This document shows, piece after piece, positions 1-64,000 of a stretch of 64,000 nt of DNA (its first letter is position 1; the number at the start of each line of letters is the position of its first letter). The DNA is taken from the NCBI GenBank assembly GCA_964508045.1, contig CAZDSO010000001.1, forward strand, positions 746 to 64,745, written 5' to 3'. The translations under genes and the position numbers were made by a program. The stretch is from an uncultured Planctomycetia bacterium. GTDB lineage: Bacteria; Planctomycetota; JAKEIC01; CAZDSO01. Under the pieces are notes generated by a model. That model was not told where the DNA came from, did no database searches, and saw only the letters and a list, made by a program, of their open reading frames with translations.

Positions 1-105
1 GACAGCCTGCCGCTGGCCTCCGACGTGGACCTCGAGGCCCTGTCCGCTTCCGCGCTCACCGGCGGCCGGATCAAGAACGTCGTGCTCAACGCGGCGGAGA
101 GATAG
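1..105 (+). CDS. 3' end of an AAA+-type ATPase gene (5' part lies upstream of the window)
   Basis: Frame 1 is open from nt 1 to TAG at 103-105. The tail DSLPLASDVDLEALSASALTGGRIKNVVLNAAER resembles the C-terminal lid region of AAA+ ATPases. Confidence 0.35.
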   Translation, partial: DSLPLASDVDLEALSASALTGGRIKNVVLNAAER

Positions 106-172
106 AGGGAAGCGGAAATTTGCGGATCCGTACCGCGCAACCCGCATCGAAAGCAACGGCCGGCCAGAGCCC

Positions 173-1312
173 TCATCGCGTTGCGGCCATCGCCTCCACC
201 TCCTCGTCCCACGCCGGCACCATGCGATCCCACGAGAACCTCTCCACCGCGCGGATGCCCCGCTTCCCGTCCCCCTGCCACAAATCATCCCTCTCCACCC
301 TCCGCGCAAGATCCGCGAGCCTTCGCACGAGATCCCTCCCGTCGTCCTCGTAGAAGAAGGAGTCCTTTCCCTCCCCCTCGTCTCCGGCGAAGACCTCCGG
401 GTACGCGAGCCTCCTCGGCACCAGCGGGAAGGCGCCGGCCGCCGTTGCCTCCACCAGGCTGATCCCGAAGAACTCGTGCCGCGCCGTCGAGACCGCCACG
501 TCGGATTCCATCAGCGCTTCGCGGTACGCCTCCCGCGATTCGAGGTATCCCCAGCGGAGGATGCGCGAGGCGAAGCGTTGCCGCGCTTCCTCGAAGACGG
601 CTTCCACGTTCCGCCCGCTTCCGCCGCCGACCACGGACAGCTGGAACGGGACGTCCTCCGACGCGAGCCCGTCCAGCGCCCGGAAGAACGTCTCCGGCGC
701 CTTGTCCCACTCCCATCGCGCGGACCAGAGAATGCGAAGCGGCCCGGGCTTGCGGGGGCCCCGTTCCGGGAAGGGGTCGATGCCGGGATGCCGCACGCGC
801 GACTTCTTGCGGATCGCCTCGACGCTCTCGAGGTTTTGGTGGTCGGGCATCCTCACGAGGAACGCCTCGAGGCCGCCGAGGAAGCTGTCCCGGTGGAAGG
901 CCGAGTTGAACCAGACGCAGGAGGCGGCGAGCGCCGAGGTCATGTTGGTGAAGGCGAAGTGGTAGTCGAATTCGGACGCGTGCCGGACGGGGTAGGTGAT
1001 CTGGTTCTCGTGGAAGTAGACGAGGCTCGGCAGGATCTTCACCGGCGCCGGCGCGAGTCCGAGAAACGCCGCGAGGTCCAGCATGTCGGAGCAAAAGACG
1101 AGATCCCATGTTTCGCCGGATGCGGCGCGCCGGGCCGCCTCGCCCGCGAAGGTCACGGAAGCGTGCCTCATGCGCCACTTCCACTTGCGGGGAGGCAGGG
1201 TCAACAGGGTCCACTCGTGGCGGCTCCGCTTGGCCCAACCGTCGAGAAACGCCTTGTGGCTCCCGCCGTAATAGGGCTCGAGCGCGAGGATGTTCATCTG
1301 CGGGACCTTCAA
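173..1312 (-). CDS. GT4-type glycosyltransferase with a DUF3524-like N-terminus (tRNA-queuosine mannosyltransferase-like family)
   Basis: 379-aa ORF. The N-terminus NILALEPYYGGSHKAF is typical of DUF3524. The C-terminal GT-B motif HEFFGISLVEATAAG is EX7E-like. An alternative start at the second Met (MNILAL) is possible. Confidence 0.75.
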   Translation of the reverse strand: MKVPQMNILALEPYYGGSHKAFLDGWAKRSRHEWTLLTLPPRKWKWRMRHASVTFAGEAARRAASGETWDLVFCSDMLDLAAFLGLAPAPVKILPSLVYFHENQITYPVRHASEFDYHFAFTNMTSALAASCVWFNSAFHRDSFLGGLEAFLVRMPDHQNLESVEAIRKKSRVRHPGIDPFPERGPRKPGPLRILWSARWEWDKAPETFFRALDGLASEDVPFQLSVVGGGSGRNVEAVFEEARQRFASRILRWGYLESREAYREALMESDVAVSTARHEFFGISLVEATAAGAFPLVPRRLAYPEVFAGDEGEGKDSFFYEDDGRDLVRRLADLARRVERDDLWQGDGKRGIRAVERFSWDRMVPAWDEEVEAMAATR

Positions 1313-1343
1313 GCAGGCCTCGATGCGGCAAGCGCCGTCCAGT

Positions 1344-1590
1344 GATTTCAGATTTCAGCCGTCAGATTTCAGAATCCCCTAGTCAACCAGAGGTGTTTAC
1401 AGCACTCCGCCTTCGGCTTCGTGTTTCACTACGAACCGTTGCATTCTACTTTCAATTGCGGATATTGACGAACACGCTGTTGTACAGCGCTCATTCCTGC
1501 CTCGGATCAAGGCCCTTGCGGACCGGGCGAGGCAGACGCGGCGCCGGCTGAAATCCGAAATCTCCAATCTGAAATCCCTACGCGACGCCA
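1344..1590. repeat. MITE-like element bounded by inverted arrays of the GATTTCAG word
   Basis: Left end is gatttcagatttcagccgtcagatttcagaatcccc (1344-1380). Right end is ctgaaatccgaaatctccaatctgaaatccctacgcgacgcc (1548-1590). The two ends are reverse complements of each other in 10-16 nt blocks. The interior is lower in GC and non-coding. Confidence 0.6.
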
Positions 1591-1662
1591 GACCGAAACC
1601 GGCCGCGGCGCGAATGCCTCCTCCGCGTTGAACCCCCACCGCGGCGCTGCTACCATGCCTCC

Positions 1663-4600
1663 ATGCCTCGCCCCGAAGACCGGCTTGTCGGGATGATCCT
1701 CAACGGCCGCTACCGCGTGCAGGAGCGACTCGGCACCGGCGGCATGGCCTCCGTCTATCGCGTCCACGACGAGCTCGAAGACCGCGCCGCCTGCCTCAAG
1801 GTCCTCTTCGAGGGCGGGGACGACTCGGTCGAGCGGGAACTCCTCGTCCAGGAGTTCCGCACCCTCAAGGGACTCAAGCACCCCAACCTCGAGGAAGTCT
1901 ACGACTTCGGCCGCCTCGAGGGCGAAGACGCCCACTTCTTCTCCAATGAGCTCGTCGACGGCGCCGACCTCGGCGCCGCCTCGAAGGACCTCGACTTCGG
2001 GGCGCTCACCGAATGCCTCGTGCAGATCTGCCGCGCCCTCCAGTACATCCACTCTCGTGGGCTCGTCCATCTCGACATCAAGCCCGAGAACATCCTCGTC
2101 CGGCGAGGCCCCGAGGGAGATCCCCAGGTCAAGATCATCGACTTCGGCCTGGTCTCGAAACGGGACAATCCCCTCGGGGAGGAAATCCGCGGAACCCTCG
2201 CCTACGTGGCCCCGGAGATCCTCCGAGGCGAGGCGTCCGACCACCGCGCGGACCTCTATTCCCTCGGCGTCACCCTCTACCGCCTCCTCTCCGGCGGTGA
2301 GCACCCCTTCTCCGCGAAGTCGGACGTCGAGTCCGTCCTCCAGCGGTTCTCCCGGCAGGTCGACGCGCCCGTCTCCCCCCTCGGCGACATCCCCCCCTAT
2401 CTCGTCCGCGTCACGCTCCGGCTGCTCGAGGCCTCTCCGGAAAACCGGTATCCCGACGCCAACGCCATCATCGAGGACATCCGGCGCGCCACCCGAAAAC
2501 CCTACCCCCTCGAAACCGAGGAAAGCCGGGAAGGACGCGTCCTCTCCGGGCGCTTCGTCGGACGCGAACAGGAGATGGAAACCGTCACAACCCTCCTGGA
2601 CGAGGCCGCCGGCCGCGGCGCGCGGAAGCACGTCCTGATCACCGGCGAGGCCGGCGCCGGCAAGACCCGCTTCCTCCGCGAGATCGCCGTCCGCGCCCAG
2701 GTCGCGGGCCAGCGCGTATTCCGCGGAACCGCCCCGAAACGCGGCGCCGGCGCCTACGCCCACCTCGCCGGCGTCCTCACGGAACTCGTCCTCACCCTCG
2801 GCCGGGAACACCCCCGGGTCCGCGAACACGGCCCCCCCCTCGCCCGCATCCTGCCGGCACGCCTCGGGCTCGGCGATCCCCCGCCCCCGCTGGAAGGGCG
2901 CGCCGAGAGCATCCGCATCGCGGACGCGGCGAGCCGGCTGGTGCTCGGCTTCGCGCGCGGAAAACCGACGGTGGTCCTGCTGGACGATCTGGACCGCGCG
3001 GACCCCGGCACGGCGGACGCGCTGGCCTATCTGGTCCGGTCCACCCCCGCCTCCGGCGACGGCGCGCCGTCGCTGCTCGTCGTCGCGACGATCCGGGAAA
3101 CGGGTAGGAAGGAAGGCCCCGCTTCCCGCCTGTTCGGGGCGACCGAGACGAAGGCGGAATGGACGGAGGTCCCGCTCGGCCCCCTGGACGAGACGGCCGT
3201 GCAGGATCTCCTGGAGTCCATGTTCGGGGCCGGGGAGGTTCCGGATACGTTCCTCGAGCGGATCTTCGCGGCGAGCCGGGGCAACCCCCTTTTCCTGGAA
3301 GAGGCCGTCAGACTCCTCGCGGCGCGGGGGGATCTCCGCTGGACGGGCCGCCGGTGGGCATTTCCGGCGAGACCGGAGTCGGTGTCCATCCCGGAGAATC
3401 TCGAGGAGATCTTCGATCAATCGTTGCGGGACGTCGAGGAGGAGGACCGCGGGATCCTGGAAGCGATGGCGGTCTGGGGAAGGCCGGCCGGGGTGCGCGC
3501 GCTCCAGGCGACGCTGGGCGGGCGGTCTCTCGCGTCGGCCGCGGCCTCCCTGGCCAGGCTGCACGGCCGGGATCTGGCGGAACGAATGGACGAGGCGTCC
3601 GGGGCGCGCTGGCGGGTTCGGGGAAGCCTTTTCGAGGCGTACCTCTACGGCCGGATCCCGGCGGACGAGAAGAAGCGTCTCCACGGCCGGGCGGGGGCCT
3701 TTCTCGAGGAGCAGGGCGCGGAAGGCGCGCATGCGCTGGCGGAGGTGTCCCGTCATCTCCTCGCGGGAGGTCGGGGAGCGCAGGGCGTGGAGCGCGCGCT
3801 GGAGGCGGGCCGGAGGTTTCTGGACGTGGCGCAGTTCGACCGGGGCATCACGGTGTTGAAGCTGGCGGAAGAGGAAACGGGGGAGGCCGATGCTGCGACG
3901 CTCTCGGCGCTGCACTCGCTGGCGGGGAAGTGCCGGATGTACTCGGGGGACATGCCCGGCGCGCTGGAAGCGTTCCGGAAGGCGGATCGGCACCTGGAGA
4001 GGCAGGGGGCAAAAGCGCGAAAGGAGAGGCTCGAGATCCTCATCCACATCGGGGACATCCTGCGCGTGCTGGGCAGGGAAGAAGAAGGTTTCCGCTTCCT
4101 GGAACGGAGCGAGGCGATCGCGGCGGAGACGGGGGATCCGCTGGACGCGGCCCGGATCCGGCTGCACAAGGGAAACCGGCTCTGCGTCACGGGCCGGGTG
4201 GCCGAGGGGTTTCGGATCCTCGAGGAGGCGATCGGGGACCACGAGGCCCTCCTCGAACTCAACGAGGGCGCCGTCGCCAGCCTCCACCTGGCCAACCGCG
4301 AGGCGCGCCGCGGGGATCTCGCCAAGGCGGAGACCTGGCTCGCCGTCTCGGAACGGTACGCCCGCCGGCGGGGATCGAAGCACGGTCTTGTGATCGCCGA
4401 GCGGTACCGGGGCTACTGGGCCATGGAGGCGGGCCGGCTGGAGGAAGCGCGGAAACACCTCGAGGCGGCGCTCGCGCTCGTGCGCGAGATCGGCCACCGG
4501 AAGGAGGAAGGGTTCACGCTCGAGCCGCTGGTGAACGTGAACCTCGAGCTGGGGCGCTACGAGGAGGCGGAACGGCTGGTCCAGGAGGGGATGGCGACCT

Positions 4601-7600
4601 TCCAGGCGCTGGGGGACGAGGCCGCGGTCACGCGCCTGTACCAGAACCAGAGCGATTTCTGCCTCCTGCGGGGCGAGTTCGACGAGGCGATCGCCGTGCA
4701 GCATTCCGTCCTCCGGTTCTGGCAGGAGAAGGGGCATCCACTCTGGATCCCGGTCTCCGAGCTCAACACCGGCCAGGTCCACGTCGCGACCGGCCGCCCC
4801 GCCGAGGCCCTCCTCCATCTCCGGCAGGCGCTCACCCGTTTCCGGGACCTCGGGCAGTCGTCGTACATGCTGCATACCCGCCGCGTCCTCGGCGAACATT
4901 ACCTCGCGCGGGGCAAGTGGCGCGCGGCCCTTCGCATCACCGAGCGATGCCTGGAAAGCGGGGGCCCGGAGGGCAGCATCCCGGGCGAGGGTGTGGTCCG
5001 GTCGTTGCGGGCGATGGCCCTGGCGCACCTCGGACGGGTCAAGGAGGCGGAAGAGGAAGGAGAGCGGGCCTCCCGTCGCCTGGCGAAGGACGGGAACGTC
5101 CACATCGGCCTGGAGGAGGCGTTCCACAAGGCGCTGCGCGCCCGCGAGCGGGGACATTTCACGAGCGCGGCGGCCGGCCTCGCGCCGGTGCTCGAGACGG
5201 CGCGGGAGCGGGGGCGCCGGTCGCTCGAGCTGCGCGCCCTCGCGGTCCTGGGCGAGGTGCGGGTTCGTGAAGGATCCCTCGCGAAGGCCCTCCTATGCCT
5301 CAACCGCGCGACGGCCCTGAACCAGGGCGTGAAGGGCCGCCTCGAGGGCGTCGAGATCCGCCTCGCCCGCGCCGGTCTCTTCGAGCGGCTCGGCGACGAC
5401 GCCGAAGCACGGGCCGCCGCCCGCGAGGCGATCGCCCTCGCGGAATCCCTGAGAAATCCCGCCCTTGCCGGACGCGCCCGCCTCGCGGCGGGGCGCCTGG
5501 ATCGCCTGGCCAAGCGGGAAAACGCGCGGTCCCACCTCGAGGGGGCGCTCGCGTCCCTCCGGCGCGCCGGGGACCACCGAGGGCTCTGCGAGGTCCGGCT
5601 CGAGCTCGCCCGCCTCCTTCCCGCCGGCGAAGCCCGGCGGCAACGCGATGAGACGGAACGCCTCCTGGAAAACACCGGCACCCCCGATCTCGAGGCCCGG
5701 CTCGCCCTGCAACGGGCGGAATCCCGCGCCCGGGAAAGCGGTCCCGCGCCCGGGATCGAAGCCCTCCTCGAGAAGGCGCTCACCGCCGCGCGCGCGTCGG
5801 GAGACCGGGACCTGGTCCGGCGGGCGCACCATGCGCTGGCCTGCCTGCAGGCGGGGCGGGCGGAAAGCGGACGCCCCGCGCCGCACGCGACCGAGGCCCG
5901 GTCCATCGAGGAGGAGATGGCCTCGGACCTGCCGGAAGCACGGCTGGATGCCTTCCGGAAAACCAACGCCGGGATCCGCCGCGATATCGAGCGGATCTTC
6001 CGCCCCGAGGCGGGCGCGCCGCGAGAAAGCGCTCCCCCGGCGACGACTGCGGAAGCCTCGCCCCGCGAGGTCCATACCCTGCGGTCCATCCTCGAGGTCT
6101 GCAAGGAGTTCAACGCCGAGACGAATTTCCCGGATCTCCTCACCCGCATCCTGGACGACGCGATTTCCCTCTTCGGCGCCCGGCGCGGCTTCCTCCTGAT
6201 CGACACCGGGAAAGCGCTGGAGCCGCTGGTGTCCAGGAACTTCCGCGAGGAAGACGAGGCGGACCTCAGGATCAGCCGGACTCTCGCCCGCCGCGTCTTC
6301 GAGACCGGGCGGGGCGTCCATACCGGGAACGTGCTGGAGGAGGAAGCCTTCCTGGACAGCCACAGCGTGCACGCGCTGAAGTTGCAATCGGTCCTGTGCG
6401 CCCCGCTCAGAAGCGCCGGGGAGGCCGTCGGCGCCCTCTACCTGGACCAGCCGGCTCTCGAGGAGGCGTTCCGGGAAAAAGACCTGGATCTCCTCGGCGC
6501 CCTGGCCGACCTGGCCGGAATCGCGATCGAGAACGCCCGGCTGCTCGAAGGCCTTCAAGAGCGCGAGCGCGAGCTGGAGGAGAGGAATCTCGATCTGACG
6601 GAGGAAGTCCAGACGCGGATCCTCGAGGTCGAGGAGGTCCGGCGCACGCTGCACGATCGCGAACGGGAACTGAAAGGACGGGACCTCTACAAGGAAATCG
6701 TCGGGGAGAGCGAGGCCGTGCGACGGCTCTTCTCCCTCCTCGACCGCGTCAGCGCGTCCGCCCTTCCCGTGGTCCTCCAGGGCGAGACCGGAACCGGCAA
6801 GGAACTCGCGGCCCGGGCCGTTCACCAGGGCAGCGTCCGACGGGCCCGGCCGTTCGTGAGCGTCAACTGCGCGGCCCTCCCCGAGAACCTCCTGGAAAGC
6901 GAGCTCTTCGGCTACCGAAAGGGTGCCTTCACCGGCGCGACGAAGGACAGCTTGGGCCTGTTCGTCCACGCCGACGGCGGCTCGCTCTTCCTCGACGAGA
7001 TCGGCGACATGAGCCCCTCGCTCCAGGCCAAGCTCCTCCGCGTCCTCCAGGAAGGTGAGGTCCGGCCCCTGGGCGAAAAAACCTCCGTGCCCGTGGACGT
7101 GCGCATCCTCTGCGCGACCAACCGCGACCTCGCCGAGCGCGTCGAAGCGGGCGCCTTCCGCGAGGACCTCTTCTACCGACTGAACGTCCTCCGCGTCGAA
7201 CTCCCCTCCCTCAGGGAAAGACGGGAGGACATCCCCCTCCTGGCCTCCCATTTCCTCAAGGAGGTCCTCAAGAAGGAGAAGAGGAAGGAGAGGGACCTCA
7301 TCCTCTCCCAGTCCGCCCTGAAGGCCTTGAAGCGGCATCACTGGCCCGGAAACGTCCGCGAGCTGAAGAACACGATCGAAAGGGCCGCGGTCTTCGCCTC
7401 CTCCGACCGGATCACGGCCGAGGAGATCGAACTGGTGTTCCACCGGGAACCGGGGGAGGAGAAGGCCGAGGAGACGGATGCGCCCGGCGACTACCGCGAG
7501 GCCAAGACCGCCTTCGAGAAGGCCTACATCGAGAGGATGCTCCGGCGGCACGAGGGAAACGTGACCCGGGCGTCCGAGGAAGCCGACCTCCAGCGGGGTT

Positions 7601-7656
7601 ACTTCCACCGTCTGATGAAGAAATACGGCCTCAAGGCGGCCGATTTCAAGCAGTGA
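1663..7656 (+). CDS. Ser/Thr protein kinase / STAND (AAA_16-like) ATPase / TPR / GAF / sigma-54 enhancer-binding AAA+ / Fis-type HTH fusion protein
   Basis: 1,997-aa uninterrupted ORF. Kinase motifs: GTGGMASVY, HLDIKPENILV, DFGLV, YVAPE. P-loop ITGEAGAGKT with LLDDLD. Long helical-repeat middle. GAF-like block (LRSILEVCKEF...GFLLID). Sigma-54 core: [33 protein letters not shown]-terminal HTH NVTRASEEADLQRGYFHRLMKKYGL. Confidence 0.9.
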   Translation: MPRPEDRLVGMILNGRYRVQERLGTGGMASVYRVHDELEDRAACLKVLFEGGDDSVERELLVQEFRTLKGLKHPNLEEVYDFGRLEGEDAHFFSNELVDGADLGAASKDLDFGALTECLVQICRALQYIHSRGLVHLDIKPENILVRRGPEGDPQVKIIDFGLVSKRDNPLGEEIRGTLAYVAPEILRGEASDHRADLYSLGVTLYRLLSGGEHPFSAKSDVESVLQRFSRQVDAPVSPLGDIPPYLVRVTLRLLEASPENRYPDANAIIEDIRRATRKPYPLETEESREGRVLSGRFVGREQEMETVTTLLDEAAGRGARKHVLITGEAGAGKTRFLREIAVRAQVAGQRVFRGTAPKRGAGAYAHLAGVLTELVLTLGREHPRVREHGPPLARILPARLGLGDPPPPLEGRAESIRIADAASRLVLGFARGKPTVVLLDDLDRADPGTADALAYLVRSTPASGDGAPSLLVVATIRETGRKEGPASRLFGATETKAEWTEVPLGPLDETAVQDLLESMFGAGEVPDTFLERIFAASRGNPLFLEEAVRLLAARGDLRWTGRRWAFPARPESVSIPENLEEIFDQSLRDVEEEDRGILEAMAVWGRPAGVRALQATLGGRSLASAAASLARLHGRDLAERMDEASGARWRVRGSLFEAYLYGRIPADEKKRLHGRAGAFLEEQGAEGAHALAEVSRHLLAGGRGAQGVERALEAGRRFLDVAQFDRGITVLKLAEEETGEADAATLSALHSLAGKCRMYSGDMPGALEAFRKADRHLERQGAKARKERLEILIHIGDILRVLGREEEGFRFLERSEAIAAETGDPLDAARIRLHKGNRLCVTGRVAEGFRILEEAIGDHEALLELNEGAVASLHLANREARRGDLAKAETWLAVSERYARRRGSKHGLVIAERYRGYWAMEAGRLEEARKHLEAALALVREIGHRKEEGFTLEPLVNVNLELGRYEEAERLVQEGMATFQALGDEAAVTRLYQNQSDFCLLRGEFDEAIAVQHSVLRFWQEKGHPLWIPVSELNTGQVHVATGRPAEALLHLRQALTRFRDLGQSSYMLHTRRVLGEHYLARGKWRAALRITERCLESGGPEGSIPGEGVVRSLRAMALAHLGRVKEAEEEGERASRRLAKDGNVHIGLEEAFHKALRARERGHFTSAAAGLAPVLETARERGRRSLELRALAVLGEVRVREGSLAKALLCLNRATALNQGVKGRLEGVEIRLARAGLFERLGDDAEARAAAREAIALAESLRNPALAGRARLAAGRLDRLAKRENARSHLEGALASLRRAGDHRGLCEVRLELARLLPAGEARRQRDETERLLENTGTPDLEARLALQRAESRARESGPAPGIEALLEKALTAARASGDRDLVRRAHHALACLQAGRAESGRPAPHATEARSIEEEMASDLPEARLDAFRKTNAGIRRDIERIFRPEAGAPRESAPPATTAEASPREVHTLRSILEVCKEFNAETNFPDLLTRILDDAISLFGARRGFLLIDTGKALEPLVSRNFREEDEADLRISRTLARRVFETGRGVHTGNVLEEEAFLDSHSVHALKLQSVLCAPLRSAGEAVGALYLDQPALEEAFREKDLDLLGALADLAGIAIENARLLEGLQERERELEERNLDLTEEVQTRILEVEEVRRTLHDRERELKGRDLYKEIVGESEAVRRLFSLLDRVSASALPVVLQGETGTGKELAARAVHQGSVRRARPFVSVNCAALPENLLESELFGYRKGAFTGATKDSLGLFVHADGGSLFLDEIGDMSPSLQAKLLRVLQEGEVRPLGEKTSVPVDVRILCATNRDLAERVEAGAFREDLFYRLNVLRVELPSLRERREDIPLLASHFLKEVLKKEKRKERDLILSQSALKALKRHHWPGNVRELKNTIERAAVFASSDRITAEEIELVFHREPGEEKAEETDAPGDYREAKTAFEKAYIERMLRRHEGNVTRASEEADLQRGYFHRLMKKYGLKAADFKQ

Positions 7657-7866
7657 ACACAAAGATGTTCTCCCGAGGATCGGCGGAAATCCTTTTGATA
7701 ATTGAAGATAACACCTTCATCCCTCCTTCCCTCTTTTCTTGTAGCTGAAAAGCTCCATTTCCTCCCTTCTCCGGCGATCGTCGTTCCCGGGATCCACAGC
7801 GGAAAGAAATTCTTAACTTCAATCAAATAAATGGGTTGGGTTCTTTCGACGGGAAAACCGACGCTG

Positions 7867-7883
7867 TTGGCATGAATGGTGCT
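7867..7883 (+). promoter_or_regulatory. candidate sigma-54 (-24/-12) promoter
   Basis: TTGGCATGAATGGTGCT has GG(7869-70)-N10-GC(7881-82) spacing, matching TGGCAC-N5-TTGCW at most positions. It lies about 40 nt upstream of the ATG at 7923, with GGAGG at 7911-7915, and follows an AT-rich tract. Confidence 0.5.
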
Positions 7884-7922
7884 CCTTCATGAGCCGTCAC
7901 GAGCTTTGATGGAGGATCAACC

Positions 7923-9896
7923 ATGAACTCGAAACACGTTTGGATCGGCTCTCTCCTGGCCCTGTTCCTGTTCTTCACGGTCTCCTGCAAGAAGGAGGGG
8001 GTCGAGTTGACCTCCGTGACGGTCACGGGGGAGACGGAGGCGCTGGCGAAGGGGAAATCCCAGATCCTGGAAGCGGAAGGGACCTACAGCGACGGGACCA
8101 CGGCGACGATCGAGGTGAAGTGGAGCGTGTCGGATCCCTCGCTGGGCGAAATCCTCGCCGTTTCGGGGTCGCCGGAGAAGGCCGTTCTGCAAACGCTTGA
8201 GGAGGGGGAGTTGACGGTCCGGGCGGAAGCGAAGGAGGAGCCGGCGGTGAGCGCGTATTTCACCGTGACGGTGTTCGAGCCGGTGATGGAATCCATCGTG
8301 GTGTCGCCGGGATCTGCGAGCGTTCCCGAGGGCCTGACCGCGGCGTTTTCCGTGGAGGCCGAATACAGCGACGGGACGACGGCCCCGGTCTCCGTGGAAT
8401 GGTCCTCGAGCGACGAGGGGATCGCGACGGTGGACGGGACGGGCACCGTGACGACCGTTTCCCTGGGCGAGGCGACGATCACGGCGACGACCCTGGAAGA
8501 GCCGATCTTCTCGGACGCGGCGACGGTGACGGTGCTCGAGGCCGTTCCGGTGGGGCTTGCGGTCTCGCCCGCTTCCGCGTCGCTCGAGGAGGGCTGCACG
8601 CTGTCCTTCACGGCGTCGGTGAAGTACTCGGACGGATCCACGGGGGATCCGATCGAGGCGACGTGGACGAGCGCCGACGGGAACGTGGCGGTGATCGACG
8701 CCTCGGGCACGGCCACGGGCGTGGCGGCGGGCGTGGTGACCCTCACGGCCACGGCCGTCTCCGACGCGAGCCTTACGGGCGAGGCGGATCTGACGGTGGT
8801 GCCGGGTGTGGTGTCCATCTCGGTGACGCCGGGGACGGCGTCGGTGGTGCCGGGGAACACGCAGTCCTTCACGGCCACGGGGACGTACTCGGACCAGTCC
8901 ACGGCGCCCGTGGCGGTGACGTGGTCGAGCTCGAACACGACGGTGGCGACGATCGACGCCTCCGGCGTGGCGACGGGTCACACGAAGGGGACGGCGACGA
9001 TCACGGCGGCCTACCAGGCGAATCCGGGCGTGACGGGCTCCGCGACGCTGACGGTGGCCCCGTTCACCCGCATGTACATGAACAACAATCCCGACATCGA
9101 TTCGGTTCCCTTCACCGGCGGGTCCGGCCGGAACGACTACGTGGCTTCGACGCGCGTCCGCAGCATCCTGGTGAGCCGGGACAAGCAGACGCTCTACATG
9201 CTGGACGGGAACGGGGCGCTGTACGGCCTGGATCTCACCACGTATCAGCTGCAGACCCTGATCGCTTCGAGCTCGCCCCTGCTCCGCCAGGCCCTGAGCA
9301 TCGACGCGCAGGGGAACCTCTTCGCGGCGGGCTACAGCTACGTCAACAGCACGAACATGTACTCCGTCGAGAAGATCGACCCTTCCACCTGGACGGTCTC
9401 CACCTTCAGCCCCCTGGGGAACTCGACCTGCTATCACGACACCCTTCCCATGAACGGCGACGTCTACGTCGCGACCTGGGGCGGGATCGCAAGGGCGTCC
9501 TCGGGCGCGGCACCCACGAACGTCTTCACGAGCGGCATGAACGTGTTCACCAGCATCGCGGCCGACGCCAACGGGGACCTGTACACCGTCGAGTTCTGGA
9601 ACAAGGACGTGTGGAAACTCACGGACCTGAACAGCGACGGCAACTATTACGGCATGGGCGAATCCGGCGTATTCAAGAACTACGGAATGCAGTGGATCTG
9701 CGAGGTGGAGATGGACGCCGAGGACAGCCTCTACGTGGCCGAGCTGCAACAGGACGCCTCGAATCCCTCCCACGGCATCTGGAAGCTCCGGGATCTGAAC
9801 AACGACGGAGACGCCGTGGACGCCGGCGAGGGCTCGATCTGGTGCACGCGACCCTACCTCTCGGGCTGGGGCGGCGGCGGCATGAGCTTCAAGTAG
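7923..9896 (+). CDS. lipoprotein with four Big_2 (bacterial Ig-like) repeats and a C-terminal NHL/beta-propeller-like domain
   Basis: Lipobox signal MNSKHVWIGSLLALFLFFTVSC. Four ~85-aa repeats of the form V.P..A.v..G.t..ftA...YSDGtt..v...W.SS. The C-terminal half has repeated D.(Q/N)G(N/D)L(F/Y) blade-like motifs. Confidence 0.85.
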   Translation: MNSKHVWIGSLLALFLFFTVSCKKEGVELTSVTVTGETEALAKGKSQILEAEGTYSDGTTATIEVKWSVSDPSLGEILAVSGSPEKAVLQTLEEGELTVRAEAKEEPAVSAYFTVTVFEPVMESIVVSPGSASVPEGLTAAFSVEAEYSDGTTAPVSVEWSSSDEGIATVDGTGTVTTVSLGEATITATTLEEPIFSDAATVTVLEAVPVGLAVSPASASLEEGCTLSFTASVKYSDGSTGDPIEATWTSADGNVAVIDASGTATGVAAGVVTLTATAVSDASLTGEADLTVVPGVVSISVTPGTASVVPGNTQSFTATGTYSDQSTAPVAVTWSSSNTTVATIDASGVATGHTKGTATITAAYQANPGVTGSATLTVAPFTRMYMNNNPDIDSVPFTGGSGRNDYVASTRVRSILVSRDKQTLYMLDGNGALYGLDLTTYQLQTLIASSSPLLRQALSIDAQGNLFAAGYSYVNSTNMYSVEKIDPSTWTVSTFSPLGNSTCYHDTLPMNGDVYVATWGGIARASSGAAPTNVFTSGMNVFTSIAADANGDLYTVEFWNKDVWKLTDLNSDGNYYGMGESGVFKNYGMQWICEVEMDAEDSLYVAELQQDASNPSHGIWKLRDLNNDGDAVDAGEGSIWCTRPYLSGWGGGGMSFK

Positions 9897-9906
9897 GAGA
9901 GACGCC

Positions 9907-11064
9907 ATGAAGACCCTCTGCATCATCCTGATCCTCCTCGCGACCGGTCTTCTGGCTTCCGTCATCCTCCCGGTCCCCCTCGGGGACCGGGAGGAGACGG
10001 TTTCCGTACCGGCCTCGATGACAACCGACCCGGGCGACGCCGCGGAACCGTTCGGACGGGATCCCGGCGCCGCCGGGGCCCGCGCGGCCGCGGAGGAAAC
10101 TCTCGGTGCCGCGCCTCGGCGAGGGGAAGGCACCCGCGCTTCCGGTACGGCGCGCGCTCGCCTCCCGGAGCCGAGCGCCGGCGAGAAGGCCCCGGACGCG
10201 GTCCCCGGCCTTCTCGAAGACCTGGAAGCCGCCTTCGTGGCGGGACAATCCGCCGAGATGAAGGCCCTCCACGCCCGCATCCGGGCCCTGGGCGAGAAGG
10301 CCCTCGGTGACCTCGCTTCCTGCATCCGCTCCGCGAAGGACGCGACGACCGTCCTGCTGGCCATGGACGCCCTGGCGGGTCTTCGCGCGGCGCATCCCGG
10401 CTCGTCCGCGATCGAGGCCGCCTACGAGACCGCCGTCTTTCCGCGCGCGAAGGCGATCCTCGAATCCGTCGAGGATCCCGCGCTGCGCGCCCACGCCGCC
10501 TTTCACCTCGCCGCGTGCCGCCTCCCCGCGGGGGTGGACGTCCTTCTGGAGCGCGTGCGCCAGGACCGCGAGGAGCGGGTCCGGGCCGCCTGTCTGGACG
10601 CCCTGGTCCGCGAGAAGGAGCGCGGGGCCACGCCCGCGTTGGTGAACATGCTGGAGCTGGGCCTGCCGCACGAGGAGAGGTCCCGGCTCGGCATCGCCCG
10701 GGCGTCTCTGGCTCTGCTGGACGAATCGTCCCGCGCCCGGGGTCGCCGGCGCATCCACGCCGCGATGAAGGACGATCTGGAAGCGATCCTGCAGGACCCC
10801 GCGCCGCAGAACGCCGCGAGACGCTACGCCGCCTTCCACCTCCTTCTGCAGACGGCGCCCGGGGGCGACGCCCGGACGCTTGTCGAGGCGGTGCGGCGCG
10901 AGACGACCCCCGTCGTGTTCGCCGGCGTGGTCGATACGCTGGTGGACCGGAAGGAGACGGAGGATCTCGCGCCGGTGCTCGAAGAGATCGCCTGCGATGT
11001 CTCCCGGCCCGAGGGCGTGAAGCGGCTCGCGCGCGGGGCGCTTTCGAGGATCCGGGGCCGTTGA
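9907..11064 (+). CDS. secreted/anchored HEAT-like repeat protein
   Basis: N-terminal hydrophobic segment MKTLCIILILLATGLLASVIL. Repeated helical units contain D...(V/L)R..A...L. The gene starts 10 nt after the upstream gene. Confidence 0.7.
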   Translation: MKTLCIILILLATGLLASVILPVPLGDREETVSVPASMTTDPGDAAEPFGRDPGAAGARAAAEETLGAAPRRGEGTRASGTARARLPEPSAGEKAPDAVPGLLEDLEAAFVAGQSAEMKALHARIRALGEKALGDLASCIRSAKDATTVLLAMDALAGLRAAHPGSSAIEAAYETAVFPRAKAILESVEDPALRAHAAFHLAACRLPAGVDVLLERVRQDREERVRAACLDALVREKERGATPALVNMLELGLPHEERSRLGIARASLALLDESSRARGRRRIHAAMKDDLEAILQDPAPQNAARRYAAFHLLLQTAPGGDARTLVEAVRRETTPVVFAGVVDTLVDRKETEDLAPVLEEIACDVSRPEGVKRLARGALSRIRGR

Positions 11065-11123
11065 CGTCTTCGCGCGCCCTGTCGTGGCGCCGGGTCTTCG
11101 GTCCGGGCAAAGCCGCAGAAAGG

Positions 11124-12308
11124 ATGGAAACCATGATGCTTCGATGGGCGTGCCTGGCAGGGACGGCTCTGGTCGTCACGATTGTTGCCGGCCCGGCGCT
11201 CGGGGACGTCGCCCCGAATCCTCTGGCCGGTGGGACGAGTCCCCACGTCCACGGGGACCCCACGTCGGTGGCGATGACGTGGGAGAAGGTGGAGATGGTC
11301 GTGACGGGGGACAAGGTGCTCGTCACCGCCGTCTTCGGTCTCACGAACACGGGCGACGCCGAAACCCTCCAGGTGGGGTTCCCCACGTTCCGGCGTTACG
11401 CCTTGAGGGATTTCACCGCGGAAGTCGACGGAAAGAGCGTTCCCGTCACGCGGAACAAGGGCTGGCATCTCTGGAGCATGGATTTCGCGGACAAGGAGGC
11501 CCGCACCGTCAAGGTTCGCTACTGGAACGAACCCGTCGAGGATTCCCGGGCCAATCAGCGGCTGGACGAGATCCCCTGCAAGGATCCGGAGGGATTCGAG
11601 GAGACGTTCCGGCGTTTCAAGGCCCACTACGTGCTGTACACGGGCGCGGGATGGAGGGGGCCCATCGGGACGGCGGAGATCGCCGTCCGGTTCGAGGGCA
11701 TGAAGGCGGACGAAGCCCTGAGAGCGTACAGCTACGGGGACGAGGCGACCCTCGACGAAGACGGCCTGACGTGGAAATTCCGCGACCTGGAGCCCGTGCA
11801 CGGCGGAGCGTACGATCACCTCACGGTGAAATGGTGCGCGAGGCGCTTCGAGGAGGAGAAGGAGGTGTTTCTCGATCTGGCCGGGAACAAACCGGACGAT
11901 ACGATGGTCCGCGTTCATCTCGCCAGGCTCCTTCGGTCGAGAAGGGATTTCCAGGGGGCGATGTCCCACTACCACCGCCTGATCGAAGGCGTGCTGTCGA
12001 GGCCCCTGCGGGACGGGGACCTCGTGCTCGTGGAACGAGGCCCCTGGGAGGAAATCGACTGGGTTCTCGAGGCCTGCGGGGCCATGGCGGAGATGTCGGA
12101 CCGGGTGCGGATCGAGAACCGCGTGCTGGAAACATGGCTCCAGCAGTGCATCGACGTCACGGGACGCATGGCGGGGGGAAAGGCCGTGGGACACTACAGG
12201 AAGGGATACTTCAAGCGAACGCTCGTCATGATACGGCCCACAGTGAGGAAGGTCCTCGAACGTTGCCGGAAAACGCTCGCAGGACTGGATCAACGCGGGG
12301 CCAAGTAG
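11124..12308 (+). CDS. secreted hypothetical protein (N-terminal beta-sandwich reminiscent of DUF4424, helical C-terminus)
   Basis: The ATG at 11124 gives signal peptide METMMLRWACLAGTALVVTIVAGPALG. The 203 codons upstream in the track ORF (10515-) are R/G/P-rich and overlap the HEAT gene. The family assignment is a weak motif resemblance only. Confidence 0.65.
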   Translation: METMMLRWACLAGTALVVTIVAGPALGDVAPNPLAGGTSPHVHGDPTSVAMTWEKVEMVVTGDKVLVTAVFGLTNTGDAETLQVGFPTFRRYALRDFTAEVDGKSVPVTRNKGWHLWSMDFADKEARTVKVRYWNEPVEDSRANQRLDEIPCKDPEGFEETFRRFKAHYVLYTGAGWRGPIGTAEIAVRFEGMKADEALRAYSYGDEATLDEDGLTWKFRDLEPVHGGAYDHLTVKWCARRFEEEKEVFLDLAGNKPDDTMVRVHLARLLRSRRDFQGAMSHYHRLIEGVLSRPLRDGDLVLVERGPWEEIDWVLEACGAMAEMSDRVRIENRVLETWLQQCIDVTGRMAGGKAVGHYRKGYFKRTLVMIRPTVRKVLERCRKTLAGLDQRGAK

Positions 12309-12406
12309 ATGGATGTTCCCCCGGCCATTGTGCGCCGTCTCGGGTTCCGGTTCGCTGGGGAGAAGGAAAGCCACCACGGAGAACGCCGGATAGAAAGGCC
12401 AGCTTC

Positions 12407-12925
12407 ATGAAGAGGTTCCTGCTGCTTTTCGTCATCGCCTGCGCGTCCTGCGCGTCCGCGCCCGCCGAGCGCGACGTTCGCGAGGGGGACGTCGAGGTCA
12501 TCGCCGCCTGGATCCTGGGCCGGGACACCGGCGGGGTCTTCGAGCATCCCTTCGCCGACAGCCGGTTTCTCTCGAAGGCGGAAGAACCGCTTCTCTATTC
12601 CGACGTCCGCGTCGGGAACCTGCCGACGCCCTTGTCCCAGAGGCCCTACGAGTTCGTCCTGGGGCGCATGCAGGCGATCCGGAGTCTGGAAGAGGACGGC
12701 GGGAATCCGGATCCCGCGGTCCTGATCACCACCTCGGTGGAACGCCTGCCCGAGGAGGGGGAACACGCCGACATCCAGATCATGCGATGGCGGGGGAAAC
12801 CGGGGGACCGGTACTACTACGTGGAAGTGGGCATCGGCACCATGGCCTGGCACTGGATCAAGGTCGTCATGCGCGGAACGCCGGGCGACAGGAAGGCCAT
12901 CGTCCTTCCGCTGGCGCTGTCCTGA
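12407..12925 (+). CDS. small lipoprotein, unknown function
   Basis: The ATG at 12407 gives MKRFLLLFVIACASC (lipobox). The upstream part of track ORF 11084- overlaps the preceding gene out of frame. Confidence 0.65.
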   Translation: MKRFLLLFVIACASCASAPAERDVREGDVEVIAAWILGRDTGGVFEHPFADSRFLSKAEEPLLYSDVRVGNLPTPLSQRPYEFVLGRMQAIRSLEEDGGNPDPAVLITTSVERLPEEGEHADIQIMRWRGKPGDRYYYVEVGIGTMAWHWIKVVMRGTPGDRKAIVLPLALS

Positions 12926-12937
12926 TCCCTCGTCGCC

Positions 12938-15580
12938 CTACTTCGTCGCCGGCTCGACCGAGGCCAGGCGGAAGCCGTAGACGTAGGAGGTGGTGAAGGA
13001 GGCGTCGCCGAAGCGGGAGGCGCACCGCGTGGCCGTGCTGAAGTTCACCCAGGATCCTCCCCGGATCGAGCGCACCCCCGCCAGCGCGTCCGATTCCGTC
13101 TCGCACCATTCCCGCACGCCTCCCGCCATGTCCCTGACGCCGTAGGGGGAGGCGTCGACCGGGTAGGCGCCCACGGCCTCGGGGGCGGGGGGACCCGGCC
13201 GCGACCGCGAGTTCTTGCAGTAGGTGGGATCGAACTTGTCGCCCCAGGGATAGACGCGGCCGTCCACGCCCCGGGCGGCCTTCTCCCACTGGGCCTCGGT
13301 GGGCATGGCGTAGGCCCGGCCGTCGCGCTCGGACCGCCAGACGCAATAGGCCTTGGCCATGTGCCAGCTCACCGCGATCACCGGCATCTCGGGAATCCAG
13401 GCGAAGGGGGTCTTGGTCCCGGGCCCGGGAAGGGCAAAGACGCCCTCGTCGTTCCGCGCCCACAGCGGCCGGCCCGTGCCCGGCTCCACCGGCACGGCGG
13501 ACAATGCCCGGTCCGGAGGCAGGCTGTTGAGATACGCCAGGTACGCGCGGCAGGTCACGGGGAAGACGGCGATGAAGTAGTCGGGCAGGACCTGGGCCGA
13601 CCGGGGCTTGGGGGCCAGGGCGTGGGGGTCTCCGCCGCTGACGAAGGGGCCGGCGGGAACGTGGACGAAGCCCTCGCCGATCTCGTCGTCGGTGAACATC
13701 CGCCCCTCCACGAGGCGGTCCTCGCCGCGGCGGACCAGCAGGGGAAGGCGCGTGCGGGCCTTCCCCGGGGCGTCCAGCTCGAGGAGGTAGGAGCCCATGG
13801 GGATGGTCCTGCGCCCCCCCTCGGACGCGGGAAAGGACTCGATCCTCTCCGGGCGGAGGATGCGGCCGCGCTCGCGGTACCGCGAGAGCAGGACGGTCGC
13901 GCCGGGAGGGTCCGTCTCCAGCGTCAGCGTCCCGTCGCCCTTCAGCGCCTCGTCCAGCACGCCGTCGTTGAAGAACTTGGCGGTGGCCAAAAAGTAGTTC
14001 ACGCCGGCCTGGTCGCCCTTCTCCTCCGCCTCGAGAAAACGGCCCCAGTAGAGCTGGGCCAGGACCTCGCGCGCCTCGCGGTTGTCGGACTCGAATTCCA
14101 GCGCGGAGACGAACTTGTTGACGGCGTCGGCGAAACGCCTCCCCTTCAGCACGGCCATGCGCTCCAGCTGGTCCTCGATGACCCACAGTTCCTTCTTCTC
14201 CTCCACCGGTTCCCACCCCTTGAACTTCTTGGCGGTGGCTTCCAGCGTCTTTTCGTAGCGGCGGACCACCTCCCGCATGGCGAAGTACCTCTCGGCCAGC
14301 TTCTTCCCCTCCTCGACGGCCTCCCGGGCCTCCTCGCGGCGGCGCAGGCGCTCCTTCGCGCCTTCGGCGTACCGCTGGATGTCGTCGTGGAGCGCGCGCA
14401 CCGAGGCGTAGCGGTCCTTCTTCTTCTTCTGCAGCGCCTTGAGGCAGATCCGGTCCAGCTCCGGATGGATCCGGCGCGTCTCGGTCGCGCGTCTCGAAGG
14501 CGGCTTCGGCTCCTCCCGGACCACCTTGTCCAGCAGCGCGCCAACGTCGCTTCCGTCGAAGGGAAGGCGAAACGTCAGGATCTCGTAGAGGATCGTCCCC
14601 AGCGAATAGATGTCGCTACGCTCGTCGATTTCCCCCAGCTTCCCCTCGGCCTGCTCGGGGGACATGTAGATGGGCGTGCCCAGGATCGTCCCTTCCGCCG
14701 TGATGCGCGAATCCAGGGGGGACCCGCTTCCCTCGCCGGCGGAGCGGATCTCGTCCTGGTCCCGGTACTTCGCCAGGCCCCAGTCCATGATCAGGACCTC
14801 ACCGAAGTCCCCGATCATGATGTTCTCGGGCTTCAGGTCCCGGTGGACGATGCCCTTGTCGTGCGCGTAGGCGATCCCCATGCAGACCGCCTGGAAGATC
14901 GCCAGGAAGCGCCACCGCGAAAACCGCTTCTCGACGGATTCGTCCCCCGACCGGAGGGCGTCGAGGACCTCCGCCAGCGAGCGGCCCCGGACCAGCCGCA
15001 TGGAGAAGTAGGGTAGGTTTTCGCCGAGCTCCCCCATGTCATAGACGGGCACGATGTTCGGATGCTGGAGCTGCCCCGACAGGCGCGCTTCCCTGAGGAA
15101 GCGCTCCCGCCGGCTCGACCGCTCCTTCCCGGGCAGGGCGACCTTCAAGGCCAGGTGGCGCTGGAGGTTGTGGTCGAAGGCGTTGTACACCACCCCGATG
15201 CCGCCGCGTCCCACCTCGTCCAGGATCGTGTACCGCTCGTCGGGCAGCTTGCAGGGGGTCATGAGGTCCGCGTCGTCCATCTCCGGCGCGGGGGATGCCG
15301 CGGGCTGCAGTTCCATCGTCTCGGATTCCTCTTTCTTCGGGATCTTCATCGAAAGCGGCTCCTGGCCCCGGCGCCGGCGGCCCTCCTCGATCACTTCCAG
15401 CGCCTCCTTCTCCGCCTCCGTGATGAGGCCCTTCTCGTACAGCGCCTCGCCGAGGTCGGACGCCCCGACGTCCTTCACGAAGGGCTCGAGATCGTCCCGC
15501 GTGACCAGCTGGTTCCGGAGCGCCGCGAGCCCGAGACGCAGATCCCGCATGCTGTCGTCGTCCTGCTTCATCCCCGACAA
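12938..15580 (-). CDS. Ser/Thr protein kinase with C-terminal FGE-sulfatase (SUMF1-like) domain
   Basis: Kinase motifs: LALKV, HRDLKPENIMI, DWGLAK (DFG variant), SPEQ. C-terminal FGE-type motifs: EAQWEKAARG and IRGGSWVNF. The N-terminus has RLG..L....L-type helical repeats. Confidence 0.9.
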   Translation of the reverse strand: MSGMKQDDDSMRDLRLGLAALRNQLVTRDDLEPFVKDVGASDLGEALYEKGLITEAEKEALEVIEEGRRRRGQEPLSMKIPKKEESETMELQPAASPAPEMDDADLMTPCKLPDERYTILDEVGRGGIGVVYNAFDHNLQRHLALKVALPGKERSSRRERFLREARLSGQLQHPNIVPVYDMGELGENLPYFSMRLVRGRSLAEVLDALRSGDESVEKRFSRWRFLAIFQAVCMGIAYAHDKGIVHRDLKPENIMIGDFGEVLIMDWGLAKYRDQDEIRSAGEGSGSPLDSRITAEGTILGTPIYMSPEQAEGKLGEIDERSDIYSLGTILYEILTFRLPFDGSDVGALLDKVVREEPKPPSRRATETRRIHPELDRICLKALQKKKKDRYASVRALHDDIQRYAEGAKERLRRREEAREAVEEGKKLAERYFAMREVVRRYEKTLEATAKKFKGWEPVEEKKELWVIEDQLERMAVLKGRRFADAVNKFVSALEFESDNREAREVLAQLYWGRFLEAEEKGDQAGVNYFLATAKFFNDGVLDEALKGDGTLTLETDPPGATVLLSRYRERGRILRPERIESFPASEGGRRTIPMGSYLLELDAPGKARTRLPLLVRRGEDRLVEGRMFTDDEIGEGFVHVPAGPFVSGGDPHALAPKPRSAQVLPDYFIAVFPVTCRAYLAYLNSLPPDRALSAVPVEPGTGRPLWARNDEGVFALPGPGTKTPFAWIPEMPVIAVSWHMAKAYCVWRSERDGRAYAMPTEAQWEKAARGVDGRVYPWGDKFDPTYCKNSRSRPGPPAPEAVGAYPVDASPYGVRDMAGGVREWCETESDALAGVRSIRGGSWVNFSTATRCASRFGDASFTTSYVYGFRLASVEPATK

Positions 15581-15783
15581 GGTAGCAGTCCCGGCGCGTT
15601 CTTTCGAGGCCCCACTCCCCGATTTCCCCCCCGCCCCGACGCGAAAAGATCCCGGAAACTTCTGGAAACTTCATCGGCGCCCCGTAATGTGGGAGGCGAA
15701 TCCGCCCCGCCTCGAACCGGCGGGAAGGCGGAGGCGGACGCGCGAAGACCCGCGCCTGCGCCGGCGCCCGGCGAGGAGGAACG

Positions 15784-16209
15784 GTGCCCGAATTCAGGAC
15801 CACCCTGCGCGTGAACGCCCCCCCCACGGCCGTCTTCGACGCCGTCGCGGACTTCCCCGCGTACAAGGACGTCGTCAAGTCCATCCTCGAATCCGAGGTC
15901 GAGGAAACCGGGAACGACGGCGCGGTCGTCCGCTTCGCGCTGGATCTGGCCGTGCGACGGGTCGTCTACCGGCTCCGCTACGAGACGGACCGCCCGCGCT
16001 CGATCCGGTGGAGCCTGGTGGATTCCAACACGGTCACCGAGAACGAGGGGGCGTGGGGATTCGAGAACGAGGGCGAGGCGACCCGCGTGACGTACCGGCA
16101 CCACGTCGCATTCCCGGCCTGGATGGCCTGGGCCGTCACGGACGCCGCCTTCGCCAAGGAAATGCAGAAGACCCTCGACCGGTTCAAGGAGCATATCGAA
16201 AGCCAGTAG
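15784..16209 (+). CDS. SRPBCC (START/polyketide-cyclase-like) family protein
   Basis: 141 aa with a GTG start. The N-terminus FRTTLRVNAPPTAVFDAVADFPAYKDV is typical of the SRPBCC fold. Confidence 0.7.
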   Translation: MPEFRTTLRVNAPPTAVFDAVADFPAYKDVVKSILESEVEETGNDGAVVRFALDLAVRRVVYRLRYETDRPRSIRWSLVDSNTVTENEGAWGFENEGEATRVTYRHHVAFPAWMAWAVTDAAFAKEMQKTLDRFKEHIESQ

Positions 16210-16222
16210 AAGGAGGTGATTC

Positions 16223-17509
16223 ATGAGCATGCCCGTGATCGTGAGCGGCGCCCGTACGGCGGTGGGCACTTTCGGGGGGTCCCTGAAGACCGTCCCGCTG
16301 GTGGAGATGGGTGCGCTCGTCATCCGGGAGGCGATCCGCCGCGCGGGGCTCAAGCCCGAGCTCGACGACCGGTCCCGGTCCGGCCGTCCCGACGCGTTCG
16401 GCGGTTACGAGAAATCGGAACTCCAGGAAAAGCATTACCAGTACGACGAGGACGCGACGCCCGTCCATGTCGACGAGTGCATCATGGGCAACGTCATCCA
16501 GGCGGGGCTCGGGCAGAACCCCGGCCGCCAGTCGACCCTCTACGCGGGCCTGCCGGAGGAGACGGGGGCCATCACCGTGAACAAGGTGTGCGCGTCCGGG
16601 ATGAAGGCCATCGCCCTCGCGGCCCAGGCGATCAAGGCGGGGGACGCCGAGGTCGTGGTGGCGGGAGGCATGGAGAACATGAGCGCCGCCCCCTATGCGC
16701 TTCCCAAGGCGCGCTGGGGATACCGCATGGACATGTTCGAGGGCTCCCTGGTCGACGTCATGGTCCACGACGGCCTCTGGGAGATCTTCAACGGCTACCA
16801 CATGGGCTTCACGGCAGAGAACATCGCGGAGCTCTACGGCTTCTCCCGCGAGGCGCAGGACGCCCTCGGCGTGATGAGCCACGAGAGGGCGCTCTCGGCC
16901 ATCGCCGAGGGGCGCTTCAAGCCCGAAATCGTCCCCGTCACCATCCCGCAACGGAAGAAGGATCCCATCGTCTTCGAGGTGGACGAGCGACCCATGAAGA
17001 CGGACATGGAGAAGATGGCCAAGCTGCGGCCCGCCTTCAAGAAGGACGGCACGGTGACCGCGGGCAACGCCTCGGGCATCAACGACGGCGCCGCGGCCGT
17101 GGTGGTCATGTCGGAGGAAAAGGCGAAGGCGCTGGGACTCGAGCCGCTGGCCCGGATCCGCGGCTACGCCTTCGGCGGCGTGAAGCCCGCCTACATGGGC
17201 CTGGGGCCGGTGCCCGCGACCCGGAAGCTCCTCTCTTCGCTGGACATGAAGATCGATACCATGGAAATCGTCGAGCTCAACGAGGCCTTCGCCGTGCAGG
17301 CCCTGGCCTGCATGAAGGAACTGGGCCTGGACAAGGAAGCGATCAACCTCAACGGATCCGGAATCTCGCTGGGACACCCCATCGGATGCACGGGCGCGCG
17401 GATCACCTACAGCCTGGCCATGCAGATGAAGGCCAAGGGCGCCCGGCGCGGCCTGGCCACCCTTTGCATCGGCGGCGGCCAGGGCATGGCCATGGTGCTG
17501 GAGCGGTAG
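16223..17509 (+). CDS. acetyl-CoA C-acetyltransferase (thiolase II-like)
   Basis: VNKVCASGMKAI (nucleophilic Cys), NASGINDGAAAVV, GHPIGCTGAR, CIGGGQGMAMV. Confidence 0.92.
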   Translation: MSMPVIVSGARTAVGTFGGSLKTVPLVEMGALVIREAIRRAGLKPELDDRSRSGRPDAFGGYEKSELQEKHYQYDEDATPVHVDECIMGNVIQAGLGQNPGRQSTLYAGLPEETGAITVNKVCASGMKAIALAAQAIKAGDAEVVVAGGMENMSAAPYALPKARWGYRMDMFEGSLVDVMVHDGLWEIFNGYHMGFTAENIAELYGFSREAQDALGVMSHERALSAIAEGRFKPEIVPVTIPQRKKDPIVFEVDERPMKTDMEKMAKLRPAFKKDGTVTAGNASGINDGAAAVVVMSEEKAKALGLEPLARIRGYAFGGVKPAYMGLGPVPATRKLLSSLDMKIDTMEIVELNEAFAVQALACMKELGLDKEAINLNGSGISLGHPIGCTGARITYSLAMQMKAKGARRGLATLCIGGGQGMAMVLER

Positions 17510-17521
17510 GGGGAAGCGGTC

Positions 17522-18979
17522 TTGAACGCGCTCGAAACCGCCCTCAAGAACGAAAAGACGGTCCGGGCCCTCGTCGCCGGCGATCTCATCCTCGACCGGT
17601 ACGTCGAGGGCGACGTGGGGCGCATCAACCCCGAGGCCCCCGTGCCCGTGGTCCAGGCCGCCGGGGAGCGCTTCTCCCTCGGCGGCGCGGCCAACACCGC
17701 CCGGAACCTGAAGGTCCTCGGATGCGACGTCGACCTCTTCGGCGTGGCGGGCGACGACCCCGAGGGCCGCACCTTGCGGGAGGCGCTCCGCGACCGGGGC
17801 ATCGATCCCGGCGGCGTGGTCCTGGATCCCGCGCGCCCCACCACGAAGAAGACGCGCGTGATCTCGAGAGGGCAGCACCTCATCCGCGTGGACTGGGAGA
17901 AGACCGGACCCCTGGACGCGGAGGTCGAGACGCGCCTCGTCCGGGCGCTCGCCGTGGCGGCCGGGAAGGCCGACGTCGTCGTGGTCTCGGACTACGGGAA
18001 GGGCCTCCTGACGCCCCGGATCCTCTCCGCCCTCCTCGACGCCGGCGCGAAGGCCTCCATCCCCGTCCTCGTGGACCCCAAGGGCCGGGATTTCGTCAAG
18101 TACGCCGGCGCCACCCTCCTGACGCCCAACCGGGGCGAAGTGCAGGCGTGGAGCGGACGCCTCCTCGACGACGAGACCTCGATCCGCGAGGCCCTCGAGG
18201 CCCTCAAGCGCGAGATCTCCCTGCAGGTCGCCGTGGTCACGCTGGGCTCGGGAGGACTCGCCTGGGTCGACGAGAAGGGGAACTTCCACCGGATCCGCGC
18301 CGAGGCCCGCGAAGTCTTCGACGTCACGGGCGCCGGCGACACGGTCATGGCCACGCTGGCCTGCTTCATCGGCGCAGGCGTCCCGCTGGCCGACGCCCTG
18401 AGGCTCGCCAACATCGCCGGCGGGATCGCCGTGGGCCGGCTCGGAACCACGGCCGTGTCCCGGTCCGAGATCTTCGAGCGCGTCCTTCACGGAAGCGGCT
18501 CGCCCGGCGCCAAGGTCGTGGCGCGGGCGGACCTGCCCGCCCTCCTCGAGGCCCGCCGCGACCGGGGCGAGACCGTCGTCTTCACCAACGGCTGTTTCGA
18601 CATCCTCCACCGGGGCCACGTCGAGTACCTGCGCTTCTGCCGCCGCCAGGGGGACGTCCTCGTGGTCGGGCTGAACGACGACCGCTCCGTGCGGGCGCTC
18701 AAGGGCGCGCACCGCCCCGTGAATCCCGGGAAGGACCGCGCGGCCGTCCTGGCGGCGCTGGCGTCCGTGGACCTGATCGTGTTCTTCGACGAGGAGACCC
18801 CCGAGGCGATCATCCGGGAAGCGGAACCGGACGTGCTGGTGAAGGGGGAGGACTGGCGCGAGAAGGGGGTGGTGGGCCGCGCCTTCGTGGAGGGGCGCGG
18901 CGGCACGGTGGTCCTGGCCCCCCTCACGCCGGGCTTCAGCACCAGCGAGCTCATCGAGAAGCTCCGCAAGGACCCGTGA
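17522..18979 (+). CDS. hldE: bifunctional D-beta-D-heptose 7-phosphate kinase / D-beta-D-heptose 1-phosphate adenylyltransferase
   Basis: N-terminal ribokinase-like domain (GDLILDRYVEG, TPNRGE, DVTGAGDTV). C-terminal cytidylyltransferase motif FTNGCFDILHRGHVEYL. TTG start. Confidence 0.92.
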   Translation: MNALETALKNEKTVRALVAGDLILDRYVEGDVGRINPEAPVPVVQAAGERFSLGGAANTARNLKVLGCDVDLFGVAGDDPEGRTLREALRDRGIDPGGVVLDPARPTTKKTRVISRGQHLIRVDWEKTGPLDAEVETRLVRALAVAAGKADVVVVSDYGKGLLTPRILSALLDAGAKASIPVLVDPKGRDFVKYAGATLLTPNRGEVQAWSGRLLDDETSIREALEALKREISLQVAVVTLGSGGLAWVDEKGNFHRIRAEAREVFDVTGAGDTVMATLACFIGAGVPLADALRLANIAGGIAVGRLGTTAVSRSEIFERVLHGSGSPGAKVVARADLPALLEARRDRGETVVFTNGCFDILHRGHVEYLRFCRRQGDVLVVGLNDDRSVRALKGAHRPVNPGKDRAAVLAALASVDLIVFFDEETPEAIIREAEPDVLVKGEDWREKGVVGRAFVEGRGGTVVLAPLTPGFSTSELIEKLRKDP

Positions 18980-19009
18980 GAGGCGTCACGGGTCAACCCC
19001 GGTTTCTTC

Positions 19010-19504
19010 GTGCGTGGGCCCATGCGTCCTCTGCGCTCCTGGCGGTGTACGTCCTCCCGGTTTGGTTGCGGTTTCGCCCTTGTCGAGGCGGAAAAGGCGG
19101 TAAATGCCCTCCTTCTTGCCTTCGGGCAGGAAGCCTGGGGTCACGTGGTGGCCCGTCTCTTGAAGGAGCTCCCTTCCGAGGTGAAGGAGGATCTTGTCGC
19201 CTGGGCTTCTCGAACGGCGCGCCTTCATCCGGAAGTGGTCCGGATCGGTTACCGGGGGTCGTACGCCCGGGGGGATTGGGGCGTGGGAAGCGATCTGGAC
19301 CTCGTCGTGGTCGTCCGCCAGGCCCCCGGGCCGTTCCATCGCCGCGGACTCCCCTTCGATCTCGGCGCCCGTCCCGTCCCTGCGGATCTCCTGGTCTACA
19401 CCGAGGAGGAATACGGCCGCATCCTTGCCTCGGACACACGCATGGCCGAAACGCTCGAGCGAGAAACCGAATGGATCTGGCCCGGACGGGGGGAAAGAGG
19501 CTGA
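19010..19504 (+). CDS. nucleotidyltransferase-domain protein (MNT/pol-beta superfamily)
   Basis: Motif GYRGSYARGDWGVGSDLDLVVVV (G[SG]-x9-12-DxD). The true start may be internal: the first ~45 codons are low-complexity and a GTG lies near 19150. Confidence 0.65.
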   Translation: MRGPMRPLRSWRCTSSRFGCGFALVEAEKAVNALLLAFGQEAWGHVVARLLKELPSEVKEDLVAWASRTARLHPEVVRIGYRGSYARGDWGVGSDLDLVVVVRQAPGPFHRRGLPFDLGARPVPADLLVYTEEEYGRILASDTRMAETLERETEWIWPGRGERG

Positions 19505-19528
19505 CGGACGCGCTCGCGTCCGCGCGGA

Positions 19529-20932
19529 TCACGGCGAAGGCGCGGGCTCGCGCAGGCAGGTCCAGAGCAGCGGGATCATGATCTCGTGGTGGCCGGTGAG
19601 CTCGATGCCCTCCGCGTCCGGCCGGTCCAAGACGTTCACCTTCGGGCGGTAGTGCCGGATCATGTCCAGGTTCGCCGTGGTGGTTCCCGAGATCGGCCCG
19701 TAGAGGTTGGTCGCGAGGTTCAGGGCCTTGAGGAAGACCTCGGGCAGGATCACGGCCGAGCCGACGTTCACCCACACCCCCCCCTTCGAGAGGCGGGGAA
19801 GGGCCTCGACGAGGCGGTGGAAGTCGATCTCCGACGCGCGCCCCAGCGCCCGCCCGCTGTGCCCCGGATGCATGGCCGTGATCTCCGCGCCCGGCGCCGG
19901 GAAGACGCAGACCGGCACTCCCTTCTCGCGGGCCCGCGCGAGCACGCTGTGTTCCCGGTGCGGCAGGTCCTTCTCCAGGATGTAGGCGCCCGCCGCGCGG
20001 CCGAGCCCGGGGCCCGCGGCCCCGGCCTCGACGATCTCGGCGAAGGCGTCGCCCGTTTCCCGGGCCATGCCAAAGGCGCCCTCGCCGAGGCTTCCGGCCA
20101 CGTCCTCGGAGGTGCGCCCGCAGAGGGCGATTTCCAGGTCGTGGATGGGAACGGCCCCGTTGCAGGCCAAAAGCGAGATCCAGCCCTCGTCGATCATCGC
20201 CCTGAGGTAGGGCGCGAGGCCCACCTTCACGGTGTGGCCGCCCAGCGCCCAGCCGAGCAGCCGTCCCGCATCCCGGGCGCGCCGAAGGGCCTTCACGAGC
20301 CGCTTGAGCCCCTTCGCGGCCAGGACGTCCGGGAGGTGTTCGAGAAACCGCGCGCCCGCGAAGGCGCCCGGCTCCGGCAGGACGGGGAAATCCTCGACGG
20401 AGACGAGGCTTTTCCTGTCGCCCAGGGCGTAGCGTTTCGGCCCGGCGATCCACGACAGCAGGGCCGGCCCCGCTCCGACGTCGAACACGGCCGCCAGGCC
20501 CGCGCGCCTTCCCGCTTCCAGGTCGGAATCCGCGTCGCCGACGAGGGCGGAGCGGGACGGGTCGAGGTCCAGATCGTCGAGGGCCTGCAACAGCATCCCG
20601 GGCTCGGGTTTCCGGCAGGAGCAGGGGGCGCCGTCCGGCGGGGGGAAGTCCGGGTGGTGCGGGCAGTGGTAGAAGGCGTCGAGGGGGGCCTGCCGCTCAT
20701 CGAAGTCCCGCCGCACCCGCTCGTTGACGGCGCGGACGTCCGCTTCCGTGTACATCCCCCGCGCCACGCCGGACTGGTTGCTGACGACGACCGTGGAAAA
20801 CCCCGCCTTCTTCGCGGCGCGGACCCACGACACGGCCTCGGGGCGGACGCGGACCTTTCCAGGGTCGGACAGGTACGCCTCGTTCTCGATCAGCGTCCCG
20901 TCGCGGTCGAAGAAGACGGCTTTTCCGGGCAT
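19529..20932 (-). CDS. gmhB: D,D-heptose 1,7-bisphosphate phosphatase (HAD) fused to a deoxyhypusine-synthase-like domain
   Basis: The ATG at 20932 gives MPGKAVFFDRDGTL (DxDGT), then VVSNQSGVARG, CSCRKPEPGM and GDADSDLEAG, which are GmhB motifs. The C-terminal ~290 aa (GLAPYLRAMIDEGWISLLACNGAVPIHDLE...GVWVNVGSAVILPE) resembles DHS-like NAD-binding proteins. Confidence 0.8.
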   Translation of the reverse strand: MPGKAVFFDRDGTLIENEAYLSDPGKVRVRPEAVSWVRAAKKAGFSTVVVSNQSGVARGMYTEADVRAVNERVRRDFDERQAPLDAFYHCPHHPDFPPPDGAPCSCRKPEPGMLLQALDDLDLDPSRSALVGDADSDLEAGRRAGLAAVFDVGAGPALLSWIAGPKRYALGDRKSLVSVEDFPVLPEPGAFAGARFLEHLPDVLAAKGLKRLVKALRRARDAGRLLGWALGGHTVKVGLAPYLRAMIDEGWISLLACNGAVPIHDLEIALCGRTSEDVAGSLGEGAFGMARETGDAFAEIVEAGAAGPGLGRAAGAYILEKDLPHREHSVLARAREKGVPVCVFPAPGAEITAMHPGHSGRALGRASEIDFHRLVEALPRLSKGGVWVNVGSAVILPEVFLKALNLATNLYGPISGTTTANLDMIRHYRPKVNVLDRPDAEGIELTGHHEIMIPLLWTCLREPAPSP

Positions 20933-21085
20933 GGGTCTCCCGCCAGACGCCCTCGGGTTGCAAGACAAGCCGATTCGAGCCGTTCGTGGTGCAGGCACGT
21001 CATGGCCCTCTCTTCCTTACGAACGTCAGCCCTCGCCCCATAAGAACGGCCACAGCACGAATGGCTCGATTCCGGTTCGGTCCCC

Positions 21086-22012
21086 CTACGTATTGACCTG
21101 GAAGGTCGTATCGCCCTTCTCGAAGAACCCGATGATCTGTCGGGCCGCCGCGACGCCGGCGTTGACGTTGGCCTCGGCTGTCTGGGCGCCCATCTTCTTG
21201 GGCGTGAAGAAGCACTGGTCGGCGAAGGACGACAGGAACGCGTCCTGCCGGTCCGGGGCGATGTCGGAGGCGTACTTCAGATCGCCCCGCTCGGCCAGGG
21301 CGCGCAACAGGCCCTCCTCATCGATGATCTCCTTGCGGGCCGTGTTCACGAGGCACGCGCCCGGCTTCATCTCCATCGCGGCGTCGTAGCCGATGCAGCC
21401 CAGGTTGTCCTTCGTGGCGGGGATGTGCAGCGAGACGTAGTCGCCCCGGGAGAACACCTCGGGTCGCTGCTCGCACCGGTGGACGCCCTCCGCCTCGAAG
21501 CAGGAGGCTTCCACCCAGGGGTCCAGGCTCTCGACCTCCATGTCCAGCCCCCGGGCGAGCTTCGCCAGCCGCCGTCCGACGGCGCCGAAGCCCAGGAGTC
21601 CCAGCGTCTTGCCCTTGAGTTCGGTGCCCGGCTTGCCGTTGAACTGGTTGCGGGCCATGTAGATCATCATGCCGATGGCCAGCTCGGCCACCGCGTTGGC
21701 GTTCTGCCCCGGCGTGTTCATCACGACCACGCCCTGGTCCGAGGCGGCCTGGCAGTCGACGTTGTCGTATCCCGCCCCCGCCCTCACCACGATCTTCAGA
21801 TCCTTCGCGGCGTCGAGCACCTCGCCGTCCACCTTGTCGGATCGCACGACCAGGGCGTTCACGCCCGGCAGCGCGGAGAGGAACTTCCCCTTGTCCCCGT
21901 ATTTCTCCAGCAGGACGAGCTCGTACCCCTTTCCCTTCAGGAGGGCCTCCACCTCTTCGACGGCGGCCGGGGCGAACGGTTTCGCGGTGGCGATCAGCAC
22001 TTTCTTCGACAC
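21086..22012 (-). CDS. D-isomer-specific 2-hydroxyacid dehydrogenase (short phosphoglycerate-dehydrogenase-like)
   Basis: NAD-binding GLLGFGAVGRRLA. Also DYVSLHIP and LVNTARKEIID. 308 aa. Confidence 0.85.
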   Translation of the reverse strand: MSKKVLIATAKPFAPAAVEEVEALLKGKGYELVLLEKYGDKGKFLSALPGVNALVVRSDKVDGEVLDAAKDLKIVVRAGAGYDNVDCQAASDQGVVVMNTPGQNANAVAELAIGMMIYMARNQFNGKPGTELKGKTLGLLGFGAVGRRLAKLARGLDMEVESLDPWVEASCFEAEGVHRCEQRPEVFSRGDYVSLHIPATKDNLGCIGYDAAMEMKPGACLVNTARKEIIDEEGLLRALAERGDLKYASDIAPDRQDAFLSSFADQCFFTPKKMGAQTAEANVNAGVAAARQIIGFFEKGDTTFQVNT

Positions 22013-22166
22013 GGCTTGCTCCTTTCCATCGGGTCCGGAAGGTCATGAAAGCGGTGTAGTGTGGATCCGGGGCCGCGGGGCTGTCAACACCTCCGGCGAG
22101 CCGATCACGACGGTTTCAAAAGGGCCTTGCCGGCCCAGCCGCCGAGGCGCTGCAGGATCCGCCCCC

Positions 22167-23792
22167 TCACCGCTCCTTGAGCTCCGCCATGACGCCGTCC
22201 ATGTCCTCCACGGCGCCCTGCGCGAGGGAGACGAGGTCGATCTCCTTGAGCCGCGCGGCCCACGTCCCGTCCGCGTCGGCGCCCGTGCCGATCGTGATCC
22301 GGGAAGCGCAGGCGACGGCCTTCGCCACGGCCTCGGACGCGAAGAGCCGCGCCGCGCGTTTCAGCGAGTCCGCCGAGAGCGCGCCGCCTTTCCCCGCCGC
22401 GGCCTTCCGGCACAGCGCCAGGGCCGTCTCCGTCCACGTGGCCATGTCGGCGATGTTGAACATCACGTGCTGCTCGCGCGTGAGCTTGCGCTTCTTGGCG
22501 AAGCCGACGATCTCCGAGAGAAGACGCGCGGCCGGCGCCAGCCTCGGCCCTCCGGTCTCGGGCGCCATGGCGGCGAGCGCGTCGGCCCGGTCGCCGTAGT
22601 AGCGCCCCTTGCTCCGGAATTCCGTCCGGAACCGGAACAGACCGATGATGTTCTGCTGGATCTCGCTCGTGCCCTCGTAGATGCAGGTGATCTTCACGTC
22701 CCGCTTGATCTTCTCCACCTCGAACTCGCGGATGTACCCGTACCCCCCCAGCGCCTGGATGGCGTCGTTCGCGGCGGCATCGCCCGCTTCCGTGGCGAAG
22801 TACTTCGCGATGGACCCCTCCACCTGGAGGTCGGTCTCCTGGCCGTCGAGCCGGTCCGCGACCTCCTCGATGTAGGCGCGCGCCGCCTCCAGGCGGACCC
22901 AGTTCGGCACCAGCAGCTTGTGCGTGTAGCCCTGGAACTCGACGAGCGGCTTGCCGAACTGGCGGCGGTCCTTCGCGTACGCCAGCGCCTGCTCCATCGC
23001 CGCCATGCCCCCGCCCAGCCCGAACGCCGCCACCATCAGCCGCGTGTACCCGAACACCTCGTTGGCCTGCTTGAGGCCCTGGCCCTCCGCCTCCCCCACG
23101 AGATTCTCCGCCGGCACGACCATGTCCTCGAACACCAGCGGCGCCGTGTTCGAGCACCGGATCCCGTGCTTGTCCTCGTGCTTGCCGGGCTTGAGACCCT
23201 CCGTGTCCTTCTCCACGATGAAGAACGAGGGGCCGTCCGGCGCGTTGGCCAGCACCGTGAGGATCTCGGCGTACCCCCCGTTGGTGCAGAACTGCTTCGC
23301 GCCGTTGATCCTGTACCCCGTCACCGCGCCCGAGGCGTCCGTCACCCGCTCGGCGGTGGTCTTGATCGACTGCAGGTTGCTCCCCGCCTCGGGTTCCGTC
23401 ACGGCGTAGCCCACGATCGTCCCGTCGGCGATCTTCCCGAGCCACTTGTCCTTCTGCGCCTCCGTGCACCCGACGATGATGGGGTCCGTCCCCAGCGAGA
23501 TGGCCAGAAAGGCCGTCGCGACCCCGAGGTCCGCCTTGGCCATCTCCTCCGAGAGCAGCGCGATGTCCCGGGCCCCGCCCCCGAACCCTCCCTGCGACTC
23601 GGGAAGAAACACCAGCTGGAGACCGATCTCCTCGCTCAGCATCTCCCGGATCAGATCCAGCGGAAATTCCTGGGTGGCGTCCCATTCGAGCTTCTCGTCC
23701 AGCTGCAGTTTCCGTTCCGCGAGCCCCTTGAAGGTCCCCCGGATCATCTCGAATGTTTCCCGGTCCAGACCCGTCATCTCTCTCATGACCAC
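22167..23792 (-). CDS. acyl-CoA dehydrogenase with C-terminal extension
   Basis: YAVTEPEAGSN, FCTNGGYA, catalytic-base region IYEGTSEIQ. An extra ~150 aa of helical tail follows. Confidence 0.9.
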   Translation of the reverse strand: MVMREMTGLDRETFEMIRGTFKGLAERKLQLDEKLEWDATQEFPLDLIREMLSEEIGLQLVFLPESQGGFGGGARDIALLSEEMAKADLGVATAFLAISLGTDPIIVGCTEAQKDKWLGKIADGTIVGYAVTEPEAGSNLQSIKTTAERVTDASGAVTGYRINGAKQFCTNGGYAEILTVLANAPDGPSFFIVEKDTEGLKPGKHEDKHGIRCSNTAPLVFEDMVVPAENLVGEAEGQGLKQANEVFGYTRLMVAAFGLGGGMAAMEQALAYAKDRRQFGKPLVEFQGYTHKLLVPNWVRLEAARAYIEEVADRLDGQETDLQVEGSIAKYFATEAGDAAANDAIQALGGYGYIREFEVEKIKRDVKITCIYEGTSEIQQNIIGLFRFRTEFRSKGRYYGDRADALAAMAPETGGPRLAPAARLLSEIVGFAKKRKLTREQHVMFNIADMATWTETALALCRKAAAGKGGALSADSLKRAARLFASEAVAKAVACASRITIGTGADADGTWAARLKEIDLVSLAQGAVEDMDGVMAELKER

Positions 23793-23964
23793 CTCTTCGC
23801 TCGTCTTCAGCCGCGTGTCCGGGGGATGCCTCTCCCCGAAAAGGGAAAGATTCTATTCCATCCGGCGCCCCTTGCCAATGCAATTCCACGGCGAGGCTTT
23901 CGCCCGGCCGCGGGCGCGCGTACAATGCCCGCGGCAGGGGACGCGTGACCTTCGCGGGGAGATC

Positions 23965-24663
23965 ATGGAGCCGATACGATTCCAGCCCGGCCTCCGGGCG
24001 CTTGCGCGCCGTTTCGCTTCCGTCTCGCCGGTGTGCGCCGTCCTGGCCTTGACGGCGCTGGTGTCCGTTCCCGCCCGCCTGTACGCGGATCCCGGCCCGG
24101 CGCAAGATGCCGGGACGAGCGTGCGGCGCTACCTCGGGCGGGGGCTCTCCGATCTCGCCCCCGTGCTCGAAAACGAGATGAAGTCCTATCCGGCGGGGCC
24201 GTCCCCCGGCCTTCCCGCGGACCTCTATGCCGATTCGGACTTCTTGGAGCGGGGCCATCGCTCCCCCTGGGTTTCCGGCCTCGCTTCGCTGGTCCTGCCC
24301 GGCGCGGGCCAGTTCTACAACGGGACGGCCCCCCAGGCCTTCACGCTCGAAGGCTACGACCTCTGGATGTACGGCCAGGGCGGGGTTCACCTGTTGACGT
24401 TCGGCCTCTCGGTCTTCTTCCAGTTCAAGGGACTTCGGGTGGCGTGGGTGGGCTCCGGCGGCGCCGACGAGATCACCGAGCGGGACGCGCAGGTCTGGAG
24501 GATCATCCACGTGGTGAACGCCCTGGTCGCGGCCGGCACCGCCTATCTCGAAACCCGCCTCCTCAACGCTTCCGCGCTCGCCTACGTCCGCAAGGTCCGC
24601 ATGCGTGTCTTTTACGATCCCCGGGAGCGCGCCGCCTGCCTGGAGGTCGGATGCCGCTTCTGA
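23965..24663 (+). CDS. hypothetical exported/membrane protein
   Basis: The ATG at 23965 gives MEPIRFQPGLRALARRFASVSPVCAVLALTALVSVPARLYA (signal-like). A hydrophobic segment VSGLASLVLPGAGQFYNG is present. The upstream part of the track ORF overlaps the ACAD gene region. Confidence 0.55.
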   Translation: MEPIRFQPGLRALARRFASVSPVCAVLALTALVSVPARLYADPGPAQDAGTSVRRYLGRGLSDLAPVLENEMKSYPAGPSPGLPADLYADSDFLERGHRSPWVSGLASLVLPGAGQFYNGTAPQAFTLEGYDLWMYGQGGVHLLTFGLSVFFQFKGLRVAWVGSGGADEITERDAQVWRIIHVVNALVAAGTAYLETRLLNASALAYVRKVRMRVFYDPRERAACLEVGCRF

Positions 24664-24758
24664 ACGGTGGGGGCCGGTCCTTCTCCGCGGGGGTGGCTTC
24701 CGTCCGGCCTGTTTGCGAGAATGCGGTACCCCCCCTGGTTGCTATTTCGAGACGAGCG

Positions 24759-26669
24759 ATGATGCGCGGTGGATGCGTGTACGGCGTCTTCGTTTTCCTC
24801 GGTTTCCTGCTCCTCCTGTTCGTCCCGGCCCGGGCCGCCGAGGAGGGCGCGGAGGCGAAAGAGATCCGCCGGCACGCGGACGATCTCGTCGTGTTGATGG
24901 AGGCGTTCGCGGAAGCGGGGCGCTGGGCGGACGCCGCCGCCAAGGGGCGCGACGCGAGCCGCTTCTACCTCGCTGCCGGCGACGCCCGCCAGGCGGGCCG
25001 GGTGCTGACGCGGCTGGGGGCGGTCTGCATCCGGGGGGACCGCGTGGCGGAGGGGATCCGGGAGCTGAAGGCGGCGCTCGAGCTTCAACAGCGCATCGGG
25101 GACCCGGTGGGGGCCTGCCTCTCGCTGGACCTCCTCGCCCGGGAGGCCGTGAAGGGGCCCGACCCGACGGAAGCGCTTCCCTGGCTCTTCGAGGGCTTCG
25201 AGACCGTGCTGGCGCACGATCTCCGGGGGGCCTACGTCCGCCTGGCCCGGACCGCCGAGCGTGTCCGCGCCTCGTTTCGATCCAGGAAACCGGCGCCGGG
25301 GTCCTACTTCGACGTGGTCGAGAGGGAGATCGATTTCCATCGGAACGCGGGCTGGCCGCACAGCGCGGAGCGGTTGATGGACGAGCGGGTGTACGTGTTG
25401 ACCCGGGACGAACGCTGGGATGCGGCGGCTTCCAGGCTCCGGGAGTACGTCGCCTTCCAGGAGAGTCGCGGGTACCGTTTCGGGGTGGCCTTCGGCTGGC
25501 ACAAGCTGGGGCTGGTCCTTTCCCAGGACGAGGGCCTGGGGGCGGAGAGGTTCCGCAAGGCCGACGAGGCGTACCGGATGGCCCAGCGCCTCCGGGAGGA
25601 GATCGGGGACGAGGCCAACCTCGCCTGGACGCTCAACAACCGGGGCTATCTGATGCTGGTGCAGGATCGCTTCGATCCGGCGCGGGTTCTCATCGAGCGG
25701 GCGATTCCGCTGTTCAAGAAGTACCACGCCCGGGATGGATTGGAGACGGCGCTGGCGAACCTCTCGAACCTCGCATCCGAGGCCGGTCTTGGGGATCTGG
25801 AACGGGAGGTCCAAGAGGAAAAGAAGGAGGCGGAGGGCGGGGAGGCGCCCGATCCGGTGCCGTTCATGTTTTCGCCGAAGCGGGAATCGAGGGCGTACTA
25901 CATCTTTCTCCGGGCGGGGGACCGCGAGCCGGTGGTGCGGGTGGAGGGGAGGGAGTCCTCGATCGGGTTTGTGGTCCTGTCGACGGGAGAAGAATTCGAG
26001 GTCCCGGTGGATCCCCGGCCGAAGACCGTCCGGATCTCGTTCAAGGCCCCCTCTTCCTTTTTGTCCCGCGAGACGCCGCCGGTGGCGCAATGCGAGTTCA
26101 AGTTGCCGGGGGGCCGGACGGTTTCGTACGGGCCGTGCTTCCTTTTTCTGGAGGCGGGGGCGCGGGCGCTGGCGAACCGGGAGGCGGACGGCAATTTCCG
26201 CCTGCCGGGGGATCGGCCCGGCACGGGAAAGGAGGCAGGGGAGGAGATCGCGGTCGGGGGTTCGTGGACGTATCCGGACGCGTCGACGCCGCCGAACGCC
26301 CTGCGAACGGCGGTGGCGGCCATGAGGCGTGGGCGCTGGGAGGATTTCCAGAGGGCAACGAGCCGCTTCGCCCTGTCGTGGATCGACCGTGAATCCTTCG
26401 AATCGACGGCGGAGAAGCTCGATGTGCTTCCGGTGGAAATCTGCCTGGAGAGCGGGAAAAGGCGAAACCCCGCCTGGGTGGAGATCCGTTATTCCTACAG
26501 GGTTCTGTGGGAGGAAGCGCTGGAGGGGATCGAGGGGGATCCGGCGCGTCGGTCCAGACGCGAGGCGCTGGAGGCGCGGTTCGCGGAGGCCTACGGGGAG
26601 AACCGGTACGTGGCGTTCCTGGTGCGTGAGGGGAGGGAATGGCGTCTGGATTTTCTGGACCGCGAGTGA
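24759..26669 (+). CDS. TPR-repeat protein with N-terminal signal/anchor
   Basis: The ATG at 24759 gives MMRGGCVYGVFVFLGFLLLLFVPARA. It is followed by TPR-like helical repeats (A..Y..AGD...A......A) and a beta-rich C-terminal half. Confidence 0.7.
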   Translation: MMRGGCVYGVFVFLGFLLLLFVPARAAEEGAEAKEIRRHADDLVVLMEAFAEAGRWADAAAKGRDASRFYLAAGDARQAGRVLTRLGAVCIRGDRVAEGIRELKAALELQQRIGDPVGACLSLDLLAREAVKGPDPTEALPWLFEGFETVLAHDLRGAYVRLARTAERVRASFRSRKPAPGSYFDVVEREIDFHRNAGWPHSAERLMDERVYVLTRDERWDAAASRLREYVAFQESRGYRFGVAFGWHKLGLVLSQDEGLGAERFRKADEAYRMAQRLREEIGDEANLAWTLNNRGYLMLVQDRFDPARVLIERAIPLFKKYHARDGLETALANLSNLASEAGLGDLEREVQEEKKEAEGGEAPDPVPFMFSPKRESRAYYIFLRAGDREPVVRVEGRESSIGFVVLSTGEEFEVPVDPRPKTVRISFKAPSSFLSRETPPVAQCEFKLPGGRTVSYGPCFLFLEAGARALANREADGNFRLPGDRPGTGKEAGEEIAVGGSWTYPDASTPPNALRTAVAAMRRGRWEDFQRATSRFALSWIDRESFESTAEKLDVLPVEICLESGKRRNPAWVEIRYSYRVLWEEALEGIEGDPARRSRREALEARFAEAYGENRYVAFLVREGREWRLDFLDRE

Positions 26670-26680
26670 GGCGAGTTCGG

Positions 26681-26709
26681 TTGTAGGCGTCGGGCGGTTG
26701 TGGTATAAG
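26681..26709 (+). promoter_or_regulatory. candidate sigma-70-type promoter
   Basis: TTGTAG (26681-86), 17-nt spacer, TATAAG (26704-09). It lies about 65 nt upstream of the ATG at 26776, which has an AAGGAGGA ribosome-binding site. Confidence 0.25.
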
Positions 26710-26775
26710 AAGTTCATGGAGACCCGTGTGGACGAGGGTCCCCCCGGTCACCGAAAGAGATCACAAGGAGGAAGC

Positions 26776-27168
26776 ATGCGGGAGAGAATCTTCGGGGTGG
26801 CGGTCGTGGGCCTGGTGGCCCTGATCGCCGTATTGAGCGTTCTGGCGATCCAGACGTGGAGCGGCACGCAAGCGGAAGCGGAAACCGCGATGAACGCCCC
26901 CAACATGCTGGCGGTGACCGGGCGCGTCGGAGCGGACTTCAGCGTCCTGTACGTGATCGACACCGACAAGAAGCAGATGGCGGTCTACACGTCGCCGGGG
27001 GGGCGCGGGATCCAGTTCGTCGGGGCCCGCCGCATCCTCTACGATTTCGAGCTGGTGTCCTACAATGACGGCTCGCCGCGGCAGTACCAGGTGCAGAACC
27101 TCGCCACGAAGTACCGGGAACACAAGTTGAAGGGCGAGGAGGGCGGCAGCAACAGGGGTCGACGGTAA
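26776..27168 (+). CDS. small membrane-anchored protein, unknown family (paralog 1)
   Basis: AAGGAGGA RBS. N-terminal TM segment FGVAVVGLVALIAVLSVLAI. The core SVLYVIDTDKKQMAVYTSPGGRGIQFVGARRILYDFELVS is shared with the next gene. Confidence 0.7.
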   Translation: MRERIFGVAVVGLVALIAVLSVLAIQTWSGTQAEAETAMNAPNMLAVTGRVGADFSVLYVIDTDKKQMAVYTSPGGRGIQFVGARRILYDFELVSYNDGSPRQYQVQNLATKYREHKLKGEEGGSNRGRR

Positions 27169-27180
27169 GGAGGACAGGCG

Positions 27181-27588
27181 ATGAAACGGAACAGACACTT
27201 CATCCTGCTCGGACTCCTGACCGCCGTGGCTCTCCTTCTGGTCGTGCTCGTGGTGGGGTACAACCGGGAGACCGCCCTGGCCCAGGACTCCGAGACGCGG
27301 CAGGGGCCGCCCAGCATTCTGGCCGCGACGGGCGCGTGCCGGCTCGGTTCGGAAGTGAGCGTCCTCTACGTGATCGATGCGGAGAAGAAGCAGCTCGCCG
27401 TCTACAGCGCCTTCGGGGGCCGGGAGATCCAGTTCGTGGCGGCGCGGAAGATCTTCTACGATTTCGAGCTGATGTCGGCGAACGACAACACGCCGCGGGT
27501 CTTCTCCGTCCAGAACCTGAAGCGGCAGTACGAGGCCTACAAGAAGAAGAAGGAAGGCGAGTCCAAGAGGCCGCCCCGTCGCCGCTGA
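27181..27588 (+). CDS. small membrane-anchored protein, unknown family (paralog 2)
   Basis: GGAGGA RBS. TM segment FILLGLLTAVALLLVVLVVG. The core is SVLYVIDAEKKQLAVYSAFGGREIQFVAARKIFYDFELMS. In my hand alignment 37 of 54 core positions are identical to paralog 1. Confidence 0.7.
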   Translation: MKRNRHFILLGLLTAVALLLVVLVVGYNRETALAQDSETRQGPPSILAATGACRLGSEVSVLYVIDAEKKQLAVYSAFGGREIQFVAARKIFYDFELMSANDNTPRVFSVQNLKRQYEAYKKKKEGESKRPPRRR

Positions 27589-29622
27589 TCAGTGCACGTC
27601 CGCGCCGGGAGGGATCTCCTCGTCCGGCACGATCAGGCGCACGGCGTCCCCGTGTTCCGCCGCGAGGAGCATCGCGGTGGAGAGGACGCCGCGGATCTTC
27701 GCCGGCTCCAGGTTGACCACGACCGTGACGAGCGTGCCGACCAGCGCCTGCGGATCGGGATAGTAGGGCGCGATGCCGGCCACCATGGTCCGGGTCTCCT
27801 TTCCGATGTCCACGTCCATCTTGTAGAGCTTGTCCGCGCCCTCGACCTTCTCGGCGGAGAGGATCTTCCCCACGCGGAGATCGATCGACTGAAAGGTCTT
27901 GAACGGCACCAGGTTCGCTTGTTCGGCCACGGGTTCCTCCTTTTCCTCCGCCGCTTCCCCGGGCGTCTCGCCTTCACGCTCCAGGATCGTCTCCAGATCC
28001 AGTTTCCGAAACAGGATCTCGTGCTTCGCGATCGCCTGCCCCGGCTCCAGGGCGGGCTTGCCCAGGTCTTCCCAGTCGGCGGTTTCGGGTCTCTCGGGTT
28101 TTTCCAGCCACGTCCGGATCCGGGAACAGCTCGCAGGCAGGAAAGGCCAGGCCATCACGGAGAGCGCCGAGACGAGTTCCAGGCAGCTGCGCAGGGTGGC
28201 GGCCGCGTCGTCGGGGGAGGTCTTCCGCGTCGCCCAGGGCTCGCCCTTGTCGAACACGCGGTTGCCCTCTCTCGCGAGGTCCATCACGGCGCGGAGCCCC
28301 TCGCGGAAGTGGAACGCGCCCAGCGTCTCGTCCAGGGCCCTGCGCGCCTCGGCGATCACGCCCAGGATCCCGCGAATCTTCGCGGGGGGGGCGTCCGGCA
28401 CCCGGCCGTCGAAGAACCGTTCCGTGAAGGAGAGCGTGCGGTTCACGAAGTTCCCGAAGACGTCCGCGAGATCCCCGTTCACGCGGGCCGTGAAGTCCTC
28501 CCACGTCCAGTTGGTGTCCCGCGTCTCGGGAGCGATGACCGTCAGGTAGTAGCGGGCCAGATCGGCGGGGAACATCTCCAGGTAGTCGTGGACCCATAGC
28601 GCCCGCTTCTTGCTCTTGGAGAACTTGCCCCCCTTGAAGTTGAGAAACTCGAAGGCGGGAATCTCGGCGGGGAGGAGGTACTCCTCCTTCTGCCCCATGA
28701 GCATGGCCGGCCAGATGACGGCGTGGAACACGATGTTGTCCTTGCCGATGAAGTGGACCAGGCGCGTGTCCGGATCCCGCCAGTACCGCTTCCAGAGGTC
28801 CGGGTCCCCCCGTTGCTCGCCCAGCTCCCGCGTGAAGGAGATGTAGCCGATCGGGGCGTCGAACCAGACGTAGAGAACCTTGCCCTCGCCCTTGTCGACG
28901 GGCACCGGAACGCCCCACGTGAGATCCCGCGTGATGCTCCGCGGCTTCAGGCCCTTCTCCAGCATGCCCATGGCGAACCGCTGCACGTTCTCCTTCCAGC
29001 CCGTCTTCGACGAGAGCCAGTTCTTCAGCCGCTCCTCGTAGCGGTCCAGCCGGAAGAACCAGTGCTGGGTCTTGCGCAGCTGGGGCCGTTGCCCGCAGAC
29101 CTTGCAATGGGGATCCTTCAGCGCGTCCAGCGCGTTCCCGCAGGCCTCGCACTGGTCGCCCTTGGCCTCCAGCGTGCCGCAGTACGGGCAAGCCCCCTCC
29201 ACGTACCGGTCCGGCAGGAACCGGTCGCAACGGGTGCAGAAGTACTGGGCCGTCACCCGGGACTCGATCTGTCCCGCATGGAGCAGGCTCAGGAAAAATT
29301 CCTGGGACAGTTCCTTGTGATACGGACAGGTCGAGGTGCCCGAAAAGATGTCGAACTCGATCCCCAGCCCCTCGAACGCCTTCTTCTGCATGTCGTGATA
29401 CACGCGGACCACGTCCTCGGGGGCCTTGCCCTCCTGGTCGGCGGAGATCGTGATGGGCACCCCGTGCTCGTCCGTGCCGCACACGAAGAGGCACGCCTCC
29501 CCCTTCAGGCGCAGGAACTTGACGTAGATGTCCCCCGGGAGATAGACGCCCGCCACGTGCCCCATGTGGACGGGGCCGTTGGCGTACGGAAGAGCGCAGG
29601 TCACCAGCGTGCGTTTCGCCAT
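27589..29622 (-). CDS. metG: methionine--tRNA ligase with C-terminal EMAP/Trbp111-like tRNA-binding domain
   Basis: ALPYANGPVHMGH (HIGH), KFSKSK (KMSKS), Zn knuckles CPYCG/CEACG, C-terminal IDLRVGKILSAEKVEGADKLYKMDVDIG. The ATG at 29622 has a GGAG RBS. The track start at 29634 is a TTG. Confidence 0.95.
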   Translation of the reverse strand: MAKRTLVTCALPYANGPVHMGHVAGVYLPGDIYVKFLRLKGEACLFVCGTDEHGVPITISADQEGKAPEDVVRVYHDMQKKAFEGLGIEFDIFSGTSTCPYHKELSQEFFLSLLHAGQIESRVTAQYFCTRCDRFLPDRYVEGACPYCGTLEAKGDQCEACGNALDALKDPHCKVCGQRPQLRKTQHWFFRLDRYEERLKNWLSSKTGWKENVQRFAMGMLEKGLKPRSITRDLTWGVPVPVDKGEGKVLYVWFDAPIGYISFTRELGEQRGDPDLWKRYWRDPDTRLVHFIGKDNIVFHAVIWPAMLMGQKEEYLLPAEIPAFEFLNFKGGKFSKSKKRALWVHDYLEMFPADLARYYLTVIAPETRDTNWTWEDFTARVNGDLADVFGNFVNRTLSFTERFFDGRVPDAPPAKIRGILGVIAEARRALDETLGAFHFREGLRAVMDLAREGNRVFDKGEPWATRKTSPDDAAATLRSCLELVSALSVMAWPFLPASCSRIRTWLEKPERPETADWEDLGKPALEPGQAIAKHEILFRKLDLETILEREGETPGEAAEEKEEPVAEQANLVPFKTFQSIDLRVGKILSAEKVEGADKLYKMDVDIGKETRTMVAGIAPYYPDPQALVGTLVTVVVNLEPAKIRGVLSTAMLLAAEHGDAVRLIVPDEEIPPGADVH

Positions 29623-29704
29623 GACGGTCTCCAAAACCCCCCGCCTTCCCGCAGGGCCCCGACCGGAAAGGGTTCGCTACGGGTCGGTCCAGAAAGAACA
29701 AACA

Positions 29705-31009
29705 TCAAGGATAGATCTTGTGGAGCATGCGGGGAAAGGGAATCGTCTCCCGGATGTGCCCCGTCCCGGTCAGCCACGCCACCGTCCTCTCCAGCCCCAG
29801 CCCGAATCCACCGTGCGGGACGCTGCCGTACCGGCGAAGGTCCAGATACCATCCGAAGGCCTCCCGCGGGAGGCCGAAGGCGTCGATCCGCCGGTCCAGC
29901 GCTTCCGCGTCGTCCTCCCGCTCGCTGCCCCCGATGAGCTCCCCGTAGCCCTCCGGCGCCAGGACGTCCACGCAGAGCGACCGGTCCGGATTCTCCGGGT
30001 CCTCCTTCATGTAGAAGGCCTTCGCCCGCGCGGGATAGCGGTGCACCATCACGGGCCGGTCGAAGGCCTCCCCCAGCGCCGTCTCCTGGGGCGCCCCGAA
30101 ATCCTCCCCCCAGGGGACGGCGAGACCCTTCTTCTCGAGAAGCGCCAGCGCCTCGTCGTAGCGCAGGCGCGGGAAGGGCGGCTTCACCCTCGAAAGCACC
30201 GTCGTGTCCCGCTCGAGAACCTCCAGCTCCTCCTTCCGTTCCCGAAGGACCTGCGCCACCACGGCCGAGAGAAACGACTCGGCCAGGTCCATCACGTCGT
30301 CGAGATCGGCGTAGGCGACCTCGGGTTCCACCATCCAGAATTCCGTCAGATGACGGCGCGTCTTGGATTTCTCGGCCCGGAACGTCGGCCCGAAACAGTA
30401 CACCTTCCCGAGCGCCATCGCGCCCGCCTCCGCGTAGAGCTGGCCGCTCTGCGTGAGGTACGCCGGCTCCCCGAAATAGTCCACCTGGAACAGCGTGGAC
30501 GTCCCCTCGCAGGCCGCCGGCGTGAAGACCGGCGTGTCCAGGCAGATGAAACCGCGCTCGTCGAAAAACCGCCGGATGGCCCGGATCACCTCGTGTCGGA
30601 TGCGCAGGATCGCCCAGGGCTTGCGCGATCGCAACCACAGGTGGCGGTGGTCCATCAGAAAGCCGATCCCGTGGTCCTTCTTCGTGATCGGGTAGTCCTC
30701 CGCCTCCTGCACCACCTCGAACGACCGGATGCCCAGCTCCACCCCGCCCGGCGCCCGCCGGTCCTCCCGGACCGTCCCCCGCGCGATCACCGAGGACTCC
30801 TGGGGAACACGGTCCATCCGCTCGAAATCCTCCGCCGGCACGTCCTTCTTCGAGGCCACCCCCTGCACGAGGCCCGTTCCGTCCCTCAACTGCACGAAAC
30901 GAACCTTCCCCGACGAGCGGCGGTTGTACAGCCATCCCTTGACCGTCACGTCCTCGCCGACGTGACGGGGGAGATCCTCGACGTAGCGCTGGACTTCGTT
31001 CTCTTTCAC
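29705..31009 (-). CDS. asnS: asparagine--tRNA ligase
   Basis: Class IIb OB-fold N-terminus ([24 protein letters not shown]). Motif 2 is [21 protein letters not shown]. Motif 3 is [16 protein letters not shown]. The 434-aa length fits AsnRS. Confidence 0.88.
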
Positions 31010-31165
31010 GCGTCCCTCGACGAATGACGGAAAAAGCCGGTCGGCCCCAGGAAAGCCTGGGACATTGTAGGGGCGCCCGCAAGGCCCGCAAGGTGATTTT
31101 CACCCCACACGCGTTCCCGAAACAGGAACGTCCCCCCGTATCGAGGGGACGGGCGCGGACCGAAC

Positions 31166-31205
31166 CGAAAAGCCCCTCCGGGCCCGCCGAGCCCGGAGGG
31201 GCTTT
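31166..31205 (-). terminator. intrinsic terminator-like hairpin downstream of the acidic membrane protein gene
   Basis: 13-bp GC-rich stem agcccctccgggc/gcccggaggggct (31171-83 / 31191-203). On the minus strand it is followed by a short interrupted U tract, CUUUUCGGUU. Confidence 0.5.
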
Positions 31206-31230
31206 CCAAGGTGCCGCCGGTCGCCGGCCG

Positions 31231-32049
31231 CTACATGCCGCCGACGCTCATCCAGTGGCCCAGTCCCCCCGAGAGAAGCGGGAGGAGACCGAGGCCCAGG
31301 ACGAGAAGCGCCGCGATCTTGTCGTACTTGTCCCCGTGGAAGAAGAAGAGGATCAGCCCCGCCAACATCATCAAGATGCCGAGGTGGGCCGCGTAGAAGC
31401 GCGTCATCGCCCAGTTGCCGACGTCGTCCTTCGCGTCCGCGAGCGATCTCCCCGCCTCGGCCAGGTCGGTTTGATGCTCATGGACCCACCGGTTCCATTC
31501 CTCCTTCTCCTCCAGGTAGTCCTTGAACGCCTCGCTCTCGGTGTACTTCTCCACAGCCTCCTGGTATTCCTCGTTGAACTCCTCCTGTTCCTCGTTCCGC
31601 TCCTTCGCATCGAGCTTGACGGATTGCTTCTTGTAGGGCTCGGGGGGCGGAACGGGTTTGTTGCTCTGGCCCTGGTAGTACGTCTGAAGCGCGTCGTACT
31701 TCAGCTTCCAATGGCCGTGGCTCTTGTGCGCGCAGGTGGCCAGGAAAAACAGGGAGATGCCCGCCACGAAGAGGATCCGGCCGATCTTGAGATAATCGGC
31801 GGGCTCCTTCGGCTTCGCCGGAGCCTTCTTCTCCTTCGCCTTCGGCTCGGCCTTCGCGGAAGCCTTCTCCTCTTTCTTCGCTTCCGGAGGTTTCGCGGCC
31901 TTTTCCTCCTCTTCTTCCTCTTCCTCGTCTTCTTCCTCCTCGTCCTCCTCCTCCTCCTCCTCCTCCTCCTCCTCTTCCCATTCCTCTTCCTCTTCCTCGG
32001 GTGCCTCGGAGCTCCTGCCCCGTTCCGGATCGCTCAACGGATCTCTCAT
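31231..32049 (-). CDS. membrane protein with extreme poly-Glu/Asp N-terminal tract
   Basis: The ATG at 32049 has an AAGGAG RBS. The sequence begins MRDPLSDPERGRSSEAPEEEEEEWEEEEEEEEEEEDEEEEDEEEEEEEEK, followed by a K/A/E/P-rich linker. One TM segment is ILFVAGISLFFLATCA and two C-terminal TM segments are present (HLGILMMLAGLILFFF, ALLVLGLGLLPLL). Confidence 0.65.
   Translation of the reverse strand: MRDPLSDPERGRSSEAPEEEEEEWEEEEEEEEEEEDEEEEDEEEEEEEEKAAKPPEAKKEEKASAKAEPKAKEKKAPAKPKEPADYLKIGRILFVAGISLFFLATCAHKSHGHWKLKYDALQTYYQGQSNKPVPPPEPYKKQSVKLDAKERNEEQEEFNEEYQEAVEKYTESEAFKDYLEEKEEWNRWVHEHQTDLAEAGRSLADAKDDVGNWAMTRFYAAHLGILMMLAGLILFFFHGDKYDKIAALLVLGLGLLPLLSGGLGHWMSVGGM
31944..31973. repeat. trinucleotide simple-sequence tract (CCT)n, encoding poly-Glu on the minus strand
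   Basis: Uninterrupted cctcctcctcctcctcctcctcctcctc run inside a longer CTC/TTC-rich segment (about 31860-31990). Confidence 0.8.
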
Positions 32050-32136
32050 GTCTCCACTCCTTTCCTTGCCCTCGAAAGGTCCAACGATTCCCGGAAACGC
32101 CAGTCCGCATCCTACCCGAGAGAGCAGGAAGGGCGC

Positions 32137-32169
32137 AAAAAAAAATTCCACCGTCAAAGACGGTGGAAT
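32137..32169 (-). terminator. strong intrinsic terminator (minus strand)
   Basis: Perfect 11-bp stem attccaccgtc/gacggtggaat with a 3-nt loop. On the minus strand it is followed by eight U (plus-strand A run 32137-32144). It lies 387 nt downstream of the smpB stop. Confidence 0.7.
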
Positions 32170-32445
32170 GGCGGGTTGATGGGTCGGACATGGATCCCCC
32201 CCATTGACCCATGACCGTCGCCGGCCACAAGCCGGTTCCCACCAACGCCTCTTTACGAAAGATGCAAAGCCCGTACCATTCCCACGATTCCCCGAAAACG
32301 GCCCAGGCTCCGTTTCTCCATGGGAAGCAAGGACGTTTCGGCGCCGGCGCGATCCCGAATCCGGCCCGTGCACAGACACTAGCTATCACAAGTTAACAAA
32401 ATCGGGGGAAACCGGATACTTGCTTACCTGCCAGGGAACGGCGCC

Positions 32446-32475
32446 GGGAACGGGGACGGGGACGGGGACGGGGAA
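32446..32475. repeat. tandem hexamer G-tract array (GGGAAC)(GGGGAC)x3(GGGGAA), a G-quadruplex-type motif on the plus strand
   Basis: gggaacggggacggggacggggacggggaacc read directly. Five G3-4 tracts are separated by 2-3 nt. Confidence 0.8.
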
Positions 32476-32555
32476 CCGGTCCGGATCACCTTCGTGACTC
32501 AGAGCATGTGGAAAAATCCGCTCGCGCAGGGAACCAGGGATTTTTTCACAGCCTC

Positions 32556-33065
32556 TCAGCGCTTTTTCCGGCGGCGGGCCAGCTCCCGGTCCACGTCGCG
32601 CCGGGCGTCGCGCCGCTTCACGTCTTCCCGCCGGTCGAACAGTTTCTTCCCCCGGGCCAGGGCGATCTGCGTCTTCACGATCCCCCGGTGGTTGAAGTAG
32701 AGGGAAAGCGGGACGAGGGTGTACCCGCGCTCCACCAGCGCCCGCTGGATGCGGCGCAGTTCCCGCTTGTGCACCAGCAGCTTGCGGGGACGCTTGGGCT
32801 CGTGCGTGGCGTACCCCCGCATCTCGTACGCCGGGATGTCCATGTTGAACAGCCACAGCTCGCCCCCGCGCATGCGGCCGAAGGCCTCCATGATGGACGC
32901 CTTGCCGCCGCGCAGGGCTTTCACTTCCGTGCCGAGCAGCGCGACGCCGGCCTCGAGGCGGTCTTCGAGGTGATAGAGATGCGCGGCCTTGCGGTTCCCG
33001 GCGACAAGGCGGTATCCGGAAGGTTCCTCCGATCCGCCGGCGGTCTTCTTCGTCTTGCCTGCCAT
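32556..33065 (-). CDS. smpB: SsrA-binding protein
   Basis: GNRKAAHLYHLEDRLEAGVALLGTEVKALR...LLVHKRELRRI...ALARGKKLFDRRED. The start was assigned to MAGKTKK (ATG at 33065). Confidence 0.92.
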   Translation of the reverse strand: MAGKTKKTAGGSEEPSGYRLVAGNRKAAHLYHLEDRLEAGVALLGTEVKALRGGKASIMEAFGRMRGGELWLFNMDIPAYEMRGYATHEPKRPRKLLVHKRELRRIQRALVERGYTLVPLSLYFNHRGIVKTQIALARGKKLFDRREDVKRRDARRDVDRELARRRKKR

Positions 33066-33124
33066 GGTACGGACCCTGATACACGACGCGGCGCCGGGGC
33101 GCAAGGATCAGCCGGAGGGCGCGT

Positions 33125-33137
33125 TCTGAAATCCCTA
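33125..33137. repeat. solo CTGAAATCCCTAC unit of the GATTTCAG repeat family (5' flank of the tRNA)
   Basis: ctgaaatccctac is the reverse complement, with one mismatch, of gtaaggatttcag at 33372-33384. Confidence 0.55.
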
Positions 33138-33238
33138 CCCCGCTGCAAGGGAAAATCCGGAATCGGTGACAGCGCGAAACACTCCAGATCGTCCGGAATT
33201 GACAGGGCCCCCTTCCCGCCGTACAATCCGGCGGACTT

Positions 33239-33322
33239 GCGGCTGTGGCGGAATTGGCAGACGCGCAAGATTCAGGATCTTGTGAGCTTCGGCTCATGGG
33301 GGTTCAACTCCCCCCAGCCGCA
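33239..33322 (+). tRNA. tRNA-Leu (anticodon CAG)
   Basis: Hand-folded. Acceptor gcggctg/cagccgc. D arm gcg-gaattggcaga-cgc. Anticodon stem caaga/tcttg with loop ttCAGga. Long variable arm gagc-ttcg-gctc. T arm ggggg-ttcaact-ccccc. Discriminator A. CCA is not encoded. Confidence 0.93.
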
Positions 33323-33371
33323 CTACCAACGACGGCGCTTGAGGCACGTGCCGGCCTTCATCGCGAGCCCC

Positions 33372-33393
33372 GTAAGGATTTCAGATTTCAGCC
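33372..33393. repeat. GATTTCAG repeat units (3' flank of the tRNA)
   Basis: gtaaggatttcagatttcagcc carries the same tandem word as the left end of the 1344-1590 element. Confidence 0.55.
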
Positions 33394-33515
33394 GCAGACG
33401 GTTCAAGCGCCGCGCTTGACCCCGCCCCGGCCCGCGGGGTACGATTTCCTGCGCTCCGCAACGGCATCTGGATGCCTCCATTCGGTTCAACCGGCGCTTT
33501 CGACAGCCCATCGCC

Positions 33516-36125
33516 ATGGCCGAATTCAGTGACGAAGATTTCCAGGAAATCGTCGAGGACTTTCTCGCCGAATCCGCCGAAATGATCGAGGGCATGGACC
33601 GCGATCTCGTCGCGCTCGAGTCCGCCCCCGGCGATCTCGACCTCCTCCACGGCGTGTTCCGCGCCGTTCACACCATCAAGGGCACCTCGGATTTCCTCCA
33701 CCTCTCCGCCCTCACGAATCTGGCCCACGCCCTCGAAGACGTGCTCGATCCCCTCCGGTCCGGAACCCTCACCCTCACCCCCGCGTTGATGGACCGCATC
33801 CTCGAGGGCGTCGACGGACTCAAGGCGATGCTCCAGGACGTCGGCGCCGGCCGGGAGCACACCCTCGACGCGGGCGCCCTGTGCGACACGCTCCGATCCT
33901 TCGCCCCCTCGGGAAAGAAACCCGAATCGCCTCCCGAACCGGCGCCCGCCGGTGCCGAAGAGCGCGCGGAAGAATCCGGCACGGGCCCCGCCCCCCTCCC
34001 CGGCCGGCGACCCAAGGATCTCACGGACGAGCAGCACCGGGAAATCTTCGGCGATTTCATCGAGGAGAGCCGCGCTTCCCTCTCGGACGCGGACCGCCTG
34101 CGCGAGTCCGCCGCGGGCGGCGACGGGAAGGCGCTGGACGGGCTCTACCGGACCGCCCACACGATCAAGGGGACGGCGCGCTTCCTCGGCCTCGACGCGA
34201 TGGCCTCGCTGGCGGAGGCCCTGGAAGCCTTCCTGGACGCGCGGCGGAAGAGGGGCGTTCCGCTTGGCGTGGAGGACGCCTCGCTTCTCGAAACCGCCCT
34301 CGAGGCGCTGGCGTCCCGGGTGGCGCAGGCGGAAGCCGGGGAGGCGGGCGAGCCCGACGCGGACCTCGCGGCCCGGTTGAAGGCGGCCGTTTCGGCGGAC
34401 CGCCCGGCGGAGGCGGAGGCCGCGCCCCCCGCGCCGGAGGCCCCGAAAAAGCCGGCATCGCGCCCGGCCCCTTCCGCGGAGACGTCGGAGGCCTCGATCC
34501 GTGTGGACACGACCCGGCTGGACGAGTTGATGAACCTGGTGGGGGAGATGGTGCTGGGGCGGAACCGGCTGGTCCAGGCGGTGCGCAGCGCGGAGAGCAA
34601 GAAGGACGTGGAGAGCGCGCTCGCTTCGCTGGAGGAGACGGCCGACTTCATCGACATGATCACCAGCGATCTCCAGAAGGCGGTGATCAAGACGCGGATG
34701 CAGCAGGTGGGCCGGATCTTCAACAAGTTTCCGCGGTTGGTGCGGGACCTCTCCCGGGAGAAGGAGAAGGCGGTGAGGCTGGAGATCCGCGGGGCGGACA
34801 CGGAGCTGGACAAGTCGGTGATCGACGAGATCGGCGACCCGCTGGTCCACCTGGTCCGCAACGCGGTCGACCACGGGATCGAGTCGCCGGAGGGGAGGGA
34901 GGCTGCGGGGAAGCCGCGGGAGGGGACGCTGGTGCTCGCGGCCCGCCAGGAGGGGAACCGGATCGCCATCGAGGTGAGCGACGACGGCCGGGGGCTGGAC
35001 ACGGGGCGCATCCGCGCGAAGGCGCTCGAGCGGGGGCTGATCACGTCGAAGGAGGCGGAGAGTCTGCCGGAGAACGAGATCAGGACGCTCATCTTCGCGC
35101 CCGGGTTCAGCACGGCCGAGACGGTGGACCGGACGTCGGGACGCGGCGTGGGGATGGACGTGGTGAAGAGCAACATCGAGAAGCTGGGGGGCTTCGTGGA
35201 GCTCGATTCCACGGCCGGGAAGGGGACGCGTTTCGTAGTGAAGCTCCCCTTGACCCTGGCCATCATTCCCGTTCTCATGGTTCGGGTTTCGACGGAGGTC
35301 TTCGCCCTGCCTGCCGTCTCGGTGATCGAGACCGTGCGCGTGCAACCGGACGAGGTGAAGACGATCGACGGCAAGGAGGTGATCAACCTCCGCGGCAAGA
35401 TTCTTCCCCTGCTCCGGATCACCGACCTGTTCGGTCTGGAGCGCCGGGGAGAGGAAAACGGCGCGAGGCGCTACGTGGTGGTGGCGGGGCTGGCGGAGAA
35501 GCGCGTGGGCCTTCTGATCCACGGGCTGATCGGCCAGGAGGAGGCGGTGATCAAGCCGCTCGGGGACATCTTCGAGGACACGGCGGGCATCGCGGGGGCC
35601 ACGATCCGGGGCGACGGGAAGGTGGCGCTGATCCTGGACTTCGCGAGCCTGGTGAAGCTCTCGCCGGTGTCGCGGGAGCGCGCACCCGCGCCGCGCGCTC
35701 CCGCCCGCAGGTTTCCCGGGCCGCCGGCGCCCTCCGGGTCCGTTCACGCGCGGCCGTCGGTCCTTTCGGTGCTGGTGGTGGACGACAGCGCGACGGAGCG
35801 CAAGATCGTGAGGCAGGCGGTGGAGGCGGTGGGCCATCGGGCGGTGGAGGCTTCGGACGGGACGTCGGCGCTGGCCCGGCTGGGGGAAGCGGATTTCGAC
35901 ATCGTGATCACGGACATCGAGATGGAGGGGATGGACGGCCTGGCGCTGGCCCAGCGGATCCGGGCGGTCCCGAGGCTGAAGTCCCTTCCGGTGGTGGCGC
36001 TCTCCACGCACGGCAAGATGGTGGACCGGATCCGGGGAAGCGAGGCGGGGCTGGACGCGTACCTGAGCAAGCCGCTGGACCGGGACCAGCTGCAGCGCAC
36101 GCTCCAGAGGCTTTGCGGGAGGTGA
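33516..36125 (+). CDS. cheA: hybrid chemotaxis histidine kinase CheA with two HPt domains and a C-terminal receiver
   Basis: HPt1 is [14 protein letters not shown] and HPt2 is [14 protein letters not shown]. Dimerisation region [20 protein letters not shown]-box [15 protein letters not shown]1 DDGRGLD. G2 GRGVGMDVV. CheW-like [18 protein letters not shown] domain [10 protein letters not shown]...[11 protein letters not shown]...YLSKP. Confidence 0.95.
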
Positions 36126-36147
36126 CCCGGTTGGAGGAACGGCATCG

Positions 36148-37518
36148 ATGAGGGTTCGTTTGAAGGTCTTGATTCCGGCGGTACTGGCCGGCGGCGTGAC
36201 GTTCACGGCTGTGAGCGTGGGCATTTTCCGTCTCGTCCTCTCGTCACCGTCCGGCTGGGAGATTCTCGTGGGGGCGCTGGTGGCGCTTCCGCTGGCGGCC
36301 GTGGCGGGGCTTTGGATCGGGCAGTCTGCGGGGCGTCCGCTGGAAGAGGCGCGCCGGCGGATCCAGCGTTCGCTGCCCGGAGGCGGTGGCCTGGAGGGGA
36401 CGGACGGCGGTCTTCCGGAAGCGGAGGCGGCGGCCGTCCTTTTGGAGGAGCTGGAGGCCGGGCAGCGGGCGTACCGGGAGGCGGTGGCCCGCACGCTGCA
36501 CGACGCGTTGCGCGACGCCCGTGATCTGCGGGACCGTTTCCGCGACTGGTCCTCGCGGATGTCGGGTCACGTGCATCTTCTCAACGAGACGTCGAAGGCG
36601 GCCTCGGGTCTGGGGGGGGCGAGGACGGAGCTGGGTCGTCGATTCAAGTCGCTGGATCTGGCGGTGCGGGGCGCCACGTCGGCGCTGGAGGAGCTGTCCC
36701 GGCTGGCGGTGCGGGGGAAGGGGCTGGACGAGGCGCGGGATCTGTCGCAGGAGGCGGTCCAGTCGGCGGAGGAGGGATCGCAGGTGGTGAAGGAGGTGGC
36801 GGAGGGGATGAGCCGGCTGGACGCCAGCGTGAAGAACGCCGCGGAGACGATCCAGAAGCTGGGGAAGAGTTCCGACGAGATCGGGGAGATCATCAGCGTG
36901 ATCGACGACATCGCCGACCAGACGAACCTGCTGGCGCTGAACGCGGCGATCGAGGCGGCGCGCGCCGGGGAGCAGGGTCGGGGGTTCGCGGTGGTGGCCG
37001 ACGAGGTGCGGAAGCTCGCGGAGCGGACGCAGAAGGCGACGAAGGAGATCGTGCTGATGATCAAGAACATCCAGGACGAGACGGGGGGGGCGGTGGGGTC
37101 CATGGAGGGGGGGACGCGGGAAGTGGGGGACTCGGTGGCGCGGACGAAGAAGGCGGGCCAGTCTCTGGGGAAGATCACGGCGTCGATCCAGAAGGTGAAT
37201 GGTATCATGGGCATGCTTCGCGAGCAGTCGGCGGAGCGCCAGCGGTTCCACGAGAAGGTGGCGGCGTCCACGGCGGAGATCTCGCGCGCGCTGGAGGACG
37301 TCCGGGCCCTGTCGGAGGACCGGGGAAGCGAGGAGGAGAAGCTGGAGCGGGGGGCGCTGGCCATCGAGGCGGAGCACCGGGGGATCGCGCAGGCGCTGAA
37401 GGTCCTCGAGGAAGGGGTGGCGCAGCTGGTGCGGCGGATCGAGGTCCTGGAGAAGCCGGAAGCGCCTCTGGCCGGGGACGGCAGGAAGGATGAGGAGCAT
37501 GACGAAGGAACCTCCTGA
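36148..37518 (+). CDS. methyl-accepting chemotaxis protein (two closely spaced TM segments, no sizeable periplasmic domain)
   Basis: Signalling hairpin [41 protein letters not shown]-terminal TM pair [21 protein letters not shown] / [20 protein letters not shown]. Confidence 0.92.
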
Positions 37519-37987
37519 GGAAGCCGCGGGCGAGGGGCCGTCGCTGCTGCAGCTGGTGACGTTCCGGCTCGGGGAGGAGGAGTACGCGTTCGACATCCTC
37601 TGCGTGCGCGAGATCAACCGGATGATGGAGATCACGCGGGTGCCGAGGGCGCCGGCGTTCATCGAGGGGGTGGTGAACCTGCGCGGGAACGTGATCCCGA
37701 TCATCGATTTGAGAAAGCGGTTCGGCCTCCCGGAGCAGGCGCCGGACAAGGCCACGCGGATCATCGTGACGGAGGTGGACCGGCGTGTGGTGGGGTTCAT
37801 CGTGGACACGGTGGTGGAGGTGCTGAGGATCCCGGCGGAAAAGGTGGAGCCGCCCGCGGACATCGCGGGCATCGACGCGGAATACATCCGGGGCGTGGGG
37901 AAGATCGAGGACCGCCTGCTGATCCTCTTGGACGTGGACCGCGTCCTGACGCGGCAGGAGAAGCAGATCCTCGAGGAGAAGACCTGA
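37490..37987 (+). CDS. cheW: chemotaxis coupling protein CheW
   Basis: [59 protein letters not shown]. It overlaps the mcp 3' end. An alternative start is the Met at 37499. Confidence 0.92.
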
Positions 37988-39297
37988 TGGCGAGGCGTCG
38001 CCTGTTTCCGGCTCCCTGGGCATTGCAGGGCAAGATCGCGCTGCTGGCAGCGGGCGTGACGGCGGTCTCCGTGGCCGTGGTCGACGCGGTGGCGATCGCG
38101 GGCGCGGGCGCGGAGGCGGGCGCGCTCGTCCTGACGTCCGCGCTTCTCGTCGCGGCGGCGGCGCTGGCGGGGTGGCTCGGCGGGGGGGTGATCGCGGGTC
38201 CGCTTCGCGCGGCCCGCGGCCGCGTGCGGACGGCCATGGAGGCGGACGCAGCGTTCTTCCGGGCGACGGCGCGGTCGCTCGCGGGAGAGCTCGATCAGCT
38301 CCGGAAGGCGTCCGCGGCGCGCGACAGGGAGATCCTGAGCGCCCTGGAGGCGGTCACCGAGACGGGATCGTCGTTGCGGCCGTCGTCGCAGTCGCTGTCG
38401 TCGCTGCAGGGGGCGCTCTTGAAGGGCGCTTCCCGGCAGGCGAAGCAGACGGAAGGGATCAAGCGTCTCTCGGAGACGATGGGGGCCACGCTCAGCACGG
38501 TGATCCTCCACGCGGCGGACGCGCTGAAGATGGCGAACCTGGCGGTGGAGAACGCGAAGAAGGGCGGCGACGTGGTGAACCAGACGGTGAAGCACATGAA
38601 CGCCATCACGATCACGGTGGCGAACTCGGCCAAGATCATCCGGGAGCTGGGGGAGCGTTCCAAGGGGATCGGGGAGATCATCCGGGTCATCGACGACATC
38701 GCGGACCAGACGAACCTGCTGGCGCTGAATGCGGCGATCGAGGCGGCGCGGGCGGGGGAGCAGGGGCGTGGGTTCGCGGTGGTGGCCGACGAGGTGCGCA
38801 AGCTCGCCGAGAGGACGACGATCGCGACCAAGGAGATCGCCGCGACGATCCGCTCGATCCAGTCCGAGACGAACTCGGCGGTGGCGGCCATGGACGAGGG
38901 GATCAAGGAGGTGGACAAGGGTGCGGGGCTGGCGGTGCAGGGGGGCGTGTGGCTGCAGAAGATCGTGGGCGGGGCGAGGAAGGTGGCGGAAATGATCCAG
39001 GAGATCGCGAAATCCTCCGAGCAGCAGAACGAGGCCTCCGACAACATCGCGGAAGAGATCGAGAGGCTGAGGAAGACCGCGGAGGAAAACCTCCTCCGCG
39101 TGCGCGACGCGGAGGGGGCGGCCAAGGCCCTGCGGGAAGGCATGGACCGGCTCGCGGAGCTCGCGGCCCGGGTGCCGGGGGGCGGGGAAGGCGAAACGGC
39201 GGTCCTTTCCGGGACGACCTCGGAGAGCGCGGCCCGGATCGAGGACCGGTACCTGGAAATCCTGAAGCAATTCGACCGGGAACTGCCGCCCGGGTGA
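37987..39297 (+). CDS. methyl-accepting chemotaxis protein (second copy, no periplasmic domain)
   Basis: Start overlaps the cheW stop (TGATG). The hairpin tip [40 protein letters not shown] is identical to that of the first MCP. Confidence 0.92.
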
Positions 39298-39390
39298 GGC
39301 GTTGCCGGGGAGGCGGGGCCGCAGGGCGCTCGCCGTTTCGAGGGGCCGGACCGGGACCGATGAAGCGTTTGTTTTGGAAGGAAGTGGACC

Positions 39391-39771
39391 ATGGCCGACG
39401 AGGCGAAGAAGACCGTCCTCACGGTGGACGATTCCCGGGTGACGTTGAAGATCCTGAAGAAACTGCTGGCGGACACGGCGTTCGAGGTGGTCGGCGAGGC
39501 CAAACGGGGGCAGGAAGCGCTGGACCTCTACAAGGAGACCTCGCCGGACGCGGTGATCCTCGACATCGTGATGCCCGACATGGACGGAGTGCAGATTCTC
39601 GAAAAACTCCGCGGGATCGACCCCGGGGCCCGCGTCGTGATGGTCTCCTCGCTGGGCACCAAGGAGAAGGTGATGGAGTGCCTCGAAAAAGGGGCCAAGA
39701 GCTTCTTGATGAAACCCTACGAGAAGGAGGACCTGTTGAAGGTGCTCAAGAAAGTCTTTGAAGAGGAATAA
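39391..39771 (+). CDS. cheY: single-domain response regulator CheY
   Basis: VLTVDDSRVT...VILDIVMPDMDG...VVMVSSLG...FLMKP. Confidence 0.92.
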   Translation: MADEAKKTVLTVDDSRVTLKILKKLLADTAFEVVGEAKRGQEALDLYKETSPDAVILDIVMPDMDGVQILEKLRGIDPGARVVMVSSLGTKEKVMECLEKGAKSFLMKPYEKEDLLKVLKKVFEEE

Positions 39772-39773
39772 GC

Positions 39774-40649
39774 ATGACAGCGAAATTCTTCGGACAGTTC
39801 CTGCTCGAGCGGGGCCGGATCAACCGGGAGGAGCTCCTCGTGGCGGTGGAGCTGCAGCGGCACGTCAACGTGAAGCTGGGAACGCTGGCCGTCGATCGCG
39901 GCTACATGAAGGCCGCGGACGTGGAGACCGTCAACAAGCTCCAGCGGACGGTCGACAAGAAATTCGGCGAGCTCGCCGTGGAGAAGGGCTTCCTCACCGA
40001 TGCGAAGGTGGAGGAACTGCTCGCCGACCAGAAGCAGGAGAGGCTCCTCCTCGGCGAGGCCCTGGTCAAGAAGGACTTCCTCACCTTCGAGATCCTCGCG
40101 GAGGAACTGGAGGCCTTCCGGAAGGACCAGCAGAGCGTCCCCTCGACCGTCTCGGAAGTCTACGCCCGCAAGCCCGGCGCCGAGGTCCTGGAGGTCTTCG
40201 CCGACACCGCCGCGAAGATGTTCACCCGCATCGCCGACGAGACCGTCAAGGCCGGCCCCTGCTTCCACGACGCCGCCAGCGCCCGCCTCCACGACTTCTC
40301 CATCCGCCAGGAATTCCTCGGGGGGTTCAAGGGGCTTGTGGTCCTCAACCTCACCGAGGATCTCCTGCGCCGCCTGGCCTCGAAAATGCTGGAAGAGGAT
40401 GTGGCGGACGCCGGCGAGGACGCCCAGGACGGCGCCTGCGAGTTCCTCAACATCGTCAGCGGAAACGTCTGCGCCAAGCTCAGCGCCATGGGGAAGGTCA
40501 CCGAGATCCAGCCCCCCGAGGCCTGCGACAACCGCTCGGGCGAGCCCTTCGGGCTCGCCGAGGCCGCGGCCGGCGCCCGGCTCACCGTCACGCCGCTGCT
40601 GCACCCGGAATCCGGCGTGGAACTGGTGTTGATCGACCGATCGGATTGA
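39774..40649 (+). CDS. CheX/CheC-type CheY-P phosphatase domain preceded by 3-4 tandem MshEN/T2SSE_N-like 24-residue motifs
   Basis: The C-terminus DGACEFLNIVSGNVCAKLSAMGKVTEIQPP fits the CheC/CheX site D-x3-E-x2-N-x(~22)-P. N-terminal repeats: FGQFLLERGRINREELLVAVELQ, KLGTLAVDRGYMKAADVETVNKLQ, KFGELAVEKGFLTDAKVEELLADQ. Confidence 0.75.
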   Translation: MTAKFFGQFLLERGRINREELLVAVELQRHVNVKLGTLAVDRGYMKAADVETVNKLQRTVDKKFGELAVEKGFLTDAKVEELLADQKQERLLLGEALVKKDFLTFEILAEELEAFRKDQQSVPSTVSEVYARKPGAEVLEVFADTAAKMFTRIADETVKAGPCFHDAASARLHDFSIRQEFLGGFKGLVVLNLTEDLLRRLASKMLEEDVADAGEDAQDGACEFLNIVSGNVCAKLSAMGKVTEIQPPEACDNRSGEPFGLAEAAAGARLTVTPLLHPESGVELVLIDRSD

Positions 40650-40704
40650 TCCCTGCAGGGCCCGCGCGGGACGCATCCCGCGCGATGCGGGAAAAGGCAG
40701 GACC

Positions 40705-41139
40705 ATGACATCGATTCGACCAGGGGACGAGGAGCCCGCCGGCGGGCAGGAACGGCGCCGGTATTTTCGCCTTCCGCGGCGGAGCCTCGTCCGGCACAAG
40801 CGCCTCGAGTTCAGCCCGGAGCCCTCGCGCGCGGAAGCCGGCCGGATGCGGGATCTGAGCCTTTCCGGGGTGCGGTTCGACGCGGAGGGAACGTACGCGA
40901 TCGGGGACCTGTTGCGGCTCGAGCTCGACCTTCCCGGATGGGAGAAGGAGCGGATCGACTTCTACCGCGACGAGGAGGCGGTGAAGCCGCTGGTGGTGCT
41001 CGCGGAGGTCCGCTGGGTCAAGCCGGTCCAGGATCGTTTCGAGGTCGGCGCGCTGTTCGTCAACGTCGACCGGTGGCACTGGAAGGCGCTGGACCGCTAC
41101 CTGTCCAAGCTGCAGGAGAAGGAGGGGGAGGAGGAGTAG
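40705..41139 (+). CDS. PilZ-domain protein (predicted c-di-GMP receptor)
   Basis: RRYFR (RxxxR) and DLSLSG ((D/N)xSxxG) with typical spacing. 144 aa. Confidence 0.8.
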   Translation: MTSIRPGDEEPAGGQERRRYFRLPRRSLVRHKRLEFSPEPSRAEAGRMRDLSLSGVRFDAEGTYAIGDLLRLELDLPGWEKERIDFYRDEEAVKPLVVLAEVRWVKPVQDRFEVGALFVNVDRWHWKALDRYLSKLQEKEGEEE

Positions 41140-41237
41140 GGCGAGGAGGGGGAAAGAGGGGGTTCTCATGACCATTCCCGCCGGTGAAGAGAGAGAGAGA
41201 AGATGGGGGTCTTGATGGGTGGCATCCTTTCTCCTGG

Positions 41238-41474
41238 TCACGACAGAGGTCCTTCTGCCGCCGCCTGCAGGTGCCGCGCCGGTTCTGGAATCAATCGAGA
41301 TCGATTCCGCTGCAACACAGATGAATCATCCCGATGAGGGCGGAGACGCTGTGAAAACCAAACGCCTTGTGGATGCAGATCTTGATCTTGGCCGCGCTTG
41401 TAGCTGGTCTCGTCCACCCCGATGAACTCGAGGTCTTCGAGGAGATCGGGGGGCAGGAACCGATCAACGACACG
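41238..41474 (-). pseudogene. degenerate transposase fragment (ISL3-like DDE N-terminal motif)
   Basis: The minus-strand frame reads RVVDRFLPPDLLEDLEFIGVDETSYKRGQD, which resembles the ..lG(V/I)DE.S..(K/R)G..Y start of ISL3-type DDE domains. It then loses similarity. The segment is bounded by a stop at 41475-77. No inverted repeats were seen, and local GC is lower. Confidence 0.3.
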
Positions 41475-41501
41475 TTAAGATCTGACCCCTTGATTGCACC
41501 C

Positions 41502-42908
41502 CTATGCCCCGACCGGCGGCGGCTTGGGCCCGTCCTCGGGAAGCGTCTCGCGGACGATCTCCACGGCCAGCTCGCGCCCGAAATCCCGCGCCCCTTGAGG
41601 GGATTCGAGGTCCTTCGCCTTCTTGCCGCCCTTCTTCCTCCCTCCGGCCTTCTTCTTCCCCCCGGCCTTCTTCTTCGCTCCCGCCGGCGCCGGAACCTCC
41701 GCCTCCTTGAGATGGATCGTCTGCGTCGGGAAGGCGAATTCCACCCCGAGGCGCTCGGCCAGCCGGACCGCATCCACCAGGAAGCGGTGGCGCTCCTCGA
41801 GCTCCTCCCCCCAGCCCGGGACCTGGTGGAAGATGTAGACCATGATCTTCAGCGCGCTCTCCCCCAGGTCGTTGAAGTAGACGTGGAAGTAGTCCTTCCG
41901 CGTGCAGGGGTGGAGCCGGACGATCTCCCGCAGGCCCTCGCAGAAGGCCTCGATCTTCCACGGCGGCGTGTCGTAGGCGATGCCGAAGTGCGTGGAGTAG
42001 CGCCGGTATGTCCGGGCCCCGTAGTTGTCCACCGCCGAGTCGATCAGCTTCGAGTTGGGCAGGGAGATCAGCGAGTTGTAGAAGGTGCGGATGCGCGTCG
42101 ACCGGAACCCCACGCGCTCCACCGTCCCTTCCACGTCCCCCACGAGCACCCAGTCCCCCACCTGGAACGGCTGGTCGAACAGCACCGTGATCGACCCGAA
42201 GATGTTCGCCACCGTGTCCTTGGCGGCCAGCGCGAAGGCCAAACCCCCGATGCCGAGCCCCGCCAGGAGGCTCCCCACCTCCATGCCCAGGTTCTGGGCC
42301 ACGAAGACCACGCCGATGGCCAGCACGAAGACCTTGGCGATCTTGCGGACCAGCGGAACCAGCATGTCGTCCAGCTTCGTCTCCGTCTTCCCGGCGAGCT
42401 GCAAAAGGTAGATGCTCAGAAGATCCATCAGCCGGTAGCTCGCCCACACCCCCGCGCCCGCCAGCACCACCGTCGCCGCCAGAAACAGGATGCGGTGCGC
42501 CGCCTCCGGGATGGCGAGCACCGGCAGACCGAGCACCACCACGAGCCCGAAGGCCATGAAACCGAAGGGCCGCTCCGCCTTCTTCCAGAGGTTCTCGGGC
42601 ACCTCCCGCACCACCTTGGACACCTTGGCGTGCTCGGTCCGGACGAGACGCCGGATCAGGCGCCGGCCCAGAAGGGCCACGATGCGTTCCGCCAGGACCG
42701 CCAGCGAAGCGAGGACGAGGATCCCGATCCACTGCCAGTGTTCGAGCAGAAAACCCGTCCGCCTCAGGCTCTCCGGCATCAGCGATTCCAGCCAGCCGCT
42801 CGCCCCGGCGGCAAGGGCCCCGGGCTCCGCGCCCAGGACGCGGGACGCGCGCGCGAGGAAAACCGTCCCCAGCACCAGCGTCCATCTCGAAACGTGCTTC
42901 AAGACCAT
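41502..42908 (-). CDS. MscS-family mechanosensitive channel with Lys/Gly-rich C-terminal tail
   Basis: The ATG at 42908 gives MVLKHVSRWTLVLGTVFLA. Conserved pore/beta domain: LAAKDTVANIFGSITVLFDQPFQVGDWVLVGDVEGTVERVGFRSTRIRT. Tail: KKKAGGKKKAGGRKKGGKKAK. Confidence 0.88.
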   Translation of the reverse strand: MVLKHVSRWTLVLGTVFLARASRVLGAEPGALAAGASGWLESLMPESLRRTGFLLEHWQWIGILVLASLAVLAERIVALLGRRLIRRLVRTEHAKVSKVVREVPENLWKKAERPFGFMAFGLVVVLGLPVLAIPEAAHRILFLAATVVLAGAGVWASYRLMDLLSIYLLQLAGKTETKLDDMLVPLVRKIAKVFVLAIGVVFVAQNLGMEVGSLLAGLGIGGLAFALAAKDTVANIFGSITVLFDQPFQVGDWVLVGDVEGTVERVGFRSTRIRTFYNSLISLPNSKLIDSAVDNYGARTYRRYSTHFGIAYDTPPWKIEAFCEGLREIVRLHPCTRKDYFHVYFNDLGESALKIMVYIFHQVPGWGEELEERHRFLVDAVRLAERLGVEFAFPTQTIHLKEAEVPAPAGAKKKAGGKKKAGGRKKGGKKAKDLESPQGARDFGRELAVEIVRETLPEDGPKPPPVGA

Positions 42909-42980
42909 GGCGATGCACTCCGTGAAAACCGGTCGGTTGCTGCGGTTCGAAGTGAGGCGCCTCGGCTTGCGGTGCTGCGC

Positions 42981-43019
42981 CACTCCGCTTGCGCTACGTG
43001 GCTCACTACGAACGATTGC
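42981..43019. repeat. copy of the internal module of the 1344-1590 element
   Basis: cactccgcttgcgctacgtggctcactacgaacgattgc aligns with cactccgccttcggcttcgtgtttcactacgaaccgttgc at 1403-1442. Confidence 0.45.
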
Positions 43020-43929
43020 GCCCGGGTGTATCCCCTTCCTCCCCCCCGTCCCCTCCCGTCTTCTCTTCGCCGTCGTCCGGCTCATCCTCGATCGCCCCCC
43101 CGGGCAGGGGCTTGGGGGTGAAATCCCGCTCGGCGAGAAAGAGGGCGCACCGCTCTCTCGCCTCCTCGAGCGTGACCCCGGAGACCTCGTGGATGAACGC
43201 GACGAGGGAATCCGTGCCCCCGTCGAGGGGGCTTCTCCGGCCGAGGGTGCACAGGGGGGCCCAGAAGTTCCTCGTGTAGACCTGGCCGCGCCGTCCCGTG
43301 TCGGCCCTCACCAGGGCGGGCTCGGCGTCGCCGGGAAAGAAGAGGCTGGCGGAGGGGACGAGGGCGGAGCCGGTGAGGCGCTTGATCCGGTGGAGAAGGC
43401 ACCCCTGGTGCCGCCGGGTCTCGGTGCGGAAGCGAAGGTCGACGAACTCGTTGTAGGCGACGACGTAGAGGGCGTCGCACCCGGCGTCCCGCGCGGCCGC
43501 GACCAGATCCCCCACGGGAACGGGGTCGGCCTCGAGGGTGGAGGGATCGATGACGCGGCCGCGGAAGCCGGTGGTCCCGAGGCTTTCGGCAAGGGCGGAG
43601 GCGAGGGCGGGATCGAAGTCGGAGGCGGGGAAGGCGGCGCCGGCCTCGATGGGGGGCGGGGACCAGATGAGCCGGAGATCCCAGGGCCAGGGGACGAGGC
43701 CGAAGAGGGACCCGGAGACGGCGAGGAAGACGCGGCGCCGCCCCCACCGGTCCCGCTCCAGGCCGAGGTCGTTCTGGAAGGCGGCCACGCCGATCGTGGC
43801 TTGATCCGACCGCTCCAGGAACGCGAGGTAGGCGGGTTTCTCCTCGTCGCGGCCCGTGGGCCACGAGACGCACCCCGCCGATACGATCACGACGAGGGCG
43901 AAAAACAGAAGCGTGATGCGTGGCTTCAT
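43006..43929 (-). CDS. lipoprotein, unknown function
   Basis: The ATG at 43929 gives MKPRITLLFFALVVIVSAGC (lipobox). No recognisable catalytic motif. Confidence 0.65.
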   Translation of the reverse strand: MKPRITLLFFALVVIVSAGCVSWPTGRDEEKPAYLAFLERSDQATIGVAAFQNDLGLERDRWGRRRVFLAVSGSLFGLVPWPWDLRLIWSPPPIEAGAAFPASDFDPALASALAESLGTTGFRGRVIDPSTLEADPVPVGDLVAAARDAGCDALYVVAYNEFVDLRFRTETRRHQGCLLHRIKRLTGSALVPSASLFFPGDAEPALVRADTGRRGQVYTRNFWAPLCTLGRRSPLDGGTDSLVAFIHEVSGVTLEEARERCALFLAERDFTPKPLPGGAIEDEPDDGEEKTGGDGGEEGDTPGRNRS

Positions 43930-43977
43930 GGCGTCGTCCCGTTCCTGACCGTCCTTCACGAAAAAAAGAATACGCTT

Positions 43978-44046
43978 GGGGATTCCAGATTCCAGGCGTC
44001 AGATTTCAGTCGAAAGCACCATGCAACGGCTGCAATCTGAAATCCC
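43978..44046. repeat. 69-bp hairpin copy of the GATTTCAG repeat family
   Basis: ggggattccagattccag (43978-95) pairs with ctgcaatctgaaatccc (44030-46), 15 of 17 by hand. The loop contains gtcagatttcag and ccatgcaacgg. The latter is the reverse complement of ccgttgcat(t/g)g in the 1344-1590 element. Confidence 0.6.
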
Positions 44047-44074
44047 TTTCCAGCAATGATGGCTCTATCGCCCC

Positions 44075-45130
44075 CTAGAGGATCGCGAAGACAGCGAACC
44101 AGAGGCCGCTGAGGGCCACGTTCACGTCGATGTCCATCTTGCTCGAGCCGAGCTCGTACAGCTCGGCCTGGATGTTCCAGAGCCGGTACCCGAGCCCCAC
44201 GCGCACCCAGGGGCAAGCCTGGTTCCAGACGCCGATCTTGAGGTCGGTGTAGTTGCCGAAGTAGAGGTACATCTCCTGCAGATCGAGGGAGACGTAGAAG
44301 GATTCCAGGGGCCGCCACTCGACGCGGGTCGAGACCGAGACGAGCGGGTAGTCGCCGATCCGGTCGTCGTCCACCTTCTCCCGGTCGCGGATCGACCCGT
44401 CCTCCCAGGCGGAGAACACGCGGACGTCGGTGTCGGCCCGGGCGGCGTAGCGCAACCAGTGCACGGCCATCCCGGCGTAGACCTCCAGGGAGTCGGAGGC
44501 GTTCGCCCGGTATTCGAACAGGAGCTTGGTGTCCATGAGCTCGGCGGTGAAGGTGATCCTCGGGATCCCGACCCCGGAGGAGGGCGGGGTGTCGGGGGGG
44601 ATCCTCTGCCGGGTCGCCGTGTCCCAGTCCTCGGCGTAGACGACGTCCCCGAAGGCGTGGACGCGGTCGGGGATCACCCGGCGCGTCTCGCGGAACCACC
44701 ACCACGAGAGACGGAAGGCGGTGTCACGGAGGCGGAGGCCGATCTCGGGATTGACGAGGACATAGGTGGACGGAAGGTCCATCTCCTCGACGAGATCGAG
44801 GTGATGGATGCCCGTGCCGAAGACGTCCAGGTTGTTCAGCGCCTCGGCCAGCCGCATGTCGCCCGTGGAGGTCCGGGAGACGGCGTCGAGGTCCGCGATC
44901 CACAACAGGCAACGCACGCGCAGCTCGAACAGCCCCTGCTCGATGCTGCTCTGCCTCTCCTCCTCCATGCCCCACGCGTCCTCCTCCGCCTCCCCGTCCT
45001 CCGCGGCGATCGAGAGGGCCCGGGCGATCCGGAGGGGGGCCGGCTCCTCGTCCCGGCCGGCCGGGTTTCCGACCGCGGGGGAAGCGAGCGCCGCCGCGAG
45101 AAGCCCGGCGAGGAGGAGGCGAGCCGCCAT
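44075..45130 (-). CDS. putative outer-membrane beta-barrel protein
   Basis: The ATG at 45130 gives signal MAARLLLAGLLAAALASPAVG. The C-terminal two-thirds shows alternating hydrophobic/polar strands with aromatic girdle residues. The functional class is inferred only. Confidence 0.55.
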   Translation of the reverse strand: MAARLLLAGLLAAALASPAVGNPAGRDEEPAPLRIARALSIAAEDGEAEEDAWGMEEERQSSIEQGLFELRVRCLLWIADLDAVSRTSTGDMRLAEALNNLDVFGTGIHHLDLVEEMDLPSTYVLVNPEIGLRLRDTAFRLSWWWFRETRRVIPDRVHAFGDVVYAEDWDTATRQRIPPDTPPSSGVGIPRITFTAELMDTKLLFEYRANASDSLEVYAGMAVHWLRYAARADTDVRVFSAWEDGSIRDREKVDDDRIGDYPLVSVSTRVEWRPLESFYVSLDLQEMYLYFGNYTDLKIGVWNQACPWVRVGLGYRLWNIQAELYELGSSKMDIDVNVALSGLWFAVFAIL

Positions 45131-45146
45131 GGGATCCTCCAAAGGG

Positions 45147-46355
45147 CTAGGCCTTGACGTCGACTTCGAGAACCATCGCGGCCCCCGTGTCGCCGGCGGC
45201 GCAGCCGTCGAAGAGGCCATAACCGCCGCCGCGAAGGGCGAGTTCCTCGATGAGCTCGATGATCAGGCGCGTGCCCGTCGGCCCCTGGGGGTGGCCGTAG
45301 ATCATGGAGGACCCGTAGTTGTTCATGGCCTCCGGCTTGACGCCGAACTCGCGGCAGAACAGGACGTCGTTCACGGCGAAGGGATTGTGGGTCTTGATGG
45401 CCTTGACATCCTTGATGTCGAGGCCCGCCCGCTTCAGCGCCTGCCGGCCGGCGGGAAGGATCGCCATCGCCATGAACCCCTTCTTCGCGCGGCCCTCGCC
45501 GTAGGAAACGATCTTCACCTCGATGTTCTTGTCCGACGACATCTCCGCGGCCTTCCCGCGCGTCGTGACCACCACCCCCGCGTTCGCGTCCGCAGGGTAC
45601 GTCTGGCTGCCGAACGTGATCGTCCCGCCCTTCAGCACGGGCCTGAGCTTCTTCAACCCCTCCTCCGTGGTGGGAAAGACCCCCTCGTCCCCGTCCACCG
45701 TGCCGATCACCTTGCGGCCCGAAGGATTGACCTCGACGGGGAGGATCATGTACCGCTTCTGGAACGCCTTGTCGTCCTTCAGGGCCTCCTGGTACTGGTT
45801 GTAGCGGAGCAGCGTCATCGCGTCCTGCTCCTCCCGCGTGATGCCCACCTCCCCTGCCACGTTCTCCCCCGTCTGGATCATCGCGTTCTTGGCGAACGGA
45901 TCGTACCCGAAGTTGTCCCACACCCAGTCCTCCTTGTCGCCCGTCCCCCCCGGACCCATCGGATTCGGATAGTAGATGTGGGGACCGTTGCTGCACTTGT
46001 CCGTCGTCGCGACGAGGACGCATTCCCGCGATTCCATATCGATCTCCTGCGCGGCGGCGTCCAGGCAGCGGGCGCCGGTGGCGCAGGCCTGGCCGATCAT
46101 CGGGGCCGTGATCTCCCCCGCGCCGATGAGCCCCGTGTACCACGGACCGCCGTAGAACAGGTGCTTCTGCGGAATCGTGATGCCGAGAACGGCCCCGTCG
46201 AAGGCCTCCACGGCGATCTTGCGCTCCTCGAAAAAACGCTTCGTGATCTCCGCCGCGAACGGGATGGGATGGAGGGGCGCGAAGCTCATCTGCCACTTGC
46301 AGAACGGCGTGCTCCAGTACGCCCCGTAGGGAATGTAGGATTTCTCGAATCTCAT
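45147..46355 (-). CDS. thiolase-family protein (divergent acetyl-CoA acyltransferase-like)
   Basis: IGQACATGARCL (active-site Cys), GHPQGPTGTRL, GCAAGDTGAAMVLEV. Confidence 0.85.
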   Translation of the reverse strand: MRFEKSYIPYGAYWSTPFCKWQMSFAPLHPIPFAAEITKRFFEERKIAVEAFDGAVLGITIPQKHLFYGGPWYTGLIGAGEITAPMIGQACATGARCLDAAAQEIDMESRECVLVATTDKCSNGPHIYYPNPMGPGGTGDKEDWVWDNFGYDPFAKNAMIQTGENVAGEVGITREEQDAMTLLRYNQYQEALKDDKAFQKRYMILPVEVNPSGRKVIGTVDGDEGVFPTTEEGLKKLRPVLKGGTITFGSQTYPADANAGVVVTTRGKAAEMSSDKNIEVKIVSYGEGRAKKGFMAMAILPAGRQALKRAGLDIKDVKAIKTHNPFAVNDVLFCREFGVKPEAMNNYGSSMIYGHPQGPTGTRLIIELIEELALRGGGYGLFDGCAAGDTGAAMVLEVDVKA

Positions 46356-46450
46356 GGCTTCCTCCCAATGACGCTCGTCTTCATCGCCGATGGTGTATCC
46401 GAATCACGGCGCTTTGACAACAGAAATCCCGAAGACCCACGCGCCCGGCC

Positions 46451-48136
46451 TCACTTCGACTTGCCCCCGGGCCCCCCCTCGATCCCGTAGTCCTTCAGCT
46501 TCCGCCACAGCGTGTTCACGCCGATCCCGAGCGCCTTCGCCGTGTTCTGGCGGTGCCCCTCGAAACGGTCCAGAACACTCAAGATGTGGCGCCGTTCCAC
46601 ATCCCGGAGAGCCACGGCCTCCTCCGACGATTCGTCCGAGCGGCGGGCGCCTCCACGCGACACGTCGATGGGGAGATCCTCCTTCCGGACCCGGTCCCCC
46701 GCAGTGAGCACCACCGCTCTCTCCAGGATGTTCTCCAACTCCCGCACGTTGCCCGGCCAGTCGTAGAGAGCCAGCGCCTTCAGCGCCTCGGGGCTCAGCG
46801 TGTTCACCTTCTTCCCCGTGCTGTGGGAAAACCGCGTCAGGAAGTGCCGGGCCAGGGGAACGATGTCCTCCCGGCGTTCCCGCAACGGCGGCACCACGAT
46901 GGGGAACACCTTCAACCGGTAGTAGAGATCCTCGCGAAACGTGCCGTCGGCGACCATCCGGTCGAGGTCCTGGTTCGTCGCCGCGATGATCCGGACGTTG
47001 ACCGGCGTGCCCCGGTTGCCCCCCACCGGCCGGACCTCCTTCTCCTGGATCACCCGCAGCAGTTTCACCTGCGTGGCGGGCGACATGTCCCCGATCTCGT
47101 CCAGAAGGATCGTCCCCCGGTGCGCCGCCTCGAACAGCCCCTTCCGTCCCTCCACCGCCCCCGTGAAGGAACCCTTCACATGACCGAACAGCTCGCTCTC
47201 CAGGAGCGTCTCCGGGAGGGCGCTGCAGTTCACGGCCACGAAGGGGGCCCTGGCGCGTCCGGAATACTCGTGGATCAGCCGGGCGAAGAGCTCCTTCCCC
47301 GTTCCGCTCTCCCCGACCAGAAGGACGGTGGCGTCCGCCACGGCGACCTGCAGCGCCAGCTTCAGACACTGCTCCATCGGCTTCGAGCTGCCGATGATCC
47401 CCACGCGCCGGGCCATGGCATAGACGTCCATCTGGCCTCCCGCGCGCTCCTCCTCCGTCGGAGCGCCCGGCTGGGAAGGGAGGTTCCCCATCTTGGAAAG
47501 GTCGTCCCCCATGTCGGGAAACCGGAGCAGATCGAGGTCCTCCTGGGCCTCCTCTCCCCACTCCGAGGCGGGTTTTCCCGAGAAACGGCACGTCTCCGCC
47601 CGGCCCGTGGCGATGCATTCGGTTTCGCGGACCAGGACCTCCTTCCCCCACCAGGCCGAGCCGAAGCCGCTGAGATAGCCGGAAAGGAGCCAGCAGACCT
47701 GGGCCGGCGCCGTTCCCAGAAAATGCTGGTGCCACAGCGCTTCCCAGGAATTCTTCCAGGACCCCTCGAGGACGAGCTCGCCCTTCTCGCGGTCGAAGGT
47801 GAACGCATCCAGGGAAACCCGCGCGATCCCCTTGAAGGAGAGGAAACGGACGCCTCCCCGGAAGAGATCCTCCTCGGATTCCCAGGTGTATCCCTTTCTC
47901 AGGGACTGGCAGTCCGTGTAGCCGGCCGAGAAGCCGAGCCGAAGAAGGCAGGCCTTCGTCCGTTGCCATCCGAGGCCGCGAACGAGTTCCCGGTGCAGGA
48001 TCCCGAGAAACCCCTCGTCCGCGATCACCTGTCTCCGGTCGTAGAACCGGATCGCCATCTCCTCGGGATCGAAGGTGAGCAGATCGAAGAAATTGATCTC
48101 GGACGCTCGCAAGGAGGGGTAGCCTTTGGTTTCCAT
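46451..48136 (-). CDS. sigma-54-dependent transcriptional activator with XylR_N/V4R-type sensor domain
   Basis: N-terminus [33 protein letters not shown]...[11 protein letters not shown] is XylR/DmpR-like. AAA+ core: [35 protein letters not shown]: [22 protein letters not shown]. Confidence 0.9.
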
Positions 48137-48271
48137 GATGGAAGCCTCACCATTCCAAAACGGGACCTTTCTTCCCGGTCCCGCAATGTAGCAAATCCAG
48201 TTGTTTTTTCAAGTGATTTCTAACTTGTTGATATATATGATATTAGATTTTCCATCCTTTTTCGATCCTGA

Positions 48272-48290
48272 TTGGGCATGCTTGTTGCTT
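48272..48290 (+). promoter_or_regulatory. candidate sigma-54 (-24/-12) promoter, divergent from the XylR-type activator gene
   Basis: TTGGGCATGCTTGTTGCTT has GG(48275-76)-N10-GC(48287-88), with GGCA at -24 and a perfect TTGCT at -12. It sits in an AT-rich intergenic region 136 nt from the activator start codon. Confidence 0.5.
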
Positions 48291-48299
48291 TATCAGTCC

Positions 48300-48557
48300 A
48301 GTGAAAACACGAAGCGAAGAAAGGACAAATGAAATACAAAGGAGCTTTGGTGGCGGCGCGGGGTTCGGGCCACAACTAGATACGATTCCGGCGGTTGTTG
48401 ACGATGCCTGGCTCTCCATCCATGATGCCGCCGGGTGCCCGAACCCTGCCGCTCTTTTTCGGGAGACGTTTTTTTCTGAACACGGGTTGAATTTGCAAAG
48501 CCCTCTCTTTTCGCCACGGCGGGGGAGCATTTCACGATGCCCCCCGCCCTATTTTTT
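48300..48557 (+). ncRNA. candidate sigma-54-dependent small RNA or leader (unclassified)
   Basis: The span runs from the predicted sigma-54 promoter to the intrinsic terminator. It contains a nested long stem-loop: 48358-48370 pairs with 48437-48449, and ccggcgg at 48388-94 pairs with ccgccgg at 48428-34. There is no convincing ORF, only a 16-codon micro-ORF at 48329-48379. No plus-strand gene lies downstream. Confidence 0.3.
48518..48557 (+). terminator. intrinsic terminator (plus strand)
   Basis: Stem ggcgggggagcat / atgccccccgcc (12 bp plus one bulged A) with loop ttcacg, followed by cta + TTTTTT (48552-57). The opposite strand has no U tract. Confidence 0.65.
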
Positions 48558-48717
48558 GGGTACCCTCACAAGGCGCATCACCGTCCCCCAGCGGGCAAAC
48601 AGCCGGATACGGCAAGTCCTTCGACCCTGTCAGAATAAGGTCATGTGAATCAGGCTCGAAAAGACTGCGCAGCACGGGAAGGGCTCTCGCGAAAACCTCA
48701 TGGAGAGATGCAGCGGT

Positions 48718-50565
48718 TCAGCGCGCCAGCGGGGCGGGAACCCTTTCCTCCGGGTTGTTCTGCCGGTCCTTCTGGTCCTGGTCCCCGCGATCCTTGTAGA
48801 TCATCAGGACCCTCGCCCGGGAAAGATTGGCGAAATGGGGTTCCTCGTAGGCTTTCCGTTTTGGAAGCTCCCGGTCCGGCTCCATGAATTCCACGAAGAC
48901 GCGGACCCCCGGCAGGAAGCGGAAATCCGCTTCCGACAGGGGGCCGGCGCGGGGATTCTTCATGGCCCGCTCGAACATCTGGTCGAACACCTTTCTCAAC
49001 ACGGGCCACTTCACGGCGTCCTCGAAGTAGATGAAGTCCACCTCGAGATCGGAGAGCATCTCGTGCAGGAACCGCCGGGTCCGAAGGCGCCACAGCTTGC
49101 GGAACGGCGGCCCGATGATGCGGGACTCCCCTTCCTCGCCCCCCTCGTCGTCGCGGTGCAGCCCTTCGATGAAGAAGAGATGCGGGCAGAGGAGAAAGCC
49201 GTTGCCGGCGCGAAAGGTCAGGCCGGACGCGATCTTCATGAGGCGCGACAGGCCCCGGTAGAAATCCCTCCGCTTGGTGATGAAGTCGAAATGGTCGAGC
49301 AGGAAGAGGCGTTCCCCGTCGGGGAGTCCCTCGAAGTTCCTCTTGAGGGAGGGCGCGGTCCCCTTCGCGCCGCGTCTTCCTTCCGGATCGTAGTCCAGGT
49401 CGGCCTTCTCGGCGCCGGGGGCTCTCGGGGAGGGGAGGAAGCGCCAGTCGCCGGGCGCGCGCCCCTCGAGGCGTCCCGGTTCGTGGCCCAGGGTCTTTCG
49501 TCTGGGCTTGCCGGGGTTGGCGAGGAACCACGCCGCATCCATCCACACGGCGTGAAAGGTGACCGGAAGAAGGAAGAGGAGGGAGACGAAGGCGGCGGCC
49601 CGGCCGAGGAGCACGGTCGCTTCCATCCCGGCCGGGGCTTCGGGAAGCGAGAGGGGAAGCTGCAAGGCGCCGGGAACGGCGCGGGCGCCGGCGGCGAGGC
49701 AGAGAAGGCACGTCACCCACAAGCAGGCGATCGCCATGACGGTGTGTTCCACGGAGACGATCCCCGTCCGCCGGACGGTACGCCGTTCGAGGTGGTGGAC
49801 CAGAAGGGCCGGGGCTTCTCCGGGGCGGGGGAGGGCGAGGAGAGCCAGATGGAGAAGGGTCAGGAAGACGCCCGCGGCGAAGAGGCCGCGCGGCCCGAAG
49901 AGGATCTCGAGTCCCGCCGCGCCCAGCAGGACGACGGCGCCCACGGCCAGCGCCTTGCGGGGAAGGCGCGGGTGGGCGCGGCGGACGGCGGGATTCTCGC
50001 GAAGGGCGGGCTCCTGGACGAGGGTCTGGAAGTAGAAGAAGGCCCCGGAGGCGGCGACCAGGATGGTCACGCCGAGGACCAGCCAGACGGCGCCGACCAG
50101 GAAGACGAAGAGGAGTCCGGAAAGCCGCCGGGATCCCTCGAGGAGGGCCGCGGGAAAGGGGGCGAAGGCGCAGGAAGCGGCGAGGAGCGCGAACAGGAGG
50201 ACGGCGATGCCCTGCAGCAGGCGGAATCGGGGCTCGCGGGCCGAGGGTCGGAAGTCGAGGCCGAAGCGGAAGTGGAACCGGCGCCGGAGCGCGCCCAGGG
50301 CGTCCTGGAATCCTTTCGCGACGGCGCCGGCGAGGGGGGCCGACGCCCGCCCGAAGAAGAAGGGCGTCCAGACGGCGGCCGCCACGGCGAAGACCAAAAA
50401 CCCCTGCCAGTCGGCCTCGACGGTGCGTCCGGAGGCCTCGACGGCCACGACCAGTCCGGCGGCGAGGGTGAGGTCGATCAGGAGCCCGCCGGTCCAGCGG
50501 GAGAGCCTGGTGAGTCGCCCGCGGTAGAGGCCGGGCAGGGTGGTTCGATGCGATCGCATACACAT
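48718..50565 (-). CDS. polytopic membrane protein with an uncharacterised ~270-aa C-terminal soluble domain
   Basis: 615-aa ORF. About 8-10 hydrophobic segments lie in the first ~340 aa. The C-terminal domain (LFLLDHFDFITKRRDFYRGL...FIYFEDAVKWPVLRKVFDQMFERA...) has no motif I recognise. Confidence 0.6.
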   Translation of the reverse strand: MCMRSHRTTLPGLYRGRLTRLSRWTGGLLIDLTLAAGLVVAVEASGRTVEADWQGFLVFAVAAAVWTPFFFGRASAPLAGAVAKGFQDALGALRRRFHFRFGLDFRPSAREPRFRLLQGIAVLLFALLAASCAFAPFPAALLEGSRRLSGLLFVFLVGAVWLVLGVTILVAASGAFFYFQTLVQEPALRENPAVRRAHPRLPRKALAVGAVVLLGAAGLEILFGPRGLFAAGVFLTLLHLALLALPRPGEAPALLVHHLERRTVRRTGIVSVEHTVMAIACLWVTCLLCLAAGARAVPGALQLPLSLPEAPAGMEATVLLGRAAAFVSLLFLLPVTFHAVWMDAAWFLANPGKPRRKTLGHEPGRLEGRAPGDWRFLPSPRAPGAEKADLDYDPEGRRGAKGTAPSLKRNFEGLPDGERLFLLDHFDFITKRRDFYRGLSRLMKIASGLTFRAGNGFLLCPHLFFIEGLHRDDEGGEEGESRIIGPPFRKLWRLRTRRFLHEMLSDLEVDFIYFEDAVKWPVLRKVFDQMFERAMKNPRAGPLSEADFRFLPGVRVFVEFMEPDRELPKRKAYEEPHFANLSRARVLMIYKDRGDQDQKDRQNNPEERVPAPLAR

Positions 50566-50800
50566 CCATCATACCAGCTCGGAGGCGTCCACGGGGTTTC
50601 CTGAACATTTCGAGCCATTCGCGGTGCAAGTACGTTGTAGTCTTCCCTTTCTTTCCGTAGCAGAGGAATCCAAGCGCCGGGGTCCTTCGACCGCCGCCGC
50701 CTGTCTTGCCGATGCAAGGGCTATGGCGGGTCCTTCGGAGACCCTCGCCCTCCCAGTTTTCATGGTTTCCGGGAGAGCCGAAGGCTCATGGCTGACTCCC

Positions 50801-50828
50801 ATCTGAAATCTACAATCCCTACGCGACG
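50801..50828. repeat. solo right-end-type unit of the GATTTCAG repeat family
   Basis: atctgaaatctacaatccctacgcgacg compares with aatctgaaatccctacgcgacg at 1566-1587. Confidence 0.55.
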
Positions 50829-50871
50829 TCAACCCGGAGTCGGTGACACCGCGAACGGCCCGGAACGAGAA

Positions 50872-51984
50872 TCACGGAATGACCTCGATGACCTCGACGG
50901 GCTTGGAGATGCCCTTGGCGCGGATGCAGCCCACCACGTTGAACCGCATCTTGCCCTTGATCTCCTTCGAGAGGCTCGTCACGGCGTCGAACGTGCTCTG
51001 GGCGATGAGGATCTGGCCGCCCTTCGCGGCCTCGACGAGGCGGTGCCCGAGGTTCACGTGATGCCCCAGCACGGTGTACTGCATCCGTTTGTCGGACCCG
51101 ATGTTCCCCACCATCATCTCGCCGGTGTTGATACCGATGCCGAGTTTCAGGGGTTCGCGCTTCCGGCCCTGCCACCGGTCGATGAGGCTCTCCTGGGCCC
51201 GCTGCATCTCCACGGCGACCTCGAGCGCGCTCAGGGCGTGGCGCTCGTCCGGGATGGGGGCGCCGAAGAGGGCCATCACCTCGTCCCCGACCACCTTGTC
51301 CAGCGTGGCCTCGTGCTTGTCGATGATGTTGATCATCGTGGCGAGGTACTCGTTGATGGTGTCGCGGACCTCCTCGGGCTGCATCGTCTCGGACACGGAG
51401 GTGAATCCCCTCAGGTCCGCGAAGAGGACGGTCATGGTCTTCCGTTCGGCCTTGAAGAAATCCTGTTTCAGGGCCTGCATCTTCTGGATGACCGCCGGCG
51501 AGACGAAGCGCTGGAACATCTGCTCCAGGTTCCTGAGGTCGGTGAGATCCTGGATCAGGATCTGGGGCTTGCCGTCTCCCACGGTGACCCGGATCCGCAG
51601 GTGCACTTCCTTGTCCTGCTTCTTGTCGAAGTAGGTGCGCTCCACCGTGACGGGAACGTTCCCCTCCCGCGCGTCGGCGATCATGGTGAGGAAGAGGCCC
51701 GGGCCCCACTCGAACACGTCGATCTCCTTCACGGAACTTCCGACGACGTTCTCGCGGTCGATCCCCAGCGCGTTGGCCAGCGCGGAATTGATGTACTCGA
51801 TCTTGTCGTTCTCGTCGAGCTGGATCACCTTCTCCTCGAGGCCGGCGATGCTGCGCATGCCTCCCGAGGCCTGCGTGCCTTCCCGTTTCAGGCGGCGGAT
51901 CGTGCGGCGGAGCTCCGCCACCTCCTCGAGAAGGTCTTTCCGGTTGGTGATGCGATCGAACAGACCCATTCGCCGCTCCCGCAT
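50872..51984 (-). CDS. PAS-domain class III adenylate/guanylate cyclase
   Basis: CHD motifs VLFADLRGFTSVSE, KVVGDEVMALFGAP and GINTGEMMVGNIGS. The N-terminal region is PAS-like (IEYINSALANALGIDRENVVGSSV). Confidence 0.88.
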   Translation of the reverse strand: MRERRMGLFDRITNRKDLLEEVAELRRTIRRLKREGTQASGGMRSIAGLEEKVIQLDENDKIEYINSALANALGIDRENVVGSSVKEIDVFEWGPGLFLTMIADAREGNVPVTVERTYFDKKQDKEVHLRIRVTVGDGKPQILIQDLTDLRNLEQMFQRFVSPAVIQKMQALKQDFFKAERKTMTVLFADLRGFTSVSETMQPEEVRDTINEYLATMINIIDKHEATLDKVVGDEVMALFGAPIPDERHALSALEVAVEMQRAQESLIDRWQGRKREPLKLGIGINTGEMMVGNIGSDKRMQYTVLGHHVNLGHRLVEAAKGGQILIAQSTFDAVTSLSKEIKGKMRFNVVGCIRAKGISKPVEVIEVIP

Positions 51985-52063
51985 ACCGGTCCGAAAGAGC
52001 GAAAGAGAGGCCGGCTCCCGGGTCTCCGGAGGGATCAGGGACGCTCGGGGCCGTCTTCGATCG

Positions 52064-52294
52064 TCAGGCCGGCTTGACCACGACGCCCTTCTTCAGGCAC
52101 CGCGTGCACACATGGACGCGCTGGACCGATCCGTTGACCACGGCCCGGACGCGCTGGATGTTCGGCTTGAACGTGCGGTGGGACTTCCCCGTGATCCGGC
52201 GGCCGACGCCCCCCTTGGCCTTGGCCAGGCCGCGCCGGGCGTACTGATTGCCGACCTGCGTCTTCTTCCCGCAATAATCGCATTTCCTGGACAT
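52064..52294 (-). CDS. rpmB: 50S ribosomal protein L28
   Basis: The ATG at 52294 gives MSRKCDYCGKKTQVGNQYARRGLAKAKGGVGRRITGKSHRTFKPNIQRV. The 18 codons upstream in the track ORF are not L28-like. Confidence 0.9.
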   Translation of the reverse strand: MSRKCDYCGKKTQVGNQYARRGLAKAKGGVGRRITGKSHRTFKPNIQRVRAVVNGSVQRVHVCTRCLKKGVVVKPA

Positions 52295-52376
52295 GATCCA
52301 TCCCCTGCATGAACGCGGAAATCCTATCAGTCCGCAGAGGGAATGCAAGGATTTTGTCGGGCGTTTCCAGCCGGGA

Positions 52377-54716
52377 TCAGTCGCGAAAGGGGAGCCTGCG
52401 GACCCGCAGGTAGAGAAGCCGCCCCCCGCCCCCCGCGGCGCCGAGCAGGACGCCCCCGCCGTCCTCCACCGTGCAGTCCCACCGGGTGCGCGTCTCGAAC
52501 AACTCGCCCGGCCCGGAGAGTGGAGGATCGGGCGGCTCGTACCGGGAGAGGTAGACCGACGCCGACAGCCCGAGCGTCTTTCCGAGAAGACCTCCCGTCA
52601 CCCGCCCCTCGAAGGACCAGCCGTCCAGGGCCGCCGCCGTGTCGTAGTCCCCGTCCTTCTCCGGATCGACCACGTAGGTGAACTGGCGCCCCCCCGAAAG
52701 ACAGAACCGCTTCCCCGCGCGACCGACGATCCGGAACCGCTCCTCCACCGTCGCGTCCTCTGCGGCCAGGGCCTTTTCCAGCCGCACGCATGCCGCGGCG
52801 TCCAGCGCCGGTCCGGAAAGCCCGAGACGCTCCATCCAGCCGGACGGGGCGGAAAGGACCCGACCCTCCACCAGCACGTACACGAGCCTCTTCGCGCGAA
52901 GATCGGTGAGAAACGCCTCCACCCGTTTCAGGACCTCCGCGTTGCTGCGTACGACGAGGTGGTTCTGCACGCATCGGACATGGTTGGGCGGCGTCCAGCT
53001 GTCGGGCTTGATGTTGTCCTGGATCATTCCCGAGAGCGTTTCGAGCGTCCAATCCGCCGAATCCGACTCCGCCTCCGGGAAGGCGAGAAAGCCCTCGTCC
53101 GCGGCCGGGAGGAAGGCCGGCGGGCGGCGCCGGAACGCGGGCACGCGAAGCAAGAGGTCGTGCACCGGAAACACCGCTTCCCTCCCTCTCTCGAGAAGAT
53201 CGTCGTCCGTCGTGACGAGGACCATGCCGCACTCGACCGTGTACGCCAGGCCCTTCAGGCTCAAAAGGAGATCGAGACCCTGGTCCAGCGGGATCTCCCG
53301 CACGACGAGAGCCACGAGAAGCTCGTCCTCGCTCTTTTCCTGGTAGACGCGCGGCTTGATCACGATGTTGATCCCGGCCCGCGACGCCAGCCAGTCCGTG
53401 ACCTCCCGAAGAGGCGTGTCCACGAAGTCGAGGGTGAGACGCTTTTCCGAGAGGATCCGGCGAAGGCGGGCATTCCCCGCGTCCTCCTCGCGCGGGCCGG
53501 TCGCCGGCGCCGGCCAGGGGCCGGGCTCGGCGCGGGCCAGCACGGCCAGGATCTCTCCCCCGGCTTCTCCCCTTCCGATCGGGGCGCTTCCCGCGGCGAG
53601 GAGGGCGGCCCCTCGCCGGGGCACGTGCGCCGACGTCTCGCACCGGAGAAAGGGGAGCCGGGCCAGGCCCGAGGGCGCCGCGTCGGCGCGGGAAGTGAAG
53701 AAACGCACCACGCAGTGGACGCCGTCCCCCCGGACGTAAGCCGGATGGACGTCCACCACCACGCCGTCGCGGGCCGTCATCCTGCGGGCCTCGCTTCCGG
53801 ACACGCCGGCGGGAAAGGAGAACGTCCGCCCGCTGGCAAGGCTGGACCGCCGGTTGTTGTACAGCGTGAGGCGAAAGGCGCCGGCGGGATGACGGAGCGC
53901 GCCCGCGGCCGCTTCGAGCCGGCGGACCTCGTCCTCGGAAAGCAGGACGCGCCCGCCCAATCCGTCGATCGTTTTCCCCGGCACGGGCAGCACCTTCACC
54001 GTCATTCCGATCTCCGGGCCCTGCTGCCGCTCGATTCCGGCCAGGCGCCTTCGGATCTCCCGGTGGACCTCCCGCGTGTGCCAGACCGCCAGCTGATCTC
54101 CGACGGAGGTGACCCGCTTCTCTCCCAGGTCCCAGGTATCCGGCGCGACGGTGTCCCGGACGTAGGCGATCACGTCCTCGACCGACAGGGACTCTTCCCA
54201 ATCCTCCGCGGAGAACACCGGGCTCCGGGGCGTTTCGTAGGCCTTGAAGAGATCCCGCACCTCGCCGGGGTGGTCCTTTCTCCCTTGCACGAGATCCGAG
54301 AGATCAAAGAAGACGAGGAACGTCTCCTCCATCTCCCAGGCCCCCTCGGGGGTGGTGATGAACAGCACGCCGTTCTTGAAGAGCCGACGGAGATCGGAAA
54401 ACCGCAGGAGGATCTCCAGCGCATCCAGCGCCTGGATGTCCCGGAGCTTGAGGTTGACGGTCCTCCCCTCCGCCTCGAAACGATCGACCACTTCCGGGTC
54501 CACCACGATGTTGACGCCGGTCTCGCGTCGCAGATAATCGACGACCACGGGGAGCGGGGCGTCGTTGAACTCGAAGCGCAATTTCTTCTTCTGCAGGACC
54601 TCGAGGATCTTCTTCTCCCCGGGTGGGGGCTCCATCGAGGGCCCCTGGGCGGCCGCCTGGGCAACGAGGCAGACCACGATACCCAGGGCCGCCAGATCCG
54701 TGAATCGGGTCTTCAT
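52377..54716 (-). CDS. secreted protein built from secretin-N/STN-like repeats, with no secretin pore domain recognised
   Basis: The ATG at 54716 gives signal MKTRFTDLAALGIVVCLVAQAAAQG. Repeats: KKLRFEFNDAPLPVVVDYLRRETGVNIVVDP and KRLTLDFVDTPLREVTDWLASRAGINIVIKP. Each is followed by a ..I...V.PD(S/T)W...... module. The upstream 485 codons of the track ORF are antisense to mtnP and the OMP gene. Confidence 0.65.
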   Translation of the reverse strand: MKTRFTDLAALGIVVCLVAQAAAQGPSMEPPPGEKKILEVLQKKKLRFEFNDAPLPVVVDYLRRETGVNIVVDPEVVDRFEAEGRTVNLKLRDIQALDALEILLRFSDLRRLFKNGVLFITTPEGAWEMEETFLVFFDLSDLVQGRKDHPGEVRDLFKAYETPRSPVFSAEDWEESLSVEDVIAYVRDTVAPDTWDLGEKRVTSVGDQLAVWHTREVHREIRRRLAGIERQQGPEIGMTVKVLPVPGKTIDGLGGRVLLSEDEVRRLEAAAGALRHPAGAFRLTLYNNRRSSLASGRTFSFPAGVSGSEARRMTARDGVVVDVHPAYVRGDGVHCVVRFFTSRADAAPSGLARLPFLRCETSAHVPRRGAALLAAGSAPIGRGEAGGEILAVLARAEPGPWPAPATGPREEDAGNARLRRILSEKRLTLDFVDTPLREVTDWLASRAGINIVIKPRVYQEKSEDELLVALVVREIPLDQGLDLLLSLKGLAYTVECGMVLVTTDDDLLERGREAVFPVHDLLLRVPAFRRRPPAFLPAADEGFLAFPEAESDSADWTLETLSGMIQDNIKPDSWTPPNHVRCVQNHLVVRSNAEVLKRVEAFLTDLRAKRLVYVLVEGRVLSAPSGWMERLGLSGPALDAAACVRLEKALAAEDATVEERFRIVGRAGKRFCLSGGRQFTYVVDPEKDGDYDTAAALDGWSFEGRVTGGLLGKTLGLSASVYLSRYEPPDPPLSGPGELFETRTRWDCTVEDGGGVLLGAAGGGGRLLYLRVRRLPFRD

Positions 54717-54757
54717 CGATCGACTCCTTCGGATGCGGCGGGATGGACCGGAATCAC

Positions 54758-54777
54758 CAATCTGAAATCTCCAATCC
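54758..54777. repeat. solo unit of the GATTTCAG repeat family
   Basis: caatctgaaatctccaatcc uses the same words as the right end of the 1344-1590 element (gaaatctccaatctgaaatcc). Confidence 0.5.
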
Positions 54778-54857
54778 ACAACCGCCGGGGTTGCAGGAAA
54801 CGCATGGCAGGTTCTTCGCCATGGATAGAACGGAATCCCCCCCTCCAAATGTTGCGG

Positions 54858-54886
54858 TTGTTCCCGCGGGCGTCCGGCGATAGAAT
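54858..54886 (+). promoter_or_regulatory. candidate sigma-70-type promoter for the phosphorylase gene
   Basis: TTGTTC (54858-63), 17-nt spacer, TAGAAT (54881-86). The ATG at 54912 is preceded by GGAGGAG. Confidence 0.3.
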
Positions 54887-54911
54887 AGGGCGTTTTCCGG
54901 ACGGAGGAGCC

Positions 54912-55697
54912 ATGCTCAAGATCGGCATCATCGGCGGCTCGGGGCTGGACGACCCGAAGATGCTCGAGGCATGCCGGGAGATCGAGGTCGAGACCGACTT
55001 CGGGCGCCCCGAGAGCCCGTTGACCCTGGGCAGGATCGAGGGGAGGGACGTCGTCATCCTGGCCCGCCACGGCCGGAAGCACGCCGTCATGCCCGGCCGC
55101 GTGAATTACCGCGCCAACGTCCGCGCCCTCAAGGACCAGGGATGCTCCCACGTCCTCGCCACCACCGCCTGCGGATCGCTTCGGGAAGCCATCGAACCCG
55201 GGCACCTCGTCTTCCCCGACCAGTTCGTGGACCGCACCACGAAGCGGGAATCCACCTTCTACGACAAGGACCGCGTGTGCCACATCGCCATGGAGGAGCC
55301 GTTCTGCCCCCGCCTGCGGACCCTCCTGGCCGAGGAAGCGGAGAACCTGGGCTTCGCCCATCACGCGAAGGCGACGCTGGTGACCATCGAGGGGCCGCGC
55401 TTCTCCACGCGGGCCGAATCCCGCCTCTTCCGCGCCTGGGGGCTGGACATCATCAACATGAGCACGATCCCCGAGGCCACCCTCGCCCGGGAGGCGGGGA
55501 TGTGCTACCAGCCCATCGCCATGAGCACGGACTACGACTGCTTCATGGAGTCGGAGGAGAACGTCACCTGGGAGCAGATCGCCAGGATCATGAGCGCCAA
55601 CGTGGCCCGCGTGAAGTCTCTGCTCGCGGCGTCCATCCCGCGGATCGATTTCGAGGATTGCCCGTGCCGCACCGCCATCGATCAAGCCCTCGTCTGA
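54912..55697 (+). CDS. mtnP: S-methyl-5'-thioadenosine phosphorylase / purine nucleoside phosphorylase (MTAP family)
   Basis: IGIIGGSGL, LARHGRKH, ATTACGSL, INMSTIPEATLAREAG. 261 aa. Confidence 0.88.
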   Translation: MLKIGIIGGSGLDDPKMLEACREIEVETDFGRPESPLTLGRIEGRDVVILARHGRKHAVMPGRVNYRANVRALKDQGCSHVLATTACGSLREAIEPGHLVFPDQFVDRTTKRESTFYDKDRVCHIAMEEPFCPRLRTLLAEEAENLGFAHHAKATLVTIEGPRFSTRAESRLFRAWGLDIINMSTIPEATLAREAGMCYQPIAMSTDYDCFMESEENVTWEQIARIMSANVARVKSLLAASIPRIDFEDCPCRTAIDQALV

Positions 55698-56551
55698 CGC
55701 CGGCCCTCGCCTGTCTCGCGGCCTGTCTTCTCTCCGCCCTCGCGGCCGGTCCCGTCTTCGCCTCCAACGAGGGCGACGAGGACGAGAAGAAGGAATCGCC
55801 CCTGTCCTCGCTGAAGGTCGGCGAGATCCTGCGCTTCGTGGACATCCAGCTCGGGGACGACTGGACGGATTTCTGCGTCGAGAAGGTCCGGGGGACCTCC
55901 GAGCCCGCCAGCCGCACGGAAGCGAACAAGATCGACTACTACGCCCGCCACGCCACCACCTCCCTGGCCGTGAGGATCGAGGCGGGCACGCTTCTCGGCG
56001 GGCACTTCCGCGCCGGCCTCCTCCGCGCCTCCCTCCACGACCGCTTCCATTCCTCGAGCGACGTGATCGTCGGTGCGCCGGACGGCGAGATCCGGGAATC
56101 CGTGCGATGCGAGCTGGGCGCAGCGTTCGGCCTGGGCGCCGAGATCCGCATGCCCGTCCGAGACAAGGCACGCCTCGGACTCTCCTACGAGATCGGCTAC
56201 GGCGTCGCCAAGGTGGAGAACGAGCGGTTCTTTCTCACCCCCATCGAAGGGGAATACCGCTACTTCTCGCACGAGTTCCTCCTCTTCGCCGACCTGCCCA
56301 TCCGCCTGGAAAAGCCTTTCCGCGGGATCCTCAGGCCCCGACTCTCGCTCGGCGCCCTCGTCGTCCGCGGCGCCGCGGATTTCACCTCCCCCGGCAAGGA
56401 CTACGACTGGGACCTCCACTGGAGAGAGGACCAGAGCTTCCTGCTCCGCTTCACCTTGAAACTCGAAACCGAAGAGGGGCTCTTCGCTTCCCTCTCGGGA
56501 GACGTCATCGCCAGGCTGGGCGTCCGTCTCGGCGTGGGCGTGCGCTTCTGA
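55664..56551 (+). CDS. putative outer-membrane beta-barrel protein
   Basis: The frame has no early ATG. The GTG at 55664 gives a basic n-region plus LTPALACLAACLLSALAAGPVFA. The C-terminus ...RLGVRLGVGVRF ends in Phe, as OMP beta-signals do. The start is uncertain and would overlap the mtnP 3' end by 34 nt. Confidence 0.5.
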   Translation: MPHRHRSSPRLTPALACLAACLLSALAAGPVFASNEGDEDEKKESPLSSLKVGEILRFVDIQLGDDWTDFCVEKVRGTSEPASRTEANKIDYYARHATTSLAVRIEAGTLLGGHFRAGLLRASLHDRFHSSSDVIVGAPDGEIRESVRCELGAAFGLGAEIRMPVRDKARLGLSYEIGYGVAKVENERFFLTPIEGEYRYFSHEFLLFADLPIRLEKPFRGILRPRLSLGALVVRGAADFTSPGKDYDWDLHWREDQSFLLRFTLKLETEEGLFASLSGDVIARLGVRLGVGVRF

Positions 56552-56609
56552 CAGCCCCGCCGGGACGGTCGGAAATCGGAAGTCCCACGTCGTCATGAAG
56601 AGGATGTTT

Positions 56610-56652
56610 GACTTGGCCTCTGGCCTTTGGACTTGGGACAGTGGACTTGGGC
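56610..56652. repeat. three direct copies of GGACTTGG within 43 nt, just upstream of yjbQ
   Basis: tttGACTTGGcctctggccttTGGACTTGGgacagtGGACTTGGgcc read directly. It lies between the OMP stop (56551) and the yjbQ ATG (56673). Confidence 0.5.
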
Positions 56653-56672
56653 CCTCGAACTTCGGTGTACGC

Positions 56673-57098
56673 ATGCGCTTTCACGATACCGAGATCCCGC
56701 TGGAAACGACGCGCCGGTTCCAGATCCTCGACATCACCGGAACCGTGCAGGACGCGGTGAAAGCCTCCGGCATCGCCCGGGGCCTGGCCCTGGTCCGCTC
56801 GCCCCACACCACCGCCTCGATCCGCGTCAACGAGAACGAACCGAGGCTCCACGAGGACATGGAACGGTTCCTCTGCGATCTCGCCCATCCCGAAGGCGCC
56901 TGGCGCCACAACCTCCAGACCGTCGACGACCGCCCCAACGCCTGGGGGCACTTGATGAGCCTCCTGCTCGGCGGCGCGGCCGTCCTCCCCGTCACGGAGG
57001 GCCGGATCGATCTCGGAGGCTGGCAGTCCGTCTTCTTCGTCGAGCTGGACGGGCCGCGGGCCGCGCGCAAGGCGTTCGTGAGGGTGATGGGGGCGTGA
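56673..57098 (+). CDS. YjbQ/UPF0047 family protein (secondary thiamine-phosphate synthase-like)
   Basis: The ATG at 56673 gives MRFHDTEIPLET...ALVRSPHTTASIRVNENEPRLHEDM...GWQSVFFVELDGPR. These are signature UPF0047 blocks. Confidence 0.82.
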   Translation: MRFHDTEIPLETTRRFQILDITGTVQDAVKASGIARGLALVRSPHTTASIRVNENEPRLHEDMERFLCDLAHPEGAWRHNLQTVDDRPNAWGHLMSLLLGGAAVLPVTEGRIDLGGWQSVFFVELDGPRAARKAFVRVMGA

Positions 57099-57117
57099 GC
57101 GCCGCAGGGAGGAAGGA

Positions 57118-58422
57118 ATGAACGCGTCCGATAGAGCCGGTTTCCTGGCCGATGAATCCGCGCTGGATCCCGAAGACTTCGTCTTCGAGACCTACGTGTT
57201 CGAGACGGCCGGAGACGCCGAGGAGACGGCCGTCCATCTCTGCGCGGAGCACAGCACGGCGCTGTGGAGCCGCCCGGGCGTGGACGAGGACTATCGCCCC
57301 CGCCACGCGGCGAAGCTGGTCCGCCTCGAGGTGCTCGAAAAGGGCGTCCCGCCCGTTCTGGATCTCCCCTACCACCGGGGCGAGGTCTTCACGCGCGTGC
57401 GGGCGCGGATCGCGCATCCCCACCGGAACTTCGGGCCGCGTATTCCGAACCTCCTCACGGCCGTCTGCGGGGAGGGGGCCTTCTTCGCGCCGGGCGCCTC
57501 CATGATCAAGCTCATGGACCTCGAGTTTCCCTCCTCCTTCCTCGACCGCTTCCCCGGTCCGGCGTTCGGGGTGGAGGGGTTGCGCGCCCTTCTGCAAGCA
57601 TGGGACCGGCCGATCTTCCTGGGCGTCGTGAAGCCCAACGTGGGACTCGAGCCGGACGCCTTCGCCCGCCTCGCCTACGCCTCCTGGCTGGGGGGGCTCG
57701 ACGCCCCCAAGGACGACGAGATGCTGGCCGACGCCGAGGATTCCCCCTTCGAGAGGCGGGCCGCACGGCTCGGGTCGTTGCGCAAGCGGGCCGAGGACGA
57801 GACCGGGCGCCCGTTGATGTTCATCGGGAACATCACCGACGAGGTGGAGCGCATGGCTTCGCTGCTCGACGTCGCCGTCGCGAGCGGGGTCAACGCCGTC
57901 ATGATCAACGGGGTCGCCACGGGACTCCCGGCCGTGCGCTTCGTGCGCGAGCGCTCGAGCGTCCCGATGGTGGGGCACTTCGACCTGATCGCGCCTTCCT
58001 CGCGTCTTCCCTTCTTCGGGGTCCACAGCGTGGTCTGGACGAAGCTGCAGCGCCTGGCGGGATTCGACGCGATCATCATGCCGGGCTTCGGCGACCGGAT
58101 GTACACGCCGCCCCCGGAGGTCCTGGCCAACGTCCGGGCCTGTCTCGATCCGATGGGGAATCTTCGCCGGAGCCTGCCGGTGCCCGGGGGCAGCGACTGG
58201 GCCGGGACGCTCGGCGCCGTGCACGAGAGGCTCGGGACCGTCGACTTCGGATTCGTTCCGGGGCGGGGGGTCTTCGGCCATCCGGGCGGCCCGGAGGAGG
58301 GCGCGAGGAGCATCGTGGACGCGTGGGAAGCGATCCGGGAGGGCAAGACGCTCGAAGAGAAGGCCACGGAATCGGAACCGGTGCGCAGGGCGATCGAGGC
58401 GTTTCATCCTCCCTCGCATTGA
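57118..58422 (+). CDS. RuBisCO large-subunit-like protein (form IV / RLP-type active-site pattern)
   Basis: RPIFLGVVKPNVGLEPDAFARLAYASWLGGLDAPKDDE aligns with the RuBisCO block RPLLGCTIKPKLGLS...GGLDFTKDDE. K175, K201, D203 and E204 equivalents are kept and K177 is Asn. The HRAMHA block is replaced by GHFDLIA, and the loop-6 Lys region is not conserved. Confidence 0.85.
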   Translation: MNASDRAGFLADESALDPEDFVFETYVFETAGDAEETAVHLCAEHSTALWSRPGVDEDYRPRHAAKLVRLEVLEKGVPPVLDLPYHRGEVFTRVRARIAHPHRNFGPRIPNLLTAVCGEGAFFAPGASMIKLMDLEFPSSFLDRFPGPAFGVEGLRALLQAWDRPIFLGVVKPNVGLEPDAFARLAYASWLGGLDAPKDDEMLADAEDSPFERRAARLGSLRKRAEDETGRPLMFIGNITDEVERMASLLDVAVASGVNAVMINGVATGLPAVRFVRERSSVPMVGHFDLIAPSSRLPFFGVHSVVWTKLQRLAGFDAIIMPGFGDRMYTPPPEVLANVRACLDPMGNLRRSLPVPGGSDWAGTLGAVHERLGTVDFGFVPGRGVFGHPGGPEEGARSIVDAWEAIREGKTLEEKATESEPVRRAIEAFHPPSH

Positions 58423-58459
58423 CTTCGTGTGGTTGTTCCGGTGCTGCTGGAGCGAAGCG

Positions 58460-58777
58460 ATGGAGACGTTCCTGGAGATCCTGCAGTGGACCGCGCTGGT
58501 CTTCGCCGGCGGCGTGATCGCCGGCTTCGGAAAGCTCCTCGCCTCCTGGATCGTGAAGAACCGTCGGAAATCCCTCGCGATCACGAAAAAGCAGGGTGAG
58601 GGCGGGGAGACCGCGCCGGCGACCGGCGGCGGCGAGGGGCCCGTCGCCGATGACGGGGAGCGGGCGAAGCGGGACAAGAAGGCGGAGAAGGACCGGAAAA
58701 AGCGCGAGAAGAAGGCGGACAAGGAGAGGCGCAAGAAGGAGAAGAAGGAAACGGACAAGGGTCCCCCGGACGGCTAG
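58460..58777 (+). CDS. small single-pass membrane protein with Lys/Glu-rich tail
   Basis: METFLEILQWTALVFAGGVIAGFGKLLASWIV followed by KRDKKAEKDRKKREKKADKERRKKEKKETDK. The start was assigned to the internal Met. Confidence 0.5.
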   Translation: METFLEILQWTALVFAGGVIAGFGKLLASWIVKNRRKSLAITKKQGEGGETAPATGGGEGPVADDGERAKRDKKAEKDRKKREKKADKERRKKEKKETDKGPPDG

Positions 58778-60231
58778 CCCAGGGAGAAGCGCAGCATATA
58801 GGCGAGGTTGTCGGGCGACGCGAGGACGGATAGCGCCGGTTCCATCCCCGTGGAGTCCCACCCGAGGATCGGGAAGCCGTCGAGGCTCGGGTCGTCCTCG
58901 GGGAGGGCGAAGCGATCGGGCTGGGCGTTCATTTGCTCCTTCATGCGCCTGTACACGGCGAAATCCGCTTCGGACACGTCCCCCAGGTCCCGCTGGCCGC
59001 CTTCCGCCCGGCGCGCCACCGTCTCCTCGTCGGCGGAGCAGGAGATGAAGAGGAGGGGCGCGCCCGTCTTCCTCGACACCTCGACCAGATCCCGGCGCCC
59101 CTCGATCAGGAGCGAGGTGGCGTCCAGGACGACCGAGCGGCCCTTCTGCAGGTTCGTCTCCGCCTCGAGGCGGAGACGGCGGTAGACCTCCGCGGAGACC
59201 TCCTCGGCGTACCGCGTCTTTGGATCGGTGGTCTCGGGGGGGAAGGCCGAAAGCCGCACCGCGTCGGAGGAGAGCACCTCCGCGTCCAGGAAACCGGCGA
59301 GCCGGCGGGCCAGCGTGGACTTGCCCGTCCGGGGAAGGCCGCAGAGGACGACGAGGAAGGCCCTTCTCGCGGTGTAGGCCTTTTTCAGGTTCCGGAGGGG
59401 CCCGTAGGAAAGCGTGCCCGCCTCGCCCACGTGGCCCAGGTTTCCGTAGGATTGCTCGCCGTGGAAATCGCTTCCACCGGTGACGAGGAGGCCGTGCTTC
59501 TCGGCCAGATCCCGGTAGTAGCGGGTGTCGTCGGGACCGAGGGAGCGGTAGTAGACCTCCAGCCCCATCAGGCCCCAGTCCACCATCTCTTCCAACACGG
59601 CGGGGTCCATGCGTTCGCCGGGCGTGATCAGATTGGGATGGGCGAGCACGGGGATGCCTCCGGCCCCCTTGACGGCCTCCACGGCCTCGCGGAAGAAAGG
59701 CTTGAACTTGGGGATGTTGTAGGGGATGAGATAGCGCTTGAAGGCGCCCGCCATGTTCTTGGCGTAGCCCCGCTCCAGAAGGACCTTCGCGATGTGGGGG
59801 CGTCCGATCAGGCCGGACGCGTGTCGTTCCACCTCGTCGAACCCCAGCGGGGCGCGCCCTTGTGAGGCGAGGACATCGTTGATCCTGTCCACCAGCTTGC
59901 GGCCCCGCTCGACCCGCGCCTCGCGGATTTCCGAAAGCGTGCGCCCCAGGCGTTCCGCCTCCCAGTCCAAATAGTAGCCGAGCAGGTGCACCTGGGAAAA
60001 GCCCCGGCACTGGACGCTCAGTTCCACGCCGGGAACCACTTCCACGTTTTCCCGGTCCCCGGTTTCCAGCCCCTCGACCACGCCGTCCACGGTATCGTGG
60101 TCGGTGACGGCGATGGCAACGAGCCCCATGGCCGCGGCCTTGCGAACCACGTCGGCGGGAGTGTAGTCCCCGTCCGATCGCGTCGTGTGGACATGCAGGT
60201 CGATGGCGCCCTCAACCGATTCACCACACAC
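58774..60231 (-). CDS. PHP-domain phosphoesterase fused to a P-loop (AAA_33 / polynucleotide-kinase-like) kinase domain
   Basis: N-terminus IDLHVHTTRSDGDYTPADVV...IAVTDHDT is the PHP metal site. C-terminus VVLCGLPRTGKSTLARRLA (Walker A) and VVLDATSLL (Walker B-like). Confidence 0.85.
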   Translation of the reverse strand: MCGESVEGAIDLHVHTTRSDGDYTPADVVRKAAAMGLVAIAVTDHDTVDGVVEGLETGDRENVEVVPGVELSVQCRGFSQVHLLGYYLDWEAERLGRTLSEIREARVERGRKLVDRINDVLASQGRAPLGFDEVERHASGLIGRPHIAKVLLERGYAKNMAGAFKRYLIPYNIPKFKPFFREAVEAVKGAGGIPVLAHPNLITPGERMDPAVLEEMVDWGLMGLEVYYRSLGPDDTRYYRDLAEKHGLLVTGGSDFHGEQSYGNLGHVGEAGTLSYGPLRNLKKAYTARRAFLVVLCGLPRTGKSTLARRLAGFLDAEVLSSDAVRLSAFPPETTDPKTRYAEEVSAEVYRRLRLEAETNLQKGRSVVLDATSLLIEGRRDLVEVSRKTGAPLLFISCSADEETVARRAEGGQRDLGDVSEADFAVYRRMKEQMNAQPDRFALPEDDPSLDGFPILGWDSTGMEPALSVLASPDNLAYMLRFSLG

Positions 60232-60296
60232 CGTTTTCCCTCCCGCAAGGTTTCATCCAGTCCCGGCCCCGAAAGCGCGGCGGCCCGCCCCCTTCG

Positions 60297-61490
60297 TCAC
60301 GGCAAGGCCTCCAGGAAACTCGAGCCGCTTTCCGTGACGACGTCGAAGTTCTCCGCGATCGTCGCCCCCAGGTCCGCCATGTTCCGGTCTCCGAGCCGCG
60401 TTTCCCCGCGGACCCCCGGCCGCCAGACCAGCAGCGGGACGTATTCCCTCGTGTGGTCGGTACCGGGATGCCGCGGATCGTTTCCGTGGTCGGCCGTGAT
60501 CGCGAGCAGGTCTCCTTCCTTCAGCGCCCTCTCGAGGCGCGGCAGGGCCTCGTCGAAGGCCTCCAGGGCTTTGAGGAACCCTTCGGCGTCGCGCCGGTGC
60601 CCGTAGAGCATGTCGAAATCGATGAGGTTCGCCATGCAGAGCCCGGTGAAGTCGTCTGCCGCTTCCCGCACCAGCGCTTCCGTGCTCGAGGCGTTGTCCG
60701 GCGTGTGCTCGGAAGCGGTCAGACCCCGGAAGGCGAAGATGTCCTCGATCTTCCCGATGCCGCGGACCTCGAGATCCGCCGCAACGAGGCGGTCGAGAAG
60801 CGTGTCCGCCGGCGGGGCCAGCGAGAAGTCCTTTCGCCGCGCCGTCCGGCGGTACGCTCCCGTCCTCCCCTCGAAGGGGCGGGCGATGACGCGGCTCACC
60901 GCGTGGGGCCCCGCGAGAAGGGCGCGGGCCGTCTCGCACATGCGATAGAGATCCTCCACGGGCACGACGTCCTCGTGGCAGGCGACCTGGAAGACGGAAT
61001 CGGCCGAGGTGTAGACGATGGGGCGGCCGGTGCGCACGTGCTCCGCGCCGAGTCGCGCGATGATCTCGGTGCCGCTGGCCGGGCGGTTCCAGAGCGCCTT
61101 CCGGCCGACGGCCTTCTCGAAGGGTTCCATGACCTCGGCCGGGAAGCCCTCGGGGTAGACCGGAAAGGGGCGGTCCAGGGTGAGGCCGGCCAGTTCCCAG
61201 TGGCCGGTCGTGGTGTCCTTTCCCGGGGAGCGCTCGACGAGCCGCCCCCACGCCCCGTCGACGTCCACGGGGGGGCCGGGCGGGGACAGAAGCGCGGAAA
61301 GCCCCCGGGAAGCGAGATGGGGAACCTCGAGGCCCCGCTCGGGGAGGGCGTGGCCCAGCGTGTCGCTGCCTTCATCCCCGAAGTCGCGCGCGTCCGGAAG
61401 CGCGCCGGCGCCCACGCCGTCCAGAACGATCAGAAACACCCGTCGGAAGTTCACACGATTCACCCTGTTCGACGAAAATGAACCCGACAT
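60297..61490 (-). CDS. deoB: phosphopentomutase
   Basis: VFLIVLDGVGAGALPDARDFGDEGSDTLGHA and ITADHGNDPRHPGTDHTREYVPLL match the DeoB metal/phosphoserine blocks. The start was put at MSGSFSS (61490). The upstream ATG at 61559 is an alternative. Confidence 0.88.
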   Translation of the reverse strand: MSGSFSSNRVNRVNFRRVFLIVLDGVGAGALPDARDFGDEGSDTLGHALPERGLEVPHLASRGLSALLSPPGPPVDVDGAWGRLVERSPGKDTTTGHWELAGLTLDRPFPVYPEGFPAEVMEPFEKAVGRKALWNRPASGTEIIARLGAEHVRTGRPIVYTSADSVFQVACHEDVVPVEDLYRMCETARALLAGPHAVSRVIARPFEGRTGAYRRTARRKDFSLAPPADTLLDRLVAADLEVRGIGKIEDIFAFRGLTASEHTPDNASSTEALVREAADDFTGLCMANLIDFDMLYGHRRDAEGFLKALEAFDEALPRLERALKEGDLLAITADHGNDPRHPGTDHTREYVPLLVWRPGVRGETRLGDRNMADLGATIAENFDVVTESGSSFLEALP

Positions 61491-61627
61491 TGTAGCCGAA
61501 AGGGCAGGGGAGGCCAGGACGAGTTTGCAGAAAAACCCGGGGCGTGATGGATCGTTCAAAGGGCCGGTTGACAGGGGCGGGACGGGGTTCCAGACTACAG
61601 GCGCGTTCGGGACCCCGAGACGGATCG

Positions 61628-63031
61628 ATGGAAATCCACGCGATGGGTGGCAAGAAGAACAAGGCGGGGGATGGCCGGGACCGTTCCGATCCGGAGGCGG
61701 CGGAGGAGGCCTCGTCCTCCACGGCCTGGTTCCGGGAGAACATCGAAGCCATCGTGATCGCCGTGATCATGGCGCTGGTCATCCGCCATTTCTGCGTGGA
61801 GGCCTTCAAGATCCCGACGTCGTCCATGGAGCCCACGCTCTACGGCGATCATCCCGAGGAAGGCATCCAGGGCGATCGGATCCTCGTGAACAAGTTCGTC
61901 TACCAGCTCCGGGATCCCGCCCGCTGGGACGTGATCGTGTTCAAGTACCCCCTCGACCGCAGCAAGAACTTCATCAAGAGGCTGGTGGGTCTTCCCGGGG
62001 AGGAGGTCAAGATCTGGGGGGGGAACGTCTACGTGAACGAGACGCCGGGAGAAGGTCCGGAAGCGTGGTCCCTCGCACGGAAGCCGCGCGTCGTGCAGGA
62101 GGCGGTCTGGCAGGAGATGTACGACTCCGCGGAGGGGAACCGGCCGGGGGCCTGGATCCCGGACGAGGGGAGCCGCTACGCCTTGTCGGAGGGCCGGGCG
62201 AGGCTTGCGGGTCTTCCGGACGAAGAGAGCTGGATCATGTACCGGGACGAGATCAACGCGCGCAACTCGGAATCCACGCCCACGGCCGAGGTGCGCCTGG
62301 CCTTCGACGCTGCCGTCGAGGGCGCGCCCTTGATGGTGCATCTCCACATCTCCTCGGACGCCAACCTCCGCCTCGTCCTTCCCGTTGCCGGGGGAGGGGA
62401 GGCGAAGATCTTTTTCGGGGACGACGTGGTGGCGTCGGGGCCGTTTGCGCTCGCGCCGGGTCGCCCGACCCGCCTGGCCTTCAGCAACGTGGACGGGGAG
62501 GCGGTCTTCCGCGCGGAAGGCGAGACGGTGCTTCGCTACGCGTACGACCCCGGGCCGTACTATTCCCGCCTGATCCGCCCGCGGGTGCGCGTCGGGATCG
62601 GGGACGGGGGCGAGGCGGTGCTGGAGAACATCACCCTGTGCCGGGACATCCACTACGTGGAAGACGCGCGGGGCATCCTGGGGACGGAGGGGACGGTGCG
62701 CATTCCCGAGGACTGCTTCTTCGTCCTGGGGGACAACTGCACGTCCTCGAAGGACAGCCGTCTCTGGCGGATCATCCGCTTCACGCTCGGCGACGGCACC
62801 GTGCTGGAGGGCGAGTACGATCTGGAGCGCGGCAAGGTCTTTTCCCGCGACCGGATGAGCGGGGAGATCCACCTCACGGACATCAACGGGATCCGCTGGC
62901 ACCTCACGCGCGACGAGGTGGTCGACTTCGACGCGCGACCGCGGTTCGCGCCCTTCGTGCCGCGCGACATCCTGATCGGCCAGGCCTTCATGGTCTTCTG
63001 GCCGCCGAAGCGGATTCACCTCATCCACTGA
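61628..63031 (+). CDS. lepB: signal peptidase I with a long insertion between the catalytic Ser/Lys boxes and the C-terminal box
   Basis: IPTSSMEPTL (Ser box), IKRLVGLPGE (Lys box), VLGDNCTSSKDSRLW (box E). The start is uncertain: 61544, 61628 and 61643 are all possible. Confidence 0.85.
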   Translation: MEIHAMGGKKNKAGDGRDRSDPEAAEEASSSTAWFRENIEAIVIAVIMALVIRHFCVEAFKIPTSSMEPTLYGDHPEEGIQGDRILVNKFVYQLRDPARWDVIVFKYPLDRSKNFIKRLVGLPGEEVKIWGGNVYVNETPGEGPEAWSLARKPRVVQEAVWQEMYDSAEGNRPGAWIPDEGSRYALSEGRARLAGLPDEESWIMYRDEINARNSESTPTAEVRLAFDAAVEGAPLMVHLHISSDANLRLVLPVAGGGEAKIFFGDDVVASGPFALAPGRPTRLAFSNVDGEAVFRAEGETVLRYAYDPGPYYSRLIRPRVRVGIGDGGEAVLENITLCRDIHYVEDARGILGTEGTVRIPEDCFFVLGDNCTSSKDSRLWRIIRFTLGDGTVLEGEYDLERGKVFSRDRMSGEIHLTDINGIRWHLTRDEVVDFDARPRFAPFVPRDILIGQAFMVFWPPKRIHLIH

Positions 63032-64000
63032 CGATACCGCGACCCTTCCCTTTTCCCGCCTCGTAGAGGGAATCCCAGGACGCGTCGAGGATCTCGAGGG
63101 CCCGCGCGAGGGGGACGGGCTCGACCCGGTCCTCGGCGCACTGGGCGAGGCCCAGGCTCTCGAGTTTCGAGAGCGCGTCGTCGAGATCGAAGACGGGCTC
63201 CACCTTCCAGCCCCGCCTGAGATAGTCCTGGATGCTTTCCTGCAGGGCCTTGGGCGCGGGAGGGGCGTCCGCGGCCAGGGCGAAGGCGTACGCCAGGAAG
63301 GCCTCCTTGCACTCCTCCTCCTCCGTGGCGTCCACGATGCGGTTGATCACGCCGAGGTTGTTGTCCAGGTTCTGGTAGAAGAGGTCGCGGATGAGATTCT
63401 TGCGGTAGGTGTCCCGGATCTTGAAGAAGCGAAAGACCGTGCGCCCGAGGTAGGCGCTTCCGAGCAGGAGGACCAGGGGCCAGAGGAAGCCCTTCCCCAC
63501 GAGCAGGGCGTACTTGAAGGCGGCCTTGAGGCCGGAGTAGACGGCCGCGCCCCCGGCGCTCGTGATCTTCATCTTGTCCAGGATCCGCATCTTCACCGTG
63601 GTCTCGGGCAGGAGGGATTCGATGTCGTGGACGGGGATGTCCTTGAACAGCTTCAGCAGGATGACGTTCTCGCCCGCAAGCCGCGTGACGATGGCGGATC
63701 GGAGGTAGATGGGGATTTCGACGTCCGTCGCGCGGAAACGCGTCTTCCAGCTCCGCACCTTGCGGGTCTTCTTCCCCAGGCCCCGGAAGTAGATGTAGAA
63801 GTCGGCGTAGCGGTCGAGGTCCACGACGATGTGCAGCCCGGAGGTGGTTCCGGCCTGCACGGCGCGCTCGAATTCTTCCTTGTTCAGCCTTTCGTAATTC
63901 GCCTTCTCGAACAGCGCGGCCAGTTCCTGCAGGAAGCGGGGCCGCATGTCGTCGAGCTCCTCCGCGCTCTTCGGATGACGCGTGACGGAGGGGTCATCGG
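63021..64000 (-). CDS. DUF3754/TMEM143-like membrane protein (probably 5'-truncated by the window edge)
   Basis: The frame stays open from the stop at 63021 to the window end. An internal Met at 63947 is possible. The sequence includes ...VILLKLFKDIPVHDIESLLPETTVKMRILDKMKI... and two TM segments (GGAAVYSGLKAAFKYALLVG, LWPLVLLLGSAYL). Confidence 0.6.
   Translation of the reverse strand, partial: DDPSVTRHPKSAEELDDMRPRFLQELAALFEKANYERLNKEEFERAVQAGTTSGLHIVVDLDRYADFYIYFRGLGKKTRKVRSWKTRFRATDVEIPIYLRSAIVTRLAGENVILLKLFKDIPVHDIESLLPETTVKMRILDKMKITSAGGAAVYSGLKAAFKYALLVGKGFLWPLVLLLGSAYLGRTVFRFFKIRDTYRKNLIRDLFYQNLDNNLGVINRIVDATEEEECKEAFLAYAFALAADAPPAPKALQESIQDYLRRGWKVEPVFDLDDALSKLESLGLAQCAEDRVEPVPLARALEILDASWDSLYEAGKGKGRGIVSG

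What the first reader, a model, noticed from the sequence alone, without database searches (positions are those of the whole stretch)
54912..61490. Gene neighbourhood linking the RLP to nucleoside/pentose-phosphate metabolism and YjbQ
Within 6.6 kb the following genes lie together:
- an MTAP-family nucleoside phosphorylase, which makes (5-methylthio)ribose-1-P or ribose-1-P;
- a predicted OMP;
- a YjbQ/UPF0047 protein, only 19 nt upstream of the RLP and so probably co-transcribed;
- the RLP;
- a small membrane protein;
- convergent with these, a PHP phosphoesterase-P-loop kinase fusion and phosphopentomutase DeoB.
Known RLP and form III contexts involve MTA salvage (MtnP/MtnA/MtnK) or the pentose-bisphosphate pathway (nucleoside phosphorylase, ribose-1-P kinase, R15P isomerase). 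Here the isomerase and dehydratase partners (mtnA, mtnB, an e2b2-type isomerase) are absent from the window. An uncharacterised kinase-phosphatase fusion and YjbQ are present instead. That combination could represent a variant pentose-phosphate or MTA salvage route.
Basis: inference. Interest (0 to 1): 0.6.

Follow-up and report, generated by a model that had tools for sequence, protein, structure and literature searches.

The report
YjbQ–RuBisCO-like pair beside MTA phosphorylase
The stretch holds two unrelated gene blocks that merely abut; the real unit is a tightly coupled YjbQ + "Photo-type" RuBisCO-like gene pair, conserved across several phyla and repeatedly placed beside isoprenoid-precursor genes or (as here) MTA phosphorylase, which gives a testable clue to two proteins whose functions are not known.

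Summary
The 6.6 kb is not one pathway cluster.

Block 1 (+ strand) is MTAP – OMP-like ORF – YjbQ – RLP. This order recurs in the two nearest Planctomycetota relatives.

Block 2 (– strand) is DeoB → PHP-kinase. It belongs to a separate syntenic block with SPase I and DUF3754. In a relative it lies on a different contig from block 1.

The RLP is a form IV "Photo"-type protein (E about 1e-153 to the Chlorobium RLP). It keeps the Mg/enolisation core but lacks carboxylase residues.

Across 118 RLP loci, a distinct YjbQ subfamily sits directly upstream in 51 of 53 informative loci of two RLP clades (median gap 3 nt). Chlorobi keep the same YjbQ subfamily unlinked, next to dxs.

The pair recurs in xseA–xseB–ispA–[YjbQ–RLP] (the dxs slot), upstream of xseB–ispA–dxs, before idi inside purple-bacterial photosynthesis clusters, or after MTAP.

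The window's genome has MtnA and PdxJ but no Dxs, Dxr or ThiG.

[quoted passage not shown] This is untested biochemically.

The parts
54912..55697 (+). mtnP: S-methyl-5'-thioadenosine phosphorylase (MTAP family)
   Evidence: TIGR01694 scores 303.2 bits against a cut-off of 274.85; PF01048 also matches. It holds the same position in L144, L146 and L011.
55664..56551 (+). ORFx: secreted OMP-like beta-barrel protein with no family
   Evidence: No Pfam or NCBIfam hit. It has a signal peptide and a C-terminal ...GVRF. It is 42-49% identical to the ORF at the same position in L144 and L146. The AF2 model is all beta-hairpins, and Foldseek hits are all outer-membrane barrels.
56552..56672 (+). 121-nt intergenic region with three GGACTTGG repeats; probable own promoter or operator of yjbQ-rlp
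   Evidence: Read directly from the sequence. No Rfam family matches and no terminator was predicted.
56673..57098 (+). yjbQ: RLP-linked subfamily of UPF0047
   Evidence: PF01894 scores 115 bits and TIGR00149 112 bits. It falls in the clade of RLP-adjacent YjbQs, which is separate from the other paralogues (support 91/91). The family-invariant residues D62, H79, N89, H93, E124, D126 and R132 are retained.
57118..58422 (+). rlp: form IV 'Photo'-type RuBisCO-like protein (non-carboxylating)
   Evidence: E = 9e-153 to 1TEL and 4e-144 to 2QYG. It is the only RuBisCO-family gene in the genome. The active-site pattern was read. It sits in clade B of the RLP tree.
58427..58777 (+). Small ORF (116 aa) with one hydrophobic segment and a K/E-rich tail; not a conserved part of the module
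   Evidence: No family at E <= 0.001, only sub-threshold low-complexity hits. It is absent from the relatives' loci.
58774..60231 (-). TrpH/YciV-type PHP phosphoesterase fused to an AAA_33/KTI12/Pnkp-like P-loop kinase; belongs to the separate DeoB block
   Evidence: Domain matches. Only about 10 homologues share this architecture, all from Planctomycetota-type MAGs. In three relatives it lies directly downstream of DeoB, without an RLP.
60297..61490 (-). deoB: phosphopentomutase
   Evidence: NF003766 scores 475.7 bits against a cut-off of 256, and TIGR01696 scores 425 bits. The DeoB -> PHP-kinase pairing is conserved in L149, L150 and L151.

Best explanation
Two independent gene blocks meet tail-to-tail in this stretch.

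Block 1 (+ strand) is mtnP - OMP-like ORF - yjbQ - rlp.
- Its core is an ancient, translationally coupled two-gene module: a specialised YjbQ/UPF0047 subfamily plus a non-carboxylating 'Photo'-type RuBisCO-like protein.
- The RLP keeps the Mg2+-carbamate and general-base core, so it can enolise or isomerise a keto-sugar phosphate. This is inferred from the conserved residues.
- The module is repeatedly embedded next to isoprenoid-precursor genes, or next to MTA/5'-deoxyadenosine phosphorylase.
- The most likely job (inferred, not shown) is a salvage shunt. MTAP makes 5-deoxy- or 5-methylthio-ribose-1-P. MtnA, encoded elsewhere in the genome, makes the ribulose-1-P. The RLP moves the carbonyl to give a 1-deoxy- or 1-methylthio-pentulose-5-P. 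[quoted passage not shown] The product would be DXP or a close relative.
- In this mevalonate-type organism the only detected DXP consumer is PdxJ, for vitamin B6 synthesis.

Block 2 (- strand) is deoB -> PHP-kinase. It is a separate nucleoside/nucleotide-salvage pair and is not a partner of the RLP.
For: Shown here:
- The RLP is Photo-type. It retains the equivalents of K175, K201, D203, E204 and H294. It carries K177N, R295F, H327I, K334R, S379G and G404R, all invariant across its clade.
- YjbQ lies directly upstream of the RLP in 51 of 53 informative loci of RLP clades A (non-Chlorobi) and B, spanning five or more phyla. The median gap is 3 nt.
- The RLP-adjacent YjbQs, together with one unlinked Chlorobi paralogue, form a single clade separate from the other UPF0047 paralogues of the same genomes.
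- An isoprenoid link was predicted from the first loci, then tested on 80 new loci. In the pooled 118 loci, ispA lies upstream in 12 and idi downstream in 8.
- The layout xseA-xseB-ispA-YjbQ-RLP puts the pair in the dxs slot.
- L004 has YjbQ-RLP-xseB-ispA-dxs.
- The Chlorobi YjbQ lies directly upstream of dxs in 3 of 3 genomes.
- In Thiocystis the pair sits inside the photosynthesis gene cluster, after the puf genes and before idi.
- MTAP lies upstream of the pair in the window, L144, L146 and L011.
- The window's genome has MtnA and PdxJ. It has no Dxs, no Dxr and no ThiG, and it has HMG-CoA reductase.
- In one order of six MAGs, Dxr is present in 6 of 6, Dxs in 0 of 6, and the RLP in 3 of 6.
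- DeoB -> PHP-kinase forms a separate block.

From the literature:
- RLP2 slowly converts MTRu-1P to MTXu-5P in vitro (PMC5893883, citing earlier work).
- 181 genomes lack only Dxs, and 95% of those have no known bypass (PMC10663253).
Against: - There is no biochemical evidence for any substrate.
- R. palustris strains lacking rlp2 show no MTA phenotype (PMC5893883).
- Most YjbQ-RLP genomes also have Dxs, so the module is not generally a Dxs replacement.
- In the Dxs-less order, 3 of 6 MAGs lack the RLP, so absence of Dxs does not track the RLP there.
- The window's genome is only 91% complete, so its missing dxs could be an assembly gap.
- That genome also has a class II aldolase next to an AOR-like gene. 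This could be a DHAP-shunt Ald2 that consumes the MtnA product.
- ispA and idi act on IPP and DMAPP, not on sugar phosphates, so the adjacency may reflect co-regulation.
- The role of YjbQ is pure inference.
- No fusion proteins and no riboswitch were found.
Confidence: 0.5

Rival explanations
1. The whole 6.6 kb is one variant pentose-phosphate or MTA-salvage pathway. The PHP-kinase fusion would supply a kinase and phosphatase step, and DeoB would interconvert ribose-1-P and ribose-5-P for the RLP.
For: All the genes deal with nucleoside or pentose-phosphate chemistry and lie within 6.6 kb. The DeoB -> PHP-kinase pairing is itself conserved.
Against: PHP-kinase and DeoB lie beside no other RLP (0 of 35 genome loci and 0 of 80 metagenome loci). 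In the nearest relatives the genes downstream of the RLP are different. In GCA_054872445.1 the two blocks are on different contigs. The two blocks are convergent, so they are not co-transcribed.
Confidence: 0.06
2. YjbQ-RLP acts on some other keto-phosphate unrelated to SAM by-products or DXP, for example in sulfur or oxidative-stress metabolism as suggested by the C. tepidum mutant. Its position near ispA, idi, dxs and MTAP would then reflect co-regulation or genome history only.
For: The C. tepidum RLP mutant has pleiotropic sulfur and stress phenotypes, and the R. palustris rlp2 deletion shows no MTA phenotype (PMC5893883). 27 of the 51 YjbQ-RLP loci show none of these four neighbours within 3.5 kb. 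Gemmatimonadota loci have a convergent MoeB/ThiF-rhodanese gene.
Against: Four or five independent lineages place the pair, or its YjbQ, next to isoprenoid-precursor genes, including exactly the dxs slot. The prediction held on new loci. MTAP linkage occurs in two unrelated lineages.
Confidence: 0.27
3. The module is catabolic or detoxifying. It converts 5-deoxy- or methylthio-pentulose-1-P into a form that is cleaved or otherwise disposed of, as in Chlorobi where the RLP is flanked by an LsrF-like thiolase and SDRs that could yield DHAP + acetyl-CoA. DXP is not the product.
For: The Chlorobi RLP is preceded by an LsrF-type 3-hydroxy-5-phosphonooxypentane-2,4-dione thiolase (NF006081, 511 bits) and flanked by SDRs. 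The substrate of that thiolase is the 4-oxidised form of a 1-deoxy-pentulose-5-P (chemistry reasoned by me). The window's organism makes isoprenoids through mevalonate.
Against: Clade B loci and the window have no thiolase or SDR partner. The dxs-slot position and the idi and ispA neighbours argue for a biosynthetic link. PdxJ without Dxs in this genome fits a DXP supply.
Confidence: 0.15

Closest known systems
Form IV 'Photo' RuBisCO-like proteins (Chlorobaculum tepidum RLP, PDB 1TEL/1YKW; R. palustris RLP2, PDB 2QYG)
   Same: About 55-60% identity over the full length (E 1e-153 and 4e-144). The active-site substitution pattern is the same. In purple sulfur bacteria and Gemmatimonadota the gene is likewise preceded by YjbQ.
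   Different: The host is an uncultured Planctomycetota genome, and 80 relatives in the phylum lack the gene. The protein sits in a separate, non-phototroph subclade (clade B). The local partners here are MTAP and an OMP-like ORF rather than puf/idi or LsrF/SDR. The function of the whole family is not known.
MTA-isoprenoid shunt of Rhodospirillum rubrum (MtnP, MtnA, DeepYkrW RLP 1,3-isomerase, cupin MTXu-5P methylsulfurylase -> DXP)
   Same: It uses an RLP plus one small partner enzyme. MtnP and MtnA are present in the genome. There is a genomic tie to DXP and isoprenoid genes. The Photo RLP2 shows a trace of the same isomerase activity in vitro (PMC5893883).
   Different: The RLP belongs to a different clade. 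The partner is YjbQ, not a cupin. RLP2 is dispensable for MTA use in R. palustris. No activity has been shown for this module.
DHAP shunt for MTA and 5'-deoxyadenosine (MtnP or MtnN+MtnK, MtnA, class II aldolase Ald2)
   Same: It shares the MtnP and MtnA entry steps. The genome has one class II aldolase next to an AOR-like gene that could play the Ald2 role.
   Different: The DHAP shunt needs no RLP or YjbQ. The aldolase lies on another contig, and its assignment is uncertain (NF006413 scores 201 bits against a cut-off of 203).
xseB-ispA-dxs operon (E. coli type)
   Same: In clade B relatives the order is xseA-xseB-ispA-[YjbQ-RLP], or YjbQ-RLP-xseB-ispA-dxs.
   Different: In the window itself no xseB, ispA or dxs gene is nearby, and the genome has no dxs at all.
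Bacterial polynucleotide kinase-phosphatase (Pnkp) and TrpH/YciV (RNase AM, pAp phosphatase), as comparators for the PHP-kinase fusion
   Same: It combines a P-loop kinase of the Pnkp/KTI12/AAA_33 type with a phosphoesterase.
   Different: The phosphoesterase is of the PHP type rather than calcineurin-like. All scores are far below the equivalog cut-offs. The gene is paired with DeoB.

Membership tests
Form IV-Photo RuBisCO-like protein | Much closer in sequence to the C. tepidum and R. palustris RLP2 proteins than to any other RuBisCO or RLP clade | tested here: met
   512 and 484 bits to 1TEL and 2QYG, against 166 bits or less to any other structure.
Form IV-Photo RuBisCO-like protein | Keeps K175, carbamylated K201, D203, E204 and H294, but replaces K177, R295, H327, K334, S379 and G404 | tested here: met
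   The retained residues are K172, K198, D200, E201 and H287. The replacements are N174, F288, I320, R327, G357 and R383. Positions were mapped through the 1GEH alignment, and the residues are invariant or nearly so in 20 clade members.
Form IV-Photo RuBisCO-like protein | Occurs in anoxygenic phototrophs (the feature that named the clade) | tested here: inconclusive
Clade B members come from MAGs labelled Planctomycetota, 'Deltaproteobacteria'/Myxococcota and a DPANN-labelled MAG. The window's genome was not searched for photosynthesis genes.
Bona fide RuBisCO (forms I-III), i.e. the pentose-bisphosphate pathway | Complete carboxylase active site, and a partner ribose-1,5-bisphosphate isomerase (e2b2) | tested here: not met
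   Six catalytic or phosphate-binding residues are replaced. TIGR03326 scores 195 bits against a cut-off of 497. The only IF-2B-family gene is MtnA: TIGR00512 scores 425 against 279, while e2b2 scores 191 against 314.
MtnW/YkrW DK-MTP-1-P enolase (canonical methionine salvage) | Equivalog-level match, with MtnB dehydratase present in the genome | tested here: not met
   TIGR03332 scores 146 bits against a cut-off of 514. The only class II aldolase-family gene scores 49.6 against 137 for MtnB.
MTA-isoprenoid shunt (R. rubrum type) | DeepYkrW-clade RLP with an adjacent cupin MTXu-5P methylsulfurylase | tested here: not met
   The RLP is Photo-type. The adjacent gene is YjbQ, not a cupin. The genome was not searched for the cupin.
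MTA-isoprenoid shunt (R. rubrum type) | The entry enzymes MtnP and MtnA are present | tested here: met
   MTAP is in the window. MtnA is on contig C125.
UPF0047 / YjbQ | Pfam and TIGRFAM match above cut-off, with the family-invariant polar residues present | tested here: met
   PF01894 scores 115 bits against 27, and TIGR00149 scores 112 against 68. D62, H79, N89, H93, E124, D126 and R132 are present. E = 2e-32 to PDB 2P6H.
MTAP (MtnP) | Equivalog score | tested here: met
   TIGR01694 scores 303.2 bits against a cut-off of 274.85. Specificity for MTA versus 5'-deoxyadenosine cannot be tested with these tools.
Phosphopentomutase DeoB | Equivalog score | tested here: met
   NF003766 scores 475.7 bits against 256, and TIGR01696 scores 425 against 341.

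The most novel reading that the evidence does not exclude
YjbQ plus the Photo-type RLP form a previously unrecognised, Dxs-independent route to 1-deoxy-D-xylulose-5-phosphate. The starting material would be the radical-SAM by-product 5'-deoxyadenosine, and possibly MTA. The steps would be MtnP -> MtnA -> RLP carbonyl migration, with YjbQ as the accompanying enzyme. If true, this would assign functions to the Photo RLPs and to a UPF0047 subfamily. It would also explain some genomes that have DXP consumers but no Dxs: this one has PdxJ only, and an order of six MAGs has Dxr, ThiG and PdxJ.
Probability: 0.3. Interest if true: 0.9.

Novelty: new variant of a known kind. Interest (0 to 1): 0.72.

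Why it matters
- The Photo-type RLPs have had crystal structures and mutant phenotypes since the early 2000s (dates recalled from my own knowledge), but I found no assigned reaction.
- UPF0047/YjbQ has nine solved structures, all deposited as hypothetical proteins, and no established function.
- A 2023 survey found 181 complete genomes that lack only Dxs, and 95% of them have no known bypass (PMC10663253).
- The conserved YjbQ-RLP pairing and its placement in the dxs slot turn all three puzzles into one concrete experiment that can be run with a handful of purified enzymes.
- I found no paper in the searchable library that mentions YjbQ or UPF0047 together with RLPs.
- Even if the DXP idea is wrong, the result redefines the unit to study. 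It is YjbQ + RLP, not the RLP alone, and it excludes the kinase fusion and DeoB.

Tried and rejected
- **Dxs replacement.** I tested whether YjbQ-RLP replaces Dxs in the Myxococcota-like order. All 6 MAGs lack Dxs and have Dxr, but only 3 carry the RLP. Their 633-aa Dxs-like ORF is a transketolase (NF004559, 921 bits). The test is therefore neither supportive nor refuting.
- **Fusion proteins.** I looked for Rosetta-stone fusions of the RLP and found none among the top 120 close homologues or the top 150 library representatives. The N-terminal extension of P0323 is low-complexity sequence from a mis-called start, not a YjbQ domain.
- **Riboswitches.** None were found upstream of the pair in the window or in 13 loci, only tmRNA genes in two loci.
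- **DXP consumers.** ThiG is absent from the window's genome. PdxJ is present.
- **Canonical methionine salvage.** MtnA is not in an mtn operon, and there is no MtnB-grade hit.
- **Pentose-bisphosphate pathway.** Rejected.
- **Papers not held.** The Tabita 2007 review and Erb 2012 are not in the library, so I cannot exclude that the YjbQ neighbour was noted there.
- **Genome searches.** MtnD and MtnK in the window's genome, dxs in the same-order relatives G001-G003, and MtnA/MtnP in the other YjbQ-RLP genomes were therefore not tested.


Full report
**1. Observation**

| Gene | Coordinates | Key evidence |
|---|---|---|
| MTAP | 54912-55697 (+) | TIGR01694 303 bits, cut-off 275 |
| ORFx (no family) | 55664-56551 (+) | see below |
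| YjbQ/UPF0047 | 56673-57098 (+) | PF01894, TIGR00149 |
| RuBisCO-like protein | 57118-58422 (+) | PF00016 |
| 116-aa ORF | 58427-58777 (+) | no family |
| PHP + AAA_33 kinase fusion | 58774-60231 (-) | PF02811, PF13671 |
| DeoB | 60297-61490 (-) | NF003766 476 bits |

- The YjbQ stop and the RLP ATG are 19 nt apart, and a GGAGG sequence precedes the RLP start.
- The best start for ORFx is the GTG at 55664. It overlaps the MTAP end by 34 nt and yields a textbook signal peptide.
- The AlphaFold2 model of ORFx has modest confidence (pLDDT 60, pTM 0.56). It consists of long beta-hairpins, and Foldseek matches only outer-membrane barrels. This supports the 'predicted OMP' label at fold-class level.
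- The YjbQ orthologues are 141-150 aa. The window's gene therefore most likely starts at the ATG at 56673.
- That start leaves a 121-nt gap holding three GGACTTGG repeats.
- No intrinsic terminator is predicted inside the + strand block.

**2. What the RLP is**

- It is the only RuBisCO-family gene in the genome.
- It matches the Chlorobium tepidum RLP (1TEL/1YKW, E about 1e-153) and the R. palustris RLP2 (2QYG, 4e-144). Every other structure scores 166 bits or less. It is therefore a form IV 'Photo'-type RLP.
- I mapped the active site through the T. kodakarensis RuBisCO alignment and a 20-member clade alignment.
- Retained: the general base K175 (K172), the carbamylated lysine K201 (K198), the metal ligands D203 and E204 (D200, E201), and H294 (H287).
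- Replaced: K177→N, R295→F, H327→I, K334→R, S379→G, G404→R. All are invariant or nearly so in the clade.
- This pattern fits an Mg2+-dependent enoliser or isomeriser, not a carboxylase.
- Miller et al. [quoted passage not shown] They also cite earlier in vitro work in which RLP2 slowly converted 5-methylthioribulose-1-P to 1-methylthioxylulose-5-P.

**3. Neighbourhood conservation**

I collected four sets of loci:
- 35 genome loci
- 80 metagenome loci
- three loci from the nearest homologues
- the window itself

tblastn with the window's neighbour proteins and de novo clustering gave a clear result.

- PHP-kinase, DeoB and MtnA lie beside none of the 35 genome loci or 80 metagenome loci. Neither PHP-kinase nor DeoB appears in L144 or L146.
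- YjbQ lies directly upstream of the RLP in 51 loci.
- The median distance from the YjbQ stop to the RLP start is 3 nt. It is 19 nt or less in 42 of 51 loci, and many show ATGA-type overlaps.

The RLP tree has three groups:

| Clade | Members | Context |
|---|---|---|
| A | Purple sulfur bacteria, Gemmatimonadota, Chlorobi | YjbQ adjacent, except in Chlorobi |
| B (support 98) | Window, two close Planctomycetota relatives, two other Planctomycetota, a Myxococcota-labelled lineage, a DPANN-labelled MAG | YjbQ in all 18 informative loci |
| C | Mostly unlabelled metagenome contigs, plus one Spirochaetota and one deltaproteobacterial MAG | No YjbQ; sugar-catabolic clusters |

- Clade C loci carry UPF0261, PEP-hydrolase-like, class II aldolase, RpiB, Zn-ADH and metallo-beta-lactamase genes.
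- Every genome tested has 1-3 UPF0047 paralogues.
- In a YjbQ tree, the RLP-adjacent copies plus one Chlorobi paralogue form a single clade. It is separate from the other paralogues (support 91/91; 93% of bootstrap trees).
- Chlorobi therefore keep the RLP-type YjbQ even though it is unlinked. In Chlorobaculum thiosulfatiphilum it lies about 98 kb from the RLP.

**4. What else travels with the pair**

The first annotations suggested an isoprenoid theme. I recorded it as a prediction before fetching new loci.

- In the 80 new loci, ispA-YjbQ-RLP recurred 9 times and YjbQ-RLP-idi 7 times. The partner proteins are only 53-74% identical to the originals, so these are diverged lineages.
- Pooled counts across all 118 loci are 12 with ispA, 8 with idi and 4 with MTAP.
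- The ispA-type loci read xseA-xseB-ispA-YjbQ-RLP, so the pair occupies the dxs position of the classical operon.
- The Planctomycetota locus L004 reads YjbQ-RLP-xseB-ispA-dxs.
- In three Chlorobi genomes the RLP-type YjbQ is immediately upstream of dxs.
- The Chlorobi RLP itself is preceded by an LsrF-type thiolase (NF006081, 511 bits) and flanked by SDRs.
- In Thiocystis violascens and five related contigs, YjbQ-RLP-idi-lipA lies inside the photosynthesis gene cluster, right after the puf and LH genes.
- From my own knowledge, Rhodobacter carries dxsA and idi at comparable places in its photosynthesis gene cluster.
- From my own knowledge, the C. tepidum RLP mutant has reduced pigment content.
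- MTAP is the upstream partner in the window, in both nearest relatives (RLP 66-67% identical; ORFx 42-49% identical) and in L011.

**5. The other half of the stretch**

- The PHP-kinase architecture is rare. About 10 homologues share it, and the one with a named source organism is a Planctomycetota MAG. Other relatives are stand-alone TrpH/YciV-type PHP proteins.
- In three relatives the layout is DUF3754 - SPase I - DeoB -> PHP-kinase. It mirrors the window exactly and is followed by unrelated genes.
- In assembly GCA_054872445.1 this block is on contig JBTYFD010000087, while MTAP-ORFx-YjbQ-RLP is on JBTYFD010000400.
- The two blocks are therefore independent. Their contact in the window is a local accident.
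- DeoB -> PHP-kinase may be a nucleoside or nucleotide-salvage pair in its own right.

**6. Genome-wide context**

| Gene | Status in the window's genome |
|---|---|
| MtnA | Present on contig C125 (TIGR00512 425 bits) |
| Dxs | Absent |
| Dxr | Absent |
| ThiG | Absent |
| HMG-CoA reductase | Present |
| PdxJ | Present |
| Class II aldolase | One gene, on contig C80 |

- MtnA is not in an mtn operon. It follows a translationally coupled 160-aa ORF with no family.
- The class II aldolase is not MtnB-grade. Its best match is NF006413 'aldolase'. It sits after an aldehyde:ferredoxin-oxidoreductase-like gene, so it could be a DHAP-shunt aldolase.
- The organism appears to make isoprenoids through mevalonate. 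It still has a DXP-consuming PLP pathway without a recognisable DXP source.
- None of 80 Planctomycetota relatives has this RLP, so it was acquired sporadically.
- In the order containing the ispA-YjbQ-RLP MAGs, Dxr is present in 6 of 6 and Dxs in 0 of 6.
- The Dxs-like ORF of that order is a transketolase. ThiG is present in the three MAGs tested and PdxJ in the two tested.
- The RLP is present in 3 of those 6 MAGs.
- This is suggestive but not decisive, because the MAGs are small and incomplete.
- Most other YjbQ-RLP genomes also have Dxs.

**7. Mechanism**

Shown here:
- The RLP keeps the enolisation machinery.
- YjbQ and the RLP are a coupled pair.
- The pair is embedded beside DXP or isoprenoid-precursor genes, or beside MTAP.

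Inferred:
- By analogy with the DeepYkrW RLP, the RLP migrates the carbonyl of a 5-substituted ribulose-1-P to give a 1-substituted pentulose-5-P.
- With 5-deoxyribulose-1-P, derived from the radical-SAM by-product 5'-deoxyadenosine, the product would be DXP or its epimer directly.
- YjbQ would supply the step the cupin supplies in R. rubrum, or an epimerisation or clean-up step.
- The LsrF-type thiolase in Chlorobi acts on a 1-deoxy-diketopentose-5-P. This independently points to the same substrate family.

I put about 0.5 on the general statement and about 0.3 on the specific DXP route.

That is concordant, but it is not independent evidence.

**8. Limits**

- There is no biochemistry behind any of this.
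- Transcript data were unavailable.
- No fusions or riboswitches were found.
- The window's genome is 91% complete.
- Two key papers were not available.

Noticed in passing
G092, G093, G097-G100 (the order containing L002 and L005): All six MAGs of this order have Dxr. None has a Dxs above cut-off, and their 620-640-aa Dxs-like ORF is a transketolase. ThiG is present in the three tested and PdxJ in the two tested. The lineage needs an unidentified DXP source.
   Followed up: partly
window 58774-61490 (-); L149, L150, L151: DeoB followed by the rare PHP (TrpH/YciV-type) + P-loop kinase fusion is a conserved co-directional pair, overlapping by 4 nt in L150. It sits within a DUF3754 - SPase I - DeoB - PHP-kinase block in Planctomycetota MAGs. 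It may be a nucleoside or RNA-end salvage unit in its own right.
   Followed up: partly
L152 7522-8004 (the same organism's MtnA locus; genome contig C125): A 160-aa ORF with no Pfam family overlaps the MtnA start by 4 nt in three assemblies. It is a possible unknown partner of MtnA.
   Followed up: partly
L155 3674-6449 (genome contig C80, about 7173-9948): The genome's only class II aldolase-family gene lies immediately downstream of an aldehyde:ferredoxin-oxidoreductase-like gene. Its best match is NF006413 (201 bits, cut-off 203), and it is not MtnB. This layout would suit a DHAP-shunt aldolase whose aldehyde product is then oxidised.
   Followed up: partly
L008-L017, L108, L111 and other Chlorobi loci, just upstream and downstream of the RLP at about 6001-7275: The Chlorobi RLP is preceded by an LsrF-type 3-hydroxy-5-phosphonooxypentane-2,4-dione thiolase homologue (NF006081, 511 bits) and flanked by short-chain dehydrogenases.
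   Followed up: partly
L020, L067, L084, L101, L104, L106, L119, L123, L126, L130, L134, L137, L138 (RLP clade C): A third RLP subclade never has YjbQ. It sits instead in clusters with UPF0261, PEP-hydrolase-like, class II aldolase, RpiB, Zn-ADH and metallo-beta-lactamase genes, so it probably has a different, sugar-catabolic function.
   Followed up: partly
L011 / G091 (MAG labelled Candidatus Aenigmatarchaeota, about 1.0 Mb): This DPANN-labelled MAG carries an archaeal-type ABCE1/RLI gene next to MTAP-YjbQ-RLP. It also has adjacent bacterial-type dxs and dxr on another contig. This is either lateral transfer or a binning artefact.
   Followed up: no
window 56610-56652: Three GGACTTGG repeats lie in the 121-nt gap upstream of the likely yjbQ start. 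They may be an operator. No Rfam family matches there.
   Followed up: partly
L146 4260-5453: In one close relative the RLP is followed on the same strand by PDH-type E1 alpha (TIGR03182, 364 bits, cut-off 394) and E1 beta genes. These are TPP enzymes of the superfamily to which Dxs belongs.
   Followed up: no
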